Source: Candidatus Omnitrophota bacterium (GTDB taxonomy: Bacteria > Omnitrophota > Gorgyraeia > JABMRG01). Taken from it: DNA of 64,000 nucleotides. Below, piece after piece: positions 1 through 64,000 of this stretch. The notes below the pieces were generated by a model. It had not been told where the DNA came from. It saw only the letters and a program-made list of their open reading frames with translations, and ran no database searches. The stretch covers positions 29,238-93,237 of the forward strand of contig JBAZLY010000001.1 of the NCBI GenBank assembly GCA_041650035.1. The letters run 5' to 3'. Positions within the stretch are counted from its first letter, which is position 1. Every line of letters starts with the position of its first letter. Position numbers and translations under genes: made by a program.

Positions 1-129
1 AACTTCCCCTATCTTGTGAGACTTGCCGGTATAAAAGAGTATACGTTCGCTTAAAGTCGTTTTTCCGGCATCTATATGCGCCATTATACCAATATTTCTG
101 ACCTTGCTTAAATCGATTAAACGTGCCAT
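1..129 (-). CDS. fusA: EF-G-type translational GTPase, first 43 codons only (gene runs off the left edge of the window)
   Basis: Not in the ORF track because it is under 60 aa. Reverse translation from the ATG at 129-127 gives [43 protein letters not shown]. This is the EF-G G1/P-loop block ([23 protein letters not shown]). GGAGAG lies 3 nt upstream of the ATG. Confidence 0.8.
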
Positions 130-144
130 TTTCTCTCCTGTTTT

Positions 145-187
145 AAATAAAAAACCTTCTCTTGGTCAACCTAACACCAGAAGAAGG
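145..187 (-). terminator. Intrinsic-terminator-like hairpin plus U-tract between mfd and the EF-G start
   Basis: Minus strand reads CCTTCTTCTGGT-gttaggttg-ACCAAGAGAAGG. That is a 12-position stem with 10 Watson-Crick pairs, 1 G-U and 1 mismatch, followed by TTTTTTATTT. It ends about 15 nt before the EF-G ATG. Confidence 0.55.
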
Positions 188-217
188 CCGCGTGTTATAT
201 AGATTGATTTACCGCAT

Positions 218-246
218 ATGATATATTATTTTAAAAAATATGTCAA
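218..246 (-). promoter_or_regulatory. Candidate sigma70-type promoter upstream of the EF-G gene
   Basis: Minus strand TTGACA (246-241), 17-nt spacer, TATCAT (223-218). It lies upstream of the hairpin at 145-187. Confidence 0.4.
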
Positions 247-299
247 TAATATCTTTAAAAAGCGGTAATGTTACCTCCAATCTGCCCCAAAAAACCTGC

Positions 300-2234
300 T
301 CATCGCCTAAACATGACCTTATGCCGGTCAACGGCATCCCTCAACAGACGGCAATAAAGGTCGAATCCTACAGCGGCGATATAGCCATGCTGCTGGGTAC
401 CTAATATATTACCTGCGCCCCTTATCTGCAGATCCTCCATTGCTATTTTAAATCCCGATCCGAGCTGGGTAAAACGCTCTATTGCCAAAAGCCTGCGGCG
501 CGAATCCGCAGGGACATCACATTTAGATACCAGGCAAAGGCAGAAGGCCTTAACATTAAACCTGCCGACCCTGCCTCTTAACTGATAGAGGTCCGCCAGT
601 CCGAATTTATCCGCGTTATTGATAATAATGGTATTTGCGTTCGCTATATCAATGCCTGACTCTACTATTGTCGTTGATACCAAAACATCTATATTACCTT
701 TTATAAAATCCAGCATCACGGCCTCAAGCTCTTTTGCTGACATCCTGCCGTGCGCTAAAGCGACACGGATACCGCTACCGCAAAGGCCCCGTATCCTTTG
801 AGCTATCTTATCAATACCCTCTATCCTGTTATTAATAAAATATACCTGCCCTTTTCTGGATATCTCATTTAATATAAATTTTTTTAACAGGCCATCATCG
901 TAGGCAGAGATAATTGTCTTTATCGGCAGCCTGTCAGGCGGCGGGGTATTTATAGCAGACATATCCCTGGCACCCGTAAGAGACATATAAAGTGTGCGCG
1001 GTATAGGCGTAGCCGTCATTGTGAGCACATCTACAAGCAGCCTTAGGGCCTTGAACCTTTCCTTTGCCTTTACACCAAAACGCTGCTCCTCGTCAATAAC
1101 AACAAGGCCGAGATCTTTAAATATTATATCATCTGAAAGAAGCCTGTGTGTCCCGATAACAATGTCTATACTTCCATCTTTTAGCCCGGTAAGCACCTGG
1201 ACCTGCTCACTCTTTGTGCGAAACCTTGAAAGCATCTGGATATTTACAGGGTAATGCTTCATTCTAACACAGAATGTATTATAATGCTGTTCAGCCAGTA
1301 TGGTAGTCGGGACAAGGATAGCCACTTGTTTATTGTCCATTACGGCCTTGAATGAACCCCTTAAGGCCACTTCTGTTTTGCCATACCCGACATCCCCGCA
1401 TAATAATCTATCCATAGGCTTTGAGGCCTCCATATCAGCCTTGACCTCGGAAGAGGCCTTCGCCTGATCTATGGTATCCTTATAAGGAAAGGATTCCTCT
1501 ATCATTTTCTGCCAATCCGAATCCTTTGAAAATGAGAACCCCTTAAGCTTCATGCGGCTTGCCTGCATATGAAGAAGCTCAAGGGCATACGAAGCGGCTA
1601 TCCTCTTGGTCTTGTCTTTGGCCTTCTGCCATGCCTTTGAACCAAGCCTGCTTAATCTTGGGGCATGCTTATAAAAACTAATGTATTTTTGTATTAAATT
1701 TATCTCGCGGGCAGGGACATATAACTTATCCTTATTTGCATATTCTATTAGCATATAGTCATTGACAGTCCCTGTATGCTCTTTTACCTTTCTAATCCCT
1801 TTGTATATACCTATACCATGGTCTATGTGGACAACAATATCTCCTGAGATGATATCCACAAAATTATCAATAGGGATGGTCTCGCCCGGGCCTGAAGGGA
1901 TGTCCTTTTTGACATGTCCGTGGCTTGCCGCGCGGGGGGGTATTATGGCTATCTGGTGCAGGGATAACATCTCCGATGAAACAAGGCTGAAGGAATATAT
2001 GGCGCTTATTTTATTATCGCAGAAATCAACCCTTACAGGCGAGTCATAATTCATCGGGAAGACGTCAACTATACCGCCTCTATGCGCGAAATCCCCTTCT
2101 TGAAAGACAAAATCGGATGTAATATAACCTAAGCCGACCAGCTCTTTCAAAAACGTCTCTTTTTCCTTGTCCTGACCGCAGTATAATTTTATCGACCTGA
2201 ACTCTTTGCGGATTTGGGGAAGGGATGTTTTCAT
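300..2234 (-). CDS. mfd: Transcription-repair coupling factor Mfd, short form (644 aa)
   Basis: CarD/RID-like block GDIVVHIDHGIGIYKGI...LYVP; SF2 Walker A GDVGYGKTEVA; DEEQ box VIDEEQRFG; QLRGRVGR; TRG motif DLQIRGAGNILGTQQHG. The protein ends about 30 aa after the TRG motif and starts about 130 aa before the RID. Confidence 0.9.
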   Translation of the reverse strand: MKTSLPQIRKEFRSIKLYCGQDKEKETFLKELVGLGYITSDFVFQEGDFAHRGGIVDVFPMNYDSPVRVDFCDNKISAIYSFSLVSSEMLSLHQIAIIPPRAASHGHVKKDIPSGPGETIPIDNFVDIISGDIVVHIDHGIGIYKGIRKVKEHTGTVNDYMLIEYANKDKLYVPAREINLIQKYISFYKHAPRLSRLGSKAWQKAKDKTKRIAASYALELLHMQASRMKLKGFSFSKDSDWQKMIEESFPYKDTIDQAKASSEVKADMEASKPMDRLLCGDVGYGKTEVALRGSFKAVMDNKQVAILVPTTILAEQHYNTFCVRMKHYPVNIQMLSRFRTKSEQVQVLTGLKDGSIDIVIGTHRLLSDDIIFKDLGLVVIDEEQRFGVKAKERFKALRLLVDVLTMTATPIPRTLYMSLTGARDMSAINTPPPDRLPIKTIISAYDDGLLKKFILNEISRKGQVYFINNRIEGIDKIAQRIRGLCGSGIRVALAHGRMSAKELEAVMLDFIKGNIDVLVSTTIVESGIDIANANTIIINNADKFGLADLYQLRGRVGRFNVKAFCLCLVSKCDVPADSRRRLLAIERFTQLGSGFKIAMEDLQIRGAGNILGTQQHGYIAAVGFDLYCRLLRDAVDRHKVMFRR

Positions 2235-2261
2235 TTCAACACGAACCTGTATTTGTTTAAC

Positions 2262-2304
2262 TAAATTCGCACTTATAACTTACGCTTTTCCTACGGTCGC
2301 GTAA
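2262..2304. repeat. 43-nt perfect direct repeat, copy 1 (fabG-mfd intergenic)
   Basis: taaattcgcacttataacttacgcttttcctacggtcgcgtaa, identical to 2359-2401. Confidence 0.95.
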
Positions 2305-2358
2305 ACCTGCGTCAACATGCAGATCCTTCTAATGCTCCCGTTGGTCGCATTATCAGGA

Positions 2359-2406
2359 TAAATTCGCACTTATAACTTACGCTTTTCCTACGGTCGCGTA
2401 AGTTAT
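2359..2406. repeat. 43-nt perfect direct repeat, copy 2, extended by flanking sequence into an 11-bp hairpin just after the fabG stop
   Basis: 2359-2401 is identical to copy 1. ATAACTTACGC (2372-2382) pairs with GCGTAAGTTAT (2396-2406) around a 13-nt loop. The hairpin lies 9 nt from the fabG stop codon (2415-2417). Confidence 0.9.
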
Positions 2407-2414
2407 GTGCTCAT

Positions 2415-3155
2415 TTACATAACCATGCCGCCATCAACCTTAATAACCTCGCCTGTGATATAAGACGAGCTGTCACTAACAAGGAAAAGAGCAAGATTTG
2501 CTACATCTAAAGGACTGCCAAGCGAATTCATAGGTATGAGTTTAAGCATCGCCCCTTTCTGTTCATCGGTCAGCTTATCCGTCATCGGCGTCCTGATAAA
2601 TCCGGGGGCTATAGCATTAACATTAATCCCCCTTGAGGCAAGCTCTTTAGCGCTGCTCTTTGTAAGCCCTATCAATCCGGCCTTGCTCGCGGCATAATTA
2701 GCCTGTCCGGCATTGCCCATAATACCTATAATAGAGGCAATATTAACTATCTTGCCGTATCGCTGTTTCACCATGGGCCTGCATGCGGCTTTCGTAAAAT
2801 TGAAGGCCCCCTTAAGGTTTACCCTTAATACAGCGTCCCAATCTTCTTCCTTCATGCGCATCAGCAACGAATCTCTTGTGATGCCGGCATTGTTGATGAG
2901 TATATCAACTCTGCCGAATTTGTCAAGGGTTTTATTGACCATGTTTTCACAGGAAACGTAATCCCCCACGTCCACTACCGATATGTCGCATTTCCCGGAA
3001 AAGGCCTCTATTTGAGACATCGCCCCGGTAAGCGCCTGCTGATTCACATCACACAAAGCAATATCGGCGCCTTCCCTTGCCAAGGCAAGGGCAATCTCGT
3101 TTCCTATGCCTCTTGCGCCGCCTGTCACTATAGCAACCTTATTTTTTAATTTCAT
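2415..3155 (-). CDS. fabG: 3-oxoacyl-[ACP] reductase
   Basis: Classical SDR: TGGARGIG, NNAGITRD, NYAASKAG, APGFIRTPMT, C-terminal VDGGMVM. 246 aa. Confidence 0.9.
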   Translation of the reverse strand: MKLKNKVAIVTGGARGIGNEIALALAREGADIALCDVNQQALTGAMSQIEAFSGKCDISVVDVGDYVSCENMVNKTLDKFGRVDILINNAGITRDSLLMRMKEEDWDAVLRVNLKGAFNFTKAACRPMVKQRYGKIVNIASIIGIMGNAGQANYAASKAGLIGLTKSSAKELASRGINVNAIAPGFIRTPMTDKLTDEQKGAMLKLIPMNSLGSPLDVANLALFLVSDSSSYITGEVIKVDGGMVM

Positions 3156-3219
3156 GGCACTCTATGATTAACATATCAACAGGTAATTAGTCAAGTAAAA
3201 TCTTAATCAACTTTAAAGA

Positions 3220-3600
3220 TTATTTTTGAGAAATTCTTTCCCAACTGGATAGCTTACCCTGGCTATCAAAATGAAAATATATCTTATCACCTTTAAAATA
3301 TGTCGAAGCGGGCGGTTTATAAACCCATCTTGTGCCGTCATCTGCGACCGATACAGGCTGTCCGCATATCTTGACCAATTCCTGCTCCGAGATGCCCCGG
3401 CTTATGTCTCGACCGTTCAAAAATAACAATGCCTTTTGATAATTTAACCCGTCGGCCTTATCCTGCACCTCTATAGCATCCATACTGTCAGAAATGCCTT
3501 TAATCTTTCTAAGCTCCCCTGCGGGATATGACTGCTTGGCAGGAAAAATACAAACCATCAAACATACTATTAGTAATATTATATTATTATGTTTATTCAT
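3220..3600 (-). CDS. Small secreted hypothetical protein (126 aa)
   Basis: N-terminal signal-like hydrophobic segment NIILLIVCLMVCIFPA. Candidate promoter TTGCAA-17-TAATAT in the 81-nt gap upstream. Only a vague BamE/SmpA-like feel, so no function is assigned. Confidence 0.6.
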   Translation of the reverse strand: MNKHNNIILLIVCLMVCIFPAKQSYPAGELRKIKGISDSMDAIEVQDKADGLNYQKALLFLNGRDISRGISEQELVKICGQPVSVADDGTRWVYKPPASTYFKGDKIYFHFDSQGKLSSWERISQK

Positions 3601-3681
3601 ATAATTTATAACCTATAATCGCATATTAACATTAAAGGAATGGATTTGCAATAAAAATTAGGATAAGAAAATACTCTTTCT

Positions 3682-6102
3682 TTAAGCTGCGCGCGTAAGG
3701 GCGTCTTGAATAACCGCTCTTGCGGAAGACGGCACGAAACGCGGAAAACCGGGCTGGACTCGCAAACCTGGAACAGGGGTTGTAACGGTAATTTTAACAT
3801 CATTTCCAAAGCCTTCGGGGATATAGATAATCTTGCCGTTATCATTTATAATAAACCTTACCTTATAAAAAAACTCTCCTGCGTGCATCAACGGCAATAT
3901 CAGGCTGAATCCATAAACCGTCTTGCCCTGTTCGCTTTTTACCGCCTTACAATTCATGTCAAGCGCGTGCCAAACCCCTTTACCGTTTATATCCGTCCAT
4001 ACCTGCGCCCTGATATTTTTTATCGGCACTGAATCCTCCAGAGTAAGTTCAGCCTTAACAATAAACCCAGCCTCCGTAAGGGCATTTGATAATCCCGCAG
4101 TGTTCCTTATGGCCTTTTCCGCTCTCTGCGCCCTCTTGGCCGGCAAAAACACCTCAAGGACATATCTCTTGATCATATTTTTTATATACAGGATCTTGGC
4201 ATCCTCGTAAACCTTCACGCGAAAATCCCCCCACGCCTTTGCACCGTTTTCTTTATGGCCGTAATATAGATTCGATATGGCCGACAAGGCATAGTAGAGC
4301 TCCAAGGGCTTTATCTCTTTAAGTATAAAACCGTTACCTTCTCCTGTCAGGGCGTCATACGGCCTGACAAATTCATCTCCCCACATGCCTGATGACATTA
4401 TCGGTATGTTACCGTTTATTGCCGCGCGCATACCGCTTGTGCCGCAGGCCTCTTCCTGATGCCCTGTATCGGAATTTCTTCTCGGCATCTCTATCCAGGC
4501 GTCTGTCCCGCAGGCAGCGGCCTTCATAAGGTCAACGTCATTACCTGATACAAAAACAAACCGGCCTTTCAGCGCAGGGTCATGCATCCATTCAATAAAT
4601 TCAGCTATCCATGACTGAAGATCATTATTGTGTTCATTGACAATAATACCGCCCACAACAACCTGAATACCCAAACCCTCTACGCGAATATCGCTTCCTC
4701 CGATATTCACTATCGTGTCCACGCCCTTGTCCTGGCAGAGGGCATTGATTATAGGTTTTAACATGGGCAGCTGCTGTTTGTAGTAATCTATCCTTCTTAT
4801 CGCGCAAACTACGGGCTTTGATGGGTCAAGCTTTATACCGGTCTTTTGCTCCACAAGGCTTATAAACCTTTCCTTGTCCTTTTCATGTATATTCATCAAC
4901 TGCTCGGAGTCCAGTCTTTCATCGGGCCGTTCCGCTTCTTTCAACATATCGCTTTTCCAAAACTCGCCCGTACCGTTTAACACGCCTTTTATTTTGTCTT
5001 TAAAACCGGGGAACATATTCATCAGCGTATTCTTATGCCTATAACTTACACCGTTTACAATATGCGCTAATATCATTGCCGCGCGCGAAAAATTCAGGTT
5101 ATTGTCTTCATCCACAAATATATCCTTAAGCCCCCCGGGCAGGTTCATCCTGAAAAACCAATCCCCCTTTCCATAATATATCTGCAGCCCTGCGGTAATA
5201 GGGGTATGATTTGTAAACACATATGCCGTGTCCGAAAAATAGGGGTCATTAACCGTTTCCGCCATAGCTATAATGGTATGGGCCTCGTTGACCCGCAATA
5301 TAGCGGGTTTTATTCCAAGCGATTTCAACAATTGCGGTACCACCTTTCCAATAAGTACCTGTTGAGAGAACCTGCCTTCCTCGCTGTCCGTATAAAGTAT
5401 ATCGTCGACATCCTTGCATGCTACCATAAAAACCGGAGTCCCCGCCCTGCTTAGAGCAAATATAGCGGCCCTGAAGTTTTTATATGTCCCTGACGCGGGG
5501 TCATACATAATAACATCAAATTTCAACTGGCTGCCGTCACCGGCGCTAACAGGCTTAATCGGCTTAGACGGGTTAACTTCAAGTTGCGGATAATCAAAAA
5601 TATCGGGATCAGAAAATAAGCCGCAATTAATAGGATTGCCGCAATCAACAAGAGCGTCATAATCCACCTTGACCTTCTCGAGCCGCTGTCTCTTGTTCTC
5701 GCCGTCAGTCCTGGGCACCAGCCTATTCTCATACATAGGCATAACGATAAAAGGCTTTATACCGTGGACACGTTCATCAGATACGGCTTTTTTATAACCC
5801 TCACCGCTATCACCTTCCAAGATACCCAGTCCTCCCCTGGAGCCTTCCAGGGCATTTTGTTCAAGCTCAGGCAATATGGCCTCCATAGACATATCAACAA
5901 TAACACCTCCAACACCTTTAAGGACATCTTTCCAGGCATCTCCGCCAAGCTCGACCCTTAAATGGGGTGCCGGCAACGTGTGGGAGGAGAGTCCGTGCAT
6001 TATCGTTTCCCGGCCGGATACCCTGCTGGATTCCGGCCTCAAACAATAACCCTTATGGCAGGATAAAATTAAACAGATAAATATTGTGAGAAATTTTTTC
6101 AT
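3682..6102 (-). CDS. Exported GT35 alpha-glucan phosphorylase-like protein with atypical active-site motifs (806 aa)
   Basis: GT35 blocks GGLGILEGD, NEAH, FTNHTPITAG, NGVSYRH and EACGTSGMRAAINGN, where the family consensus is EASGTSGMKAxxNG. N-terminus MKKFLTIFICLILSCHKG looks like a lipoprotein signal (ILS|C). Confidence 0.75.
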   Translation of the reverse strand: MKKFLTIFICLILSCHKGYCLRPESSRVSGRETIMHGLSSHTLPAPHLRVELGGDAWKDVLKGVGGVIVDMSMEAILPELEQNALEGSRGGLGILEGDSGEGYKKAVSDERVHGIKPFIVMPMYENRLVPRTDGENKRQRLEKVKVDYDALVDCGNPINCGLFSDPDIFDYPQLEVNPSKPIKPVSAGDGSQLKFDVIMYDPASGTYKNFRAAIFALSRAGTPVFMVACKDVDDILYTDSEEGRFSQQVLIGKVVPQLLKSLGIKPAILRVNEAHTIIAMAETVNDPYFSDTAYVFTNHTPITAGLQIYYGKGDWFFRMNLPGGLKDIFVDEDNNLNFSRAAMILAHIVNGVSYRHKNTLMNMFPGFKDKIKGVLNGTGEFWKSDMLKEAERPDERLDSEQLMNIHEKDKERFISLVEQKTGIKLDPSKPVVCAIRRIDYYKQQLPMLKPIINALCQDKGVDTIVNIGGSDIRVEGLGIQVVVGGIIVNEHNNDLQSWIAEFIEWMHDPALKGRFVFVSGNDVDLMKAAACGTDAWIEMPRRNSDTGHQEEACGTSGMRAAINGNIPIMSSGMWGDEFVRPYDALTGEGNGFILKEIKPLELYYALSAISNLYYGHKENGAKAWGDFRVKVYEDAKILYIKNMIKRYVLEVFLPAKRAQRAEKAIRNTAGLSNALTEAGFIVKAELTLEDSVPIKNIRAQVWTDINGKGVWHALDMNCKAVKSEQGKTVYGFSLILPLMHAGEFFYKVRFIINDNGKIIYIPEGFGNDVKITVTTPVPGLRVQPGFPRFVPSSARAVIQDALTRAA

Positions 6103-6166
6103 TAAAACCCGACTATTTGAAATTTACGTACGTGGATGAGAAATATAATCTAAATGCTATAGTTTG

Positions 6167-6195
6167 ATTATATTTTTCACCTGTTAATTTGTCAA
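6167..6195 (-). promoter_or_regulatory. Perfect-consensus sigma70 promoter for the GT35-like gene
   Basis: Minus strand TTGACA (6195-6190), 17 nt, TATAAT (6172-6167). The roughly 58-nt leader contains the palindrome ACGTACGT. Confidence 0.6.
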
Positions 6196-6477
6196 TCAAA
6201 AAACAAAAAAACTTTTTTAATTTTTAATATTATGCCGCGCGCAGGGACTCATCGCATATTTAATGTACCGGTGAATAATATTAAGACAGTGATGAAATTA
6301 ATCATATATGCTCTTATAATAATATGATTTAAGACGCAAAAAAACGGTTGAGGCAAAAGGATATAAAAAACAAATATTATTAAATGTTTTATAAATTATG
6401 CAATAATCATATCACGCACAATATCAACAGTCAATATAAATATACAGAATCTTCCAGAATACACATAATATCATTTT

Positions 6478-8130
6478 TTACCGGCCACATCCTCCGGAAT
6501 CAATTGACTTTGAAAGATACCCGCCCGTTAAAGCATCAATGTCGGCTGTAAGCTCCGCCAATCTAATCTGCTTAAGCCTAACCTTCGCATCATCATGATT
6601 TGTGTCATCAGCAAGCTCATCCATCAATCTCAATCTTTCAAAATATATCTTCGTCACCTCATTTAATATGTCATTTCTTAACTGCACCATGAGCCTGGAA
6701 CGGACATCGATGTTTGTCTGATGATAGCTCCATATCAATTCACTAAGGTCCCAATCCAACCTTATTCCCCACCCAAGATTCTTATCTTTAGGGCCTTCTA
6801 TAAAGATATCGGAATCATTCGTGCCTCCTCTATCAAGCTCTATAGTCCGGGTGTCGTTTCCATCTAGACTTAAACTTAAATCAGGAATAAGCGCTTGCGT
6901 TTTCGCGGCCTGACGCATCCACTTGATTTTCTCCGGTGACACCTCGGCGTATTCAATGGCAGCCTTTTGTATCTCGGATATGCCGGGCACCCGCGGCAAG
7001 AGCCTCCGCGGTCCGGCCATGCGCGCTTCACGATCAAAGGCAGGCGGCGGCGCTATTCTGAATAGGCCATTCTGCGTGGCGGCAAAGATAAAATCGTTTT
7101 CAGAACCCACATCAAGCATATTTATCTCTAAGCTGCTAAGCCCCGCCGAATAATCCTTCCACTTACCCTCTTTATATTCGTATTTAAAAATACCCTTGCG
7201 GCTTGCCCCAAGCAAATATTCAGGTGTAGCTATTATATAATTCATCTTCTGGCTTAGCAGGCCCTCTGAATTCAGCCGCGTCCAGCTATTACCACCGGCC
7301 TTTGACAATAAAATGCCATTGCCGGTACATATATAAACATTATCTTCATGCATCGCGATAGAATTAAGCGCCTTAAAGACGTACTCCGGTTCGGTCTCAT
7401 CGTTTGTGTCTATATTATTGTCGGACTCCTCCCCAAATTCAATTAAATTATATACCCTGTCCCACGCATCACTGCCTGTCTCCTGATAGTATACACCGTC
7501 ATCAGCGCACACATAGAAGAACCCCTTACCCGCATGGACAGACCTGATCTCCTTATTAATGAAATAGCCTTCAGCAGACCAATGCAGGCCCGAATCATAG
7601 CTTTTATATAAACCCCTTCGAGCTCCGATTATAACTATATCACCTTGAATGGAATGGGCGATACATTGTATATCCCTCTGCGCCTCATCCGGGCCGCTAT
7701 GCCGTTTTGTCCATGAACTGCCGCAATCAACACTGACATACAACCCGTTTGACGTTGCGGCATAGATAATGGATTTGCCGTTCGGATCATAAGAAAGACA
7801 ATTTATCCCCTCCCTTTCTCCTGTCAGCATAAATACCCTATCCCAGTGGCCGCCCCAGTCACAACTTTTATACACACTCTTTCGACAACCGGCAAAAACA
7901 AGGCCCGGACACTGGCCTATAACCCTTACCGAATTAACCCCAACTTCATCAATGCCGTTATCCGATTTATGCCAAATATTGCAGTCTGCGGCCCAATTAT
8001 GGACCGGGCATAAAGCCATAAGGCAAAGACCAAATATAGACAACACCCATTTCTTAAATCTTAAAACCGCCGGGTGATTCGCTGTTTTTTTAGGCCTGGC
8101 GCCTGGCCTTCTTGCCTTGCCGCGTCCCAT
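6478..8130 (-). CDS. Secreted or membrane-anchored BNR/Asp-box repeat protein with an uncharacterised C-terminal domain (550 aa)
   Basis: Asp-boxes SCDWGGHW, SVDCGSSW and SYDSGLHW, plus degenerate SKAGGNSW and TGSDAW. Basic N-terminus followed by the hydrophobic segment WVLSIFGLCLMALC. AAGGAGG SD upstream. The last roughly 190 aa carry no motif I recognise. Confidence 0.7.
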   Translation of the reverse strand: MGRGKARRPGARPKKTANHPAVLRFKKWVLSIFGLCLMALCPVHNWAADCNIWHKSDNGIDEVGVNSVRVIGQCPGLVFAGCRKSVYKSCDWGGHWDRVFMLTGEREGINCLSYDPNGKSIIYAATSNGLYVSVDCGSSWTKRHSGPDEAQRDIQCIAHSIQGDIVIIGARRGLYKSYDSGLHWSAEGYFINKEIRSVHAGKGFFYVCADDGVYYQETGSDAWDRVYNLIEFGEESDNNIDTNDETEPEYVFKALNSIAMHEDNVYICTGNGILLSKAGGNSWTRLNSEGLLSQKMNYIIATPEYLLGASRKGIFKYEYKEGKWKDYSAGLSSLEINMLDVGSENDFIFAATQNGLFRIAPPPAFDREARMAGPRRLLPRVPGISEIQKAAIEYAEVSPEKIKWMRQAAKTQALIPDLSLSLDGNDTRTIELDRGGTNDSDIFIEGPKDKNLGWGIRLDWDLSELIWSYHQTNIDVRSRLMVQLRNDILNEVTKIYFERLRLMDELADDTNHDDAKVRLKQIRLAELTADIDALTGGYLSKSIDSGGCGR

Positions 8131-8175
8131 CTCAACCTCCTTCTTTATCCCACCGGGACATGTCTTTAATGGATA

Positions 8176-8204
8176 TTTATATCAGCAATTTGATTATTTG
8201 TCAA
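8176..8204 (-). promoter_or_regulatory. Candidate promoter of the BNR-repeat gene
   Basis: Minus strand TTGACA (8204-8199), 17 nt, TATAAA (8181-8176). The spacer contains one copy of the AATTTGATTAT repeat. Confidence 0.45.
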
Positions 8205-8248
8205 TTTATTTTATTTTTATTCAAATTTCAAGATACAAATTTGATTAT
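8187..8248. repeat. Two copies of an 11-nt direct repeat AATTTGATTAT in the divergent control region
   Basis: Copies at 8187-8197 and 8238-8248, 51 bp apart start to start. Confidence 0.8.
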
Positions 8249-8261
8249 AACGCAAATTCAC

Positions 8262-8290
8262 TTGACAAGACCGGCCTATTCTGTTACATT
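8262..8290 (+). promoter_or_regulatory. Candidate promoter of the XRE-cupin regulator operon
   Basis: TTGACA (8262-8267), 17 nt, TACATT (8285-8290). The ATG at 8300 is only 9 nt after the -10, and no SD is present. Confidence 0.45.
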
Positions 8291-8299
8291 AAAATTGTT

Positions 8300-8851
8300 A
8301 TGGATATAGCAAAAAAAATACGCACCCTGCGCAAGGAAAGCGGCCTTACTCTCAAAGCGCTCTCCCTTTCAAGCGGTGTCGCCTTGGCGACACTAAGCAG
8401 GATTGAAACCGGTAAAATGATGGGAACTGTCGAATCTCATAAGGCTATAGCAACCGCCCTCGGCCAGACCCTTTCTCAACTCTATAGTAATTTGGAAAAT
8501 AAAGAGTCCTCTTTTGAATATCAAAACCTTGAGAACCGGACAGACTTGTTCCTGCACAACGATAAGGCGTCTTATCACATGCTCACCAGCAATATACTCT
8601 CAAAGAAAATGATGCCGGTCATGCTAAAACTATCTCCGGGAGGCAGGACCAGTCTCGAACAACCCTCTTTCGCGACGGAAAAATTCTTATACGTGCTTAA
8701 AGGCAAGGTAGAGGTAATGATCGAAAAGACGAGACACGTCTTAAAAAAATCAGAGACGCTCTATTTCAACGCGGGTTTAAGCCACTATCTTAAAAATTCC
8801 TGCAGGGATGAAGCCCTGGTCATATGCGTTATCACCCCACCGGCGTTATAG
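8300..8851 (+). CDS. XRE-family HTH transcriptional regulator with C-terminal cupin domain (183 aa)
   Basis: HTH block IRTLRKESGLTLKALSLSSGVALATLSRIETGK; cupin-like LYVLKGKVEVMIE...LYFNAGLSHYLKN. Start moved to the first ATG (8300), because the track's 8117 start runs through the AT-rich promoter region. Confidence 0.85.
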   Translation: MDIAKKIRTLRKESGLTLKALSLSSGVALATLSRIETGKMMGTVESHKAIATALGQTLSQLYSNLENKESSFEYQNLENRTDLFLHNDKASYHMLTSNILSKKMMPVMLKLSPGGRTSLEQPSFATEKFLYVLKGKVEVMIEKTRHVLKKSETLYFNAGLSHYLKNSCRDEALVICVITPPAL

Positions 8852-8861
8852 GAGACGTATC

Positions 8862-9221
8862 ATGAAGAAAAAAATCTTAGTATGTGACGATGAAAAAGGG
8901 GTCCGTGAATCTCTGAAATTGATACTATGCGGAAAATACGATGTCATATTGTCCGAAAACGGATCGCAGGCTATAGAGCTGATCCATGGAAATAAGGAGC
9001 TCGAATGCATACTCCTCGACATCAAAATGCCCGCGCCAAACGGTATTGAACTGTTGAAATATTTCAAAAAATGCGGCATACGGATCCCGGTCATTGTGGT
9101 AACAGGCTACCAAAGCGTCGAGACTGCCGCTGAATCCTTAAACAACGGAGCGATCAGCTATATTACCAAACCCTTCCGTTCAGAACTTGTTTTGAACGCG
9201 CTGGAAAAAGCCGTCACCTAA
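8862..9221 (+). CDS. Single-domain response regulator (CheY-like receiver, 119 aa)
   Basis: Receiver residues: DD near the N-terminus (VCDDEKG), phospho-acceptor context ILLDIKMP, VVTGY, ITKPF. GGAG lies 7 nt upstream of the ATG at 8862. Confidence 0.9.
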   Translation: MKKKILVCDDEKGVRESLKLILCGKYDVILSENGSQAIELIHGNKELECILLDIKMPAPNGIELLKYFKKCGIRIPVIVVTGYQSVETAAESLNNGAISYITKPFRSELVLNALEKAVT

Positions 9222-9237
9222 CCTGCAGGCTTGCAAT

Positions 9238-10812
9238 ATGTTCTTCTATTACGCGACATCCCTGCTTACAGTCATAACATCCCTTGCCTTGGGGATTTTT
9301 GTTTTCTTTAAAAATCCAGACAACAGACTTCATATATCGCTTTTCCGTATGAATATCGTAGTCGCCGCTTGGAGTCTTTTTCTCTTTCTCCATTATGCCA
9401 GCAAGACATATCAGCAGGCAATTATTACATTGTATATACTGCATAGCGCCGTTATATTAATACCTGCCTGTTTTATCCATCTTGTCTGCGACCTGCTTGG
9501 CATCTCCAGCCCTGCACGCATAAGGATCCCATATATAATCTGCGGCGCTTTTATACCTCTTGTATATTCTCCTTATTTCATTAACGGGGTACAACAAAAA
9601 AATATTTTCAAATACTACGCTAATGCAGGAGATATTTATATACTATGGGTCATAACCTATTGCCTGATGGCTGGATACGGCGTTTACTTGATGATAAGTC
9701 ACTACAAAAACTCTCCCATTATAAAAAAGATACAAATACGCTATATACTCTGCGCCTCACTTATAGGTTTTACCGGAGGGGCTACTATCTATTTTCTTTT
9801 TTATAACATACCGATACCGCCTTTTGGAGAGCATATCGTATTCCTATATCCGGTTATATTTTCCGTGGCCGTGCTTAAACATGACGCCCTGGAACTAAAC
9901 ATCGCCATAAAAAGAACCATTGTTTACTCCGTGTCAATAGCGCTTATCACCCTTGCATACCTTATCATCGTCTTATTATCGGAACGATTTCTGCGAGATG
10001 CTATGGGATATCATTCCATAGGCATCAGTGTCGGCGCCGCTGTAGTCATAGCGCTCATATTCAGCCCGTTGAAAAACCGGGTCGAAAAGATCATAGAAAG
10101 ATTTTATATACAAAACACCTATCAAAAGATGCAAAAAGAACTTATAGAATCCGACAAGAGCAGGGCGCTGGCGCACCTGGCGGCCGGCCTTGCGCACGAG
10201 ATACGCAATCCCCTGACTGCTATTAAGACATTTTGCGAATTTTTGCCTAAGAGATTTGATGATAAGCGGTTCAGGGAGGATTTCTCAAAAATAGTAACCG
10301 ATGAAGCTGAAAAGATCGGCTCACTCATTGATCAGCTGCTTGAATTCGCGAAACCGTCATCGTTGAGGATATCGGACTGCGATGTAAGACAGGCACTCGA
10401 TTATACCCTGAACCTGCTTTCAGCAGAAACACTAAAATCAAACATCAGGATAACAAGGGATTACGCCCAAGACGGACGCATTATACAGGCTGATACCGTT
10501 AAATTAAAGCATGTGTTTTTTAACATAATTAAGAACAGCCTTGAATCGATGAAGAAAGGCGGGACGGTCAAGATTGTGACAAGACCAGGTCATGACAAAT
10601 TAAATATTGACATACAAGATAACGGCTGCGGTATAGCAGAAAAGGATCTCGGCAGGATATTCGAACCGTTTTTTTCACGCAAGGATAATGGCACGGGACT
10701 TGGCCTGTCCGTGGCAAAAAGCATAATCCTTGAGCACAAAGGTGAAATTTATGCCAAAAGCGCTCCCGGGTCCGGAACAGTATTTACGATATCCCTGCCA
10801 ATATGCACTTAA
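9238..10812 (+). CDS. Sensor histidine kinase with multi-pass (about 7 TM) N-terminal sensor domain
   Basis: H-box LAHEIRNPLTAI, N-box FFNIIKNSLESM, G1 DNGCGI, G2 GTGLGLS. The N-terminal roughly 280 aa are hydrophobic helices. Confidence 0.9.
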   Translation: MFFYYATSLLTVITSLALGIFVFFKNPDNRLHISLFRMNIVVAAWSLFLFLHYASKTYQQAIITLYILHSAVILIPACFIHLVCDLLGISSPARIRIPYIICGAFIPLVYSPYFINGVQQKNIFKYYANAGDIYILWVITYCLMAGYGVYLMISHYKNSPIIKKIQIRYILCASLIGFTGGATIYFLFYNIPIPPFGEHIVFLYPVIFSVAVLKHDALELNIAIKRTIVYSVSIALITLAYLIIVLLSERFLRDAMGYHSIGISVGAAVVIALIFSPLKNRVEKIIERFYIQNTYQKMQKELIESDKSRALAHLAAGLAHEIRNPLTAIKTFCEFLPKRFDDKRFREDFSKIVTDEAEKIGSLIDQLLEFAKPSSLRISDCDVRQALDYTLNLLSAETLKSNIRITRDYAQDGRIIQADTVKLKHVFFNIIKNSLESMKKGGTVKIVTRPGHDKLNIDIQDNGCGIAEKDLGRIFEPFFSRKDNGTGLGLSVAKSIILEHKGEIYAKSAPGSGTVFTISLPICT

Positions 10813-10899
10813 AAATACCTAACAAAACACCCGGTAGCATTTGATCGCAGAGTTTATCCCGGCAGCTATAAAGAGAAGATTACATAAAAACCCGCCGCC

Positions 10900-11520
10900 T
10901 TATTCAGAGGTATTAGCAAAAGGCCTGTCCTCGCCGGACAAAGCGGGTTCCGGCTGGGATTGCTGAATATATGCCGACGTTATAAGCAACGCGCCAAAAG
11001 GTACCACAAAAAGGCTTATGATAAGACCTGCAAATGGTATCTGTCCGGCTAAGCCGTTTATAACTATATAGACAATAGCCAATGCCAAATTGACCCAAAG
11101 ACCATTGCCCTTTACCATTGCCCAACTTGCCTTTAAAGAATCTACCGGGCCATAGCCCTTATCAATTGCCATAAAATATGAATAAAGCCACATAGTCATA
11201 AGCAGGACGCCCGGGACAATAAAAAGCAAAAGTCCGGTGAAAACGGCAAGGCCCTGCAAAAAGAACAGCCCAAGCAAAGGCCAAAATCTGTTAAGCATCT
11301 TAAAGATATCATTAAATTCTATCTTCTTTTCCTGGCTGCGCATGGCCTTAAGGGTCATATAACAATAACCGCCAAACAAAGGGCCAGATAGTATTAATAA
11401 GGTAAACAAGGATAATAACTGAAAGACAAGCGTTGCGAGCAAAAGCATAGGGATATTAACCTTATAGACATCAAACGCCTCTACAAAACATCTCTTTATA
11501 TCAAGCTGCCTTGTCTCCAT
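10900..11520 (-). CDS. Integral membrane protein, function unknown (206 aa)
   Basis: Several long hydrophobic segments. CAGGAGGTAATGG precedes the ATG. No catalytic motif recognised. Confidence 0.7.
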   Translation of the reverse strand: METRQLDIKRCFVEAFDVYKVNIPMLLLATLVFQLLSLFTLLILSGPLFGGYCYMTLKAMRSQEKKIEFNDIFKMLNRFWPLLGLFFLQGLAVFTGLLLFIVPGVLLMTMWLYSYFMAIDKGYGPVDSLKASWAMVKGNGLWVNLALAIVYIVINGLAGQIPFAGLIISLFVVPFGALLITSAYIQQSQPEPALSGEDRPFANTSE

Positions 11521-11606
11521 CCATTACCTCCTGTGTTTAAGACGGTTATTTAAACAGTACCGCGGAAATAAACCCTGCTATTGAAACACGTTATTATACA
11601 CGGCTG

Positions 11607-12497
11607 TTATGCCGGCACATTATGGCAGACAAGTTCAGGGTCAATACGCCTTAATAAGCCCTTAAGCACCGTGCCCGGGCCTATCTCAAAAAAATGCTTA
11701 ATACCTCGTGAGGCAATATTCCTTATCGAGTCCTCCCATCTGGTAGTAAGGCTCATTTGGTCAACAAGGTTGGCCTTTATCATATCAGGGTCATCTTGCG
11801 CAAAAGCGGTAACATTACTAATAACAGGTATCTTGGGCGGCATAAACTGTATATCCTTTAACGCCTTTTCCAGCTTGTGGCAGGCCTGTGCCATTAACGC
11901 CGAATGAAAAGGCCCGCTCACATCAAGGACAATGACCCGTTTCGCGCCTCTATCGCCTGCCAGGATAGATGCCCTATCAATAGACTCCATGGAGCCTGAT
12001 ACGACAATCTGCCCGGGGCAATTAAGATTTGCTATCTGGGCCTTTGATTCCTGACATATATCTTCAACCTGATATGTATCAAGGCCGATAATACAGGCCA
12101 TTTTGCCCGGGTTATCATTGGAGGCCTCTTCCATAAACTGCCCTCTTAACCTTACTAGCTTAACGGCATCGCTAAAACACATTGTTTCCGCGCATACCAA
12201 GGCGCTGTATTCTCCAAGGCTAAGACCCAATACCGCTTGAGGCACATAATCGCAACGAGACAATAGATGAACTCGCAATGCTGCGATAGATGAAACTAAA
12301 ATCGCAACCTGGCAGTTCCGGGTCCGGGTAAGTTCTTCCGCGGGGCCGTCAAAACAAAGCCGCTTAAGGTCGAAACCCAGTATCTCGTTTGCCTGGTCGA
12401 ATGTCATGCGGGCTATTTCATGATTATCATAAAGCGTTTTCCCCATACCTACATACTGCGCGCCTTGCCCGGGAAACATAAAAGCAGATTCTACCAT
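11607..12497 (-). CDS. fabD: Malonyl-CoA:ACP transacylase
   Basis: FMFPGQGAQYVGMG and the active-site GLSLGEYSAL. I prefer the ATG at 12497 (ATGgTAG overlap with the fabH stop). The track's ATG at 12518 is also possible. Confidence 0.9.
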   Translation of the reverse strand: MVESAFMFPGQGAQYVGMGKTLYDNHEIARMTFDQANEILGFDLKRLCFDGPAEELTRTRNCQVAILVSSIAALRVHLLSRCDYVPQAVLGLSLGEYSALVCAETMCFSDAVKLVRLRGQFMEEASNDNPGKMACIIGLDTYQVEDICQESKAQIANLNCPGQIVVSGSMESIDRASILAGDRGAKRVIVLDVSGPFHSALMAQACHKLEKALKDIQFMPPKIPVISNVTAFAQDDPDMIKANLVDQMSLTTRWEDSIRNIASRGIKHFFEIGPGTVLKGLLRRIDPELVCHNVPA

Positions 12498-13477
12498 TTT
12501 ATTACAATAGACCCCCATGTGAAACCGGCGCCAAAGGCGACCAGTACAACAATATCCCCTTTCTTTATCCTTTTTTCGTCAACAGCCTCACAAAGGGCAA
12601 TTATCGTTGACGCGGCCGAGACATTACCGTATTTAGCAACATTAAGATACACCTTTTCTTCGGGAAGGCCTATCCTCTGTCTCACGGAATTTATTATTCT
12701 CATATTTGCCTGGTGCGGGATAAGAAGAGATATATCCTTACAGCCCAATTTAGCCTCGCAAACTGCCCTTGTAGCGGCATCAGTCATAATCCTGACAGCG
12801 GATTTAAATACCTCGCTACCGCTCATCTTGATATAATGAAGCCTGTTCTTGACGGTATCAATCGAAGCGGGGTTTTTCGACCCCCCTCCAGGCAGATATA
12901 AAAGGTTTGCCAGGTTCCCGTCTGATCCAAGATAGTGCGACAGTATGCCGCCTGACGAGACCGGCTGTAAGACAGCGGCCCCGGAGCCGTCTCCAAACAA
13001 GACACAGGTATTTCTATCCGTATAATCAGTAACAGAGCTTAATACCTCAACTCCTATGACCATAGCGTTTTTGTATACACCCGAACATATAAACTGTTTC
13101 GCGGTGACCAAGCCGTAGATAAATCCTGAACATGCCGCCCCAATATCAAAACACACGGCATTCTTTGCCCCCAGTTTGGACTGGACAAAACAAGACGTGG
13201 ACGGAAAAGGCATATCAGGGGTAATGGTGGCGACAATAATAAGCTCTAATTCTTCCGGTTTGATCTTTGCCCCTTCCAGGGCCTTGCGTGCGGCGCTTAC
13301 CGCCAGATCGCTTGATGCCGTTCCTGGCTGGGCTATCCGTCTTTTTTTTATGCCGGTCCTTGTCGTTATCCATTCATCCGACGTGTCAACCATCTTTTCA
13401 AGATCGTGATTTGTCAAAACCTTTTTCGGCACGCACATGCCAATACCTGTAATTCCGACCGGTCTATTCGTTCTCAT
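12491..13477 (-). CDS. fabH: 3-oxoacyl-ACP synthase III
   Basis: Catalytic triad contexts GAACSGF, PHQANMRI and YGNVSAAS. 328 aa. Confidence 0.93.
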   Translation of the reverse strand: MRTNRPVGITGIGMCVPKKVLTNHDLEKMVDTSDEWITTRTGIKKRRIAQPGTASSDLAVSAARKALEGAKIKPEELELIIVATITPDMPFPSTSCFVQSKLGAKNAVCFDIGAACSGFIYGLVTAKQFICSGVYKNAMVIGVEVLSSVTDYTDRNTCVLFGDGSGAAVLQPVSSGGILSHYLGSDGNLANLLYLPGGGSKNPASIDTVKNRLHYIKMSGSEVFKSAVRIMTDAATRAVCEAKLGCKDISLLIPHQANMRIINSVRQRIGLPEEKVYLNVAKYGNVSAASTIIALCEAVDEKRIKKGDIVVLVAFGAGFTWGSIVIKW

Positions 13478-13497
13478 TTAGGGCAATTCCCTTCCTG

Positions 13498-14484
13498 CTA
13501 AGCTATAGCATCAACAATATGCTGATTAACCTCAAGTTTGACAAATTCCGCGGCCTCTCTTATAGCGTTCTTTATAGCCTTGGCGGATGAGCCTCCATGA
13601 CATATGATACATACCCCGTTAACACCTAATAGCGGAGCTCCTCCATATTCGGAATAATCTATCTCTTTTTTTAATGCCCTGAAAGCGGGCAAGCTGAGAA
13701 GGGCCCCTATCTGGGTTAAGAAACCCTGTTTCAGTTTCCTTTTAAGAAAAACCGTCAGTGTGTGGGCCAATGACTCCGATACCTTGAGTACCACATTTCC
13801 AACAAACCCATCACAAACGATAACGTCATAATCGCCTGTATATATATCGCCGCCCTCCACGTTTCCTGTGAATTTTATGCCGCTGGCATTAAGCAGCCTG
13901 CGCGTCTCTTTTATGAAATCCGTCCCCTTTGCCTCCTCTTCCCCTACATTAAGCAAACCTATCTTTGCCGTTTTTTTGCCGAACAGGTATTTTTGTAAAA
14001 CATCCCCCATAACAGCATATTGCAGCAGGTGTTCGGGCTTGGGATTAATATTGGCCCCGACATCAATAAGCACGCAGAGGTCTTTCAGCGTGGGGTATAT
14101 AAGGCCTATACCCGGCCTTTGCACCCCGCTTAAAAGGCCCATCTTTAAAGCCACGGCACATACAACCGCGCCTGTATTGCCCGCTGATACAAAGGCATCA
14201 ACCTTACCATCGCGCATTAGCCTGGCGCTGACATTTATAGAAGAATCTCTTTTTTTCCGAACGCTCAAGGCCGCCGGTTCATCCATGCCAATAGCCTCCG
14301 AGGCATGGCAAACCGATATGGAGCGGGGTGTGCGGGCGCCTCTTTTAAAAAGCTCCTGCTGTATCGTTTCATTATCACCGACAAGGACTATATCATATCC
14401 AAATTCCCTGCTGGCAAGCAGGGCGCCTTCTATCACAACGCTGGGCGCATTATCCCCACCCATGGCATCTACGGCAATACGCAT
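13498..14484 (-). CDS. plsX: Phosphate acyltransferase PlsX
   Basis: MRIAVDAMGGDNAP N-terminus and VSAGNTGA, in the canonical rpmF-plsX-fabH-fabD context. Confidence 0.93.
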   Translation of the reverse strand: MRIAVDAMGGDNAPSVVIEGALLASREFGYDIVLVGDNETIQQELFKRGARTPRSISVCHASEAIGMDEPAALSVRKKRDSSINVSARLMRDGKVDAFVSAGNTGAVVCAVALKMGLLSGVQRPGIGLIYPTLKDLCVLIDVGANINPKPEHLLQYAVMGDVLQKYLFGKKTAKIGLLNVGEEEAKGTDFIKETRRLLNASGIKFTGNVEGGDIYTGDYDVIVCDGFVGNVVLKVSESLAHTLTVFLKRKLKQGFLTQIGALLSLPAFRALKKEIDYSEYGGAPLLGVNGVCIICHGGSSAKAIKNAIREAAEFVKLEVNQHIVDAIA

Positions 14485-14501
14485 AGGATACCGTCTCCTC
14501 T

Positions 14502-14702
14502 TCAGGCCTTATGTTTCTTGGTTTTTTCTTTCCTTACAACTACCTGCCTGCCCTTGTAGTAACCGCATTTCGCGCACACCCTATGCGGCATAACGATACT
14601 ACCACAATTAGGGCATTTGGCAAGAGATGGGTCAAGCAGTTTATAATGAGTGCGTCTTTTCCTTCCCCTTGCTTTTGAATGTCTCCTTTTTGGTAATCCC
14701 AT
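14502..14702 (-). CDS. rpmF: 50S ribosomal protein L32
   Basis: MGLPKRRHSKARGRKRRTH plus a CxxC...CxxC zinc ribbon (CPNCG..CAKCG). TGGAGG SD upstream. Confidence 0.93.
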   Translation of the reverse strand: MGLPKRRHSKARGRKRRTHYKLLDPSLAKCPNCGSIVMPHRVCAKCGYYKGRQVVVRKEKTKKHKA

Positions 14703-14787
14703 TTTAAGCCTCCAATTTTATCAAACACTATTTTACCCGGCATAAATTAATACTGCCCGGGGACAAACTCAATATTACCTCAAGAGA

Positions 14788-15009
14788 TCAAAACTTGATT
14801 TCCAAGATCTTTTTCCTGCTGTTAAATCCCGATATTATGCGAATATCTGACCTGCGCGCGTTAAAATATCCGGCAATAACCTTTAACAATGATTCATTGG
14901 CTTTGCCGTCCACCGGCGCGGCCTTCAGATATACCTTATACTCATCTCCGGGACCCTGTTTGACCTCATCCCTCGAGGACCTTGGCTGGACCTTTACACG
15001 GACGTTCAT
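14788..15009 (-). CDS. DUF167 (YggU) family protein
   Basis: VKVQPRSSRDEV...LKAAPVDGKANESL is the typical YggU signature. ATGA overlap with yggT. Confidence 0.85.
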   Translation of the reverse strand: MNVRVKVQPRSSRDEVKQGPGDEYKVYLKAAPVDGKANESLLKVIAGYFNARRSDIRIISGFNSRKKILEIKF

Positions 15010-15305
15010 TTAAGCCTTTGGGCCAGGTCCATCAGCGTATGCACTAAAAAACTCTGAATAAAAATTAAACACAGTATAGCGATAATAGGCGAAACATCAA
15101 TCGCCCAAAACTGCATCTTCAACCCTCTTCTGATGGGGCTTAAAAGGGGTTCTGTGGCACGCTGTAAGAATTGAACTATAGGGTTAAAAGGGTCTGGGTT
15201 AACCCAGCTTATAAGCGCCTTGATTATTATCATCCAATAGAGTAATGTGATGACGATATCAAGCACCTTTGCTATACTCATGATAAAATTGCTCAAAACA
15301 AACAT
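15006..15305 (-). CDS. yggT: YggT family membrane protein
   Basis: ALISWVNPDPFNP...TEPLLSPIRR...IDVSPI is YggT-like. Start set at the ATG at 15305, which has GGAGG 8 nt upstream. The track's start is a TTG at 15341. Confidence 0.85.
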   Translation of the reverse strand: MFVLSNFIMSIAKVLDIVITLLYWMIIIKALISWVNPDPFNPIVQFLQRATEPLLSPIRRGLKMQFWAIDVSPIIAILCLIFIQSFLVHTLMDLAQRLK

Positions 15306-15360
15306 GCAGCATACCTCCATTTTTACAGCCGGGCAATACAACTTTTTTATAAACGCCGGT

Positions 15361-16152
15361 TCAGGCCAATTGCCTTGACCTGTCGAAGGCAGCCTTCACA
15401 GCCTCCCGGACAATAGCCTCAAAACCTCGTTTTTTAAAGACCTTCAATGCCGCCTCTGTCGTGCCGCCTTTTGAGGCTACATCCTGCTTGAGAAAAACCG
15501 GGTATTTGTTCAGGCTGTACTGCAAAAAACTGGCACCAAATATTGTCTGCGTCACAAGCCTGAATGCCAAATCTTTTTTTATGCCTAAGGAAACCGCTGA
15601 CTTGGCCATAGCCTCCATCAGCAAGAAAAGGTACGCAGGCCCGCTGCCTGACACAGCCGTCACGGCGTCCATATGCCTCTCATCCAATACAACCGTCTTG
15701 CCAATACTGTTAAATATTAATTCCGTGTTACGCTTATCCTGTCTGGTGACGGCATTGCTGTAAGATAAAGCCGTCATCGCGCAATGGGCAAGTGCTGGCA
15801 TATTCGGCATAGCCCTGACAATCTTCCTGACCCGGGTCTTTTTTTTAATAAAATTTATCCTTTTGCCCGCTACTATGGATATCAGGAGCCTGCCCTGTAA
15901 GGCATCCGCCATATCCTCAAGAACCGGACCCATATCCTGGGGTTTAACCGATATTATAACAATATCGCTTTTTTGACAAGCGTCTGTATTAGAGCGTGAA
16001 ACCCAAACACCATATTCAGAACCCAGATATTTTAATCTGGTCGCGTCTTTATCAGCGATAAAAATACGCGTCTTACCCGGGTACTTTTTGAGCGTCAGCC
16101 CCCTTAATATGGCCTCGCCCATTTTGCCGCATCCTATGATCGATATCCTCAA
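15361..16152 (-). CDS. proC: Pyrroline-5-carboxylate reductase
   Basis: IIGCGKMGEAI Rossmann motif, MPNMPA, VSGSGPAY, SKGGTTEAAL. Confidence 0.92.
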   Translation of the reverse strand: MRISIIGCGKMGEAILRGLTLKKYPGKTRIFIADKDATRLKYLGSEYGVWVSRSNTDACQKSDIVIISVKPQDMGPVLEDMADALQGRLLISIVAGKRINFIKKKTRVRKIVRAMPNMPALAHCAMTALSYSNAVTRQDKRNTELIFNSIGKTVVLDERHMDAVTAVSGSGPAYLFLLMEAMAKSAVSLGIKKDLAFRLVTQTIFGASFLQYSLNKYPVFLKQDVASKGGTTEAALKVFKKRGFEAIVREAVKAAFDRSRQLA

Positions 16153-16162
16153 TCGCTTATCC

Positions 16163-16852
16163 TCAATTCACTTGACTATTGAATATGGCTGAACCTATCC
16201 TGACGATCGTCGCGCCTTCTTCAACGGCTATTTCAAAGTCCTGCGTCATCCCCATAGAAAGCTCTTTGATATTGCGGTAACCGGCAGAGACGATACTATC
16301 CCTCAACAAGCGCAAGTTGTTGAAATACGGTCTAACATCTTCTCTATTCTTGACTATAGGAGCTATTGTCATAAGACCTATCAGATTAATATTAGGAAAA
16401 GACGACGTTTGTTTCACGAATCCACAAACATCACCGGGGGCAATACCGTATTTAGAAATTTCACCTGATATATTAACTTCGATTAAACAATCAATGCGCT
16501 TACCTGACAGATATGCCTGTTTATCTATCTCGCGGGCAAGATTAATACTGTCAAGGGAATGTATGACATCAAACATACTAAGGCACAGGGCTGTTTTATT
16601 TGTCTGAAGATGGCCTATCATGTGCCATTTAACAGCCTTGGCCGCCTGGCCAAGAAGATTATATTTAAAAATAGCATCCTTGACCCTGTTTTCCCCAATA
16701 TCCGAAACCCCTGATACCAAAACATCGTGAAGCTGCTTAATGGTGGCTGTCTTAGTTACAGGCATCAACCGGATATCTGCCGGATCGCGGCCCGCCTTTT
16801 TGGCCGCATTCTCTATTCTTTCCTTAACCAGGGCAAGGTTTCTGATAACCAT
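16163..16852 (-). CDS. yggS: PLP-binding protein YggS/PLPBP family
   Basis: LMPVTKT (PLP lysine), HMIGHLQTNK, LSMGMTQDFEIA. Confidence 0.92.
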   Translation of the reverse strand: MVIRNLALVKERIENAAKKAGRDPADIRLMPVTKTATIKQLHDVLVSGVSDIGENRVKDAIFKYNLLGQAAKAVKWHMIGHLQTNKTALCLSMFDVIHSLDSINLAREIDKQAYLSGKRIDCLIEVNISGEISKYGIAPGDVCGFVKQTSSFPNINLIGLMTIAPIVKNREDVRPYFNNLRLLRDSIVSAGYRNIKELSMGMTQDFEIAVEEGATIVRIGSAIFNSQVN

Positions 16853-16859
16853 TTGGCAT

Positions 16860-16888
16860 ACTTTAACATAATATAATATTCAAGTCAA
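16860..16888 (-). promoter_or_regulatory. Candidate promoter of yggS in the 86-nt ftsA-yggS gap
   Basis: Minus strand TTGACT (16888-16883), 17 nt, TAAAGT (16865-16860). The yggS ATG begins 8 nt after the -10, and no SD is present. Confidence 0.35.
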
Positions 16889-16938
16889 TAATTTTATAGC
16901 TTTTCACGGCGGCTTAGCAAACCCAAATATAAAGGTTT

Positions 16939-18165
16939 TTAGAAATAATCGTTGTAAAGTCCTCTGGCATATTCAGATAAAGCCAATAACCAGTTTTTCG
17001 GACCAAGTTTTAATAATGATACCTTCGACTGCCTGGCTTCGGCCCCTAACTGGAGCAATCCTGCGGTGATAAAATATATATGGCATGGTAAAGGTTTAGG
17101 CGAAACACCTAAACCCGTTATACGCCCAATACGCACGGGTATACCCAAAACAGATTCGGCAAGTTCAATACAGCCATCCATAATTACCGGCTGGCCGCAC
17201 ATAACGGCACCACTGGGTATATTCCCTGAATAGCCTGAAGCCTTAAGCTCTCTTTTGATCTCATTGAATATGCGCGTATATTCTTCAACGAGGATAGCCC
17301 TCAAATCCAACTTTTGAGAGACCTTTTTAAGAAAACCCGCGCGCATATCAGGCCCGGTTACTGGCCCATCAAGCAAAAGCCTCTCTATCTTGAGTTTTTC
17401 AGCTTCCGCTTCAGGTATACATAATTCCCGGGCAAGCCTTTTAGTAATATCGCAGCCCCCGACAGGCAACGTCTTAAGAAACACCGGCCGCGACTGCGAG
17501 ACGATCAATATATCAGTCATATCCGCGCCAATATCGATAAAAACCACACCGAGACTCTTCTCGTGCTCCAGGACAACAGCCCTTAATCCGGCCAATGGCG
17601 AGATAATGGTATCCTCAATGCCTAAACCTGAATACTTCACCGCTTTTTCAAGATTATCTATCACAGAGATCTTTGCTGTGACAAGGAACATGTCCGTCTC
17701 AAGTTTCATGCCAAACATGCCTACGGGATTGGCTATCCCCGGCTCCGAATCAACAACAAAACCGCCTCTGGAGCAATAAATAATACCCCTTTCATACGGC
17801 ATATGCACTGACTTCGCGTTGGCAATAACCCTATCCACATCATGTCTGGTTATCTCGTTGTCTTTATCGGATATAATTATCTGCCCATGGGATAAAAAAC
17901 CTTTTAAATGTGTGCCCGATATGTTTAAAAAAACAGACTGCGCCTTTTTCCTGCTAATATCTTCAGCCTCACAGACAGCCGTCAATACGGCATCCGAAAG
18001 ACCTTTGATATCCGAGACCACACCTTTCTTAAAACAATCATGGTACCCAACCCCGTAGCCTAAGATATTCAACGCGCCCTTTTGTTCGGACAGATCAGCT
18101 ATAAGACAGCTCACCTTTGACGAGCCTATATCAAGAGCGGTTATAAACGCCTCTTTTTTCTTCAT
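16939..18165 (-). CDS. ftsA: Cell division protein FtsA
   Basis: Actin-fold N-terminus ALDIGSSKVSCLI, later IDIGADMTDI. C-terminal amphipathic tail. Lies last in the dcw cluster. Confidence 0.92.
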   Translation of the reverse strand: MKKKEAFITALDIGSSKVSCLIADLSEQKGALNILGYGVGYHDCFKKGVVSDIKGLSDAVLTAVCEAEDISRKKAQSVFLNISGTHLKGFLSHGQIIISDKDNEITRHDVDRVIANAKSVHMPYERGIIYCSRGGFVVDSEPGIANPVGMFGMKLETDMFLVTAKISVIDNLEKAVKYSGLGIEDTIISPLAGLRAVVLEHEKSLGVVFIDIGADMTDILIVSQSRPVFLKTLPVGGCDITKRLARELCIPEAEAEKLKIERLLLDGPVTGPDMRAGFLKKVSQKLDLRAILVEEYTRIFNEIKRELKASGYSGNIPSGAVMCGQPVIMDGCIELAESVLGIPVRIGRITGLGVSPKPLPCHIYFITAGLLQLGAEARQSKVSLLKLGPKNWLLALSEYARGLYNDYF

Positions 18166-18183
18166 CCCTTTTCTTCATCCCTT
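18158..18183. repeat. Perfect 13-nt tandem duplication covering the ftsA start codon
   Basis: ttcttcatccctt x2 (18158-18170 and 18171-18183). On the minus strand this is AAGGGATGAAGAA twice. Confidence 0.95.
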
Positions 18184-18241
18184 TCGATCCCTCTTAGTAA
18201 CGGTAAATACCTCAAGCACATGATACCTCTATAACCTGTCA

Positions 18242-19063
18242 TTAGCGCGGAACGACAACAATATCCTCAAACCTTAAATCTATGATCTTTGCCTTACGGT
18301 TCCTGAAGGACAAATCGCTTAAAACCTTTTTAATAGTATCTAACTTGTCCTTAAGCTGGTGCGTGCCCAATTCAACCCTGGTCCCGTCGTCAAGTATTAA
18401 GACGGGGCTATCCCCGTCATAAACATTGACCTCTTTTACCATAGAATCGCCTGTCAAGCAAGACCCTTCAGCGGTATCATTGATGTCATTTATTATATTA
18501 ATGGCCTTTTGCAGCCTCTTTTTATGTTCATGCCTCATGCCTGAAAATGATTTTGAGCTTACATCGATACCGGAGACAACCATAAGAACAGGTTGTTTCG
18601 ATAAAAGAGGCTGGGATATTATAACAGCGTCATCGGAGACAAGATAATAACTCCCCGATTCAATCTGACAGACAGGCCTTCTTAGTTTATAAGATATGAA
18701 CAAGGCATCCGGCAATCGCCTATGGATGACCACGTCCCTTATTTCAAGGTAATCCCTTTCAATGTCATATTCACATTTTTTGATGTCCAGCATAAATATA
18801 TTCACACCCTTGTGTGAATATAAATCCCGCGCTACGGAGGTCTCAATCTTGAGCTGGGACCTGTCCATAACCTCAATACGCTTTATATCAAAATAATCGG
18901 AATGCAACAGAAGATGCTGGACACCCTTGATAAGAAACACTGCAATAAAAATAAAAAATAAGCAGGGCATAAACCTTATAACCATATCCAACAGCGGAAA
19001 TACCCGTCTCCTAACCCTTGGTTTTCTCGTGTTACGCGGGGATTTTTTTTCTTTTTTCGCCAT
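18242..19063 (-). CDS. ftsQ: Cell division protein FtsQ (POTRA-containing)
   Basis: Basic N-terminus, one TM segment (MPCLFFIFIAVFLI), then a POTRA-like FDIKRIEV region. Position between ddl and ftsA. First ATG taken (19063); the track's start is a TTG at 19099. Confidence 0.85.
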   Translation of the reverse strand: MAKKEKKSPRNTRKPRVRRRVFPLLDMVIRFMPCLFFIFIAVFLIKGVQHLLLHSDYFDIKRIEVMDRSQLKIETSVARDLYSHKGVNIFMLDIKKCEYDIERDYLEIRDVVIHRRLPDALFISYKLRRPVCQIESGSYYLVSDDAVIISQPLLSKQPVLMVVSGIDVSSKSFSGMRHEHKKRLQKAINIINDINDTAEGSCLTGDSMVKEVNVYDGDSPVLILDDGTRVELGTHQLKDKLDTIKKVLSDLSFRNRKAKIIDLRFEDIVVVPR

Positions 19064-19125
19064 AATAAGGTCTCTTTCTCCTTTAAACAACCGCGGCAAA
19101 ACATGCGTTAACCGCGGCCGGTCTT

Positions 19126-20088
19126 TTATTTATTATCCATGACATCCGCTTTTGCGTTTTTCGAAAAATGTTTTTCAGCCGCATATTTTAGGATATCAAG
19201 GCACATCCGGGTAAAATCAATTCCGGCAGCCCGGGCGGCCTTGGGAAGCAGGCTTGTCTGGGTAAAACCCGGTATCGTGTTTACCTCAAGGACTGTTATA
19301 ATATTATTCGGCTTATCCAGGATCATATCCACCCTTGATAGGGATTTGCATCCCAAGGCCTTGTGGGCAGCCAGCCCCAGATCCTGGGCACGACATGAAA
19401 GTACACCAGGGATATCCGCGGGAACACCGTATTCACTTGCGCCTGGCGTATACTTTGAATAATAATCATAGAAGCCGCTCTTAGGCTGTATAGAAATAAC
19501 AGGCAGTGGTTCATCGCCCAGTATACCTACCGTGATGTCCGCGCCCCGGGCGTAATCCTCAATAATAATCTTGCTGTCATAGACAAAGGCCTTTTCAATA
19601 GCAGGCATTATATCTACCTTAGACCTGACCATGCTCATCCCGATACTGGAACCCTCATTGCTCGGTTTGATAACACACGGGAGACTGATATCTCTTACCT
19701 GGCAAGGGTCAAAACCCTCCCTTTCCATAATAATATAATTAGGTGTCGGTATGCCGCGCGCGCGAAATATCTCTTTTGACAGCGCCTTGTCAAACGACAG
19801 CTTACTTGCCCTCGGGCCTGAACCGGTATAGGGGATACCCCATTCGTCAAGCAATGCCTGCACGCTGCCGTCTTCACCAAACCTCCCGTGCAAGGCGATA
19901 AAAACAATGTCTATGCCAAGCGCGCTCAAATCCCTTTTTAACGATTCCGGGTCCATAACGTCGACCAGAACGGTATTGATACCTGCCGAACATAGCGCGC
20001 CGAACACGGCATCGGCAGATCTAACCGATACATCCCTTTCGCTTGAAGGCCCCCCTGACAAAACTGCCACCTTGCCAAAATTTTGCAT
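19126..20088 (-). CDS. ddl: D-alanine--D-alanine ligase
   Basis: GGPSSERDVS, ALHGRFGEDG, ATP-grasp core, LEVNTIPG. Confidence 0.93.
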   Translation of the reverse strand: MQNFGKVAVLSGGPSSERDVSVRSADAVFGALCSAGINTVLVDVMDPESLKRDLSALGIDIVFIALHGRFGEDGSVQALLDEWGIPYTGSGPRASKLSFDKALSKEIFRARGIPTPNYIIMEREGFDPCQVRDISLPCVIKPSNEGSSIGMSMVRSKVDIMPAIEKAFVYDSKIIIEDYARGADITVGILGDEPLPVISIQPKSGFYDYYSKYTPGASEYGVPADIPGVLSCRAQDLGLAAHKALGCKSLSRVDMILDKPNNIITVLEVNTIPGFTQTSLLPKAARAAGIDFTRMCLDILKYAAEKHFSKNAKADVMDNK

Positions 20089-20099
20089 TTATCCCCTTT

Positions 20100-20984
20100 T
20101 TAGATTATCTCAACCTCTGTCTCAAGCGTAAAATTAAAAACGGATTTTACGCGTTTTTTTACTAATGATATAAGCCTAATTATGTCTTTCGAACTGGCAT
20201 GGCCCTTATTAATTATAAAATTGGCATGCCTTGTCGAGACCTGCGCCCCGTCTATACTGCGGCCTTTTAACCCGCATCTGTCTATCATTTCAGCAGCACT
20301 AATAGCTGAACCGGCTGGATTTTTAAACACGCACCCTGCGCTGGGGGCCGTATAATCCTGGCTGGATAATCTGCGGGTCAAATATTTATTCATAAGGCCT
20401 TCAATAAGCGTCTTCCTTGACCTTTTTAATTTAAAACAGGCGGATAGAACAATTAGACCTTTTAAACCGCTATGCCTATATTTAAAACATATATCATCAC
20501 GGTTTAATATCCTGATATTGCCGGCCTTATCCATGCACTCTGCGTATCTCAATATGCGCGAGACACTACCGCCAAAAGCGCCGGCATTCTGGAAAACAAC
20601 CCCTCCTATTGTCGCAGGTATGCCAATAAGAAATTCCGCTCCGCTTAGTGAAAGCCCCTGGGCAAGATCACATAACCTGTTTACCATGACCCCCGCACCA
20701 CATATGATATCATTGCCGCGGGGCGCGGCACTTTTAAAGTAAGTGGACGATAACTTCAAAAAAACATTGTTCAACCCATTATCGCTGATTATTATATTAC
20801 TACCATTGCCTATAGGCAACAGGGAAATTTTATTACTCCTGCATAGAAAAAGCATGTCCTTAACGCCGTTGATATTTTCGGGTATATACATGCCGATAGA
20901 CTTACCGCCCGTTTTCATGGTAGTATAAAACCTCATGGGGGCGTTGGGGATAAATCTTCCGGCAAGACGCCCCTCACGTTTCAT
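20100..20984 (-). CDS. murB: UDP-N-acetylenolpyruvoylglucosamine reductase
   Basis: FAD-binding LPIGNGSNII and the catalytic region SAGCVFKNP. Confidence 0.92.
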   Translation of the reverse strand: MKREGRLAGRFIPNAPMRFYTTMKTGGKSIGMYIPENINGVKDMLFLCRSNKISLLPIGNGSNIIISDNGLNNVFLKLSSTYFKSAAPRGNDIICGAGVMVNRLCDLAQGLSLSGAEFLIGIPATIGGVVFQNAGAFGGSVSRILRYAECMDKAGNIRILNRDDICFKYRHSGLKGLIVLSACFKLKRSRKTLIEGLMNKYLTRRLSSQDYTAPSAGCVFKNPAGSAISAAEMIDRCGLKGRSIDGAQVSTRHANFIINKGHASSKDIIRLISLVKKRVKSVFNFTLETEVEII

Positions 20985-21018
20985 GGAGGCAATATCATTT
21001 AGCAGTCCACGGACAGGT

Positions 21019-22398
21019 CTAATTTATTCGCTCCTTTTTAAACCTCATGACAAATTCTCCGGATATCCTGCCTATATCTCCCGCCCCCAGAAAAAGGAGC
21101 AGGTCTCCCGGCCTGACGAAACCCATCAGGTACTCAATCAATTTTTCTTTTGCCATATAGGTAGAATTGACCTTCTTTATTTTAATAACCTCATCGTATA
21201 TACACATGGACGTGACCCCGCATATAGGCTTTTCATCAGCAGCATAAATATCGGTAAGGATCAGGCAGTCGGTGCCGTAAAATGCCCGGGCGAATTCCTT
21301 CTTCAGAAATTTGGTCCTGGTATAGCGATGGGGTTGAAATATGGATACTATCCGCCTGCGTTTCATATTCACCGCCGCCTTTAAGGTGGCAACAATCTCG
21401 GTAGGGTGATGGGCATAATCATCTATTATCATGACATCATCTATACACGCCTTCTCTTGAAACCTGCGCTGGGCCCCCCTGTATTGACATATTGCCCGCC
21501 TAACAATGTCAGCGCCTATACCTATATCAAAAGCGGTAAGCATAGCGGCCATAGAGTTTAACACATTATGTTCGCCAGGCACATTGATTCTGAATCTGCC
21601 GATATCGCGATTGGCAAAAACAAGCCCGAATTCAGACCCCATCGGCCCTAATACGATATCTTTAACACGCAGGTCATCGCTTGATGATTTGCCGTATCTT
21701 AATACGCGGTTTTTGCAATCCTTGATCATATTTGTCATATACGGGTCTTGGCCCCAGCATATAACAGCCCCGGCCGGCCGGACATTCTCCATGAATCTGA
21801 AATACGCGTTTTGTATTTGCTCAATACCTTCATAATAATCAAGATGCTCAAGGTCTATATTAGTGATAATCCCGTAATCCGGCCTAAGATAAAGAAATGA
21901 GCCATCAGATTCATCGGCTTCGGTCACAAAATACTCTCCGCCCCCTATAAAGGCATTGCCGTTAAGATACGGGACCAGGGCCCCGACCATACCGCTGGGA
22001 TCAAGCCCCGATTCTCTTAATACTGTGGCTACCATCGAAGATGTTGTTGTCTTTCCATGCGCGCCGGTAACAGCAACGCACTTTTTCCCCTCTCCGAGAT
22101 AAGCCAAAAACTCTCCTCTCTTAAAAACCGGTATCCCCTTCTTCCCTGCCTCGGCAAGCTCGGGATTGTGCGCCAATACAGCCGAAGAGTAGACTACAAT
22201 ATCATTATCCTTGATATTTTCCCAGCAATGCCCTATAGCGATATCCGCGCCTTCGGATATAAGCCTGTCGGTTAGATAACTCGGCTTTATGTCCGAACCT
22301 GAAACCCTGTGACCTTTCTTAAGGCAAAGCCAGGCAATACCGCTCATCCCGATACCGCCTATCCCAATAAAATGTATCTTTTTTTTGCTATTCAGCAT
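21019..22398 (-). CDS. murC: UDP-N-acetylmuramate--L-alanine ligase
   Basis: IHFIGIGGIGMSGIA and the Mur ligase P-loop GAHGKTTT. Confidence 0.93.
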   Translation of the reverse strand: MLNSKKKIHFIGIGGIGMSGIAWLCLKKGHRVSGSDIKPSYLTDRLISEGADIAIGHCWENIKDNDIVVYSSAVLAHNPELAEAGKKGIPVFKRGEFLAYLGEGKKCVAVTGAHGKTTTSSMVATVLRESGLDPSGMVGALVPYLNGNAFIGGGEYFVTEADESDGSFLYLRPDYGIITNIDLEHLDYYEGIEQIQNAYFRFMENVRPAGAVICWGQDPYMTNMIKDCKNRVLRYGKSSSDDLRVKDIVLGPMGSEFGLVFANRDIGRFRINVPGEHNVLNSMAAMLTAFDIGIGADIVRRAICQYRGAQRRFQEKACIDDVMIIDDYAHHPTEIVATLKAAVNMKRRRIVSIFQPHRYTRTKFLKKEFARAFYGTDCLILTDIYAADEKPICGVTSMCIYDEVIKIKKVNSTYMAKEKLIEYLMGFVRPGDLLLFLGAGDIGRISGEFVMRFKKERIN

Positions 22399-23491
22399 TT
22401 GTAAGTCCTATTATTTGCCCGGCGAGTTCCCTGCCTGCCTGGGGTCTTGAAAAGATCCTCATATTACGCCTCATTAGTCCCATTTCATTATTATCACATA
22501 GAATGGAAAAAACCGTGTCTTTAAGTTTGCCTGCCTGCAATTCCCTTTGCGGCAGCACAACCGCGGCGCCTTGTTTTGCCAGGTGTTGAGCGTTCGCGGC
22601 CTGGTGCCCTCCTGCCCCGGGATACGGGATAAAAACAGCAGGAACCCCGAAAAAAGCCAACTCGGATATAGTCGTCGCGCCGGCCCTGCATATGACAAGA
22701 TCGGCCGCCTTGTAGCACAAGGCCATCTTATCACAGAACCCCCTGACCCAGTGGACTATCTTATTCACCCTATAGACCTCTTCGACAGCTTCCCTGTCAG
22801 CATATCCTGTTATATGGGCTATTTGCACGGAGTCTCTTTCCAAGATATCAAGCATCCCAACCATGTCTGAAACAGCCTTATTGATGGCAGAGGCCCCGGA
22901 GCTGCCTCCTATAACAAGTAACGTCTTTCTCTTATCTGAAAATTGCAAAGCGGAGAGCGCCTCATGCCTTGTTATCATCTTTAATCCGTTTATCATCTCT
23001 TGCCTTATGGGGTTTCCGGTAAGAACATATCTACCCCCTTTTTGCGCCTGCGATCCTTCAAAACTCAAACATATCCTGTCCGCGATTTTACACAATATAC
23101 CGTTAGCGCGGCCTAAAACGACATTTTGTTCATGTATCAGAGTCTTTATGCCCATAGCGGACGCCGTCTGTATTATAGGGCCGGAGATATATGCACCAAA
23201 ACCGACCGCTATATCCGGGTTGATCCTAACTATCAAGGCCTCTGCCTTAATGCGGCAGCGAATCAACCTGGCCAAAAAACCAAACCATTTCATTGAAACC
23301 CCATAAGGCATTTTCGGCACGGCAAAGACGCAATAATCAAACCCGTACATGTTCATCATGGTCTCGGCATTATACGATTTATCAACGATAAAAAATAAAT
23401 CAGAATAACCCTCTTCTTTAAGTTTCTGGGCCAATGCTATAGCTGGAAATATGTGGCCGCCCGTTCCTCCGCAAACAATCAATATCTTCAT
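22388..23491 (-). CDS. murG: Lipid II-forming N-acetylglucosaminyltransferase MurG
   Basis: GGTGGHIFPAIALA, and C-terminal RAGATTISE...PYPGAGGHQ..NA. Confidence 0.93.
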   Translation of the reverse strand: MKILIVCGGTGGHIFPAIALAQKLKEEGYSDLFFIVDKSYNAETMMNMYGFDYCVFAVPKMPYGVSMKWFGFLARLIRCRIKAEALIVRINPDIAVGFGAYISGPIIQTASAMGIKTLIHEQNVVLGRANGILCKIADRICLSFEGSQAQKGGRYVLTGNPIRQEMINGLKMITRHEALSALQFSDKRKTLLVIGGSSGASAINKAVSDMVGMLDILERDSVQIAHITGYADREAVEEVYRVNKIVHWVRGFCDKMALCYKAADLVICRAGATTISELAFFGVPAVFIPYPGAGGHQAANAQHLAKQGAAVVLPQRELQAGKLKDTVFSILCDNNEMGLMRRNMRIFSRPQAGRELAGQIIGLTNAE

Positions 23492-23552
23492 AAACCCTCA
23501 CGTCGTATTATATACCCAGATCATGCTACTGATTCTATCGCTTGATAAATCC

Positions 23553-24638
23553 TTAACGCCTGTGTTTAGCTATATTCAGCAATAGCCCGATGCTGGCTAA
23601 ACTATACACCAAAGACGTACCACCATAACTTATAAAAGGCAGGGGCATGCCCTTTGTCGGAATAATAGCCGTAACAGCGGCTATATTTATTAGCACCTGC
23701 AGGGCTATCATCGTTACCAGGCCAAAAGCCAAAAACTGTCCGAACAGGTCCCTCGCGAAATACGCTATCTTAACCCCCAACCATATAAGGACCGCGAACA
23801 ATATTATCACCCCGATACTGCCAAACATGCCAAGCTCTTCCCCTATAATAGAAAAAATGAAATCAGTGTGGGCCTCGGGCAAATAAAAGAATTTTTGTTT
23901 TGAATGCGCCAGGCCCACGCCAAAAATACCGCCGCTACCCATAGCGATCATGGATTGTATTATCTGAAAACCCGCGCCTCTCGGATCAGACCATGGATCG
24001 ATAAAAGCTATAATACGCTTGATCCTGTATGGCTTGGTGATGATAAGTCCGATTACAAATATTATACCGGGCACCATGACCATAAACAACTGTTTTATAT
24101 CAACGCCCGCCATGAACGCCATTATTATTATAAGCAGGGCGAGCGCTACAGCTGTTCCGAGATCAGAACCGGCCAATATAAGCACCAGACATACGCCCAA
24201 GGCTGTCATAAGCGGTAAAAAACCGTAGAAAAAATCCTTAATCTCCGATTGTTTACGTGAAAGTATGTCGGCCGCGTAAAGGACAAGTGATAATTTCGCT
24301 ATCTCGGACGGCTGAAAACTTATCGGTCCTATACCTATCCAGCGCCTGGCCCCGCCCGCGGACCTGCCTATCCCGGGGATAAAAACCATAAGCAGAAGAA
24401 GGATGGAAAACAACAAAAAAGGCTTGGATATATTCTTGAGCCTGCCGTAGTCAAAACTCATAAAGAATACGGCTGCCATAACCCCAAAAAACAAAAATAT
24501 AATATGCCTTTTTAGAAAATAAGCACTGTCATGATATTTTTCATAAGCAAAGACACAACTGGATGAATAGATCATAACAACCCCTACCGCTATCAACATC
24601 AATACGATCAGAGAAAGTATTACCCGCGTTTTTCTCAT
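23553..24638 (-). CDS. ftsW: SEDS-family peptidoglycan polymerase FtsW
   Basis: About 10 TM segments, SEDS motifs (FQPSEIAK, PEAHTDFIFS, LPFISYGGTS), dcw position. Confidence 0.9.
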   Translation of the reverse strand: MRKTRVILSLIVLMLIAVGVVMIYSSSCVFAYEKYHDSAYFLKRHIIFLFFGVMAAVFFMSFDYGRLKNISKPFLLFSILLLLMVFIPGIGRSAGGARRWIGIGPISFQPSEIAKLSLVLYAADILSRKQSEIKDFFYGFLPLMTALGVCLVLILAGSDLGTAVALALLIIIMAFMAGVDIKQLFMVMVPGIIFVIGLIITKPYRIKRIIAFIDPWSDPRGAGFQIIQSMIAMGSGGIFGVGLAHSKQKFFYLPEAHTDFIFSIIGEELGMFGSIGVIILFAVLIWLGVKIAYFARDLFGQFLAFGLVTMIALQVLINIAAVTAIIPTKGMPLPFISYGGTSLVYSLASIGLLLNIAKHRR

Positions 24639-26011
24639 TACAAGACCTGACCTTTACCCGTAACCGGAATAAACCTTAAAACAGACTCCTTAAAGGCCTC
24701 GCCCCGGGCCGCATAACTTTTATACATATCGAAACTCGCGCACATGGGTGACAACAAGACAAAATCTCCGGGCACAGCCTTATCGCGGGCTATTCCTACA
24801 GCCTCTTCCATGCACGATGCCTCTTTTACCTGCGTGAAAGCGGATAGATCACGTTTTATCTTTCCGCGGGCCTCCCCAATCACTACCATCATCCGGACCT
24901 TCTGCCTGACCAGGCCGCCTATAGCTGTGAAATCGCTTCCCTTATCCCTGCCGCCGGCTATCAATACCGCCTTACCCGAAAACGCTTTAAGGGCGGCAGC
25001 ACAGGCATCGACACTTGTAGACTTTGAATCATCTATATATCTTACCCCATTGAATGCGGCAATACGCTCGCACCTATGGGCAAGGCCTTTAAAATTCTTT
25101 AATACGGCACGCATCCCGTCCAAGGTTGCGCCCGCGAGACGGGCACAACAGCATGAAGCCAGGATATTGGAATAATTATGGGCACCTGACAACAATACCT
25201 CATCTACCGAACATAATCTCTGATTCTCTCCGAACATGTTGGCAACAAAAAAACCGTCTTTTAAATAAAAACCTGCGACAGTCTTCTTCATGCTGAAATA
25301 GTATATTTTCGACCTGGGCATCGGCTGAAGCGAAACCAGTTTATCATCATCACTATTTAACACAAAGAAATCATTTTGCGTCTGGTGCTTATAGATATTT
25401 CTTTTGCAACGAAAGTAATCGTTGAAATCACGGTGAACATCAAGATGGTTTTGGGTGATATTAGATATTAAAGCGACCCTTGGCTTGAAATCATCCACAT
25501 ACTTAAGCTGAAAAGAACTTGCTTCAAGAACAATATGATGATCTGGACGCGCGGACAGTACAATTGACGAAAAGGCCCTGCCTATATTTCCGCAAAGGAT
25601 GGATTTCCGGCCCGACTCCTTCAACATCATATCGATAAGAGTAACGATAGTGCTTTTCCCGTTACTGCCTGTAACAGCTATTATGTCATTCGTCAAAAAC
25701 CATGATGCGGCCTCAATCTCGCTTACTACAGGTATGGATCTGCGCTGGGCAATTACTATCGGCCAGGCAACGTCAGACACCCCGGGACTTGTAACAATAA
25801 TATCCGATCTCTCTATCAGATCCTGCCTGCATAAGCCTATGTATGCCTCGATCCCGGAGGCAAGAAGCTCTGAAACAGTTTCACGAAGCTCGCCGGAATT
25901 ATTGGAATCCATGGCAAAGACACGGGCACCCATATGCTTCAGTAGCATAGACACCGCCCTGCCGCTTATGCCCAGGCCTATTACCGAAACATTCTTTTCC
26001 CTTACTTCCAT
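24638..26011 (-). CDS. murD: UDP-N-acetylmuramoylalanine--D-glutamate ligase
   Basis: VIGLGISGRA Rossmann motif and the Mur ligase P-loop GSNGKST. Confidence 0.93.
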   Translation of the reverse strand: MEVREKNVSVIGLGISGRAVSMLLKHMGARVFAMDSNNSGELRETVSELLASGIEAYIGLCRQDLIERSDIIVTSPGVSDVAWPIVIAQRRSIPVVSEIEAASWFLTNDIIAVTGSNGKSTIVTLIDMMLKESGRKSILCGNIGRAFSSIVLSARPDHHIVLEASSFQLKYVDDFKPRVALISNITQNHLDVHRDFNDYFRCKRNIYKHQTQNDFFVLNSDDDKLVSLQPMPRSKIYYFSMKKTVAGFYLKDGFFVANMFGENQRLCSVDEVLLSGAHNYSNILASCCCARLAGATLDGMRAVLKNFKGLAHRCERIAAFNGVRYIDDSKSTSVDACAAALKAFSGKAVLIAGGRDKGSDFTAIGGLVRQKVRMMVVIGEARGKIKRDLSAFTQVKEASCMEEAVGIARDKAVPGDFVLLSPMCASFDMYKSYAARGEAFKESVLRFIPVTGKGQVL

Positions 26012-26012
26012 A

Positions 26013-27104
26013 TCAGTATAATTTTAATGACACCATTGTAAAAAGTGATAATATCGCGGCAATAATCCAAAAACGGACCACTATCTTGGATTCATGCCAT
26101 CCGCGCATCTGCAGATGATGATGAAAAGGCGCGCACAAAAAAATCCTCCTGCGCCTGATCTTGAATGAGGCCACCTGCAACATTACGGATAACGCCTCAA
26201 AAACAAAAATACCTCCGGCAATAATAAGCAGCGTCTCTTTTTTCACACAGCACGAAACAACACCGATGCCTCCTCCAAGGGCCAAGGAGCCTGTATCACC
26301 CATAAAAACACTCGCGGGATATGAATTAAACCATAAAAACCCTAAACCCGCTCCCGTTAACGCGGCACAGTAAACGCAAAGCTCTCCCGCCCCCGGTATA
26401 TATTGCATAAAAAGATAATTAGATATCTGCACGTGACCGGCGGCATACCCTATCACGGAATATGCCAAGGCCACCATGATCATACACCCTATAGCCAGTC
26501 CATCCAAACCGTCGGTCAGGTTTACGGCATTAGAGGCCCCTGTTATCACAACCATCACGAACAGGATATAAAAAATTCCAGCATTAAAAACAAGGTTTTT
26601 TAAAAAAGGCACATATATACTTGAATCAATATTAGTATCAAGAAAAAGAAAGGCGCCGACTATAAAACCAAGCGCTATCTGCCCTAAAAATTTCATCCTC
26701 TTATTAAGACCTGGGCCTTTTTTTGACTTCAATTTAACATAATCATCGCAGAAACCCAGCACCCCCAGCCAGATAGTAGAGAATATCGTAAGCAGGATAT
26801 ACCTGTTATCCAGCCTCGCCCATAACAATGTCGAGATTATGACAGAAGATATTATGATAAGACCTCCCATCGTAGGCGTGCCCTGCTTGCCTTTATGGGC
26901 TGAATAAATACCGGGGACCTCTTCTTCCGTCCGCACCCGTTCACCAATATTAAATTTCTTTAAAATACTTATTATGCGGGGTCCTATTACAATACTTATT
27001 AAAAATGCCGTTACAATCGCCCCGACAGTCCTGAATGTAATATAACGAAACACGTTAAAACCAAAAAAAACACCTTTTAGCGGATACAGCAAATGATAAA
27101 ACAA
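26013..27104 (-). CDS. mraY: Phospho-N-acetylmuramoyl-pentapeptide transferase
   Basis: GTPTMGG, NAVNLTDGLDGLA, PFHHH. Polytopic membrane protein. Confidence 0.94.
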   Translation of the reverse strand: MFYHLLYPLKGVFFGFNVFRYITFRTVGAIVTAFLISIVIGPRIISILKKFNIGERVRTEEEVPGIYSAHKGKQGTPTMGGLIIISSVIISTLLWARLDNRYILLTIFSTIWLGVLGFCDDYVKLKSKKGPGLNKRMKFLGQIALGFIVGAFLFLDTNIDSSIYVPFLKNLVFNAGIFYILFVMVVITGASNAVNLTDGLDGLAIGCMIMVALAYSVIGYAAGHVQISNYLFMQYIPGAGELCVYCAALTGAGLGFLWFNSYPASVFMGDTGSLALGGGIGVVSCCVKKETLLIIAGGIFVFEALSVMLQVASFKIRRRRIFLCAPFHHHLQMRGWHESKIVVRFWIIAAILSLFTMVSLKLY

Positions 27105-27169
27105 CCTATTCCTCCTTATTTGAAAAACTCAAGGCTTTTTGTCGCTGGGAAAAACTGCCGCGGCCCGGT

Positions 27170-28522
27170 TCAGCCGGTAAGCCCATCGACTATCTCCTCC
27201 ATCCTCATTGACCTTGACCCCTTTATTAGGACAGAATCCCCTTTGGCTATCCTGCCTTTCAAAAAAACCGTTATCTCACCTTTGTCTTTAAAAATCTTTA
27301 TATCAGACCTTTTCATCCCGCCGTCAAAAGCCCCTTTAGCCATGTTACTAATATGGCGGCCAAATAAAATAAGCGTATCGGCTGTTTTGGATTTCGCGAT
27401 AAATTTTCCGCACGCATAATGAAGCTTATCTGCCTTGCTGCCAAGCTCCAGCATATCAGCACAGACGATATAATTCCTTCCCTGCCTGCCGTGGCTATTT
27501 AAGGCCGATACAGCGCACATAAGAGAGGTCGGATTAGCATTATATGTGTCGTTTATCAGCCTGAAACCGCGGCAGACAATAACCTGCATCCTTCCGGGAG
27601 AGGCCCTAAAAGACAACATTGCCTCTCTTATGAGGTCACGGCCCATAAAAAGCGATGATACCGCGATAGCAGCCATACCATTATACACATTGTGAACGCC
27701 GATGAGCGGCAAAAAAAAATCCTCACCACTCAAGCAAAAACCTGTGCCATTCGACCTTAGCCTGATATTCTCCGCCCTGAATCCGGCCTCTTTGCTTTTG
27801 ATGGCAAAACCGATCTCCTTGATACCCTTATATTTTACCATCCTAAGCATTTTATCATCAAGATTTTTCACCCATACCCCGGACTTGGGCAGGGCCTCAA
27901 CCATAGCTATCTTTTCCTCTAATACACCCGATAACGTCTTTAATCCCTTAAGATGCGACATACCAATATTAGTAGTAATTACTATATCTGGTTTTATAAT
28001 ACCCCCACTTAGCGATATCTCCCCCGGAGAATTAGTCCCCGCTTCCACAACAGCAATATCATGGTCCTTCAGATTCAAGAGTGTTTTTGAAACGCCTATG
28101 AGGTTATTGTAATTTGCCTCGGTTTTCAACACTTTATATCTCATCCCGAGAATATGGCTAAGCAGATCCTTTGTGGTTGTTTTTCCGTTAGAACCGACAA
28201 CACATATAAGCGGTATATCAACGGCCTGCCTGTGTTTTTTTGCTATCAGGGCCAACGCGTCTTCAGCCTTTTCAACAAGCAGCACTGGTATATCTTCCGG
28301 CATGTACCGCGCTGGAAAGGAATCTGTTATTACCGCTGCAGCGCCTTTTTTAACGGCATCAGATATAAAATCTCTGCCCTGGAAATTCTTACCGTTAAGC
28401 GCTACAAAAATCTCGCCGGGATTAATAGTACGGGAATCCGTTGAAAAAGAGCTGACAATGTAATCCCTGCCAGACCCCAAAAGCCTGGCATTTATTGTTT
28501 TAATTATACCGCTTAGCTTCAT
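27170..28522 (-). CDS. murF: UDP-MurNAc-tripeptide--D-alanyl-D-alanine ligase
   Basis: GSNGKTTTKD P-loop, DTYNANP, dcw position. Confidence 0.93.
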   Translation of the reverse strand: MKLSGIIKTINARLLGSGRDYIVSSFSTDSRTINPGEIFVALNGKNFQGRDFISDAVKKGAAAVITDSFPARYMPEDIPVLLVEKAEDALALIAKKHRQAVDIPLICVVGSNGKTTTKDLLSHILGMRYKVLKTEANYNNLIGVSKTLLNLKDHDIAVVEAGTNSPGEISLSGGIIKPDIVITTNIGMSHLKGLKTLSGVLEEKIAMVEALPKSGVWVKNLDDKMLRMVKYKGIKEIGFAIKSKEAGFRAENIRLRSNGTGFCLSGEDFFLPLIGVHNVYNGMAAIAVSSLFMGRDLIREAMLSFRASPGRMQVIVCRGFRLINDTYNANPTSLMCAVSALNSHGRQGRNYIVCADMLELGSKADKLHYACGKFIAKSKTADTLILFGRHISNMAKGAFDGGMKRSDIKIFKDKGEITVFLKGRIAKGDSVLIKGSRSMRMEEIVDGLTG

Positions 28523-29997
28523 ACGGCATTCTCCGACAATCCAAGGCTCTTCATGGCCTCAAAAGCTACTTTCTTATCGTCAAAGGCTATGGTAACATCC
28601 TTCATGACCTGATAACTCTCATGGCCCTTGCCTGCTATAAGAACGATATCGCCTCTTCGCGCTCTGGTTAAGGCATGCCGGATAGCCTTTTCGCGGTCAA
28701 CTATTATCTTATAATCCTCAAAACCTTCAGGCAGGCCTTTTTTTATATCATCTATTATGGCACCGGGTTCCTCACCACGCGGGTTATCGCTTGTTATCAC
28801 CACAAAGTCCGATAGTCCCGCAGCCACCCTGGCCATCCTTGGCCGCTTCTGTTTGTCTCTATCGCCTCCACACCCAAATACGGTTATAATCCTTTTTTGC
28901 TTAATTTCAGCAAGCGCTGTCAGCACATTAAAAAGCGCATTATCCGTATGGGCATAATCAATGAATACAGATATACCGCCTTCACGGTAATTTATCCTCT
29001 CCATCCTGCCCGGGGCAGGCTTAAAATCCTTCATCGCGGCCTTGATGCAACTTAACGATAGGCCGACAGAGACGGCAAAGGCTATGGCAGAGAGCATATT
29101 ATATATATTGTGCTCTCCGATAATAGGGCCATCTATATAAAACGTCTCACCCCTAGCACAAACCTTAAAACTTGTCCCTTCTGCCGTCCTGGATATCTCG
29201 CAAGCCTTTATATCGGCAGGGCCCTTTATACCGTATGTCAGCATTCTACCCTTTGTTTCACCAGCTAATAAACTACCGTAGGAGTCATCTATATTTATAA
29301 TACTGCAACCGCCTTCCTTAAGCATACTAAACAGTTTACGTTTTGCCTGAAAGTACGCATCCATATTCCCGTGATAATCAAGGTGCTCGCCTGTAAGATT
29401 AGTAAAAATCACCCTGTTAAATTTAATCTCCTCAACACGACCCTGGTCTAAGGCATGGCTTGAAACCTCCATCGCGCAATTTTTTATACCCGAGGCCTCC
29501 ATGTCGCTTAACAGCATCTGTAGTGTTACGGAAGAAGGCGTCGTATTCACGGCAGGTATCGATCTTGGCCCTATCTCGTAACTTACGGTGCCTATCATAC
29601 CACAGCTCATTCCAGCCTGCCGCAATAAAGCTGAAACCATATACAGGGTAGTGGTCTTTCCGTTAGTGCCGGTAATACCTGTCACATTCATCCTGTCAGA
29701 GGGGTGATTATAAAAGTTGGCAGCTATCTTGGCGCAGGAGATCCTTATATCCCTGACTATTACCTTGGTTATGCTTTTGTACGTTATAAAATCCTCTTCC
29801 GCCACTATACAAACCGCCCCGCGTTGTATCGCCTCATCAATATAATCATAACCATTCAGATCCGCGCCTTCTACGGCAAAGAACATGCCTCTGCCTTTAA
29901 CCTGTTTGGAATTATACGATATAGAACCTATGTCAATATCTCTGGTGCCTTTTATGAGGCAGGGGCTAAGACCTCTAAGAAGCAGATTAAGCCTCAT
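28519..29997 (-). CDS. murE: UDP-MurNAc-L-Ala-D-Glu--2,6-diaminopimelate ligase
   Basis: GTNGKTTT, DYAHTDNAL, and GCGGDRDKQKRP followed by SDNPRGE (DNPR, meso-DAP type). Confidence 0.92.
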   Translation of the reverse strand: MRLNLLLRGLSPCLIKGTRDIDIGSISYNSKQVKGRGMFFAVEGADLNGYDYIDEAIQRGAVCIVAEEDFITYKSITKVIVRDIRISCAKIAANFYNHPSDRMNVTGITGTNGKTTTLYMVSALLRQAGMSCGMIGTVSYEIGPRSIPAVNTTPSSVTLQMLLSDMEASGIKNCAMEVSSHALDQGRVEEIKFNRVIFTNLTGEHLDYHGNMDAYFQAKRKLFSMLKEGGCSIINIDDSYGSLLAGETKGRMLTYGIKGPADIKACEISRTAEGTSFKVCARGETFYIDGPIIGEHNIYNMLSAIAFAVSVGLSLSCIKAAMKDFKPAPGRMERINYREGGISVFIDYAHTDNALFNVLTALAEIKQKRIITVFGCGGDRDKQKRPRMARVAAGLSDFVVITSDNPRGEEPGAIIDDIKKGLPEGFEDYKIIVDREKAIRHALTRARRGDIVLIAGKGHESYQVMKDVTIAFDDKKVAFEAMKSLGLSENAV

Positions 29998-31717
29998 TTT
30001 CAGCCTCCTGATCGGCCCTAAGATACCTCAATACGGCATTGCATATATCCCTGAATACGGGGGCCGCAACCGTGCCGCCATAATATCCGTTACGCGGGGT
30101 ATCTATCATAACGCATACTGTTATAACAGGGTTATCAACAGGGGCAAATCCGACAAATGAGGCCACATAATCACTGTGGGAGTATTTCCCGGAAGGCTCT
30201 ATCTTTTGGGCGGTACCGGTTTTTCCTGCGGCGGCATAACGTGTAAGCCCGGCCTTCTTCCCGGTCCCTGTCTCAATAACAGACTTCATAACGGTCCTTA
30301 ACCTCAAGGCTGTGTCTTCACTGATAACACGCCTAACCTGTTCAGGATGATACTGTTTGATAAATTCACCGTATTCATCCATAATACCACTTGTTATCCG
30401 GGGCTTAAATAGCACGCCGCCATTGGCTATCACAGATACGGCCGCGGCAAGTTGAATCATCGTAACGCCTATCTCATGACCTATAGGAATAGCTGCTATG
30501 GAACCCTTTGTCCATGAATTTACGGGCCTTAGCATACCACCGATCTCGCCATATAATCCCACTCCCGTGGGTAAGCCAAAACCAAAATCCCGTATATATT
30601 TATATAGATCCTTATCGCCAAGTTTAATAGCTGCCTTTACTGTTCCGATATTGGATGATCTCTCTATCACCTCTTTGAAGTTCAGATCCCCGTGGCCATG
30701 GTGATCGTGCAATGTCCTGCCTGCTATGGCCCAGGAACCATTTTCGCAAAAAAACCGATCATTTAACGAAACCTTTCCGGAATCAATACAGGCGGCCGCG
30801 GTCACGACCTTAAACACGGAACCTGGTTCATAATAATCCGTGATCGCGCGGTTTCTCTTTTGCGTGCTTGAGGCTGTATTGAACAGGTTAAGGTCATATG
30901 AGGGTTGTATTGCCAGGGCAAGCACATCACCATTATGCGGGTCCATAACAAGGGCGACTCCCGCGGCTGCCCGGTGTTTGGCCATTATCCTGGCCAATGA
31001 TTTTTCAGCTATATGCTGAATAACCTCGTCTATTGTTGAAATAACACTGAATCCATTGACAGGGGGCACATATGTATTCCCAAAGGCCTGGACCTCTCTG
31101 CCTTTAGCATCCCTGATACTTATCCTATATCCTTTTTTACCGGCCAAATATTTATCGTAATAAGCCTCAATGCCCTCCAATCCGTTATTATCAACCCCGG
31201 AAAAGCCTATAGTCTGGCATGCAAGCCCGGAATTCGGATAAAAACGCTTCGTTTCATCAATGATCTGTATGCCCTTGATGTTAAGGCTTCTTACCTTGGC
31301 GGACTGTTCTTCCGGAATCTTGCGCGCGAGCCAGACAAACATCTTATCTCGGCTTAGCCTCTCATATAAAAAAGATTCGCTTTGCTTTAAGACACGGGAA
31401 AGAAGCCTGGCCGCGTTACGCTTATCTCTTACGTCCCGCGCTATGGCATAAACCGAATCAACCTTAAGGCTCAAGGCGAGTTTACGCATTTTTCTGTCTA
31501 ATACGTCTCCCCGTTTTGGTTCAAGTTCAACACGAACCATATGTTGCATACGGGCCAGATGGAGCGCCTTTTTATGAAAACACGTATGTATATATATTAA
31601 TCTCGCGCAAATAAGTATAATAGATATTGTAAAAATTAGTAGTACAATACCTATTCGTGATTTGTATCGTCTTGTATTATGCAAGTTAGAGACTCTTTTT
31701 TTCCGCTGGAGGGTCAA
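29987..31717 (-). CDS. ftsI: Division-specific class B penicillin-binding protein (FtsI/PBP3-like)
   Basis: SxxK (GSVFKV), SxN (SSN) and KTG (GKTGTA). N-terminal TM anchor. The start as given in the track is a TTG. Confidence 0.9.
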   Translation of the reverse strand: MTLQRKKRVSNLHNTRRYKSRIGIVLLIFTISIILICARLIYIHTCFHKKALHLARMQHMVRVELEPKRGDVLDRKMRKLALSLKVDSVYAIARDVRDKRNAARLLSRVLKQSESFLYERLSRDKMFVWLARKIPEEQSAKVRSLNIKGIQIIDETKRFYPNSGLACQTIGFSGVDNNGLEGIEAYYDKYLAGKKGYRISIRDAKGREVQAFGNTYVPPVNGFSVISTIDEVIQHIAEKSLARIMAKHRAAAGVALVMDPHNGDVLALAIQPSYDLNLFNTASSTQKRNRAITDYYEPGSVFKVVTAAACIDSGKVSLNDRFFCENGSWAIAGRTLHDHHGHGDLNFKEVIERSSNIGTVKAAIKLGDKDLYKYIRDFGFGLPTGVGLYGEIGGMLRPVNSWTKGSIAAIPIGHEIGVTMIQLAAAVSVIANGGVLFKPRITSGIMDEYGEFIKQYHPEQVRRVISEDTALRLRTVMKSVIETGTGKKAGLTRYAAAGKTGTAQKIEPSGKYSHSDYVASFVGFAPVDNPVITVCVMIDTPRNGYYGGTVAAPVFRDICNAVLRYLRADQEAENEA

Positions 31718-31772
31718 TATCCCGCGCCGAATGATCAGATGAAATTTAATGCAATACTGTAAAACGCGGGAT

Positions 31773-32156
31773 TTAATCGTTTACTTCTTTTGCTATAGCC
31801 TCATTGCTAAGAGAAAACATGCTTAAAAACAAATTGGATACAGGCACCGGCAACCTTACAGGCCTAACCACGGCCTCTGCCTCAACAGGCACCCTTACTT
31901 TTACAGTAACCGAATCGAGAGGCATTGCGGCATGATCATTGATATGCTCTTTAAATTTATTGTCAAGCCTCGCGGATGATTCAAGCACGGATACGTTATA
32001 TTGCAAGTCATTATTTCTGTCAACCAATAGCTCGAGGGCCTTTTTTGAGTTATTTATAGCATAACCGCATTCGATAAGGCTGGTATATTGATAGACATAG
32101 ATAAGCGATAAAAATGCCACAATAGTTATTATAGAGGCGGCTTTTGCCACTTTCAT
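31773..32156 (-). CDS. ftsL: FtsL-like cell division protein (127 aa)
   Basis: Single N-terminal TM helix followed by a coiled-coil-like region. Position between rsmH and ftsI, with a 4-nt overlap with rsmH. Confidence 0.7.
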   Translation of the reverse strand: MKVAKAASIITIVAFLSLIYVYQYTSLIECGYAINNSKKALELLVDRNNDLQYNVSVLESSARLDNKFKEHINDHAAMPLDSVTVKVRVPVEAEAVVRPVRLPVPVSNLFLSMFSLSNEAIAKEVND

Positions 32157-33031
32157 ATCCTTTCAGCTGAACGCATCTTCGCACTCCTGGATCTCGGATT
32201 TGCGTTTATTTCTATCTCGCGCGGGCATACGGGTTTTTTTGTAACCACCTTCAACAAACCGTCTTTCGCAAACGCCCTAAAGGCGTGCTTGACTATTCTA
32301 TCTTCAAGAGAGTGAAATGATATTACCACAATTCTTCCGTTATCTCTTAAAAACCGCGGGGCCTTTAATAAAGCTTTTTTTATAGATTCCAACTCATCGT
32401 TGATAAATATCCTAAAGGCCTGAAATGTTCTTGTAGCAGGATTTATCCTCGTGCCAACCCCTTGCCCGGGAACGTTCATTACAACCGCCGCCAATCTGCG
32501 CGAATCATGTATCGGGGATATCCTCCTGGCCTCCACTATAGCCCTTGAGATCTTCCGCCAATGCCTCTCTTCCCCAAAATTCCTAATTACCGCTCCTATC
32601 TGATCCTCAGTCATCGTTTCAAGCAATTTCCATAGAGGCCGGCCTCTTGTTTTATCCATGCGCATATCCAGCGGGCCGCTGTTTGAGAAACTAAAACCCC
32701 TTTGTCCGTCATCTAATTGAAACGACGATATGCCGAGATCGAAGAACATTGCATCGACCTGTTTGACCCCCAAAGAGGCCAATACCTTATCAAAATAGGC
32801 AAAATTTTCATGGAATATCCGGAAATCACCTCCAACCGCTTTCAGCTTCTCAACCGATTTGTTAACAACCGAACTATCGGCATCCAAACCAATAAGCAAT
32901 CCATCAGGCGAAATCCTTCTCAATATCTCAACGGCATGCCCCGCGCAACCCAATGTGCAGTCAAGCACTATGCTGCCGTTTCCACAATTCAAATGTTCCA
33001 GGGCCTCGCTTAATAATACACTTTTATGCAC
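32153..33031 (-). CDS. rsmH: 16S rRNA (cytosine1402-N4)-methyltransferase
   Basis: HKSVLLSEALEHL, DCTLGCAGH, FDLGISSFQLD, ISFHSLEDRIVK. GTG start with AAGGA upstream. Confidence 0.93.
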   Translation of the reverse strand: MHKSVLLSEALEHLNCGNGSIVLDCTLGCAGHAVEILRRISPDGLLIGLDADSSVVNKSVEKLKAVGGDFRIFHENFAYFDKVLASLGVKQVDAMFFDLGISSFQLDDGQRGFSFSNSGPLDMRMDKTRGRPLWKLLETMTEDQIGAVIRNFGEERHWRKISRAIVEARRISPIHDSRRLAAVVMNVPGQGVGTRINPATRTFQAFRIFINDELESIKKALLKAPRFLRDNGRIVVISFHSLEDRIVKHAFRAFAKDGLLKVVTKKPVCPREIEINANPRSRSAKMRSAERI

Positions 33032-33040
33032 AGTATCCTT

Positions 33041-33202
33041 TTAAAGCGCCTGCCTCATTCTGTCAAAGGCCCTTTCAATCTTCAGGCTTATGCCGATCGC
33101 TTGAGGGCTGCGGTTAAGAGCGCGTAATTTTTTCAGCCTTTCTATAGCGGCATAACTTTCATTAATCATTTTTTTGATGCCGATACCGCTATTAACTGAC
33201 AT
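33041..33202 (-). CDS. Unannotated 53-codon ORF between mraZ and rsmH
   Basis: Not in the ORF track. ATG at 33202-33200, TAA at 33043-33041. Product: MSVNSGIGIKKMINESYAAIERLKKLRALNRSPQAIGISLKIERAFDRMRQAL. GAGGAGG (overlapping the mraZ stop) ends 11 nt upstream of the ATG. The ORF stop is 9 nt before the rsmH GTG and adjoins its AAGGA. Confidence 0.45.
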   Translation of the reverse strand: MSVNSGIGIKKMINESYAAIERLKKLRALNRSPQAIGISLKIERAFDRMRQAL

Positions 33203-33218
33203 GGCACTGTCTGCCTCC

Positions 33219-33656
33219 TCATGCGTTAATAAGATTCTCGGCTATATCCTCAAAAGATTCTTTCGAATCAGCGTAAAAATTCTTCCATAAATCGCGTGAC
33301 CATATCTCTATTCTATTAGATACACCTATAAAAACAACCTCTTTTTTTATTAAGGCATACTCTTTTAGGTATCCCGGCAAAAGTATGCGGCCTTGTTTAT
33401 CTGGGATCATATCCTGGGCACCTGAAAATATTATGCGGTTAAATTTCCGGTGTTCAGACTTCGTGAAAGGCATGGAACGGAACTTTGATTCCTGCATCTT
33501 CCATTCTTCTTCCGTGAATACAAAAAGGCACTTATCAAGCCCGCGTGTTATGTAGAGTCTTTCCGCATACGCCTCTTTCAAGGCATCCCGGAATTTGGAA
33601 GGAATTATTAAACGGCCCTTACGGTCCAGCGTGTGTTCAAATTCACCATAAAACAT
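33219..33656 (-). CDS. mraZ: Transcriptional regulator MraZ
   Basis: MFYGEFEHTLDRKGRLIIPSKFR and a second DKQGRILLP half (duplicated SpoVT/AbrB-like). First gene of the dcw cluster. Confidence 0.94.
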   Translation of the reverse strand: MFYGEFEHTLDRKGRLIIPSKFRDALKEAYAERLYITRGLDKCLFVFTEEEWKMQESKFRSMPFTKSEHRKFNRIIFSGAQDMIPDKQGRILLPGYLKEYALIKKEVVFIGVSNRIEIWSRDLWKNFYADSKESFEDIAENLINA

Positions 33657-33761
33657 ATTTTGACCTCTTGCGGCATATAAACTCTTCTCGTATAGCTAAA
33701 AACAAAACTAAAAAACCCTTAAATCTTGCGCGTATTAACGCTTTGACGGCGCCCTTATCGC

Positions 33762-33820
33762 CCACCGAGAAGGGCCGTCCACCAAGAAAGGCCGGATCTC
33801 TTCCCCACCGAGAAGGACCG
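33762..33820 (-). repeat. Three imperfect 16-nt direct repeats in the mraZ 5' leader
   Basis: Plus strand: ccaccgagaagggccg (33762-33777), ccaccaagaaaggccg (33779-33794) and ccaccgagaaggaccg (33805-33820). On the minus strand each ends in GGTGG. Confidence 0.8.
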
Positions 33821-33834
33821 ATGCCATGTAAAAA

Positions 33835-33861
33835 CCACTTTACTCCACTTTAAACCACTTT
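33835..33861 (-). promoter_or_regulatory. MraZ operator: three AAAGTGG boxes with exact 10-bp phasing
   Basis: Minus strand AAAGTGGtttAAAGTGGagtAAAGTGG (boxes at 33861-33855, 33851-33845 and 33841-33835). The first box starts 6 nt after the -10 hexamer. Confidence 0.7.
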
Positions 33862-33867
33862 GCTACA

Positions 33868-33896
33868 AATATACTACTTATAGGGCTTTTTGTCAA
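33868..33896 (-). promoter_or_regulatory. dcw (mraZ) promoter
   Basis: Minus strand TTGACA (33896-33891), 17 nt, TATATT (33873-33868). Predicted leader of about 205 nt to the mraZ ATG. Confidence 0.6.
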
Positions 33897-34080
33897 GATG
33901 ATATTTTCACATAATACAATAAATTTTTATCTTTACCTAATAGCGGCTTAACTAACGGACTATCGTAGCACTTCAATACTTCTTTAGGATAATTTATCAG
34001 GGCAAGATATCACGGGTAGATGCCGGTTGGGGCATAATAAGGTCAAAACGAAGTTTTTTCGTATCAGGGCCAATATCAGT

Positions 34081-34569
34081 CTAATAGCCCCAGATTCCCC
34101 TCTTTTCTCTTTTTGAAAGTCGCTGGACGTCTAAAAAGTCATCGGCATGTTTTATATTAGGCGGGATAATATACACCTTGGCATAACCGGCCTCAACCAA
34201 TTTCGCGTTAACGAATATTCCATCAACATAGACATAGGCAAGGAGCCTGTTATATTTATCCCTTTTGACCGTGTCAAACTCAAGCCGGACATTCTTACCG
34301 TTTACAAGTCGGGAGTTAAATTCCTTTGCCTGCACAGCAAGATACTCGGCTGGCGGCTTATTATAATTCATTTCAGGCGTATCTATGCCAAGATACCTGA
34401 CTCTTTCACCATTATCAAGCTTTACGGTATCACCATCATAAACATAAACAACTTTTGCGCGATAAGGACCTATGTCAGGGTTATTGCACCCGCAGGCAAA
34501 AAACAGCGCCAGCATAAACAGCAGAGCCTTAAGCGTGGGAGGTATGGACTTACGTATTAAGATATGCAT
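34081..34569 (-). CDS. Secreted staphylococcal-nuclease (SNase/thermonuclease) homologue, possible lipoprotein
   Basis: RVRYLGIDTPE, YNRLLAYVYVDG, VNAKLVEAGYAKV, and C-terminal REKRGIW. Start set at the ATG at 34569, which gives signal peptide MHILIRKSIPPTLKALLFMLALFFAC. Confidence 0.85.
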   Translation of the reverse strand: MHILIRKSIPPTLKALLFMLALFFACGCNNPDIGPYRAKVVYVYDGDTVKLDNGERVRYLGIDTPEMNYNKPPAEYLAVQAKEFNSRLVNGKNVRLEFDTVKRDKYNRLLAYVYVDGIFVNAKLVEAGYAKVYIIPPNIKHADDFLDVQRLSKREKRGIWGY

Positions 34570-34849
34570 ATCTAAATATAAATAGCGTTGAAAGGATACA
34601 CAGTAAGAAATGGATTTTTTTTGTGTTACCCGCGATAATATTAAGCGGGGCATAAGACACGAAACCAAAAACCATACCCTCGGTTATACTAAACCTGCAA
34701 AAGGACATTACTGCGATGGTAAAAGTCGAGAGGACGGCTGGTTGAACGCAGATTATGCTGGCAATTGTCATAAAGGTCATAATACCAGCCATGGCCTCCG
34801 CCTGAACGGTTGCGTTATCTTCTCTTAATTTAAACAACCTCTTGATCAT
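34550..34849 (-). pseudogene. Remnant of an AzgA/PurP-type (NCS2) purine permease: N- and C-terminal ends fused in frame, core deleted
   Basis: The 99-aa ORF begins MIKRLFKLREDNATVQAEAMAGIMTFMTIASIICVQPAVLS (compare E. coli AdeP [39 protein letters not shown]). It ends SITEGMVFGFVSYAPLNIIAGNTKKIHFLLCILSTLFIF (compare the AdeP C-terminus SITEGIALGFISYCVM...). Intact homologues are about 430-450 aa. Confidence 0.75.
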
Positions 34850-34861
34850 TTGTGCGGGGCC

Positions 34862-35674
34862 TCAATAAGGGACAATATAGTTTTCCTCATCTGTCACATT
34901 CATATAATCGCGGAATGTCATCTGCCCTAATATCTCCTCATTAATCTTCGCCCTTCTTGCCGAGAGATACGGGTGAGTATACCAATAACGCTTTGGGCTG
35001 GTCTTTCCGCTCATCTGCCATTTGATAAGCTTATCAATCACCCTAATCATGGCATTTGGGTCTATTTTTGTTTTTTTTAAGTATTTTACGGCCAGGGCGT
35101 CGGCCTCAAACTCATGCTCCCGGCTATTGGCAAGCATCAATTGGCCTAACGCCTCTCCAGCTTTATATTTTGTGTAAGAATCTCTGGACCCGCTTGCAAC
35201 AAGTATCTGCATTATCTGATACCCTATGCTGTCTTGAAGCCTTTTTATGCTGTGGCGCGCGCAAACGTGGCCAACCTCATGGGCTAATATGGCGGCTATC
35301 TCATCGTCATCAAGCTTCTCAAAAAGAGCCTTAAATATGTAAATATAGCCGCCCGGCAGGGCAAAGGCGTTTTCCGTGTCATCAACATCAAGGACCCTGA
35401 ATCTGAATACAAGTTCTTTTCTATCGGAGACGGCTGCTATCCCTTCGCCAATCTTAGCGGCCTTTTCCTGGTTCAGATAATTTCCGTCAAGTTTATATTT
35501 TTTTTCCACCTGTTCAGCTATGGACCGGCCCATCTCTATCTCTTTTTCAATAGGCAAAAATAGACTCTCTTCTTTTCCTGTAGCGAGATTGTATTCAGAA
35601 TAAGGATAAGCGGAATTAGCGTAAAACAAGAAAAAAAGCAGTAACAGGCCTCTAATCCTACGCCTGGGTATCAT
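34862..35674 (-). CDS. M48-family zinc metallopeptidase, secreted
   Basis: HEVGHVCARH (HExxH) with downstream EFEAD. N-terminal signal peptide. Confidence 0.85.
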   Translation of the reverse strand: MIPRRRIRGLLLLFFLFYANSAYPYSEYNLATGKEESLFLPIEKEIEMGRSIAEQVEKKYKLDGNYLNQEKAAKIGEGIAAVSDRKELVFRFRVLDVDDTENAFALPGGYIYIFKALFEKLDDDEIAAILAHEVGHVCARHSIKRLQDSIGYQIMQILVASGSRDSYTKYKAGEALGQLMLANSREHEFEADALAVKYLKKTKIDPNAMIRVIDKLIKWQMSGKTSPKRYWYTHPYLSARRAKINEEILGQMTFRDYMNVTDEENYIVPY

Positions 35675-35680
35675 AAAAGG

Positions 35681-36751
35681 TCAGCCTCTCATGCGCTGGA
35701 GAAGGCCCTCTAATTCCTTCGGGTCATTTGATCTTTGCATAGCCACGTCTTCATCAATGACATTTTCCATTACCAGCCTTGCAAGAGATCCGTTCAAGGT
35801 TATCATCCCATCTTTAGCGCCTGTCTGTATAGCTGAATACAGCTGATGCAGGCTATTCTCGCGTATAAGATGCCTTATCGCGGGATTAACATTCATGATC
35901 TCGCAAGCCAATACCAGAGAATCCTTATCCTTCCTTGGCAATAGCTCCTGCACGATAACCCCGACCAGCACAGAGGCAAGCTGTATGCGTACCTGCTGTT
36001 GTTGCTCGGCTAAGAAAACATCCATTATACGGCTAATGGCGTGCGTAGCGCTATGTGTGTGCAGAGTCGCGAGTATCAAATGTCCGGTCTCGGCAAGGGT
36101 AAGCGCTGTGCTTATGGTATCAAGATCCCTCATCTCGCCGATCATAATAACATCCGGCGATTCACGCAGCACATGACGCAAGGCCTCACTGAAAGACGAG
36201 GTATCGCTACCGATCTCACGCTGATCAACGATAGATTTCTTATGCGAATGGATAAACTCAATAGGGTCCTCTATTGTAATAATGTGGCATCGCCGTTTTT
36301 CATTGATATTTTCAATCATACTCGAAAGCGTGGTAGACTTTCCGCTGCCTGTCGGGCCTGTCACAAGTATAAGCCCATTAGGTTTATTAACGAAATCGAC
36401 TACCATATCAGGCAGGTCTAAGTCCTTGATTTTCGGTATATCAAAAGGTATAAGCCTAATAGCCACGCCTATTGAACTCCTTTGATAATACGCGTTCAAC
36501 CTAAAACGGCTGATACCCTCAATGCCGAAAGACGCGTCTAATTCCTTGTCTTTTTTAAAACGCATCATCTGCTCCTCCGTCAGCACAGAGGCAAGGAGTT
36601 GTTCAATCTCATCCGATCTTAACGGGTTTTGATACTTGATAGACTGCATCTCACCCCTTAAACGCAGCATCGGCGGCGCACCGGCGGCAAAGACAAGATC
36701 CGACGCCTTCAGGTTGTTCATTAACTCAAGCAATTGTCGTAATTGGTCCAT
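35681..36751 (-). CDS. pilT: Type IV pilus retraction ATPase PilT
   Basis: Walker A GPTGSGKSTT, Asp box, Walker B, His box ATLHT, and the PilT-specific AIRHLIRE. Confidence 0.9.
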   Translation of the reverse strand: MDQLRQLLELMNNLKASDLVFAAGAPPMLRLRGEMQSIKYQNPLRSDEIEQLLASVLTEEQMMRFKKDKELDASFGIEGISRFRLNAYYQRSSIGVAIRLIPFDIPKIKDLDLPDMVVDFVNKPNGLILVTGPTGSGKSTTLSSMIENINEKRRCHIITIEDPIEFIHSHKKSIVDQREIGSDTSSFSEALRHVLRESPDVIMIGEMRDLDTISTALTLAETGHLILATLHTHSATHAISRIMDVFLAEQQQQVRIQLASVLVGVIVQELLPRKDKDSLVLACEIMNVNPAIRHLIRENSLHQLYSAIQTGAKDGMITLNGSLARLVMENVIDEDVAMQRSNDPKELEGLLQRMRG

Positions 36752-36781
36752 TCTAATACCCTTTCAATATATGCGCTAAAA

Positions 36782-37380
36782 ATATAACGCGCGCTCATAA
36801 GCCGAGTTCTGTCGATGAGATTATGCACGCGCGGCATCACGATATATTACGCGATAGCCCTGCGGCATTAACGCCGATACGGTAAACGCTTAAGGCGATT
36901 TTCATCGGATGGCCATCTATCTTGTCCTGTTATTGCTAACAGGATCATATTCCCTGAAGGGAAAATAGCGACCTAACCCGCCCTGCAGGCTGAGGAACGG
37001 ACAGTTCCTATGGCAGGGCCTATTTGGTCTTGCACCACGTAGAGATTGCCGCGTTTCATCTCACGATCACTGTTATGGGGTAATTAAAAGGCCGTGGGCA
37101 GTCTTGCCCAAAAACCTTTATGGCCATACGCAGTAAACCGCTACTCGTCTCTGTGGCTCTCACCTTTTTAAAACACACGGTAAAAAGGTGACCCTCTCAA
37201 GGCCCCAAGGCATTGAAAGGGTGATCCGCCCCTGGATTTATAAAAACCGCAGGGGGGCGGGTATTACCCGCTACGTTGTCCTGTGGAGCTCGGACTTTCC
37301 TCTACCATAAAGCTTTACCCATAATACCTGTTACCGGGCAAACCGCTTAAACGGCAGCGGCCATCGAGCGCGCGTTATAT
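36782..37380 (-). ncRNA. rnpB: RNase P RNA (bacterial type A), unusually long at about 599 nt
   Basis: Minus strand contains GAGGAAAGTCCGAGCTCCACAGG (CR-I/P4 5' strand, 37302-37280) and ACAGAACTCGGCTTA (CR-V/P4 3' strand, 36812-36798). There is also CAAGACCAAATAGG, like E. coli CAAGGCCAAAUAGG. The ends form a perfect 15-bp P1 helix (ATATAACGCGCGCTC / GAGCGCGCGTTATAT), followed by TTTT. Confidence 0.9.
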
Positions 37381-37407
37381 TCTTCAAAGAACAGTTATCC
37401 GGATACC

Positions 37408-37863
37408 TTATTTCAAAACAAAAGACTTGTCGTTTCTTTGCGATGCGGAACCGTCTATGGCCTTATTTGCCAGCTTATCAGCGCCCTTGTTTTGCTCCCT
37501 CGGTATATTATTAACTATTACCCTGTCAAAATGGATAAGGGCCTTTCTAGCCTGTTCATGCAACTCCTTAAGCACGGGGTTTTTTACCCTATATTCACCC
37601 GACAGTTGTTTCGCTAATAACTGGCTGTCTGTGTTAATAGTGATAGCCTTGGCTCCCAGTTTGCGGGCCTCTTCCATGCCGGTAATAAGAGCCGTGTATT
37701 CAGCCACATTATTAGTGGCATTACCGATAAATTTATCGATATTTGCCACAATCCGCTTGTTTTCATCCTCCAGGATTATGCCAACCCCTGCCGGACCCGG
37801 GTTCCCGCGCGCAGCACCGTCAACATACAACGATAAAAAATCACACCTTTTCTTCTTCATCAA
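37408..37863 (-). CDS. rnhA: Ribonuclease HI
   Basis: LYVDGAARGNPGPAGVGIIL, NNVAEYTALI and DSQLL..Q form the type 1 RNase H DEDD core. Confidence 0.88.
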   Translation of the reverse strand: MMKKKRCDFLSLYVDGAARGNPGPAGVGIILEDENKRIVANIDKFIGNATNNVAEYTALITGMEEARKLGAKAITINTDSQLLAKQLSGEYRVKNPVLKELHEQARKALIHFDRVIVNNIPREQNKGADKLANKAIDGSASQRNDKSFVLK

Positions 37864-38578
37864 TTATATAGAGAATCCGCTGGCAATTTTCACATCTTAC
37901 AATAGCCTGTTTCATCTTGATCTCATTAATAACTTGAGACGGCATGTTCATATAACATCCTCCGCAGGCCCCATTAACAATACGAGCAAGCGCCTGACCC
38001 TGCCTGCCGAATAATATACGCTCGTATTCCGCCAAGAGCTTGCTGTCCAAAAGCGGGAGTATCTGCTGCCTCCTGGTATTTAACCCTTCAATGTCCGATC
38101 GAATATCATTCATATCTCTTTCAACCTCGGCTATCTGATTTTCTATTCTTTTTGACTCCTGGCTGAATTTTTCTTTTTCAGACTCCAACGTCTTTTTAGC
38201 CTGATCAACGCTATCCATAAGATTGATTATCTCTTCCTCAAGCAAGGAATCATCTGCCTTCCGGCTGCCTATCTCGTTAATCATGGCCGTGTATTCCTTA
38301 TTTGTTTTGATCTGGTATAGCTGGCCCTCCAGTTTTTTTATCTCGGATTCCTTCGAGCCTAAAGACACCTCTTTTTCTTTATGTCTAAGCTGTAATGCCT
38401 TAAGGCTGTCTTCAGCATCTTTGACACTTGATTTTTTGGATTCAAGCGAGGCCTTGAGCAGGCCAATCTGCCGGGGCCTGTCATCAAGCTCTGACCTCAT
38501 CATATAAATTTGAATATCAATATCTTGAAGCTTTATAAGGAATTCGATCTGCTGTGGGACATTCAACTCATTAGACAT
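37841..38578 (-). CDS. COG1579-type coiled-coil protein with C-terminal C4 zinc ribbon
   Basis: Long heptad-rich region, then CGGCYMNMP...CENCQRILY. Overlaps rnhA by 23 nt. Confidence 0.8.
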   Translation of the reverse strand: MSNELNVPQQIEFLIKLQDIDIQIYMMRSELDDRPRQIGLLKASLESKKSSVKDAEDSLKALQLRHKEKEVSLGSKESEIKKLEGQLYQIKTNKEYTAMINEIGSRKADDSLLEEEIINLMDSVDQAKKTLESEKEKFSQESKRIENQIAEVERDMNDIRSDIEGLNTRRQQILPLLDSKLLAEYERILFGRQGQALARIVNGACGGCYMNMPSQVINEIKMKQAIVRCENCQRILYIIDEEEKV

Positions 38579-38808
38579 AGTATAAAAATTATATCACATG
38601 GAGATAAAATTACAAGCATATTTTTATGTAAAACAGGGACAATTTCACAGATATCCGATTTCTTAAACTTAGAAGAAAACGGAGACCTTTTTCTGCATTT
38701 ATAAATACCCGTCAAAAATAAGTAACATATAGCACAAGGTGACCCCGTTCCGCTGAAGCTACGTATATCCTCTTGCCATTATCGCCGTATTATTATAACA
38801 TATTACAC

Positions 38809-39681
38809 ATGAACAATAAGATACTGGACCTTTACAAAAAATGCCGGCTGTGTCCGAGACGATGCTCCGTTAACAGGGCATCCGGGGATACCGGGTTTTG
38901 CGGCGCGGGGGCAGAAACGGTAATCGCCTCATACATGTCACACCGGTTCGAAGAACCTGCCATAAGCGGCACCAAAGGTTCGGGAGCTATTTTTTTTAGC
39001 TATTGCACGGGCCGATGCCGTTACTGCCAGAATTTTAACTACAGCCGTGGACTGCATGGTCAAGGGGTCTCGATAGAAAAACTTGCCAGTATAATGTTGG
39101 AATTGCAGAAAATCCGGTGTCACAATATTAACCTTGTATCGCCGACCCATTATACCCCATCCATAATAGCCGCCATTGAGATAGCCAGAAAAAGACCTCT
39201 TAGCATACCCATACTATACAACTCAAGTGGTTACGAAACCCCTGAAACAATCGATCTGTTAGAAGGTTATATAGATATATATATGCCTGATTTAAAATAT
39301 TCTAATGACATCTTAGCAAAAAAGCACTGCGGCTTTACCAAATACAGCAAGTACAATATAGCGGCGCTTAAAAGAATGCATAGACAGGTTGGAGATCTGG
39401 TCATAGACAAAAACGGGATTGCGCAAAAGGGCCTGTTGATACGCCATCTTATATTACCTGGTCAGATAGAAAACACAAAACGCGCACTTGAACTTATCGC
39501 AGAAAATCTCGGCACTAATGTGCATATCAGCCTTATGAGCCAATATTCTCCCACCTCTATCGTGAGATCGGATCATGACCTCGGTAGACGTATTTCAGTC
39601 GTGGAATACCAAACAGCGCAAACGTACTTGATAAAAATGGGTTTTCTGAACGGTTGGACACAGGGGTTTTTTAGAAGATAA
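38809..39681 (+). CDS. Radical SAM protein, PflX (COG1313) family
   Basis: N-terminal CRLCPRRCSVNR..GFCG cluster, radical SAM CTGRCRYCQN, EEPAISGTKGSGAIFFS, LLIRHLILPG. First ATG at 38809; the track starts at a TTG at 38773. Confidence 0.85.
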   Translation: MNNKILDLYKKCRLCPRRCSVNRASGDTGFCGAGAETVIASYMSHRFEEPAISGTKGSGAIFFSYCTGRCRYCQNFNYSRGLHGQGVSIEKLASIMLELQKIRCHNINLVSPTHYTPSIIAAIEIARKRPLSIPILYNSSGYETPETIDLLEGYIDIYMPDLKYSNDILAKKHCGFTKYSKYNIAALKRMHRQVGDLVIDKNGIAQKGLLIRHLILPGQIENTKRALELIAENLGTNVHISLMSQYSPTSIVRSDHDLGRRISVVEYQTAQTYLIKMGFLNGWTQGFFRR

Positions 39682-39783
39682 TCGGGAACCTATAAAATTA
39701 ATCCCGCGCTGTCCTAATATATTAATCGCATCATAGGTCCCAATTTCATATATTCAGCGGAAAACAGTAAATCCTGAAAATTC

Positions 39784-39860
39784 TGGTGGGCGATAGTGGA
39801 TTCGAACCACTGGCCTCTACAATGTGAATGTAGCGTTCTAACCAGCTGAACTAATCGCCC
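39784..39860 (-). tRNA. tRNA-Val (anticodon CAC), CCA encoded
   Basis: The reverse complement GGGCGATTAGTTCAGCTGGTTAGAACGCTACATTCACATTGTAGAGGCCAGTGGTTCGAATCCACTATCGCCCACCA folds by hand into a full cloverleaf. Anticodon loop is TTCACAT. Confidence 0.93.
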
Positions 39861-40012
39861 TAAAAACAGCGATTTAATCTCAAAAGATGTTAATCCCTGC
39901 TCCGGATTCGGCGCCCTACACCTTACTTCGTTCTTTGCGGGTCGGCCGTTCGCCCTTAAAATACCCCTCTTTGCCGCATTTTATTGAAGGGCTCTCTTCG
40001 AGTCCTAAAAAA

Positions 40013-40089
40013 TGGTGGGCCCGGTAGGACTCGAACCTACGACCAATTGATTATGAGTCAACTGCGCTAACCAACTGCGCTACGGGCCC
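40013..40089 (-). tRNA. tRNA with CAU anticodon (elongator tRNA-Met or lysidine-modified tRNA-Ile2), CCA encoded
   Basis: The reverse complement GGGCCCGTAGCGCAGTTGGTTAGCGCAGTTGACTCATAATCAATTGGTCGTAGGTTCGAGTCCTACCGGGCCCACCA forms a cloverleaf. The G1-C72 pair and an A/U-rich anticodon stem argue against an initiator. Confidence 0.9.
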
Positions 40090-40360
40090 AAAAAGTATAG
40101 CATCTTATCTGCCAATAACTTAAGAAAAACAGACTTTTAATTAACTTGCAAGAAATTAGTATTGTGACTAAATTGCGACTATGCGCTAACCTGAAATACC
40201 CGGCTCATGTTTCTACGGCCCGATTGTAAATTGAAAAATTAATATACCAGATTTCTTTAGCGTTGTAAAGAAAGTTTTTCATTCTTTTCTGCTGAAAATT
40301 GAGCTTGGATAAAATGCCTAAAACCTTCTGTTTCATCGTGACAACAGCTTTCATGCTTAT

Positions 40361-41227
40361 TTAAAATGCCTCGGATAATAATTGCTGCCATTTTTCAACC
40401 CAACCATCATTGTGCCCGCAGCCGTCCACAATGGTAACCGTATCGCAATTATTATCTCCTGACGCACGGGCGAATCCCTCAATAATGCCTACAGGCACTA
40501 TTTTATCTTCGCTGCCGGCAAAATGGCGTTGAGGTATACCCGCTATCTTCCTCCCATAATCTATGGGGTTAAGAGATGACTCTAACTGGCTCACCTTATG
40601 ATGATAATTAACGGCCTTATGATCAAGATTGCCAGCAATCGTTATCAACCCTGATATGTCATCTCTTCTGGCGGCAATCAATACAGCCACGGCTGCACCG
40701 CCTGAATGCCCTATGAGCAAAATATGACTTGACCCTGATTGCCTTTTTAAAATATCGACCGCTTCGTTCATTGAGTCTATGACCTCCCGCGAAAAACGTG
40801 CATGCGACCAATATTTAGAATCATACCGCTTCTCTTCTTTTTCAGATATATACTGACAGGGCCTGGCGAGATAAGCGGTGTTTTTATGTGCATCAACCGC
40901 CGCTAACCGCAAAACAAGAGGCTGCGAGGGGGTTGGGTTACTCGAAACAGACCTCCTGGAGCTAAACGCGAACCCGTCACCCTCTATATATACTCTTAGC
41001 AGCCCAGACATGCCGTCAAACCTGGTGTATGCCGTAAGCTGAAAAAAAGATGTCTGCAATCTCTGTCTTTTAAAACCAGCCTCACCGGCTATCTTGTCAG
41101 CCGCTTTTGAACCGCTTGTAAAATACGAGATTGGACAGGCAGGCAGGGGTTGCCACAACACGAGAACAAAAACTATCACCAGAGACCTTGCTAATATAAA
41201 AGCAAACCTTTTTATTAAACTTTTCAT
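40361..41227 (-). CDS. Secreted alpha/beta-fold serine hydrolase
   Basis: Nucleophile elbow LIGHSGGA, a late GHND histidine context, and an N-terminal signal or anchor. Confidence 0.75.
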   Translation of the reverse strand: MKSLIKRFAFILARSLVIVFVLVLWQPLPACPISYFTSGSKAADKIAGEAGFKRQRLQTSFFQLTAYTRFDGMSGLLRVYIEGDGFAFSSRRSVSSNPTPSQPLVLRLAAVDAHKNTAYLARPCQYISEKEEKRYDSKYWSHARFSREVIDSMNEAVDILKRQSGSSHILLIGHSGGAAVAVLIAARRDDISGLITIAGNLDHKAVNYHHKVSQLESSLNPIDYGRKIAGIPQRHFAGSEDKIVPVGIIEGFARASGDNNCDTVTIVDGCGHNDGWVEKWQQLLSEAF

Positions 41228-41264
41228 AAGCGCAATCCATATAAACTAAGAAAATCCCGTGCCT

Positions 41265-42335
41265 TTATATTATCCAGCCTCCGCCAATAACCAAATCACC
41301 CTTATAAAAAACAGCTGCCTGTCCTGGCGTTGGCGCGTTCTGCGGCTTTTTAAAATACACTAAGGCATTACCGCCTTGTTCAATCTTTAAGACCGCGCGC
41401 GCTTTCGGATGTTTATACCTGATCTTAACGTATACATGAGTATTTTTTTGAAGTTTAGCAACCGGCATAGTATAAACAGCATTCTTAACACGCAGGGATT
41501 GCCTTAAGGTATCATCGTAATTACCTACAGTTATATCACCTGTCTTATGATCTATATCGGTCACATAAATAGGGCTTCCATAGGCTACACCTATACCCCG
41601 TCTCTGGCCTATGGTAAAGAAACAAGTACCTTCATGAGAAGAAAGTTTTTTGCCCATCGCATCCTTGACAATACCCTTTACTACCATACCCCCAAGTCTG
41701 TCCCGGAGAAAACGCTTGAGGTCATTGTCCTGCACAAAGCATATCTCTTGTGACTCGTCATTATACAAAGCGCTCAACCCAAGCCTTTTGGCAATAGAAT
41801 AAATATCGGACTTTTTATAATCCCCGACAGGCAACTTAAGGCGCGAAAGCACATCCTGCCCCAGGCAGAACAGTACATACGACTGGTCCTTGTCCTTGTC
41901 CTTTGCCTCTTTAATAAAGAACCTGCCTTGCCTTAAACCATATCGGCATCTCGCGTAATGTCCCGTCGCGATATAATCAGCATTGAACCTCCGGGCCTGC
42001 TCAATTAACACCGGAAATTTCATCGCCTCATTACATACAATACAAGGATTAGGGGTTTCACCCCGCCTGTAGCTGTCTATAAAACGGCCTATTACATCTG
42101 TCTCAAATCTCTTTGAGCAATCTATAAAATAATGGGGTATACCAACCCTGCTGCACGACTCTCTTGCGGCCTCAAGACTGCTTGGAAACCCGTTAGTATC
42201 GGGCCCTTCTTCCCGCGCGCCCAGCAAACCCATTGTTATGCCTATCACAAATAAACCCTGCTTACGCAAAATATATGCCGCAACAGACGAATCAACACCG
42301 CCACTCATTGCTAATACAACTGTTTTATTTCTCAT
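41265..42335 (-). CDS. mnmA: tRNA 2-thiouridine(34) synthase
   Basis: PP-loop AMSGGVDSSVAA, CNEAMKF, ATGHYAR. Confidence 0.93.
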   Translation of the reverse strand: MRNKTVVLAMSGGVDSSVAAYILRKQGLFVIGITMGLLGAREEGPDTNGFPSSLEAARESCSRVGIPHYFIDCSKRFETDVIGRFIDSYRRGETPNPCIVCNEAMKFPVLIEQARRFNADYIATGHYARCRYGLRQGRFFIKEAKDKDKDQSYVLFCLGQDVLSRLKLPVGDYKKSDIYSIAKRLGLSALYNDESQEICFVQDNDLKRFLRDRLGGMVVKGIVKDAMGKKLSSHEGTCFFTIGQRRGIGVAYGSPIYVTDIDHKTGDITVGNYDDTLRQSLRVKNAVYTMPVAKLQKNTHVYVKIRYKHPKARAVLKIEQGGNALVYFKKPQNAPTPGQAAVFYKGDLVIGGGWII

Positions 42336-42436
42336 GATCAGAACAGGTTAGGACCAGAAAGATGCCCTTTAGGCAAAGATTGGATTCTTAAAAATTCGCG
42401 ATATGACTATAAAAAAACTTGGTATCAATTATAACA

Positions 42437-42472
42437 GCGCCTTCCGGCAAATTATTACTTGGCAGAAGGCGC
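42437..42472 (-). terminator. Possible hppA terminator hairpin (weak U-tract)
   Basis: GCGCCTTC...GAAGGCGC 8-bp stem with a 20-nt loop, 15 nt after the hppA stop. The downstream region is only moderately T-rich. Confidence 0.3.
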
Positions 42473-42486
42473 CGCCATTAATTATA

Positions 42487-44583
42487 TTATTTTACCAGAG
42501 TATGCGCCATTATAAAACCGGCAAATACTATAGCAACCATAGACATAAGCTTTATAAGAATATTCAAGGCCGGACCCGCTGTATCTTTAAAAGGATCCCC
42601 TAAGGTATCGCCTGCCACAGCTGCCTTATGAGCAAAGCTGCCTTTGCCTCCATGATTACCTTCTTCGATATACTTCTTCGCGTTGTCCCAGGCCCCTCCG
42701 GCATTTGCCATCATCACCGCCAGCACAAATCCCGAAACAAGGCCTCCCACCAAAAGACCTATTCCGGCCTCAAGGCCTACGACCATCCCTACCAATACAG
42801 GAGCGATTATGGCAAGCAAAGACGGCATTATCATTTCCTTCTGAGCGGCTGTAGTAGCAATTCCTACGCACGTCGCATAATCAGCTTTTGCTTTTCCCTC
42901 CATAAGACCTTTTATCTCCTTGAATTGACGCCTGACTTCAACAACAATCTGGCTTGCCGCCCTGCCCACAGATTTCAGAAGCATCGAGCAAAACACAAAA
43001 GGCAACATGCCTCCTATAAAAAGACCTACTATAAGTTTTGGGTTAAGCAGAGAAAGGTCTATCTTGCCTCCAAGAAATACTATCCGATCCCTATATGCAA
43101 CGATAAGGGCCAATGCCGTAAGCGCGGCAGAACCTATGGCAAAACCCTTACCTGTCGCGGCAGTAGTATTGCCCAGGGAATCAAGCGCATCCGTCCGCTT
43201 CCTCACTTCAGGACCTAATCCCGACATCTCCGCGTTTCCGCCAGCATTATCGGCAACAGGTCCATAAGCGTCCGTAGCAAGCGTAATACCAAGCGTTGAA
43301 AGCATGCCAACTGCTGATATGCCCACACCATAGAGACCGGCAGTTATACTTAAAGAGCCTCCGGCAAAATAAAATGCTGCCAATACGGCTGCCCCGACTA
43401 TAATAACAGGCACTGCTGTTGAAAGCATGCCGACAGACATGCCGGATATAATAGCCGTGGCAGGACCTGTTTCAGCGCTCCGGGCGATCTGCCTGGTCGG
43501 ATTATAACGCGCGGACGTGTAGTATTCCGTTGAAAAACCTATTATAATACCGCAGAATAAACCCGCGAGAATAGCATAATACATCCCAATATATTGCATA
43601 CCAAGCACATATTTAATTACAAAAAATGATGATACGACAACAAGGCCGGCAGCTATTATCACCCCTTTTCTTAACGCCATCAACAACGCGCCCTGCGACG
43701 CGTTTTCTTTGCTCTTTACAAAAAATGAGCCTATAATAGAGCACAATATGCCAACACCAGCGATCACCATAGGCGCTATCACACCATTCATTCCAAGGCC
43801 TCCCGAAGCGCCTAATGCCGCTGTAGCTACAATAGCACCGACATATGATTCATAAAGGTCGGCCCCCATGCCGGCGACATCTCCGACATTATCTCCAACA
43901 TTGTCGGCAATAACAGCGGGATTACGCGGGTCATCTTCAGGTATACCTGCTTCAACCTTGCCAACCAGATCCGCCCCGACATCAGCCGCCTTAGTATATA
44001 TGCCTCCTCCTACCCTGGCAAATAGCGCCTGCAGGCTTGCGCCTAAAGAACGCGTCAAAAGTATGCTCGTTATAATGAGGACCTTATCGTATCCTACCGG
44101 TACCGGATTGTTTGAATAATACCAATCTAATATGCAAAACCATGCAACCAGATCCAGAAGGCCCAAACCTACCACAACAAGGCCCAAAACGGTCCCGGCA
44201 TTAAAGGCAACGCGCAGACCCCCATTCAAGCTTGTTTTCGCGGCAAAAGCAGTTCTGGCGGAAGAATTAGTCGCCATTTTCATACCTATATAACCGGACA
44301 AAGCGGAAAAAAACCCTCCCGTTATAAAAGCAAAAGGAACAAACATCACAAGATAACCGCAACGCACAAAATACAATAACAACAAAAAGACAAGAAAAAA
44401 AATAACCCCTACTACGGAATACTGCCTTTTAATATAAGTTTGGGCGCCTTCCCTGACAGCATGGGCTATCTCCCTCATCCTATCGGTGCCTTCATCCATT
44501 TTCATTATTTTGAACCCTAAAAAACACGAAAAAATAAGCGCGAGCAATGAGCTCAAAGGCGCCAGCACAAATAGTGATGACAT
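42487..44583 (-). CDS. hppA: Membrane-integral ion-pumping pyrophosphatase
   Basis: [60 protein letters not shown]. The GNTTAA form (Ala rather than Lys) is the signature of the K+-dependent subfamily. Confidence 0.94.
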
Positions 44584-44609
44584 TCTTTTCTCTCCTTTTT
44601 TTGCGGTTT

Positions 44610-44647
44610 AAAAAAAACTCCCCACAGGCATACGCACACCGCAGGGT
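44610..44647 (-). terminator. Terminator-like hairpin plus U8 inside the predicted hppA leader
   Basis: Minus strand CCCUGCGG-UGUGCGUAUG-CCUGUGGG (8 pairs, 3 of them G-U), followed by one G, then A, then UUUUUUUU. Next comes AAACCGCAAAAAAAGGAGAGaaaagaATG. Confidence 0.45.
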
Positions 44648-44662
44648 TGCATCAATCACATA

Positions 44663-44691
44663 ATTATACAATACAGGTGTTCAATACACAA
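44663..44691 (-). promoter_or_regulatory. Candidate hppA promoter
   Basis: Minus strand TTGTGT (44691-44686), 17 nt, TATAAT (44668-44663). Confidence 0.4.
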
Positions 44692-44712
44692 GAAAATTTT
44701 AAAAAAATACAT

Positions 44713-45675
44713 CTAAAAATTATTCTTTATCGTTACCACTTCAATATCGGGATACAAAGACAGCAGTTTATTTTTGGCCTGTTCTCCCCCAACAAAAATG
44801 GCCGTCGCAAAAGCGTCTGCGAAAAAACAAGAACCGGCTATAACCGTTACCGAGCTGTATTCACCTATAACAGGGTATCCGTTCCTTGGGTCTATCAGGT
44901 GGCTGTAATACCTTCCTTCACACACGAAAAACTGCTCATATCCGCCTGATGTCGCGGCCGCCTTATCAGACAAGGAGATGGCCGCACACACATTTTTTTT
45001 ATCATACGGGTCTCTTATCCCGATACGCCAGGGTGAAAGAGGGCCCTTTTTACCGATACAAAAGATATCCCCGCCCGCATTTATCATCGCGGACCTGATA
45101 CCGGATCTTCTTATTTCACCCGCGGCCCTGTCTACCGCATAACCCTTCGCGACAGCACCGAGATCTATGCGCATGCCATTCTTCTTGAAAAATACCTCCC
45201 TGCTGTTGGGATCCAACGCAATGTTGCCACCACCTGTTAAAACGAGATTATCCTTGATATCCCGGTCATCGGGCAACATCTTGTTTTGTATACACAGCTT
45301 CCACAAGGCCGCAATAGGCGCTATGGTGATATCAAAAACTCCTTCACTCTCGCGGTTAAGCTGATCGGCATTATATATCATAAAAAAAAGCTCTTCGCTC
45401 ACGCGAAAAGGCCCCACATGAGCAGTCTTGTTAAGCCTGCTCAATTCGCTTCCGGTATCATACATATCAGCGATCTGTTCAACACCATCAATGGCAATAA
45501 AGGCATTGTTAAAAACAGAATCAAAATCATCCCAGACAAAACCGGCTAATGTGATATCGACAAATGTCCCCATCTTAAATCGGGTGCGGATCTCTGTCTT
45601 AAGACATAACAATGCTGTTATAAACAGGCATATGATAATAAAAACCGATTTATATAAATTTTTTTTAGCGCTCAT
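44713..45675 (-). CDS. apbE: FAD:protein FMN transferase ApbE
   Basis: Signal or anchor N-terminus, MGT.. start of the mature domain, DLGAVAKGYAVD, and SGGYEQF...HLIDPRNG. Confidence 0.9.
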   Translation of the reverse strand: MSAKKNLYKSVFIIICLFITALLCLKTEIRTRFKMGTFVDITLAGFVWDDFDSVFNNAFIAIDGVEQIADMYDTGSELSRLNKTAHVGPFRVSEELFFMIYNADQLNRESEGVFDITIAPIAALWKLCIQNKMLPDDRDIKDNLVLTGGGNIALDPNSREVFFKKNGMRIDLGAVAKGYAVDRAAGEIRRSGIRSAMINAGGDIFCIGKKGPLSPWRIGIRDPYDKKNVCAAISLSDKAAATSGGYEQFFVCEGRYYSHLIDPRNGYPVIGEYSSVTVIAGSCFFADAFATAIFVGGEQAKNKLLSLYPDIEVVTIKNNF

Positions 45676-45700
45676 TCGTATTATTGGCCGTGGTCAGAAT

Positions 45701-46795
45701 TCAGATTTTTGACAGCAGGGGCTCTAAGTCAACATGTTCGGCAACCAGGCGTTCTATCATCGATATCTTGTCCCTTTCGCCGGGATGTATCTTTACTATC
45801 ATATTATCAATTTTTGTTATTATCTCAAATGTATCTTCATGCACAAGCAGCGCGGGTATCTTGCTTTCCTCAAGTTTACTCCTTACCTTCCTGTTAGGCA
45901 TCAGCCCGCATGTAATAATAAAACCCGCTAATATGTCCTGTTTAGGTCTTCTCTTGCGGCTCTCCCTTAACAGTAATTTTATCAGGTCATCCCTATCCCC
46001 GGAGGCGATCACAAGGCTCCGCTCACCCATCTGCCTTAATACATTATTCGGTAAACTGGTCGCAACTACAATTTTATTTATAGCCTTGAGCATGTTCTCG
46101 GCCGAACCGCTTATAAACCTGCCCTTTAATTCATCCGCCATATGTTCCATGGCAGGCGTGTCAAGCGCCTTGAGGTACGGGATCATGCCAAGGACATTAA
46201 TGCCATGATGCTGAAAACCCTTGCGTACAAGGCTGTCTATCTTTTTATATTTTGTATCCTGAACCTTATTGATTATAACGCCCGCTATCTCAACCCCTGC
46301 CTGTTTAAAAAGAGGCGCTGAAAGCATGACCTCGTCTATCGGCCTGCCTATACCGCCGCCGGACACTATTACCACCTTGGAGTTAAGCATCTTGGCAACA
46401 ACTGCGTTAGACATGTCAAAAACCGAGCCGACCCCTGCATGCCCGGTCCCTTCTATCACAACCAGGTCACTTCCTTCAGATATTTTTTTAAAGGCGTTTT
46501 TTACCTGAGACTCCAAGGGTTTATGGTCAGGATTATCTATATATTTCTGGGTGAAACCTTTTTCTATCGCTACAGGCGACATATCCTTTAGATTCGACTT
46601 AATACCGAATATCTCCTCTATCAGATAAGAATCTTCGTCGATATTATAACCCTGCTCGACAAGATACCGCTGGCCGATGGGTTTTATAAAACTGACATTA
46701 TTAAATTTCTTTTTTAATAATGCTATCAAGCCCAGCGAAAGCGTGGTCTTGCCGTCATTTTGCCGGGTGGCCGCTATAAATATCCTCTTAGGCAT
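45701..46795 (-). CDS. BioD-like P-loop plus DRTGG domain protein (equivalent to the Pta N-terminal region, with no acetyltransferase domain)
   Basis: IFIAATRQNDGKTTLSLGL P-loop, EGTGHAGVG, later VIASGDRDD (DRTGG-type). 364 aa, and it ends without any PTA_PTB-like catalytic region. Confidence 0.75.
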   Translation of the reverse strand: MPKRIFIAATRQNDGKTTLSLGLIALLKKKFNNVSFIKPIGQRYLVEQGYNIDEDSYLIEEIFGIKSNLKDMSPVAIEKGFTQKYIDNPDHKPLESQVKNAFKKISEGSDLVVIEGTGHAGVGSVFDMSNAVVAKMLNSKVVIVSGGGIGRPIDEVMLSAPLFKQAGVEIAGVIINKVQDTKYKKIDSLVRKGFQHHGINVLGMIPYLKALDTPAMEHMADELKGRFISGSAENMLKAINKIVVATSLPNNVLRQMGERSLVIASGDRDDLIKLLLRESRKRRPKQDILAGFIITCGLMPNRKVRSKLEESKIPALLVHEDTFEIITKIDNMIVKIHPGERDKISMIERLVAEHVDLEPLLSKI

Positions 46796-46911
46796 GATCT
46801 CAAATCCGAAAAAAACCCTTTTTAGATAATCCGGCTACGATACCGCAAACCCTTGTCTGCCACATGCCGGGATAATCGCCTATCTCTGGTCCGGCCTATA
46901 TACGTAAAGGT

Positions 46912-47736
46912 TTAAAAATCCAAATGCCCGGCCCTAAAAGCCTTGATATAATTTATTGAATACTCGTCTCTTCCGAGTATGGCCTCCTGGGCAATGGAGA
47001 AAATCTGCCTGGGTATATCCTTACCGGATAATAGCGCCCTGGTTTGCTCCTGGACAGGATCCATTATAGCCGCGTCTATACCGGCGTCCATGGCAAGCTT
47101 GACAAAAACCGCGTTAAGGATATCACGCCTCGGAAGGCCAAACGAAACATTACTTAGGCCTCCTACGCATCTTATGCCTTTGTCTTTTAGTATCTTTACC
47201 GTGTCTAAAAAATATCCTGCCTGCCCGGGTTCTGTGCTGACAGGTTTAACAAGAGGGTCTATAAAAACATTCTGTCTGTCTATACCTTGCGATTCCGCGT
47301 ATTTAATTATATCTTCCGCCACATAAACCCTGCCGTCAACATCATTAGGTATGCCGTCATCGCTTATGGACAGGGCTATTACAAGACATTCTCTCTGCAG
47401 CAAAAAAGTCTTAAATGAATCAATCCTGGACTTTTCGCCGGTAATAGAATTCACGAACGGCTTATACCTGCATAAGCCAATGGCTTCTTTTACGATATGC
47501 GGGTCAGGGCTGTCGATACTCAATCCGCATCCAAACCTCTCCTGTATATTCTCCAGCAGCCAAATAAGATCATCTCTTTCTCTCGCGATAGAGGCAGCCG
47601 TATTTATATCTATATATTCCGCTCCGCACAATAACTGACTATTTGCCTCTTCAAGCAATGCGTCAAGCCTTTTTGCGTCTATAGCCTCTTTTATCCGCCT
47701 GCGGGTTGAATTGATCCTTTCGCCTATTATTATCAT
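46912..47736 (-). CDS. acsE: Pterin-binding methyltetrahydrofolate:corrinoid methyltransferase (AcsE/MeTr-like)
   Basis: MIIIGERINSTRRRIKEAI..., IDPLVKPVST, GLSNVSFGLPRR, GIDAAIMDP. Collinear with Moorella MeTr as I recall it (MLIIGERING..., GLSNVSQNCQNR, GLDAAIAD). Confidence 0.8.
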   Translation of the reverse strand: MIIIGERINSTRRRIKEAIDAKRLDALLEEANSQLLCGAEYIDINTAASIARERDDLIWLLENIQERFGCGLSIDSPDPHIVKEAIGLCRYKPFVNSITGEKSRIDSFKTFLLQRECLVIALSISDDGIPNDVDGRVYVAEDIIKYAESQGIDRQNVFIDPLVKPVSTEPGQAGYFLDTVKILKDKGIRCVGGLSNVSFGLPRRDILNAVFVKLAMDAGIDAAIMDPVQEQTRALLSGKDIPRQIFSIAQEAILGRDEYSINYIKAFRAGHLDF

Positions 47737-48668
47737 ATATCCGCCTGCTCCTTATAACTATCCTCTATGGCCTTTACCATGCAAACAATCGTGTCATTGA
47801 CCGGGGTTTTTATGCCGGCGCTCTTGGCATATCTTGATATAGCGCCATTTATAAAATCTATTTCCGTGCGTTTTTTGTTAAGCACGTCCTGAAGCATGCT
47901 CGAGATGTTATCAGCGGTGGCCTGGCACACGGACTCAACCTTCGCGAGCGGGTCATCAAAAATAAGCCTTATCCTATGTTTTTTTGCAACCTTCGCAGCC
48001 TCAATAACCAACTGGCGCATCAGCTCTTTTATGCCTTCACATTTGAGAATTACGCCGTTTGGGACACGGCAGATTGCGGATAAAGGATTGATACCGGCAT
48101 TTATAACAAGCTTGCTCCACAAGACATTGCATATATCTTTAGACGTCTTTGTTATGATGCCGGCATCATTCAGCGCGTTTGATATGTGGCGCAGGTCCCT
48201 GAAAATCTTTCCATCCGGTTTTCCTATCACCGTCTCACCCCTACCGGTATGTCTTACCCTGCCGTCAGAGACCAGGATAGCGCCATGTGATGTCACAGCA
48301 CACACGGCCCTATCCTGTCCAACCGCATCCGATATCAACTGTAAATTCCCGATACCGTTCTGTAATGACATCACACCCGTCGTATCAGAAAGCAATGGCT
48401 TGATCGAGGCAAGCACGCGCTCTGTATCATATGATTTGGTGGCTATAATAACCAGTTCGGATATCCCTATCAGCTTAGCATCGGCCACTATGTTTACATG
48501 GTGCTTGATATTTGTCAAGCCCTCTACGGTAATACCCGATTCCTTAATCCTTTTAACCCGTTCAAGGCGCCTATCCAACAGCCATACATCATGTTTTCCT
48601 TTTTGCCGTGAAAGCAAGGCCGCTAATAAACACCCGATTGCTCCGGGACCCGCTATTGCGATCTTCAT
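47733..48668 (-). CDS. panE: 2-dehydropantoate 2-reductase
   Basis: MKIAIAGPGAIGCLLAA Rossmann motif and the ApbA/PanE C-terminal domain (SMLQD..KRTEIDFINGAI). Confidence 0.88.
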   Translation of the reverse strand: MKIAIAGPGAIGCLLAALLSRQKGKHDVWLLDRRLERVKRIKESGITVEGLTNIKHHVNIVADAKLIGISELVIIATKSYDTERVLASIKPLLSDTTGVMSLQNGIGNLQLISDAVGQDRAVCAVTSHGAILVSDGRVRHTGRGETVIGKPDGKIFRDLRHISNALNDAGIITKTSKDICNVLWSKLVINAGINPLSAICRVPNGVILKCEGIKELMRQLVIEAAKVAKKHRIRLIFDDPLAKVESVCQATADNISSMLQDVLNKKRTEIDFINGAISRYAKSAGIKTPVNDTIVCMVKAIEDSYKEQADI

Positions 48669-48732
48669 ATATTACCTTTGTTATATGTCCGGGCATGTCT
48701 GCGCGAAGATATAAACTTCACGAAAGCATGTT

Positions 48733-49593
48733 TTAAGCATCGTGCCGTCTACCGGTCCCGGGCCGGCGTAATTTGAGCGCCTCTTCCTTATCCATGGTAT
48801 ACATATGTTCTCTATCAGGAAAGATGCGGAGCTTGACCTCATCCTTATATTTTTTTGCCGCGGTCTCTATCTGAGAGTAAATATCGGCATATTGCTTCAC
48901 AAATTTTGGCTTGCGCGATCTTATTATGCCAAGCATATCGTAAGAGACCAGCGCTTGCCCGTCGCAATAAGGACCGGCGCCAATACCGATAGTCGGCATA
49001 TCAACGGTCTCGGTAATAATTTTCGCTAACACATCCGGCACGCATTCAAGAACAAGGCTAAAAACACCTAAACTATTTAAAACCACCGCCTGATCAATAA
49101 GTTTATTCGCGGTATGGGCATCCCTACCCTGGACTTTTAGGCCGCCCATTTCATCCGCTGTCTGGGGCGTAAGGCCTATATGTCCCATAACAGGAATGCC
49201 TGAATTTAAGATATCCCGGACAACCGCGGGGCATTGCTTAAACCATTCAACCTTAACCGCGTCGCAGCCTGCCTCATCAATAAATCTCCTGGCATTCGCA
49301 GCAGCCTTTGATATGTCTTTTTGATAGGACTCAAAAGGCATATCACCCACAAGAAGGCTGTTCCTTACCGCCCGGCCGGCCGCCTTGGCGTGATGTATCA
49401 TCTCATCCATTGTGATATATTTCGTGGATTCCAAGCCTAATTCGGTATTAGCGACACTATCACCTACAAGAATTATATCGATCCTTGCGTCATCAAATAT
49501 CCTGGCCAGCGGATAGCCATAAGCCGTCAAGAGGGTTATGGGCTCCTGCCTGCTTTTCATCTGCTTTATTATCTCGGGCGTGATCTTGCTCAT
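48733..49593 (-). CDS. panB: 3-methyl-2-oxobutanoate hydroxymethyltransferase
   Basis: LTAYGYP, ILVGDS, DMPF.SY, VKVE, GHIGLTPQ, and IGIGAG..CDGQ. Confidence 0.93.
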   Translation of the reverse strand: MSKITPEIIKQMKSRQEPITLLTAYGYPLARIFDDARIDIILVGDSVANTELGLESTKYITMDEMIHHAKAAGRAVRNSLLVGDMPFESYQKDISKAAANARRFIDEAGCDAVKVEWFKQCPAVVRDILNSGIPVMGHIGLTPQTADEMGGLKVQGRDAHTANKLIDQAVVLNSLGVFSLVLECVPDVLAKIITETVDMPTIGIGAGPYCDGQALVSYDMLGIIRSRKPKFVKQYADIYSQIETAAKKYKDEVKLRIFPDREHMYTMDKEEALKLRRPGTGRRHDA

Positions 49594-51026
49594 ATGATAT
49601 TCAAAAAACTTTTTACTATGCCGGGGTCAAACTCTATACCGCTTTTTTTCTCAATCTCTTTCCTGGCGTCCTCTCTGTTCATACCTTTACGATACGGCCT
49701 GTCGGTTGTCATAGCGTCATAGGCATCACAGATCTTTATTATCCTCGCCGACAAAGGTATCTCTTCCCCTTTAAGCCCGTCCGGATAGCCTGTCCCGTCA
49801 TACAACTCCTGATGATAACGCACCAGATCGGACAAGGCCGACATACTCCTTATAGGCTTTATGATATTTACGCCTATTATAACATGCTGCCTCATCTCTT
49901 TCTGCTCTTCTTCATTCAACGGGCCTTGCTTTTTCAAGACCTCATCCCTGACGCCTATCTTACCTACATCATGGAGGATGGCTCCGTTTTTAAGTATCTT
50001 CATCATCTCTTCATCAAGCCCCATCTCATAACCAAGACGCTGGGCATAACCAGACACCCTGTCAATATGACCTCTGCTATAGGGGTCTTTCGCCTCAACC
50101 GCGACAGCCAAAGCGGTTATGGTTTCAAGATAGGTCTTTTCAGCATCCTCATTAAGCAAAAAGTTCTCTATAGCTATAGCGGTCTGGGCCGATACATTGG
50201 ACAATAATACCATATCATCACCGTTAAAGGACTGTCTGCGAGCCTTATCACACAATATGATCGCGCCTAATGCATCGTTTTTGTAGATCAGCGGCGATAC
50301 AACAATAGAGTCTTGGGCCAATTTATTCTCATACTCAAAACGCGTCTGCTTGTTTTCCCTGACATCGAATACCGCCTCCATCTTCCTTAACTCGAGGGCC
50401 TTGCCGATAATACCCTGGTCTACGGCCAATTCGGTTTTACCGGCAGGGTCGAACACTCCAAAGCTGACCCTCATCACGAGCCTTGCCTTTTCTTTGTCTA
50501 TAATATATATAGCCCCTGACCTGGCCTCGGTACCTTCAACCAGGGTCTGCAGTATAAGCTCCATCAGATTCTCTATACCCTTAGTTGACGTAACCGCTGA
50601 ACCTATCTTATTGAGTATATGCTGAAGCAGCTTTTTAGACTGTTCTAATTGTTTGATCTTATCCTGCAATTCGGCGGTGATTTTGTTAAATGAATGTGCG
50701 AGCTGCCCTATCTCCTCATCCTTGGCATGCTCAACCCTTTTATCGTAATCGCCGCTTGCAATCATAGCGGCATTTCTGCTGATACGAGACAGAGAAACCA
50801 TACTCCTTCTGACAAGATCAAACGATGCCAGGCTCAATAATACCACAAGCAGTATAGTAATATTAAAAAAAGGCAATTGCCGCTCAACTAAGGGAACGAT
50901 TTGAAAATAATGAATAATAAAAAGTATCAATAATATCGGGACTAAGGACATGAGTACGAAGGCTACGCTGAATTTTCTATGCAGACTTGTCGCGGACAGA
51001 CTATCTATCTTTATTTTAGGATTCAC
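49590..51026 (-). CDS. Membrane-anchored HAMP-GAF-HD-GYP protein (probable c-di-GMP phosphodiesterase)
   Basis: Two N-terminal TM segments, HAMP-like linker, GAF-like middle. HD-GYP core is HIDRV...LHDVGKIGV...YHQELYDGTGYPDGL. GTG start. Confidence 0.85.
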   Translation of the reverse strand: MNPKIKIDSLSATSLHRKFSVAFVLMSLVPILLILFIIHYFQIVPLVERQLPFFNITILLVVLLSLASFDLVRRSMVSLSRISRNAAMIASGDYDKRVEHAKDEEIGQLAHSFNKITAELQDKIKQLEQSKKLLQHILNKIGSAVTSTKGIENLMELILQTLVEGTEARSGAIYIIDKEKARLVMRVSFGVFDPAGKTELAVDQGIIGKALELRKMEAVFDVRENKQTRFEYENKLAQDSIVVSPLIYKNDALGAIILCDKARRQSFNGDDMVLLSNVSAQTAIAIENFLLNEDAEKTYLETITALAVAVEAKDPYSRGHIDRVSGYAQRLGYEMGLDEEMMKILKNGAILHDVGKIGVRDEVLKKQGPLNEEEQKEMRQHVIIGVNIIKPIRSMSALSDLVRYHQELYDGTGYPDGLKGEEIPLSARIIKICDAYDAMTTDRPYRKGMNREDARKEIEKKSGIEFDPGIVKSFLNII

Positions 51027-51116
51027 ATTGCCCTCCGGCTATAGCGCAAAGTCATTTAGTATGGCAGGTGATCGCGCCTGCCGCCGCAGGCGTCTCGGAT
51101 ATAAACAAGCACGGCC

Positions 51117-51983
51117 TCATATACCGGCTTTATCAATTATATCAGGCACAAGCCTTTCCCATCCTATAGGCATAATATGCACACCGCTGCACATGTCTTT
51201 TAATTTATCTATCAGACCGCATGCTATATTGACAGATTCCTTATGCTTGTCAGGGGCATTATCAATACGTTCAACAAGCGCCGTCGGTACATATATGCCT
51301 GCGACATAATCATTCATATATAATGCCATCCTGGCCGATTTAAGCAATACGATACCCGCGATTATAGGCACATTGTATTTCGCGGCCTTATCCATAAAAA
51401 GACCGAATCTCCGCGTGTCAAATACAGCCTGTGTCTGAAAGAATTGCGCTCCGGAGGCAATCTTCTTTTTCATCTTGATCAATTCAGGTTCGATAGGATC
51501 CGCGCACGGGTTGACAACAGCACCCAGGCAAAGATCAGGCAAGCCCTTAAGTTTGTTCCCTGACATATCCCGGCCCTGACAGAGATTTCTGGCAGTCCCT
51601 AAGAGCTGGACAGCGTCTAGGTCAAAGACCGGTTTTGCCCCGGGGTGATCGCCTCTTGTGGGATGATCCCCTGTAAGCATCAGGATATTTTTGATTCCAA
51701 GAGCTGACGCGGAAAGTATATCCGAGGAAAGGGCCAGCCTGTTCCTGTCACGGCATGTAAGCTGGAATACGGGGTCAATCCCCAATTGCTTTAACATATA
51801 ACAGCCTGCCAGCGATCCCATCCTCATAACAGCGCTCTGAAGATCGGTAACATTAATGGCATCAACCTTTCCGACAAGAGGCCTCGCGTCTTCAAGCATC
51901 CCGGAAACGTCAATACCTTTCGGCGGAGCTGTCTCGCTTGTTACTATAAATTTTTTTGCCTTTATTGCTTCTCTTAGGCCCAT
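51117..51983 (-). CDS. metF: Methylenetetrahydrofolate reductase, acetogen-type catalytic subunit
   Basis: VTDLQSAVMRM, TCRDRNRLAL, LTGDHP. Immediately follows metV. Confidence 0.9.
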   Translation of the reverse strand: MGLREAIKAKKFIVTSETAPPKGIDVSGMLEDARPLVGKVDAINVTDLQSAVMRMGSLAGCYMLKQLGIDPVFQLTCRDRNRLALSSDILSASALGIKNILMLTGDHPTRGDHPGAKPVFDLDAVQLLGTARNLCQGRDMSGNKLKGLPDLCLGAVVNPCADPIEPELIKMKKKIASGAQFFQTQAVFDTRRFGLFMDKAAKYNVPIIAGIVLLKSARMALYMNDYVAGIYVPTALVERIDNAPDKHKESVNIACGLIDKLKDMCSGVHIMPIGWERLVPDIIDKAGI

Positions 51984-51984
51984 C

Positions 51985-52629
51985 TTATATTATCACCTTT
52001 TGAGGTTTTAACTGCAATGAATAATCTCGAGGGCCGGTTATCCTTTCCATATCCTCTATCCTTCGCGAGGCCTTAAGCCTTTCATATATCAATATCCATG
52101 CGCAGTCCGTACTTCTGTCAACCTCGCATTTTCTATTCTTGGATCCGCCGCAGGGTCCGTTAAGCAGGCCTTTGGCGCACATCGTTATCGGACACACGGC
52201 ATCCGTCTTGTCAATGATACAATCCCCGCAGAGAACACACTTTTGAGAAAAATACCCGCCGCGTTCAAATTCACCCAAAAATAATGTATCAAGCGCCGGC
52301 AAAACCATCTTGTCGGGAAAACCGTCCTTTATCACCTGCACCCCGTCACCACATGTAAGGGCCAATATAGCATCCGAATTTTTCATAAAAGCCTTGTTCT
52401 GATAAGCCAATTGCTTAACCTTTACAAGGTGGCAGGCGGGATCAAGTATAGCCTTGCCTGTCACAAGCTTGCCTTCTGCTTCCAACAGCGCCTGCATATC
52501 ACAGAGCTGCTGTTCACCTCCGGTTTTACAGACAGTGGCACATTGCGCGCAGCCTATCAGGAAGACGGACTTGCAGTCCTTAAGCATGTCCAAAACGGAT
52601 CCGATCTCTTTTTTCCTTGTAACTATCAT
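51985..52629 (-). CDS. metV: Methylenetetrahydrofolate reductase C-terminal-domain (zinc/Fe-S) protein MetV
   Basis: Cys-rich: CAQCATVC, CVLCGDC, CPITMCAKGLLNGPCGG...CEVD..CAW. Confidence 0.85.
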   Translation of the reverse strand: MIVTRKKEIGSVLDMLKDCKSVFLIGCAQCATVCKTGGEQQLCDMQALLEAEGKLVTGKAILDPACHLVKVKQLAYQNKAFMKNSDAILALTCGDGVQVIKDGFPDKMVLPALDTLFLGEFERGGYFSQKCVLCGDCIIDKTDAVCPITMCAKGLLNGPCGGSKNRKCEVDRSTDCAWILIYERLKASRRIEDMERITGPRDYSLQLKPQKVII

Positions 52630-53492
52630 CGCGCGTTAATCTGCTGTTTAAACAGTTCAAGACAGTTTCTCATAAGAATAACTGTCGTCAGAGGCCCAAC
52701 ACCCCCGGGCACCGGAGATATGTGGGATGCCCTGCATAGGGCCTTGTCATATTCCACATCGCCTACTATCTTACCATTAACCATATTTATCCCGACATCT
52801 ATAACCACGGCGCCTTCCTTGATCCACTCGCCCTTGACCAGACCTGGTTTACCAACAGAGACAACAAGCACCTCCGCGTTCTTGATGTGCTCAGCAAGCA
52901 GGCCCCTCTTATAGGTTTCTATATGGCAAACGGTCACCGTGCACAACCTGTCAAGCAGAAGCATGGCAAGCGGCTTTCCAACAATACCGCTGTGGCCGAT
53001 AATAACCGCCTCTCGGCCCTTTAGCTCCTCTCCGGAAAACGCCAGCAATTCCATGACAGCCGATGCCGTAGGAGGCACCACCTTATAAGAGTTAAGAAGA
53101 AGCTTGCCCTTGTTTTCCGGGTTAATACCCTCGACATCTTTATCAGAAGATATAAAAGACGAAAGCCTTACCATATCAAATCGGCCGGGCAAAGGAGACT
53201 GCAGGATAATACCGCTTATCGATTCATCATCGTTTAGAGATAGAATATTACCAATAAGGTCTTTCTCTGCGCAGGATGCGGACAATTTTATGAGCCTGTA
53301 TTCTATACCTACTTCTTCCGCAACTTTTTTCTGGGAATTCACATATACCGAAAAGGGTGTTTCCCCTCCCACCTGAAGGGCCGCAAGCTGCGGGACGCAA
53401 CCTAAAGAATCCCTTAACCTGATTATTTCTTTCTTTAAACACCTCTTAATCTCATTGGCCCTTAATTTTCCATCAAGTATTTTAGCCGGCAT
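52626..53492 (-). CDS. folD: Bifunctional methylene-THF dehydrogenase / methenyl-THF cyclohydrolase
   Basis: ILDGK, LAALQVGG, VIIGHSGIVGKP, SPVPGGVGPLT. Confidence 0.94.
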   Translation of the reverse strand: MPAKILDGKLRANEIKRCLKKEIIRLRDSLGCVPQLAALQVGGETPFSVYVNSQKKVAEEVGIEYRLIKLSASCAEKDLIGNILSLNDDESISGIILQSPLPGRFDMVRLSSFISSDKDVEGINPENKGKLLLNSYKVVPPTASAVMELLAFSGEELKGREAVIIGHSGIVGKPLAMLLLDRLCTVTVCHIETYKRGLLAEHIKNAEVLVVSVGKPGLVKGEWIKEGAVVIDVGINMVNGKIVGDVEYDKALCRASHISPVPGGVGPLTTVILMRNCLELFKQQINAR

Positions 53493-54103
53493 CAGGTATC
53501 CATCCTTTCCAGCACAACCGACAATACCTTGGCCTTAATCTGTTTCATATTTATTTGCAGGGCAGAACAGGCCTTCGTCTTTGAGCGGACAAACGGCCTG
53601 TTTTTAATAAAATGGAGGTTGGCGTTTATATTTATCAGGCCTGTCTCGAATGCGGCATTCAAATTATGTATAGCTGAAACGATATCCGGCAGCAGAGACC
53701 TCTTGCCCGTATAAGAAAGTTCAAGGGCCACTATCGCCGCCTCATAACAATAATCGCATACCCTTTGCGGCGGGATAATGGCCTTCTTAAGGGCCTTTTG
53801 CAAATCAGCTGAATCCCGGGAGTGTTTTTTAAAAACCGATGCCAGGGCCTTATAGGCCTTGGCATCATCATCAATGATCAAGGTAAATCGCGACCTTAAG
53901 TTTTCGGATTTCTTCAGGGCCCTTTGCGCCCTCTCTTTGTAGCCGTTAAAACCCTTGCTTAATAAGGTAAAATGGGCCACCATACTCAAAAGCCCGCAGC
54001 CCAATGCCCCCACAAGCGCCGAGGCGCTTCCTCCGCCCGGAACCGGCATGGGCCCGGCAAGACAATCCAGATATACCTTTATATTCTTGTCCGCATACCC
54101 CAT
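53492..54103 (-). CDS. fchA: Cyclodeaminase/cyclohydrolase family protein (FTCD C-terminal-like)
   Basis: PVPGGGSASALVGALGCGLLSMVAHFT is the family signature. Sits between fhs and folD. Confidence 0.85.
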   Translation of the reverse strand: MGYADKNIKVYLDCLAGPMPVPGGGSASALVGALGCGLLSMVAHFTLLSKGFNGYKERAQRALKKSENLRSRFTLIIDDDAKAYKALASVFKKHSRDSADLQKALKKAIIPPQRVCDYCYEAAIVALELSYTGKRSLLPDIVSAIHNLNAAFETGLININANLHFIKNRPFVRSKTKACSALQINMKQIKAKVLSVVLERMDT

Positions 54104-54153
54104 GTATCCTGCCTAAAATTATAATTATTTGCAACAGCCGTCATCAATTATTT

Positions 54154-54181
54154 ATTATACTCAAATAGTGGAATAACTCAA
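54154..54181 (-). promoter_or_regulatory. Candidate internal promoter ahead of fchA-folD-metVF
   Basis: Minus strand TTGAGT (54181-54176), 16 nt, TATAAT (54159-54154), in the 105-nt fhs-fchA gap. Confidence 0.4.
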
Positions 54182-54208
54182 GGGTTAATTCACCCGTTTT
54201 ACATTGTC

Positions 54209-55816
54209 TTAAAACAAGCCTTTGATCTTTCCAAGATTATCCGCACCAATACCCCAAGCCGCGGGGTGTTGCGGCAGACCGGGCAATAGCAATATATCAC
54301 CGCACACGGGCACGACAAAGCCCGCGCCGGCAAATATCCTTATGTCATTCACCTTAAGCTTCCAGCCCCTTGGTGCACCTTTAAGCATATGATTATCGGA
54401 AAAGGAAAACTGGGTTTTAGCGATATTGACCAAAAGACCTCCTAAGCCGACACTCTCGATCAAATCCAGCGCCTTTCCTGCCTTGGGACTTATTGACACA
54501 GATTCGGCGCCATATACACCTGTCGCTATGATCTTGATCTTGTCTAACAGGCTTGATGAAGAATTATACAGGAATTTGAACGCGGCAGGCCTGTTTTGAA
54601 TAGACCTTACACAGGCATCCGCGAGGGACAGGGCACCCTTACCGCCTTTTTTTACGGCATCCGATACATGGCTTTCCGCGCCAAATGAGTCGCACGCCTT
54701 TCTGATATCATCAAGATCCTTAACGGTATCGGACGGAAATCTGTTTATGGCAACTATAGGTTCTATGCCGAACCCCCTTATTATATTAATATGCCTTTCG
54801 AGATTTGACAGACCCTGAATATCGATAGCCCTCTTTGAGGCGACAAGCACTGCCAGTGACGGTCTAATATTACCTTGCCTGCATACTATATCAAAAAACT
54901 TTTCCGCGCCAAGATCGGCGGCAAAACCGCTTTCTGTAATCACGTAGTCGGATAATTTAAGCCCGGTAAGAATGGATATCAGACTATTGGCACCATGAGC
55001 GATATTGGCAAAAGGCCCACAATGCACAAACGCGGGCCCGCCTTCCAGGGTCTGGACCAGATTAGGCATAAGGGCGTTTACAAGAAGGGCGCTCATTGCT
55101 CCGGCAGCCCCTAATGCCTTTGCCGTAACAGGCCTTTTCGCCTTTGAGAAAGCCGCTATAATACGGGACAACCTGTTTTTAAGGTCAGGTATGTCTCTGC
55201 TTAAGGCTATAACCGCCATAATTTCCGAAGCGGCTATTATATCAAATCCGCTTTTATATGAAAGGCCTTTTTTTATGCTGAAACGTATACTGCGCAACGT
55301 CCTGTCACTGATATCAATAGCACGTCTTATCTGTATACTGTCTTTGTCAATTGCCAATTTATTGCCAAAATAGATACTGCTGTCAAGCATAGCGCATAAA
55401 AGATTATTGGCAGCGGAGACCGCATAAGCGTCACCGGTAAAATGCAAATTTATATCTTCCATCGGTATTACCTGGGAATAACCGCCCCCACAGGCTCCCC
55501 CTTTTATGCCGAACATCGGCCCCAGGGATGGTTCACGCAGGCATAATATAGCTCTCTTCCCCAACCGATTAAAAGCCTGGGCCAGACCAACCGCAGTAGA
55601 GGTCTTACCCTCTCCGTGTTTTGTAGGGGTCATGGATGTGACTAATATGATCTTACCGTCACGTCTGCTTCTCAATCTGCCGTATACAGAAGGCGAGACC
55701 TTGGCGATATGTCTGCCATAAAGGAAGAGTTCCCTATCATCGATACCGGCATCTTTCGCGATCTGGGTTATCGGCCTGGGCAAGACCTTTTGAGCAATTT
55801 TAATATCTGAAATCAT
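54209..55816 (-). CDS. fhs: Formate--tetrahydrofolate ligase
   Basis: SDIKIAQ, TPTKHGEGKTSTAVGL, LREPSLGPMFGIKGGA.GGGY.QV.PMEDINLHFTGD, GPFANIAHG, KTQFSFSD. Confidence 0.94.
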   Translation of the reverse strand: MISDIKIAQKVLPRPITQIAKDAGIDDRELFLYGRHIAKVSPSVYGRLRSRRDGKIILVTSMTPTKHGEGKTSTAVGLAQAFNRLGKRAILCLREPSLGPMFGIKGGACGGGYSQVIPMEDINLHFTGDAYAVSAANNLLCAMLDSSIYFGNKLAIDKDSIQIRRAIDISDRTLRSIRFSIKKGLSYKSGFDIIAASEIMAVIALSRDIPDLKNRLSRIIAAFSKAKRPVTAKALGAAGAMSALLVNALMPNLVQTLEGGPAFVHCGPFANIAHGANSLISILTGLKLSDYVITESGFAADLGAEKFFDIVCRQGNIRPSLAVLVASKRAIDIQGLSNLERHINIIRGFGIEPIVAINRFPSDTVKDLDDIRKACDSFGAESHVSDAVKKGGKGALSLADACVRSIQNRPAAFKFLYNSSSSLLDKIKIIATGVYGAESVSISPKAGKALDLIESVGLGGLLVNIAKTQFSFSDNHMLKGAPRGWKLKVNDIRIFAGAGFVVPVCGDILLLPGLPQHPAAWGIGADNLGKIKGLF

Positions 55817-55818
55817 AG

Positions 55819-56445
55819 CTATCCTCTGGTCATATCAATAATGCTACCGAAACTTCGCCTGTGTACCGGGGAATACCCCATACGCCTGATAGCGAGCATA
55901 TGGCCTCTGGTCCCGTACCCCTTGTGACGTCCGAAACCGTATCCGGGAAATATACGGTCATAAAATTCCAAAAGCCTGTCCCTGGTTACCTTTGCCACAA
56001 TAGAGGCACAGGCTATGGATAGGCTTTTCTGATCACCTCGGATTATGCATTTCTGATCAGCCTTGAGACGCAAACGCATGTTACCGTCAATCAATAAGAG
56101 ATCGGGCCTTACGTATAGATCCAACACAGACATCTGCATCGCAGCCAAGGTGGCACGGTATATATTGATTCTGTCAATATCGTCTTCCGCGACTATACCG
56201 ATACCCACAAATGCCTTATCTAATATTTGCCCATACGCAAGTTGACGGGCGCGGGCGGAAAGCTTCTTCGAATCATCGATCACGCAAGAGAAACTATAAT
56301 CCTTAAGCACTACCGAGGCCGCAACAACAGGCCCTGCCAAAGGCCCCCTGCCGGCCTCATCTATACCGGCTACTAATCTATAACCATCGGCCTTGGCCTT
56401 TAACTCTTCGTCTATCAGCCGATTATTGTTTTGTATCCTGGCCAA
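55819..56445 (-). CDS. rnhB: Ribonuclease HII
   Basis: [38 protein letters not shown] start overlapping the end of rplS. Confidence 0.9.
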
Positions 56446-56782
56446 CCTTTTCCTCGATCACAGTCTTTTTACCGATCTTGTTTCTAAGATAATAGAGTTT
56501 AGCCCGTTTTGCCCGGCCGCGCTTGACCAACTCAATCTTATCGATACCTGGAGAATGAAGGGGAAACGTCCTCTCCAAACCCTCCCCATAAGAAACACGT
56601 CTTAACGTGAATGTCTCCCCCGTGCCGGAACCCTTTCTGGCTATAACAATACCCTCAAAGGCCTGCAGTCTCTGCTTATCTTCTTCAACGATCTTGATAA
56701 ATACCTTTATGGTATCTCCGATTGAAAATTGCGGCAAACCTTTCTTTATATATTTTTCCTCAACCATTTTTATCTTATCCAT
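56423..56782 (-). CDS. rplS: 50S ribosomal protein L19
   Basis: [33 protein letters not shown]. Start set at the ATG at 56782 (MDKIKMVEE). Confidence 0.93.
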
Positions 56783-56852
56783 CTTATTTACTCCTTTATT
56801 GTTTTTACGCGTAATATACCATTGACCGGGGTATCCTCTATCCCGCAAAAGG

Positions 56853-57557
56853 TCATACGCCTTTTCCTATTTCTAATTGTTTTATATGCCTTATCATGTC
56901 AGGCCTCTTATCTATAGTCTCGCGTATAGATTCGACTTCTCTCCATCTTTCTACCGCTCTATGATTTCCCGATAATAATACGGCAGGAACCTTTCTGCCT
57001 TTATAATCCGCTGGCCTGGTATAATGCGGGTATTCCAATAAACCACCGATAAAACTCTCGTCCGCATTTGAGTTGAGATCCCCAAGCACCCCAGGGACCA
57101 GGCGTGCCACCGCATCGATTAAGACCATGGCGGCAAGCTCTCCGCCAGTCAAGACATAGTCGCCTATAGATATTTCATCCGAGATAAACCCCCTTATTCT
57201 TTCATCTACTCCTTCATAATGCCCGCATATCAATACCAGTGATCTTTGCTGTGCGAGGCTGTTACATAACCCCTGGTCCAAAACCCTGCCTTTAGGGCCC
57301 ATGAGCATAACCTTAGCATTCGGGCATGCGCGTCTTACGCTTTGCAAGGCATCTAAAACCGGCTGGCATTGCAAAACCATGCCGGGCCCGCCGCCGAACG
57401 GTTTATCGTCTACCTTTCTATGCCGGTCAAGGGAGTATTTTCTTATATCATGTATGCCTATTCGCAGCCTGCCCGAATCTCTGCCGCGTTTAACTATCGA
57501 TTCCGAAAGCACCGGGTCAAACATATTCGGAAAGAGCGTAAGGACATGTATATCCAT
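56853..57557 (-). CDS. trmD: tRNA (guanine37-N1)-methyltransferase
   Basis: [43 protein letters not shown] at 57557 preferred; the track uses a GTG at 57566. Confidence 0.93.
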
Positions 57558-57648
57558 CGTGTTCACGCTGACCGACCTTTATTATAATACGGTAAATTGA
57601 TAAGCTGGCATCCGTCATATAAGACAAGCCAATGTTTATAATATATTA

Positions 57649-57882
57649 TTACGCTTTCTTGACTATGCTTTTGATGGTCTCCGTCATTTTTGCCCCCACC
57701 CCAAGCCAATACGCGGCCCTCTGCTTATCTATTTTTACGTAAGCGGGATTTTTTGACGGATCATAAAAACCAATCTCCTCTATCGACTTCGCATTCACGC
57801 CTTCGTGGTGATCGCAAACCACGATTTTAAAATGCGGCTTCCCCTTTGTACCCATTCTCTTTAGCCTTATTGAAACTGCCAT
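57649..57882 (-). CDS. rpsP: 30S ribosomal protein S16
   Basis: MAVSIRLKRMGTKGKPHFKIVV. Start set at the ATG at 57882. Confidence 0.93.
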   Translation of the reverse strand: MAVSIRLKRMGTKGKPHFKIVVCDHHEGVNAKSIEEIGFYDPSKNPAYVKIDKQRAAYWLGVGAKMTETIKSIVKKA

Positions 57883-57968
57883 TTTACCGCTCCTCTTTTT
57901 TAAATTGTTACGTTGCTGACCCATTTTACCTGCGGCAATAGCCTGCCCGAAGGAGGCCATAGGCCTGC

Positions 57969-59234
57969 CTATGCCTTAACCCTCTTTATCCTTGCCCCGA
58001 GAGCAGAAAGTTTATTTTCCATATTCTTATAACCCCTGTCAAGATGATATATCCTGGAGATAGTTGTCCTGCCCTTGGCAACCAGTCCGCCTATTGCAAG
58101 GGCCGCGGAGGCCCTAAGATCGGATGCCATCACCTCGGCTCCGCTTAAATACTTTACGCCGTGTATTATAGAGCTTTCTCCTTCAAGCAGTATATGCGCC
58201 CCCATCCTGTTGAGTTCACCAACATGCATAAAACGCTCGGGATATATCTTTTCGGTTATTATCGCTATGCCTTTTGAAACCGACATAAGGGCCATCATCT
58301 GTGCCTGCAGGTCTGTTGGAAACCCCGGATAAGACAATGTTGTAACATCAATTGTCTTCAATCTTCGCAAAGCCCTAACCCTTATATCCCCGTTAGCCTT
58401 TGCGTTGATAATAGCACCGGCCTCGGAGAGTTTGTCGGTAAGAGCCCTAAGATGGCCTATTTCAGCCCCCTTTATAGTAATGTCCCCGCGGCTCGCGCAA
58501 GAGGCTATCATGTATGTCCCAGCCTCTATCCTGTCAGGTATAATATTGTGCTCGGTACCATGCAGGCATTTAACACCCTCTATCTCTATGGTATGAGTGT
58601 TATGCCCTCTTATCTTAGCGCCCATTTTAATAAGAAAATTAGCAAGATCCACTATCTCCGGTTCGCAGGCAGCGTATTCTATTATCGTCTTACCCTTTGC
58701 AAGCGTCGCGGCCATCATCACATTAGCGGTAGCTAAAACAGAGGAACCAAAAGAACCTCCAAGATATATAGGGCTGCCTCTTAAACCCTCGGTCTGGGCT
58801 ATCACATAACCATGCTCTATAGTTATCTCGGCGCCAAGCGCCCTTAACCCTTTTATATGTATGTTTATCGGCCTGGGGCCGATCACGCAACCCCCGGGCA
58901 AAGATACCTTGGCGTACCTCTGTTTTGCCAAGAGGGCCCCAAGTATACATATAGACGCGCGCATAGTACTCACATAACTATATGCCGCTGTATTGCCTTT
59001 ATATCCCGACGGATCGATCTCAAGCGCGCCGTTAGAAAAATTCGTCTTTACCCCCAAAGCGCGCAATATCTTGCACATGGTAAAGACATCACTCAATTGA
59101 GGCACACCCTTGATCAGGGATTTCTCATCCGACAAAATACAGGCGGCCATTATGGGCAACGCGGCATTCTTTGAGCCGTCCACCCTGACCTCACCCAATA
59201 ATCTTGTAGGCCCTTCTATAATAAGCCTATCCAT
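57969..59234 (-). CDS. murA: UDP-N-acetylglucosamine 1-carboxyvinyltransferase
   Basis: MDRLIIEG.., VDGSKNAALP, LPGGCVIGPRPINIH (active-site Cys present). The track starts at a TTG at 59243. Confidence 0.93.
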   Translation of the reverse strand: MDRLIIEGPTRLLGEVRVDGSKNAALPIMAACILSDEKSLIKGVPQLSDVFTMCKILRALGVKTNFSNGALEIDPSGYKGNTAAYSYVSTMRASICILGALLAKQRYAKVSLPGGCVIGPRPINIHIKGLRALGAEITIEHGYVIAQTEGLRGSPIYLGGSFGSSVLATANVMMAATLAKGKTIIEYAACEPEIVDLANFLIKMGAKIRGHNTHTIEIEGVKCLHGTEHNIIPDRIEAGTYMIASCASRGDITIKGAEIGHLRALTDKLSEAGAIINAKANGDIRVRALRRLKTIDVTTLSYPGFPTDLQAQMMALMSVSKGIAIITEKIYPERFMHVGELNRMGAHILLEGESSIIHGVKYLSGAEVMASDLRASAALAIGGLVAKGRTTISRIYHLDRGYKNMENKLSALGARIKRVKA

Positions 59235-59343
59235 TATCCTCAAACCTGTGTTGTTCCAAATCGTGCATCAAATAAAGAAAAGGCTCCTGCCCGGCCATAC
59301 GTGCCAATCCAGACCGCATATCCGGGCATGTTTATGTATATCC

Positions 59344-60180
59344 CTATTTCAAACGAGCCGTAACCACCCTTGCAATATCGTTCAAATCATTAAAAAACAT
59401 TATATCGGAGAATTTACCAGAGCTATTTATAATGGCCCTGACCGCATCAACGCTATTATCAGGTATCTCCAGACCTATGATACCGCCTTCTTTCAAGAAA
59501 TCCGGGGCATCCTTTGCTATGCGCCGGTAAAAATCCATCCCATCCGCACCGCCACACAAGGCCTCAACCGGCTCATGTTTAAGTTCAATGGAAAGACTAT
59601 TCATCTCTCCGCAGCTGATATAAGGCGGATTACATATTATGGCATCAAACGACTTTCTGTATTCATCGGCAAGAGAAAACAAATCTGCCTTTATGAAAAC
59701 AATGCCTTCGGAGGCGCTGTTTCGCGCCGCGTTTTCTCCCGCTGTCTTAACTGCCAAATCGGAAATGTCAGAACCTATTATTTTACAATGGGTTAATGCC
59801 TTTGTCAATGATATAGCGATATTCCCGCTTCCTGCACAGAGATCGAGTATATTCAGGTCAGCCCGCCGCAGACCACTTAATAGGCTTATCATCGTCTCTA
59901 CAAGTATCTCCGTTTCAGGCCTGGGTATAAAAACCCCTTTTTCTACACCAATATCATAGCCTAAAAAATTCACCGTGCCTGTTATATACTGTAAGGGTTC
60001 TCCTTTGATCCGGCGGCTAAGCATCTGCTCAAGTGACAGAAGATCGTCCGCGCAGAGATTTATCTCATTAATATACAACTCCACTACAGGCCTATTAAGC
60101 AGATAACTCAATATCGCCTGCGCGTTGGCGGCAGGAGAATCTACCCCTGAATCCCTTAGGCGTCTGATAGCCTCAATCAT
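59344..60180 (-). CDS. prmC: Release-factor glutamine N5-methyltransferase
   Basis: DLCAGSGNIAISL SAM motif and the NPPY catalytic motif (ICNPPYIS). First ATG at 60180; the longer track ORF would overlap prfA. Confidence 0.88.
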   Translation of the reverse strand: MIEAIRRLRDSGVDSPAANAQAILSYLLNRPVVELYINEINLCADDLLSLEQMLSRRIKGEPLQYITGTVNFLGYDIGVEKGVFIPRPETEILVETMISLLSGLRRADLNILDLCAGSGNIAISLTKALTHCKIIGSDISDLAVKTAGENAARNSASEGIVFIKADLFSLADEYRKSFDAIICNPPYISCGEMNSLSIELKHEPVEALCGGADGMDFYRRIAKDAPDFLKEGGIIGLEIPDNSVDAVRAIINSSGKFSDIMFFNDLNDIARVVTARLK

Positions 60181-60244
60181 TACGGGGAATTCTTGCTCGG
60201 GTTCTCGCGCGCCTGCCGGTGAGGCGCGATGTTCAATACCGGCA

Positions 60245-61309
60245 TTAGAGATTTTCAAGCTTTTTTTTCCTATCCGCCTCAACAAGAGCACCTATCAGAT
60301 CGTCAAGATCTCCTGCCAAGATCGCTTCCAATTTGTGCATAGTAAGGCCTATCCTGTGGTCCGTAACACGCCTGTCGGGAAAATTATATGTCCTTATCTT
60401 CTGACTCCTGTCTCCCGTACCAACCTGAATTCTCCTCTGTCTGGTTATCTTATCAGCTTGATCCTGCCTGAATTTTTCAAAAAGCCGCGAACGCAATATC
60501 TTCATGGCCTTTATCTTATTCTTAAGCTGAGAACGCTCATCCTGGCAGGACACAATCACATTAGTAGGTATGTGGGTTATCCTGACAGCTGAATCCGTGG
60601 TATTAACACTTTGACCTCCGCAACCGCTTGAGCGGTACACATCAATACGCAGATCCTTTGGATCGATCTTGATATCCACTTCTTCGGCCTGGGGTAAAAC
60701 AGCAACCGTCACCGCCGATGTATGAATCCTGCCCTGGGCCTCTGTAGACGGCACTCTTTGAACCCGGTGAGTCCCGCTCTCGTATTTAAGTTTTCTAAAA
60801 ATATTATGGCCCTCGATTGAAAATATTACCTCTTTCAGCCCCCCTGCCTCGGACGGGGACGTATTCATAACATCCACTTTCCATTTATTGGACTGCGCGA
60901 ATTTCGTATACATCCTGAACAAATCCGAAGCGAAAAGAGACGCCTCAAGTCCGCCGGTCCCCGCCCTTATCTCCATTATTATATTACGGGAAGCGTCCGG
61001 GTCATCATCAATCAGCATGCCTTCAAGTTCAGACTTGATTACCGCCTGCCGCGACTCTATTTCCGCTATCTCCGCCTTGGCCAACTCGATAAAATCAGAC
61101 TCATGCTTTTCCTTAAGCATGGCTTGCAACCCGGATTTTTCATTCTCACAAAACATATACGCGTCATACCTGTCGAGCAGCTGCGACATGAATGACAGTT
61201 CTTTGGCGTATCGCTGATATAGCGGCCTATCACTTATGACTTTGTCATCAGACAACAGGGTCTTTAGTTCTTCAAACCGCTTTTTTTTCTTTTCCAATAA
61301 TCCAATCAT
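60245..61309 (-). CDS. prfA: Peptide chain release factor 1
   Basis: GGQ motif (SGCGGQSVN), RF1-type tripeptide region VPSTEAQGRIHTS, C-terminal RTYNFP. Start at the ATG at 61309. Confidence 0.93.
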   Translation of the reverse strand: MIGLLEKKKKRFEELKTLLSDDKVISDRPLYQRYAKELSFMSQLLDRYDAYMFCENEKSGLQAMLKEKHESDFIELAKAEIAEIESRQAVIKSELEGMLIDDDPDASRNIIMEIRAGTGGLEASLFASDLFRMYTKFAQSNKWKVDVMNTSPSEAGGLKEVIFSIEGHNIFRKLKYESGTHRVQRVPSTEAQGRIHTSAVTVAVLPQAEEVDIKIDPKDLRIDVYRSSGCGGQSVNTTDSAVRITHIPTNVIVSCQDERSQLKNKIKAMKILRSRLFEKFRQDQADKITRQRRIQVGTGDRSQKIRTYNFPDRRVTDHRIGLTMHKLEAILAGDLDDLIGALVEADRKKKLENL

Positions 61310-61373
61310 AATAATGCGGACAGCGCGGGAAGGACATTGAAAAAATGCCTGCCCGGCAGACACAGCCTCTTTA

Positions 61374-61574
61374 TTATTGTTTCCTGTATTTCTTCATAAA
61401 TTTTTCAACCCGGCCGGCAGAATCTACGAATTTCTGTTTGCCCGTGAAAAATGGGTGGCACTTGGAACAGATCTCGACTTTTATATTCGGTTTCGTGCAG
61501 CGCGTGTGGATTACCTCACCACAAGCACATGTTATTGTAGTCTCTTTATATTCCGGGTGTATCTTTTTCTTCAT
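61374..61574 (-). CDS. rpmE: 50S ribosomal protein L31
   Basis: MKKKIHPEY...CACG...[21 protein letters not shown] ahead of the ATG at 61574. Confidence 0.93.
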
Positions 61575-61633
61575 TTTACCTTTCCTCCTTATAAACGGTT
61601 TTGTCATCAGCCGGCAGCCTGACCGGGCAGACC

Positions 61634-62887
61634 TTATTGATTCATACCCATTAAAAATTCCGCGTTTGTTTTTGATTTGGATAATTTTTCAATAAGAAGC
61701 TGCATAGATTCATCTGACGGCAGCTCGTTCAATATCTTTCTCAATATCCATACGCGTTTCAACTCTTCAGGGTCCATCAGCAGGTCTTCTTTTCTTGTGT
61801 TGGACCGCTTGATATCAATAGCCGGGTATATCCTCTTTTGAAAAAGATTCCTGTCCAACTGCAGTTCCATGTTACCCGTTCCCTTAAACTCCTCAAATAT
61901 GACCTCATCCATCCTGCTTCCGGTATCAACTAAAGCGGTAGAGATAATGGTAAGGGAGCCCCCCTCTTCGATATTCCTCGCGGCCCCGAAAAACCTCTTA
62001 GGCTTATGCAGGGCGTTTGAATCAACGCCTCCGGAGAGTATCTTGCCGCTATGAGGGACAACAGTATTATAGGCACGGGCAAGACGGGTTATGCTGTCCA
62101 ATAATATAAGCACATCCTTCTTATGCTCGACAAGTCTCTTCGCCTTCTCAAGCACCATCTCAGCAACCTGCACATGACGTTCCGCCGGTTCGTCAAAGGT
62201 AGAACTGATCACCTCGCCCTTAACGGAACGTTCCATGTCCGTCACCTCTTCGGGCCTCTCATCAATCAGGAGGACTATAAGTATGGTATTGGGAGAATTC
62301 TTCGTCACGGCATTGGCTATCTTTTGAAGTATTATCGTCTTGCCGCTATACGGAGGCGCGACGATCATCCCGCGCTGGCCTTTCCCAATAGGCGTCAGCA
62401 GATCCATTACTCTTGTTGAAAGCTCTTTCGGGTCATTCTCCAGCAAAAACCTCTCTCTCGGATAGAGCGGAGTAAGGTTTTCAAAAAGTATCTTATCCTT
62501 CGCCTTTTCAGCGTCTGTAAAATTCACCTGCTCAACCTTAAGCAGGGCGAAATAACGCTCACCCTCCTTTGGAGAACGTATCTGTCCGTGCACGGTATCA
62601 CCTGTTCTCAAATCAAACTTCCTGATCTGGCTGGGAGATACATAGATATCATCCGGGCAAGGCAGGTAATTATAATTCGGGGACCTCAAAAAACCAAACC
62701 CGTCAGGCAGCACCTCGAGCACCCCGCCGCCGTTCATAGCGCCCTCGTTGCGAGTCTGGGATTGAAGTATCCTGAATATAAGATCCTGTTTCTTAAGCCC
62801 GCTTGTACCGTTGACCTTGAGATCGCCGGCAACCTTATTCAGTTCCGAGACCTTCATTTTTTTTAATTCTGCTGCGTCTATAGCCAT
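61634..62887 (-). CDS. rho: Transcription termination factor Rho
   Basis: N-terminal [13 protein letters not shown]...[12 protein letters not shown]-binding GFGFLR, Walker A PPYSGKTI, and RLARAYN. Confidence 0.94.
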
Positions 62888-63488
62888 TTACCTTCTCCCT
62901 GTTTTTTATCGTTTCACTGATAATCCTGCAGCGGGCCTTCAGATCCATAAGACCTGCTCCATTATGTATAATATAATCCGCCCTTTTAACCTTATCGTGA
63001 AGCGGCATTTGAAATCTTATACGGGCCAGCGCCTCCTTAGCGGACATCTTCTTACCCCTGCAACGCTGTATTTGTAAAGCCAATGACGCCATAACAACCA
63101 CGATATAATCGCATTTTTTATAAAATCTCGACTCTATCAGCATCGGAGCGTCAAGAACTATTCTTTTTCTGCCCCTTTCGTAAAATCTTTTAATCCTGTT
63201 ATCTATGTCGGCCGTTATAGCAGGGTAAGTTATGCCGCACAGCTTACGGTAGCCCAATCTGCAGGAAAACACCTTGGCCGCCAACATCCTTCTGTCAATA
63301 AGGCCATCGCTGCCGATAATACCCCTGCCAAAATATGATATAAGGCGGTTTGCCAGAGGGTTGCCGCGCTTAAGAAGGCTGCGCGCGACCTTGTCAGCAC
63401 GTATAAGATCCGCATTCAAAAAACGCGCTATATACCCTGCCGCCGCGGATACCCCTGTAGACATGCCTCCTGTTATCCCGATAATCAT
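62835..63488 (-). CDS. coaE: Dephospho-CoA kinase homologue with a degenerate P-loop
   Basis: CoaE-like throughout (IGITGG..., [24 protein letters not shown]). The Walker A reads [12 protein letters not shown] where CoaE has G(L/I)TGGIGSGKST. It overlaps the rho start by 53 nt. Confidence 0.75.
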
Positions 63489-63592
63489 ACCACGTCTCCA
63501 AGGCCAGTCCAATAACTCTTTACAGATACTCACGCATAGAATAAACTGTCCGCAGCGCAACACGCGATGCCAAGATCACAGGCCTGCTGTTT

Positions 63593-64000
63593 TCAAGCAC
63601 GGGCATCAGAGGCTTTCTGATATATCTTGACATATTCACGGGCAGACGCGTCCCACGAAAAATCATAACCGGCTATTTTTCTGATAAGCCTTGTCCATTT
63701 CTGCCTGTTACCATAAACCCTTAGAGCCCTTGCCACCGCCTCCAGCATCTGTTCCGCAAAACAACCTGTAAAAACAAAACCATTGCCTTTTTCCGTATCC
63801 GGGTCATATTCAAAAACAGTGTCCGCGAGCCCGCCGGTCTTTCTTACAACAGGCACCGTGGAATACTTAAAACTAATAAGTTGCCCCAAACCGCACGGTT
63901 CATATCTTGACGGCATAAGAAATATATCGCAAGCGGCGTATATCTTCTGCGCAAGCGCGGCATCAAAGACGAGGTTAATAGACGCCTTTTCACCGAGCTT
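63593..64000 (-). CDS. glgA: Glycogen/starch synthase GlgA, C-terminal part (gene runs off the right edge)
   Basis: The frame is open to position 64000: ...LAQKIYAACDIFLMPSRYEPCGLGQLISFKYSTVPVVRKTGGLADTV. This is the canonical GT5 GlgA C-terminal block. Confidence 0.9.
   Translation of the reverse strand, partial: KLGEKASINLVFDAALAQKIYAACDIFLMPSRYEPCGLGQLISFKYSTVPVVRKTGGLADTVFEYDPDTEKGNGFVFTGCFAEQMLEAVARALRVYGNRQKWTRLIRKIAGYDFSWDASAREYVKIYQKASDARA

Follow-up and report, generated by a model that had tools for sequence, protein, structure and literature searches.

Why does a dcw gene cluster that is otherwise intact end at ftsA, with yggS occupying the place that ftsZ holds in other bacteria, and has the missing gene been moved elsewhere or lost? 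We addressed this question on a 64,000-nt stretch of DNA (hereafter the window) from a Candidatus Omnitrophota bacterium. Taken together, the evidence makes it likely that this phylum lost ftsZ outright, without relocating it, at an early point in its history, that the rest of the dcw cluster remained intact, and that FtsA has stayed functional while uncoupled from FtsZ. For this reading, the absence of ftsZ from its slot and from about 83 kb of contig, the ftsA-yggS junction, the FtsA residues and the spacer promoter come from the present analysis, and the phylum-wide absence of ftsZ comes from the literature. That absence is already on record for the whole phylum, and the window is one instance of the trait. 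The features of the locus, listed in the direction of transcription, are as follows.

33219..33656, minus strand: mraZ, which opens the dcw cluster (Pfam MraZ, E=5e-41)
33041..33202, minus strand: 53-codon ORF in the mraZ/rsmH interval, no family
32153..33031, minus strand: rsmH (mraW) (Pfam Methyltransf_5, E=3e-94)
31773..32156, minus strand: ftsL-like gene, assigned by position and topology only
29987..31717, minus strand: ftsI, PBP3-type transpeptidase (Pfam Transpeptidase and PBP_dimer)
20100..29997, minus strand: murE, murF, mraY, murD, ftsW, murG, murC and murB (a Pfam match for each ORF)
19126..20088, minus strand: ddl (Pfam Dala_Dala_lig_C/N)
18242..19099, minus strand: ftsQ (Pfam FtsQ_DivIB_C, E=1e-8)
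16939..18165, minus strand: ftsA, 408 aa (TIGR01174; Pfam SHS2_FTSA and FtsA)
16853..16938, minus strand: ftsA-yggS spacer of 86 nt, the ftsZ position in other bacteria (from the sequence)
16860..16888, minus strand: predicted sigma-70 promoter, TTGACT-N17-TAAAGT, its -10 extended by TG (from the sequence; conserved in the clade)
16163..16852, minus strand: yggS, PLP-binding YggS family (TIGR00044; Pfam Ala_racemase_N)
15361..16152, minus strand: proC (Pfam P5CR_dimer and F420_oxidored)
15006..15341, minus strand: yggT (Pfam YGGT)
14788..15009, minus strand: DUF167 gene (yggU) (Pfam DUF167)
11607..14702, minus strand: rpmF, plsX, fabH and fabD, a conserved downstream synteny block (Pfam; for rpmF, a precomputed L32p match on a contig identical to this one)

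Pfam assignment of the ORFs revealed a dcw cluster that runs without interruption on the minus strand from mraZ to ftsA (33656-16939) and keeps the canonical order mraZ-rsmH-ftsL-ftsI-murE-murF-mraY-murD-ftsW-murG-murC-murB-ddl-ftsQ-ftsA, in which ftsL is placed by position and topology only. These assignments bear out the gene order, coordinates and single-strand arrangement proposed in an earlier sequence-only reading of this DNA. Searches of Pfam and NCBIfam returned zero matches for the 53-codon ORF and for the ftsL-like ORF (31773-32156); the predicted product of the latter carries a transmembrane segment at its N-terminus followed by a helix, an FtsL-like layout. The same reading had placed yggS 86 nt past the ftsA stop and proC, yggT and DUF167 after it, which is exact (ftsA ends at 16939 and yggS starts at 16852). 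The YggS protein scores 175.3 bits against TIGR00044, above the curated cutoff of 106.25, as a single-domain PLP-binding protein of fold type III.

Immediately downstream of ftsA, where a canonical dcw cluster has ftsZ, the window offers only the 86-nt gap and then yggS. A tblastn search with E. coli FtsZ against the 64-kb window returned nothing even at E<=10, and the tubulin signature of the GGGTG[ST]G type, which the sequence-only reading had proposed to look for in the rest of the genome, is absent from all six reading frames of the window. The claims that ftsZ is missing from its slot and that the gap has no coding capacity are both confirmed by these results. The remaining ORFs of any size in the window belong to unrelated families or to no family, and none is a tubulin or FtsZ. 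The contig flanks outside the window, about 19 kb, also lack FtsZ, which brings the examined part of the contig to about 83 kb in all. A remnant of ftsZ inside the spacer was considered and ruled out, as the spacer measures 38-232 nt in relatives and consists mostly of the promoter element.

To place this arrangement in context, we compared it with 83 control ftsA loci from many other phyla, retrieved by a metagenome/genome contig scan with a mixed FtsA alignment and encoding ordinary FtsAs of 30-35% identity. The ftsZ gene lies directly downstream of ftsA in 81 of the 83 (one of the two exceptions sits on a contig that ends too early), and it does so in each of four further canonical loci (L099, L113, L114 and L116), in agreement with the premise that ftsZ normally follows ftsA directly. 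A companion premise, that yggS and yggT usually lie just downstream of ftsZ, proved not to be general: yggS, proC and yggT were found within 10 kb of ftsA in 0/83 control loci. The placement of yggS after ftsZ is an arrangement of Gram-positives and cyanobacteria.

The junction recurs beyond the window, both in other assemblies of the same organism and in its relatives. Two protein records identical to the window FtsA (MFA5068539.1 and MFA5369388.1) carry the NCBI name 'Candidatus Omnitrophota bacterium', and it is from NCBI source names that the Omnitrophota membership of the exact FtsA and of the clade members is taken. A JGI metagenome contig (3300037067) and a Logan assembly (SRR18595300) both encode the identical FtsA and show the same junction, and other parts of the same contig recur in an ENA assembly. 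The order ftsQ-ftsA-yggS-proC-yggT, without ftsZ, also surrounds three FtsA relatives (82, 59 and 53% identity) that are encoded in two NCBI MAGs and on one 115-kb JGI contig. A clade-specific contig scan yielded eight more metagenome loci with the same ftsZ-less gene order, and when up to 10 kb on each side was searched by tblastn, none of these eight gave an FtsZ match at E<=10.

The synteny comparison that the sequence-only reading had called for therefore returns the same ftsZ-less junction in about 11 relatives of separate lineage, recovered from different samples. Two more distant FtsAs, P0123 (44% identity; a 1.14-Mb single-contig MAG, CP070655.1) and P0188 (32% identity), also have no ftsZ after ftsA; P0188 is unlabelled and was placed with the Omnitrophota-type FtsAs by its residue pattern and synteny. 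Two FtsAs considered as outgroups, P0038 and P0040, proved to be unrelated to Omnitrophota. A literature search returned nothing on FtsA R300E and nothing on CP070655. Since the same junction is shared by lineages whose FtsAs are only 32-82% identical, the loss event must be ancient rather than a recent excision in this genome. The earlier description of ftsZ as excised from its conserved slot is thus fair as a statement of the outcome, and it fails as a statement of a recent event.

The spacer itself carries a conserved element. A promoter-like TTGACT-17-TAAAGT had been noticed in the gap, and we located it at 16888-16860 on the minus strand, together with a TG extended -10 and with the end of the -10 hexamer 7 nt before the yggS ATG. 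A 32-nt element, ATTGACTTRAGTATTATATTATGNTAAAGTAT, is almost invariant in 10/10 clade loci, and this conservation persists despite saturation at synonymous sites and spacers that range from 38 to 232 nt in length. In all ten clade loci the -10 hexamer ends 6-8 nt from the yggS ATG and a Shine-Dalgarno sequence is absent, a spacing that implies a leaderless mRNA. These sequence features predict a strong promoter giving a leaderless yggS-proC-yggT transcript. The distant members P0123 and P0188 have similar promoters of the TTGACA-N17-TAAATT type after ftsA.

The FtsA that ends the cluster bears the marks of a working protein. It scores 242.5 bits against TIGR01174 (cutoff 175.85), 73.8 bits against PF02491 and 70.5 bits against PF14450, and its AF2 model (pLDDT 85.9, pTM 0.83) adopts an actin-like fold in which a 1C (SHS2) subdomain replaces 1B. 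Foldseek returned FtsA structures as the best matches of this model (7q6d, 7q6f and 7q6i; TM 0.77-0.91), with PilM and MreB ranking lower. The ATP-site motifs (E. coli D210, G212, G336, K258 and others) are conserved in 35/35 clade FtsAs, with one exception among the nucleotide-binding motifs, the position of E. coli G337, which is Q in the clade. A comparison with the 82%-identical relative gave dN/dS = 0.083, indicating purifying selection; this value, together with full-length conservation, rules out ftsA as a decaying relic.

Two regions of the protein are modelled with less certainty. A candidate amphipathic membrane-targeting helix at residues 389-407 is predicted at pLDDT 44-52 with a hydrophobic moment of 0.36, versus 0.57 for the C-terminal helix of E. 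coli, and the C-terminal tail motif GPKNW...LY.DYF is strongly conserved in the clade. The hairpin region of subdomain 2B appears shortened, in a part of the model of low confidence. Judged from sequence and model together (dN/dS, ATP and fold motifs, the TIGR01174 score above cutoff and the FtsA fold), this FtsA is still functional.

One surface of FtsA has changed. Among the E. coli residues that concern docking of the FtsZ C-terminal peptide in subdomain 2B (R300 and E303, plus D242), we take R300 and D242 to be FtsZ-binding pocket residues, a role reportedly described by Szwedziak 2012 and Pichoff & Lutkenhaus 2007. E303 of FtsA pairs with FtsZ R379 in a salt bridge within the subdomain-2B FtsZ-binding region (PMC13423804), and the Thermotoga equivalent is a salt bridge between TmFtsZ R344 and FtsA 2B (PMC5256927).

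These positions were compared in an alignment of the E. coli protein to 82 canonical FtsAs and 35 from the clade. The R300 position is R in 82/82 canonical proteins, and it is E (33) or G (2) in the 35 clade members; E303 is E in 80/82 canonical FtsAs and N, S, K, R or D in the clade; D242 shows 100% conservation across the 82 canonical FtsAs and is replaced by A, R or K in the clade. The window FtsA has R243, E295 and R298 at the positions of E. coli D242, R300 and E303 (codons 17439-17437, 17283-17281 and 17274-17272), and the docking residues are accordingly replaced at all three positions.

The same pattern emerged when the triad was read from genomic loci. All 83 non-Omnitrophota loci, 81 of them with ftsZ downstream, carry DRE (80) or DRQ (3), and the Omnitrophota loci show RER, KEN, AEK, QAK and AQW. 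Among the best 150 representatives (50% identity) from an exhaustive profile search, about two dozen have a degenerate triad, in many residue combinations, and those carriers that are labelled are all labelled Omnitrophota. At the level of sequence, this variability in 2B points to a surface that is no longer used and has come under relaxed constraint, and not to a new interface kept by conservation. The link between the degenerate triad and the absence of ftsZ probably reflects one ancestral event, and it amounts effectively to a single evolutionary observation.

These observations can be combined into one model. The ftsZ gene would have been lost on the Omnitrophota stem, with the remaining dcw cluster staying intact, and ftsA would have come to abut yggS-proC-yggT-DUF167, a block presumably driven by its own leaderless-type promoter in the 86-nt spacer. 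FtsA would have been kept under purifying selection with its actin-like ATP-binding fold, its 1C (SHS2) subdomain and a predicted C-terminal helix. Its FtsZ-docking surface would have decayed, with FtsA uncoupled from FtsZ and the D242, R300 and E303 positions drifting freely across Omnitrophota. The loss of ftsZ on the stem and the decay of the docking surface are supported by the data and by the literature. As to the role of FtsA, we infer that it could serve as a membrane-bound, FtsZ-independent scaffold for FtsQ, the FtsL-like protein and septal peptidoglycan synthesis by FtsW-FtsI. The stronger version of this idea, a divisome centred on FtsA in which FtsZ-free, membrane-bound FtsA filaments, with their 2B docking residues lost and a new conserved C-terminal tail, would themselves set the place of FtsQ, the FtsL-like protein and FtsW-FtsI and activate them, is a tentative proposal, somewhat short of an even chance.

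The organiser of division might alternatively be a different cytoskeletal protein, such as MreB as in Chlamydia, a bactofilin or a tubulin-like protein diverged beyond recognition, with FtsA reduced to an adaptor or minor player. Chlamydiae, which divide without FtsZ by means of MreB and FtsK (PMC12283558, PMC5147048), provide a precedent; the contig also carries a bactofilin-domain gene (L094 1619-2173) about 8 kb outside the window, and the 2B surface of FtsA is altered, not deleted, so a new partner could bind there. However, the examined loci yielded no candidate for such a partner and no tubulin-like ORF in any of them, and the 2B positions vary across Omnitrophota where a new interface would be expected to be conserved. 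We consider a replacement of this kind unlikely.

Whether a canonical ftsZ instead persists elsewhere in the same genome, gene order alone having changed, is decided mainly by the published record. Seymour et al. 2023 (PMC10066038) analysed 421 Omnitrophota genomes and, in their Supplementary Information, describe the species representatives as having no ftsZ homologue 'except for one occurrence', a protein 89% identical to an archaeal one, for which they hold contamination or recent transfer responsible; the same text reports ftsZ from the neighbouring Ratteibacteria. Pende et al. 2021 (PMC8178401) count Omnitrophica among the FtsZ-less PVC phyla, and their Supplementary Data record three Omnitrophica genomes as FtsA-positive and FtsZ-negative, with FtsZ absent in 4/5 Omnitrophica genomes. 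'Omnitrophica bacterium OLB16', Omnitrophica by name, has FtsZ adjoining FtsA (PMC8178401, PMC5147048). Rivas-Marin et al. 2016 had already detected no FtsZ in Omnitrophica, at a time when genome incompleteness was not excludable.

This phylum-wide absence makes relocation unlikely, and we rate it as highly improbable for the window. The retention of ftsA, ftsQ, ftsW and ftsI, all of which an FtsZ-based divisome needs, would fit relocation, as would the limited part of the genome examined (about 83 kb) and the statement of Henriques 2025 (PMC12283558), given with no per-gene detail, that groups Ca. Omnitrophota with phyla whose dcw genes are 'highly conserved'. Yet the FtsA residues that are invariant in the 83/83 control loci are lost here, which would be unexpected if FtsZ still docked. 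The sequence-only reading had argued that retention of ftsA favours relocation; the literature and the loss of residues invariant in FtsZ-partnered FtsAs speak against that argument. Its list of FtsZ-less lineages (Chlamydiae, Planctomycetes and some Mollicutes) was incomplete, Omnitrophota having already been recorded as FtsZ-less. Its expectation that FtsZ-independent division would show at this locus was well placed, as the locus does mark an FtsZ-independent lineage. The absence of FtsZ in Omnitrophota was overlooked by two recent PVC papers, and FEMS 2025 names planctomycetes as the sole free-living bacteria whose division does without FtsZ.

A mis-join at the ftsA-yggS junction that dropped ftsZ during assembly or binning has nothing in its favour except that MAG assemblies contain errors in general. 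It is scarcely credible, being refuted by the JGI, Logan and ENA assemblies, which cover this organism independently; the junction also recurs in about 11 related lineages that come from different samples and share a conserved spacer promoter.

With ancient loss of ftsZ and retention of FtsA as the preferred reading, the locus can be set beside known division systems. It resembles the FtsA-FtsZ proto-ring of E. coli and Thermotoga maritima in the mraZ-to-ftsA order, the FtsA fold, the 1C/SHS2 subdomain, the ATP motifs and the C-terminal helix (predicted here), and differs from it in that the window has no ftsZ, the docking residues are replaced and the 2B hairpin region is shortened. Like Omnitrophota, Chlamydiota are PVC-affiliated, have lost ftsZ and have kept peptidoglycan synthesis genes (PMC5147048, PMC12283558). 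Unlike Omnitrophota, in which FtsA persists together with a complete and compact dcw cluster, Chlamydiae are without ftsA as well, having lost it (PMC8178401, PMC12283558), and reportedly rely on MreB and FtsK. Planctomycetota share the loss of ftsZ at phylum level inside the PVC group, but they have mostly lost ftsA and ftsB as well, many mur genes are gone in several orders and the cluster is fragmented (PMC12283558; FEMS 2025), whereas the Omnitrophota cluster is contiguous and its ftsA is under purifying selection.

The absence of ftsZ itself being known, what is new here is the view of the locus as a whole, the finding that FtsA has lost its docking triad, and the leaderless-type promoter with its conservation. 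In their available text, Seymour 2023 (PMC10066038) and Pende 2021 (PMC8178401) treat presence and absence only, and locus structure, docking residues and promoter are not analysed there.

FtsZ-less division of walled bacteria has so far been studied only in Chlamydiae and Planctomycetes, and in both FtsA is also (mostly) lost. Loss of D242, R300 and E303 provides a concrete molecular signature of the uncoupling of FtsA from FtsZ, and loss of this docking triad offers a simple sequence marker for FtsZ-independent FtsAs in metagenomes. If a divisome centred on FtsA does operate in these bacteria, Omnitrophota would, as far as the phylum survey of Pende 2021 (PMC8178401) goes, be alone among lineages of phylum rank in retaining the actin-like half of the proto-ring and discarding the tubulin-like half. 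With a textbook dcw cluster, an FtsA under selection and no FtsZ, Omnitrophota constitute a natural experiment on FtsA acting alone.

Comparison of the ftsA-yggS intergenic spacers revealed a conserved promoter ahead of yggS:

Window 16860-16888, minus strand: promoter element, with counterparts in the spacers of the compared contig loci L083-L085 and L100-L108.

This 32-nt element, ATTGACTTRAGTATTATATTATGNTAAAGTAT, is nearly invariant across ten lineages. In every one of these spacers the end of the -10 hexamer lies 6-8 nt upstream of the yggS ATG, and the interval between them carries no Shine-Dalgarno sequence; this arrangement therefore implies that the yggS mRNA is leaderless. The stretch separating the two hexamers is likewise conserved in the same lineages, hinting that an additional factor binds the promoter.

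The genes downstream of ftsA differ on two other contigs. In the 1.14-Mb genome of a distant Omnitrophota MAG (CP070655.1; L097), yggS is missing after ftsA and an 82-aa proC fragment (L097 11352-11596) is all that remains there. In this reduced genome, then, erosion of the downstream block is under way. In L001, a JGI contig from the same organism as the window, yggT (7654-7818) is called as 54 aa versus 99-111 aa; it shares 88% identity with the window yggT (15006-15341) over only part of its length, whereas the genes on either side match at 100% identity. The discrepancy represents a local assembly error or a strain variant.

Beyond the FtsZ-docking triad (D242, R300 and E303, E. coli numbering), the window FtsA departs from canonical FtsAs at five near-invariant positions: Q325 (codon 17193-17191) occupies the position of E. 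coli G337, while H42, C44, I349 and H362 stand at those of S43, G45, P361 and P374, respectively. All five substitutes are conserved within the clade formed by the window FtsA and its Omnitrophota relatives. Because G337 belongs to the GG nucleotide-binding motif, ATP handling by the clade FtsA may differ from the canonical mode.

Among the 83 control loci from other phyla, the sole real exception to ftsZ adjacency was L046 (Spirochaetota MAG DAOMHE010000063.1), which encodes a canonical FtsA with a DRE triad (7596-8801) but nothing resembling FtsZ in the 3.6 kb that follow. Three Chloroflexota loci (L019, L052 and L072) retain D242 and R300 and carry Q at the E303 position, a docking-site variant specific to this lineage; ftsZ lies downstream of ftsA in all three.

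Further features were identified within the window and on its flank (L094, same contig):

Window 33041-33202, minus strand: 53-codon ORF between mraZ and rsmH.
Window 36782-37376, minus strand: RNase P RNA of bacterial type A (just 119.8 bits, with the gathering score at 100).
Window 37841-38578, minus strand: coiled-coil and C4 zinc-ribbon protein (PF24481, PF02591; NF047363).
L094 1619-2173, ~8 kb past the window's high-coordinate end: bactofilin and HTH_17 protein, 184 aa.

The 53-codon ORF, whose product is basic and helical-looking, matched no Pfam or NCBIfam family. At 595 nt, the RNase P RNA exceeds the 367 positions of its model; large insertions occur in the P3 loop (~32 nt), at a site with 92 nt where the model has 15, and close to the 3′ end (~80 nt). 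Its gene adjoins that of a PVC-type protein, which matches the chlamydial CT398/CdsZ family through PF24481 and PF02591 (NF047363 at 82 bits, under its cutoff). On the flank, the bactofilin/HTH_17 gene is followed by a second HTH_17 gene, and its bactofilin-domain product may be a cytoskeletal element of this FtsZ-less organism.
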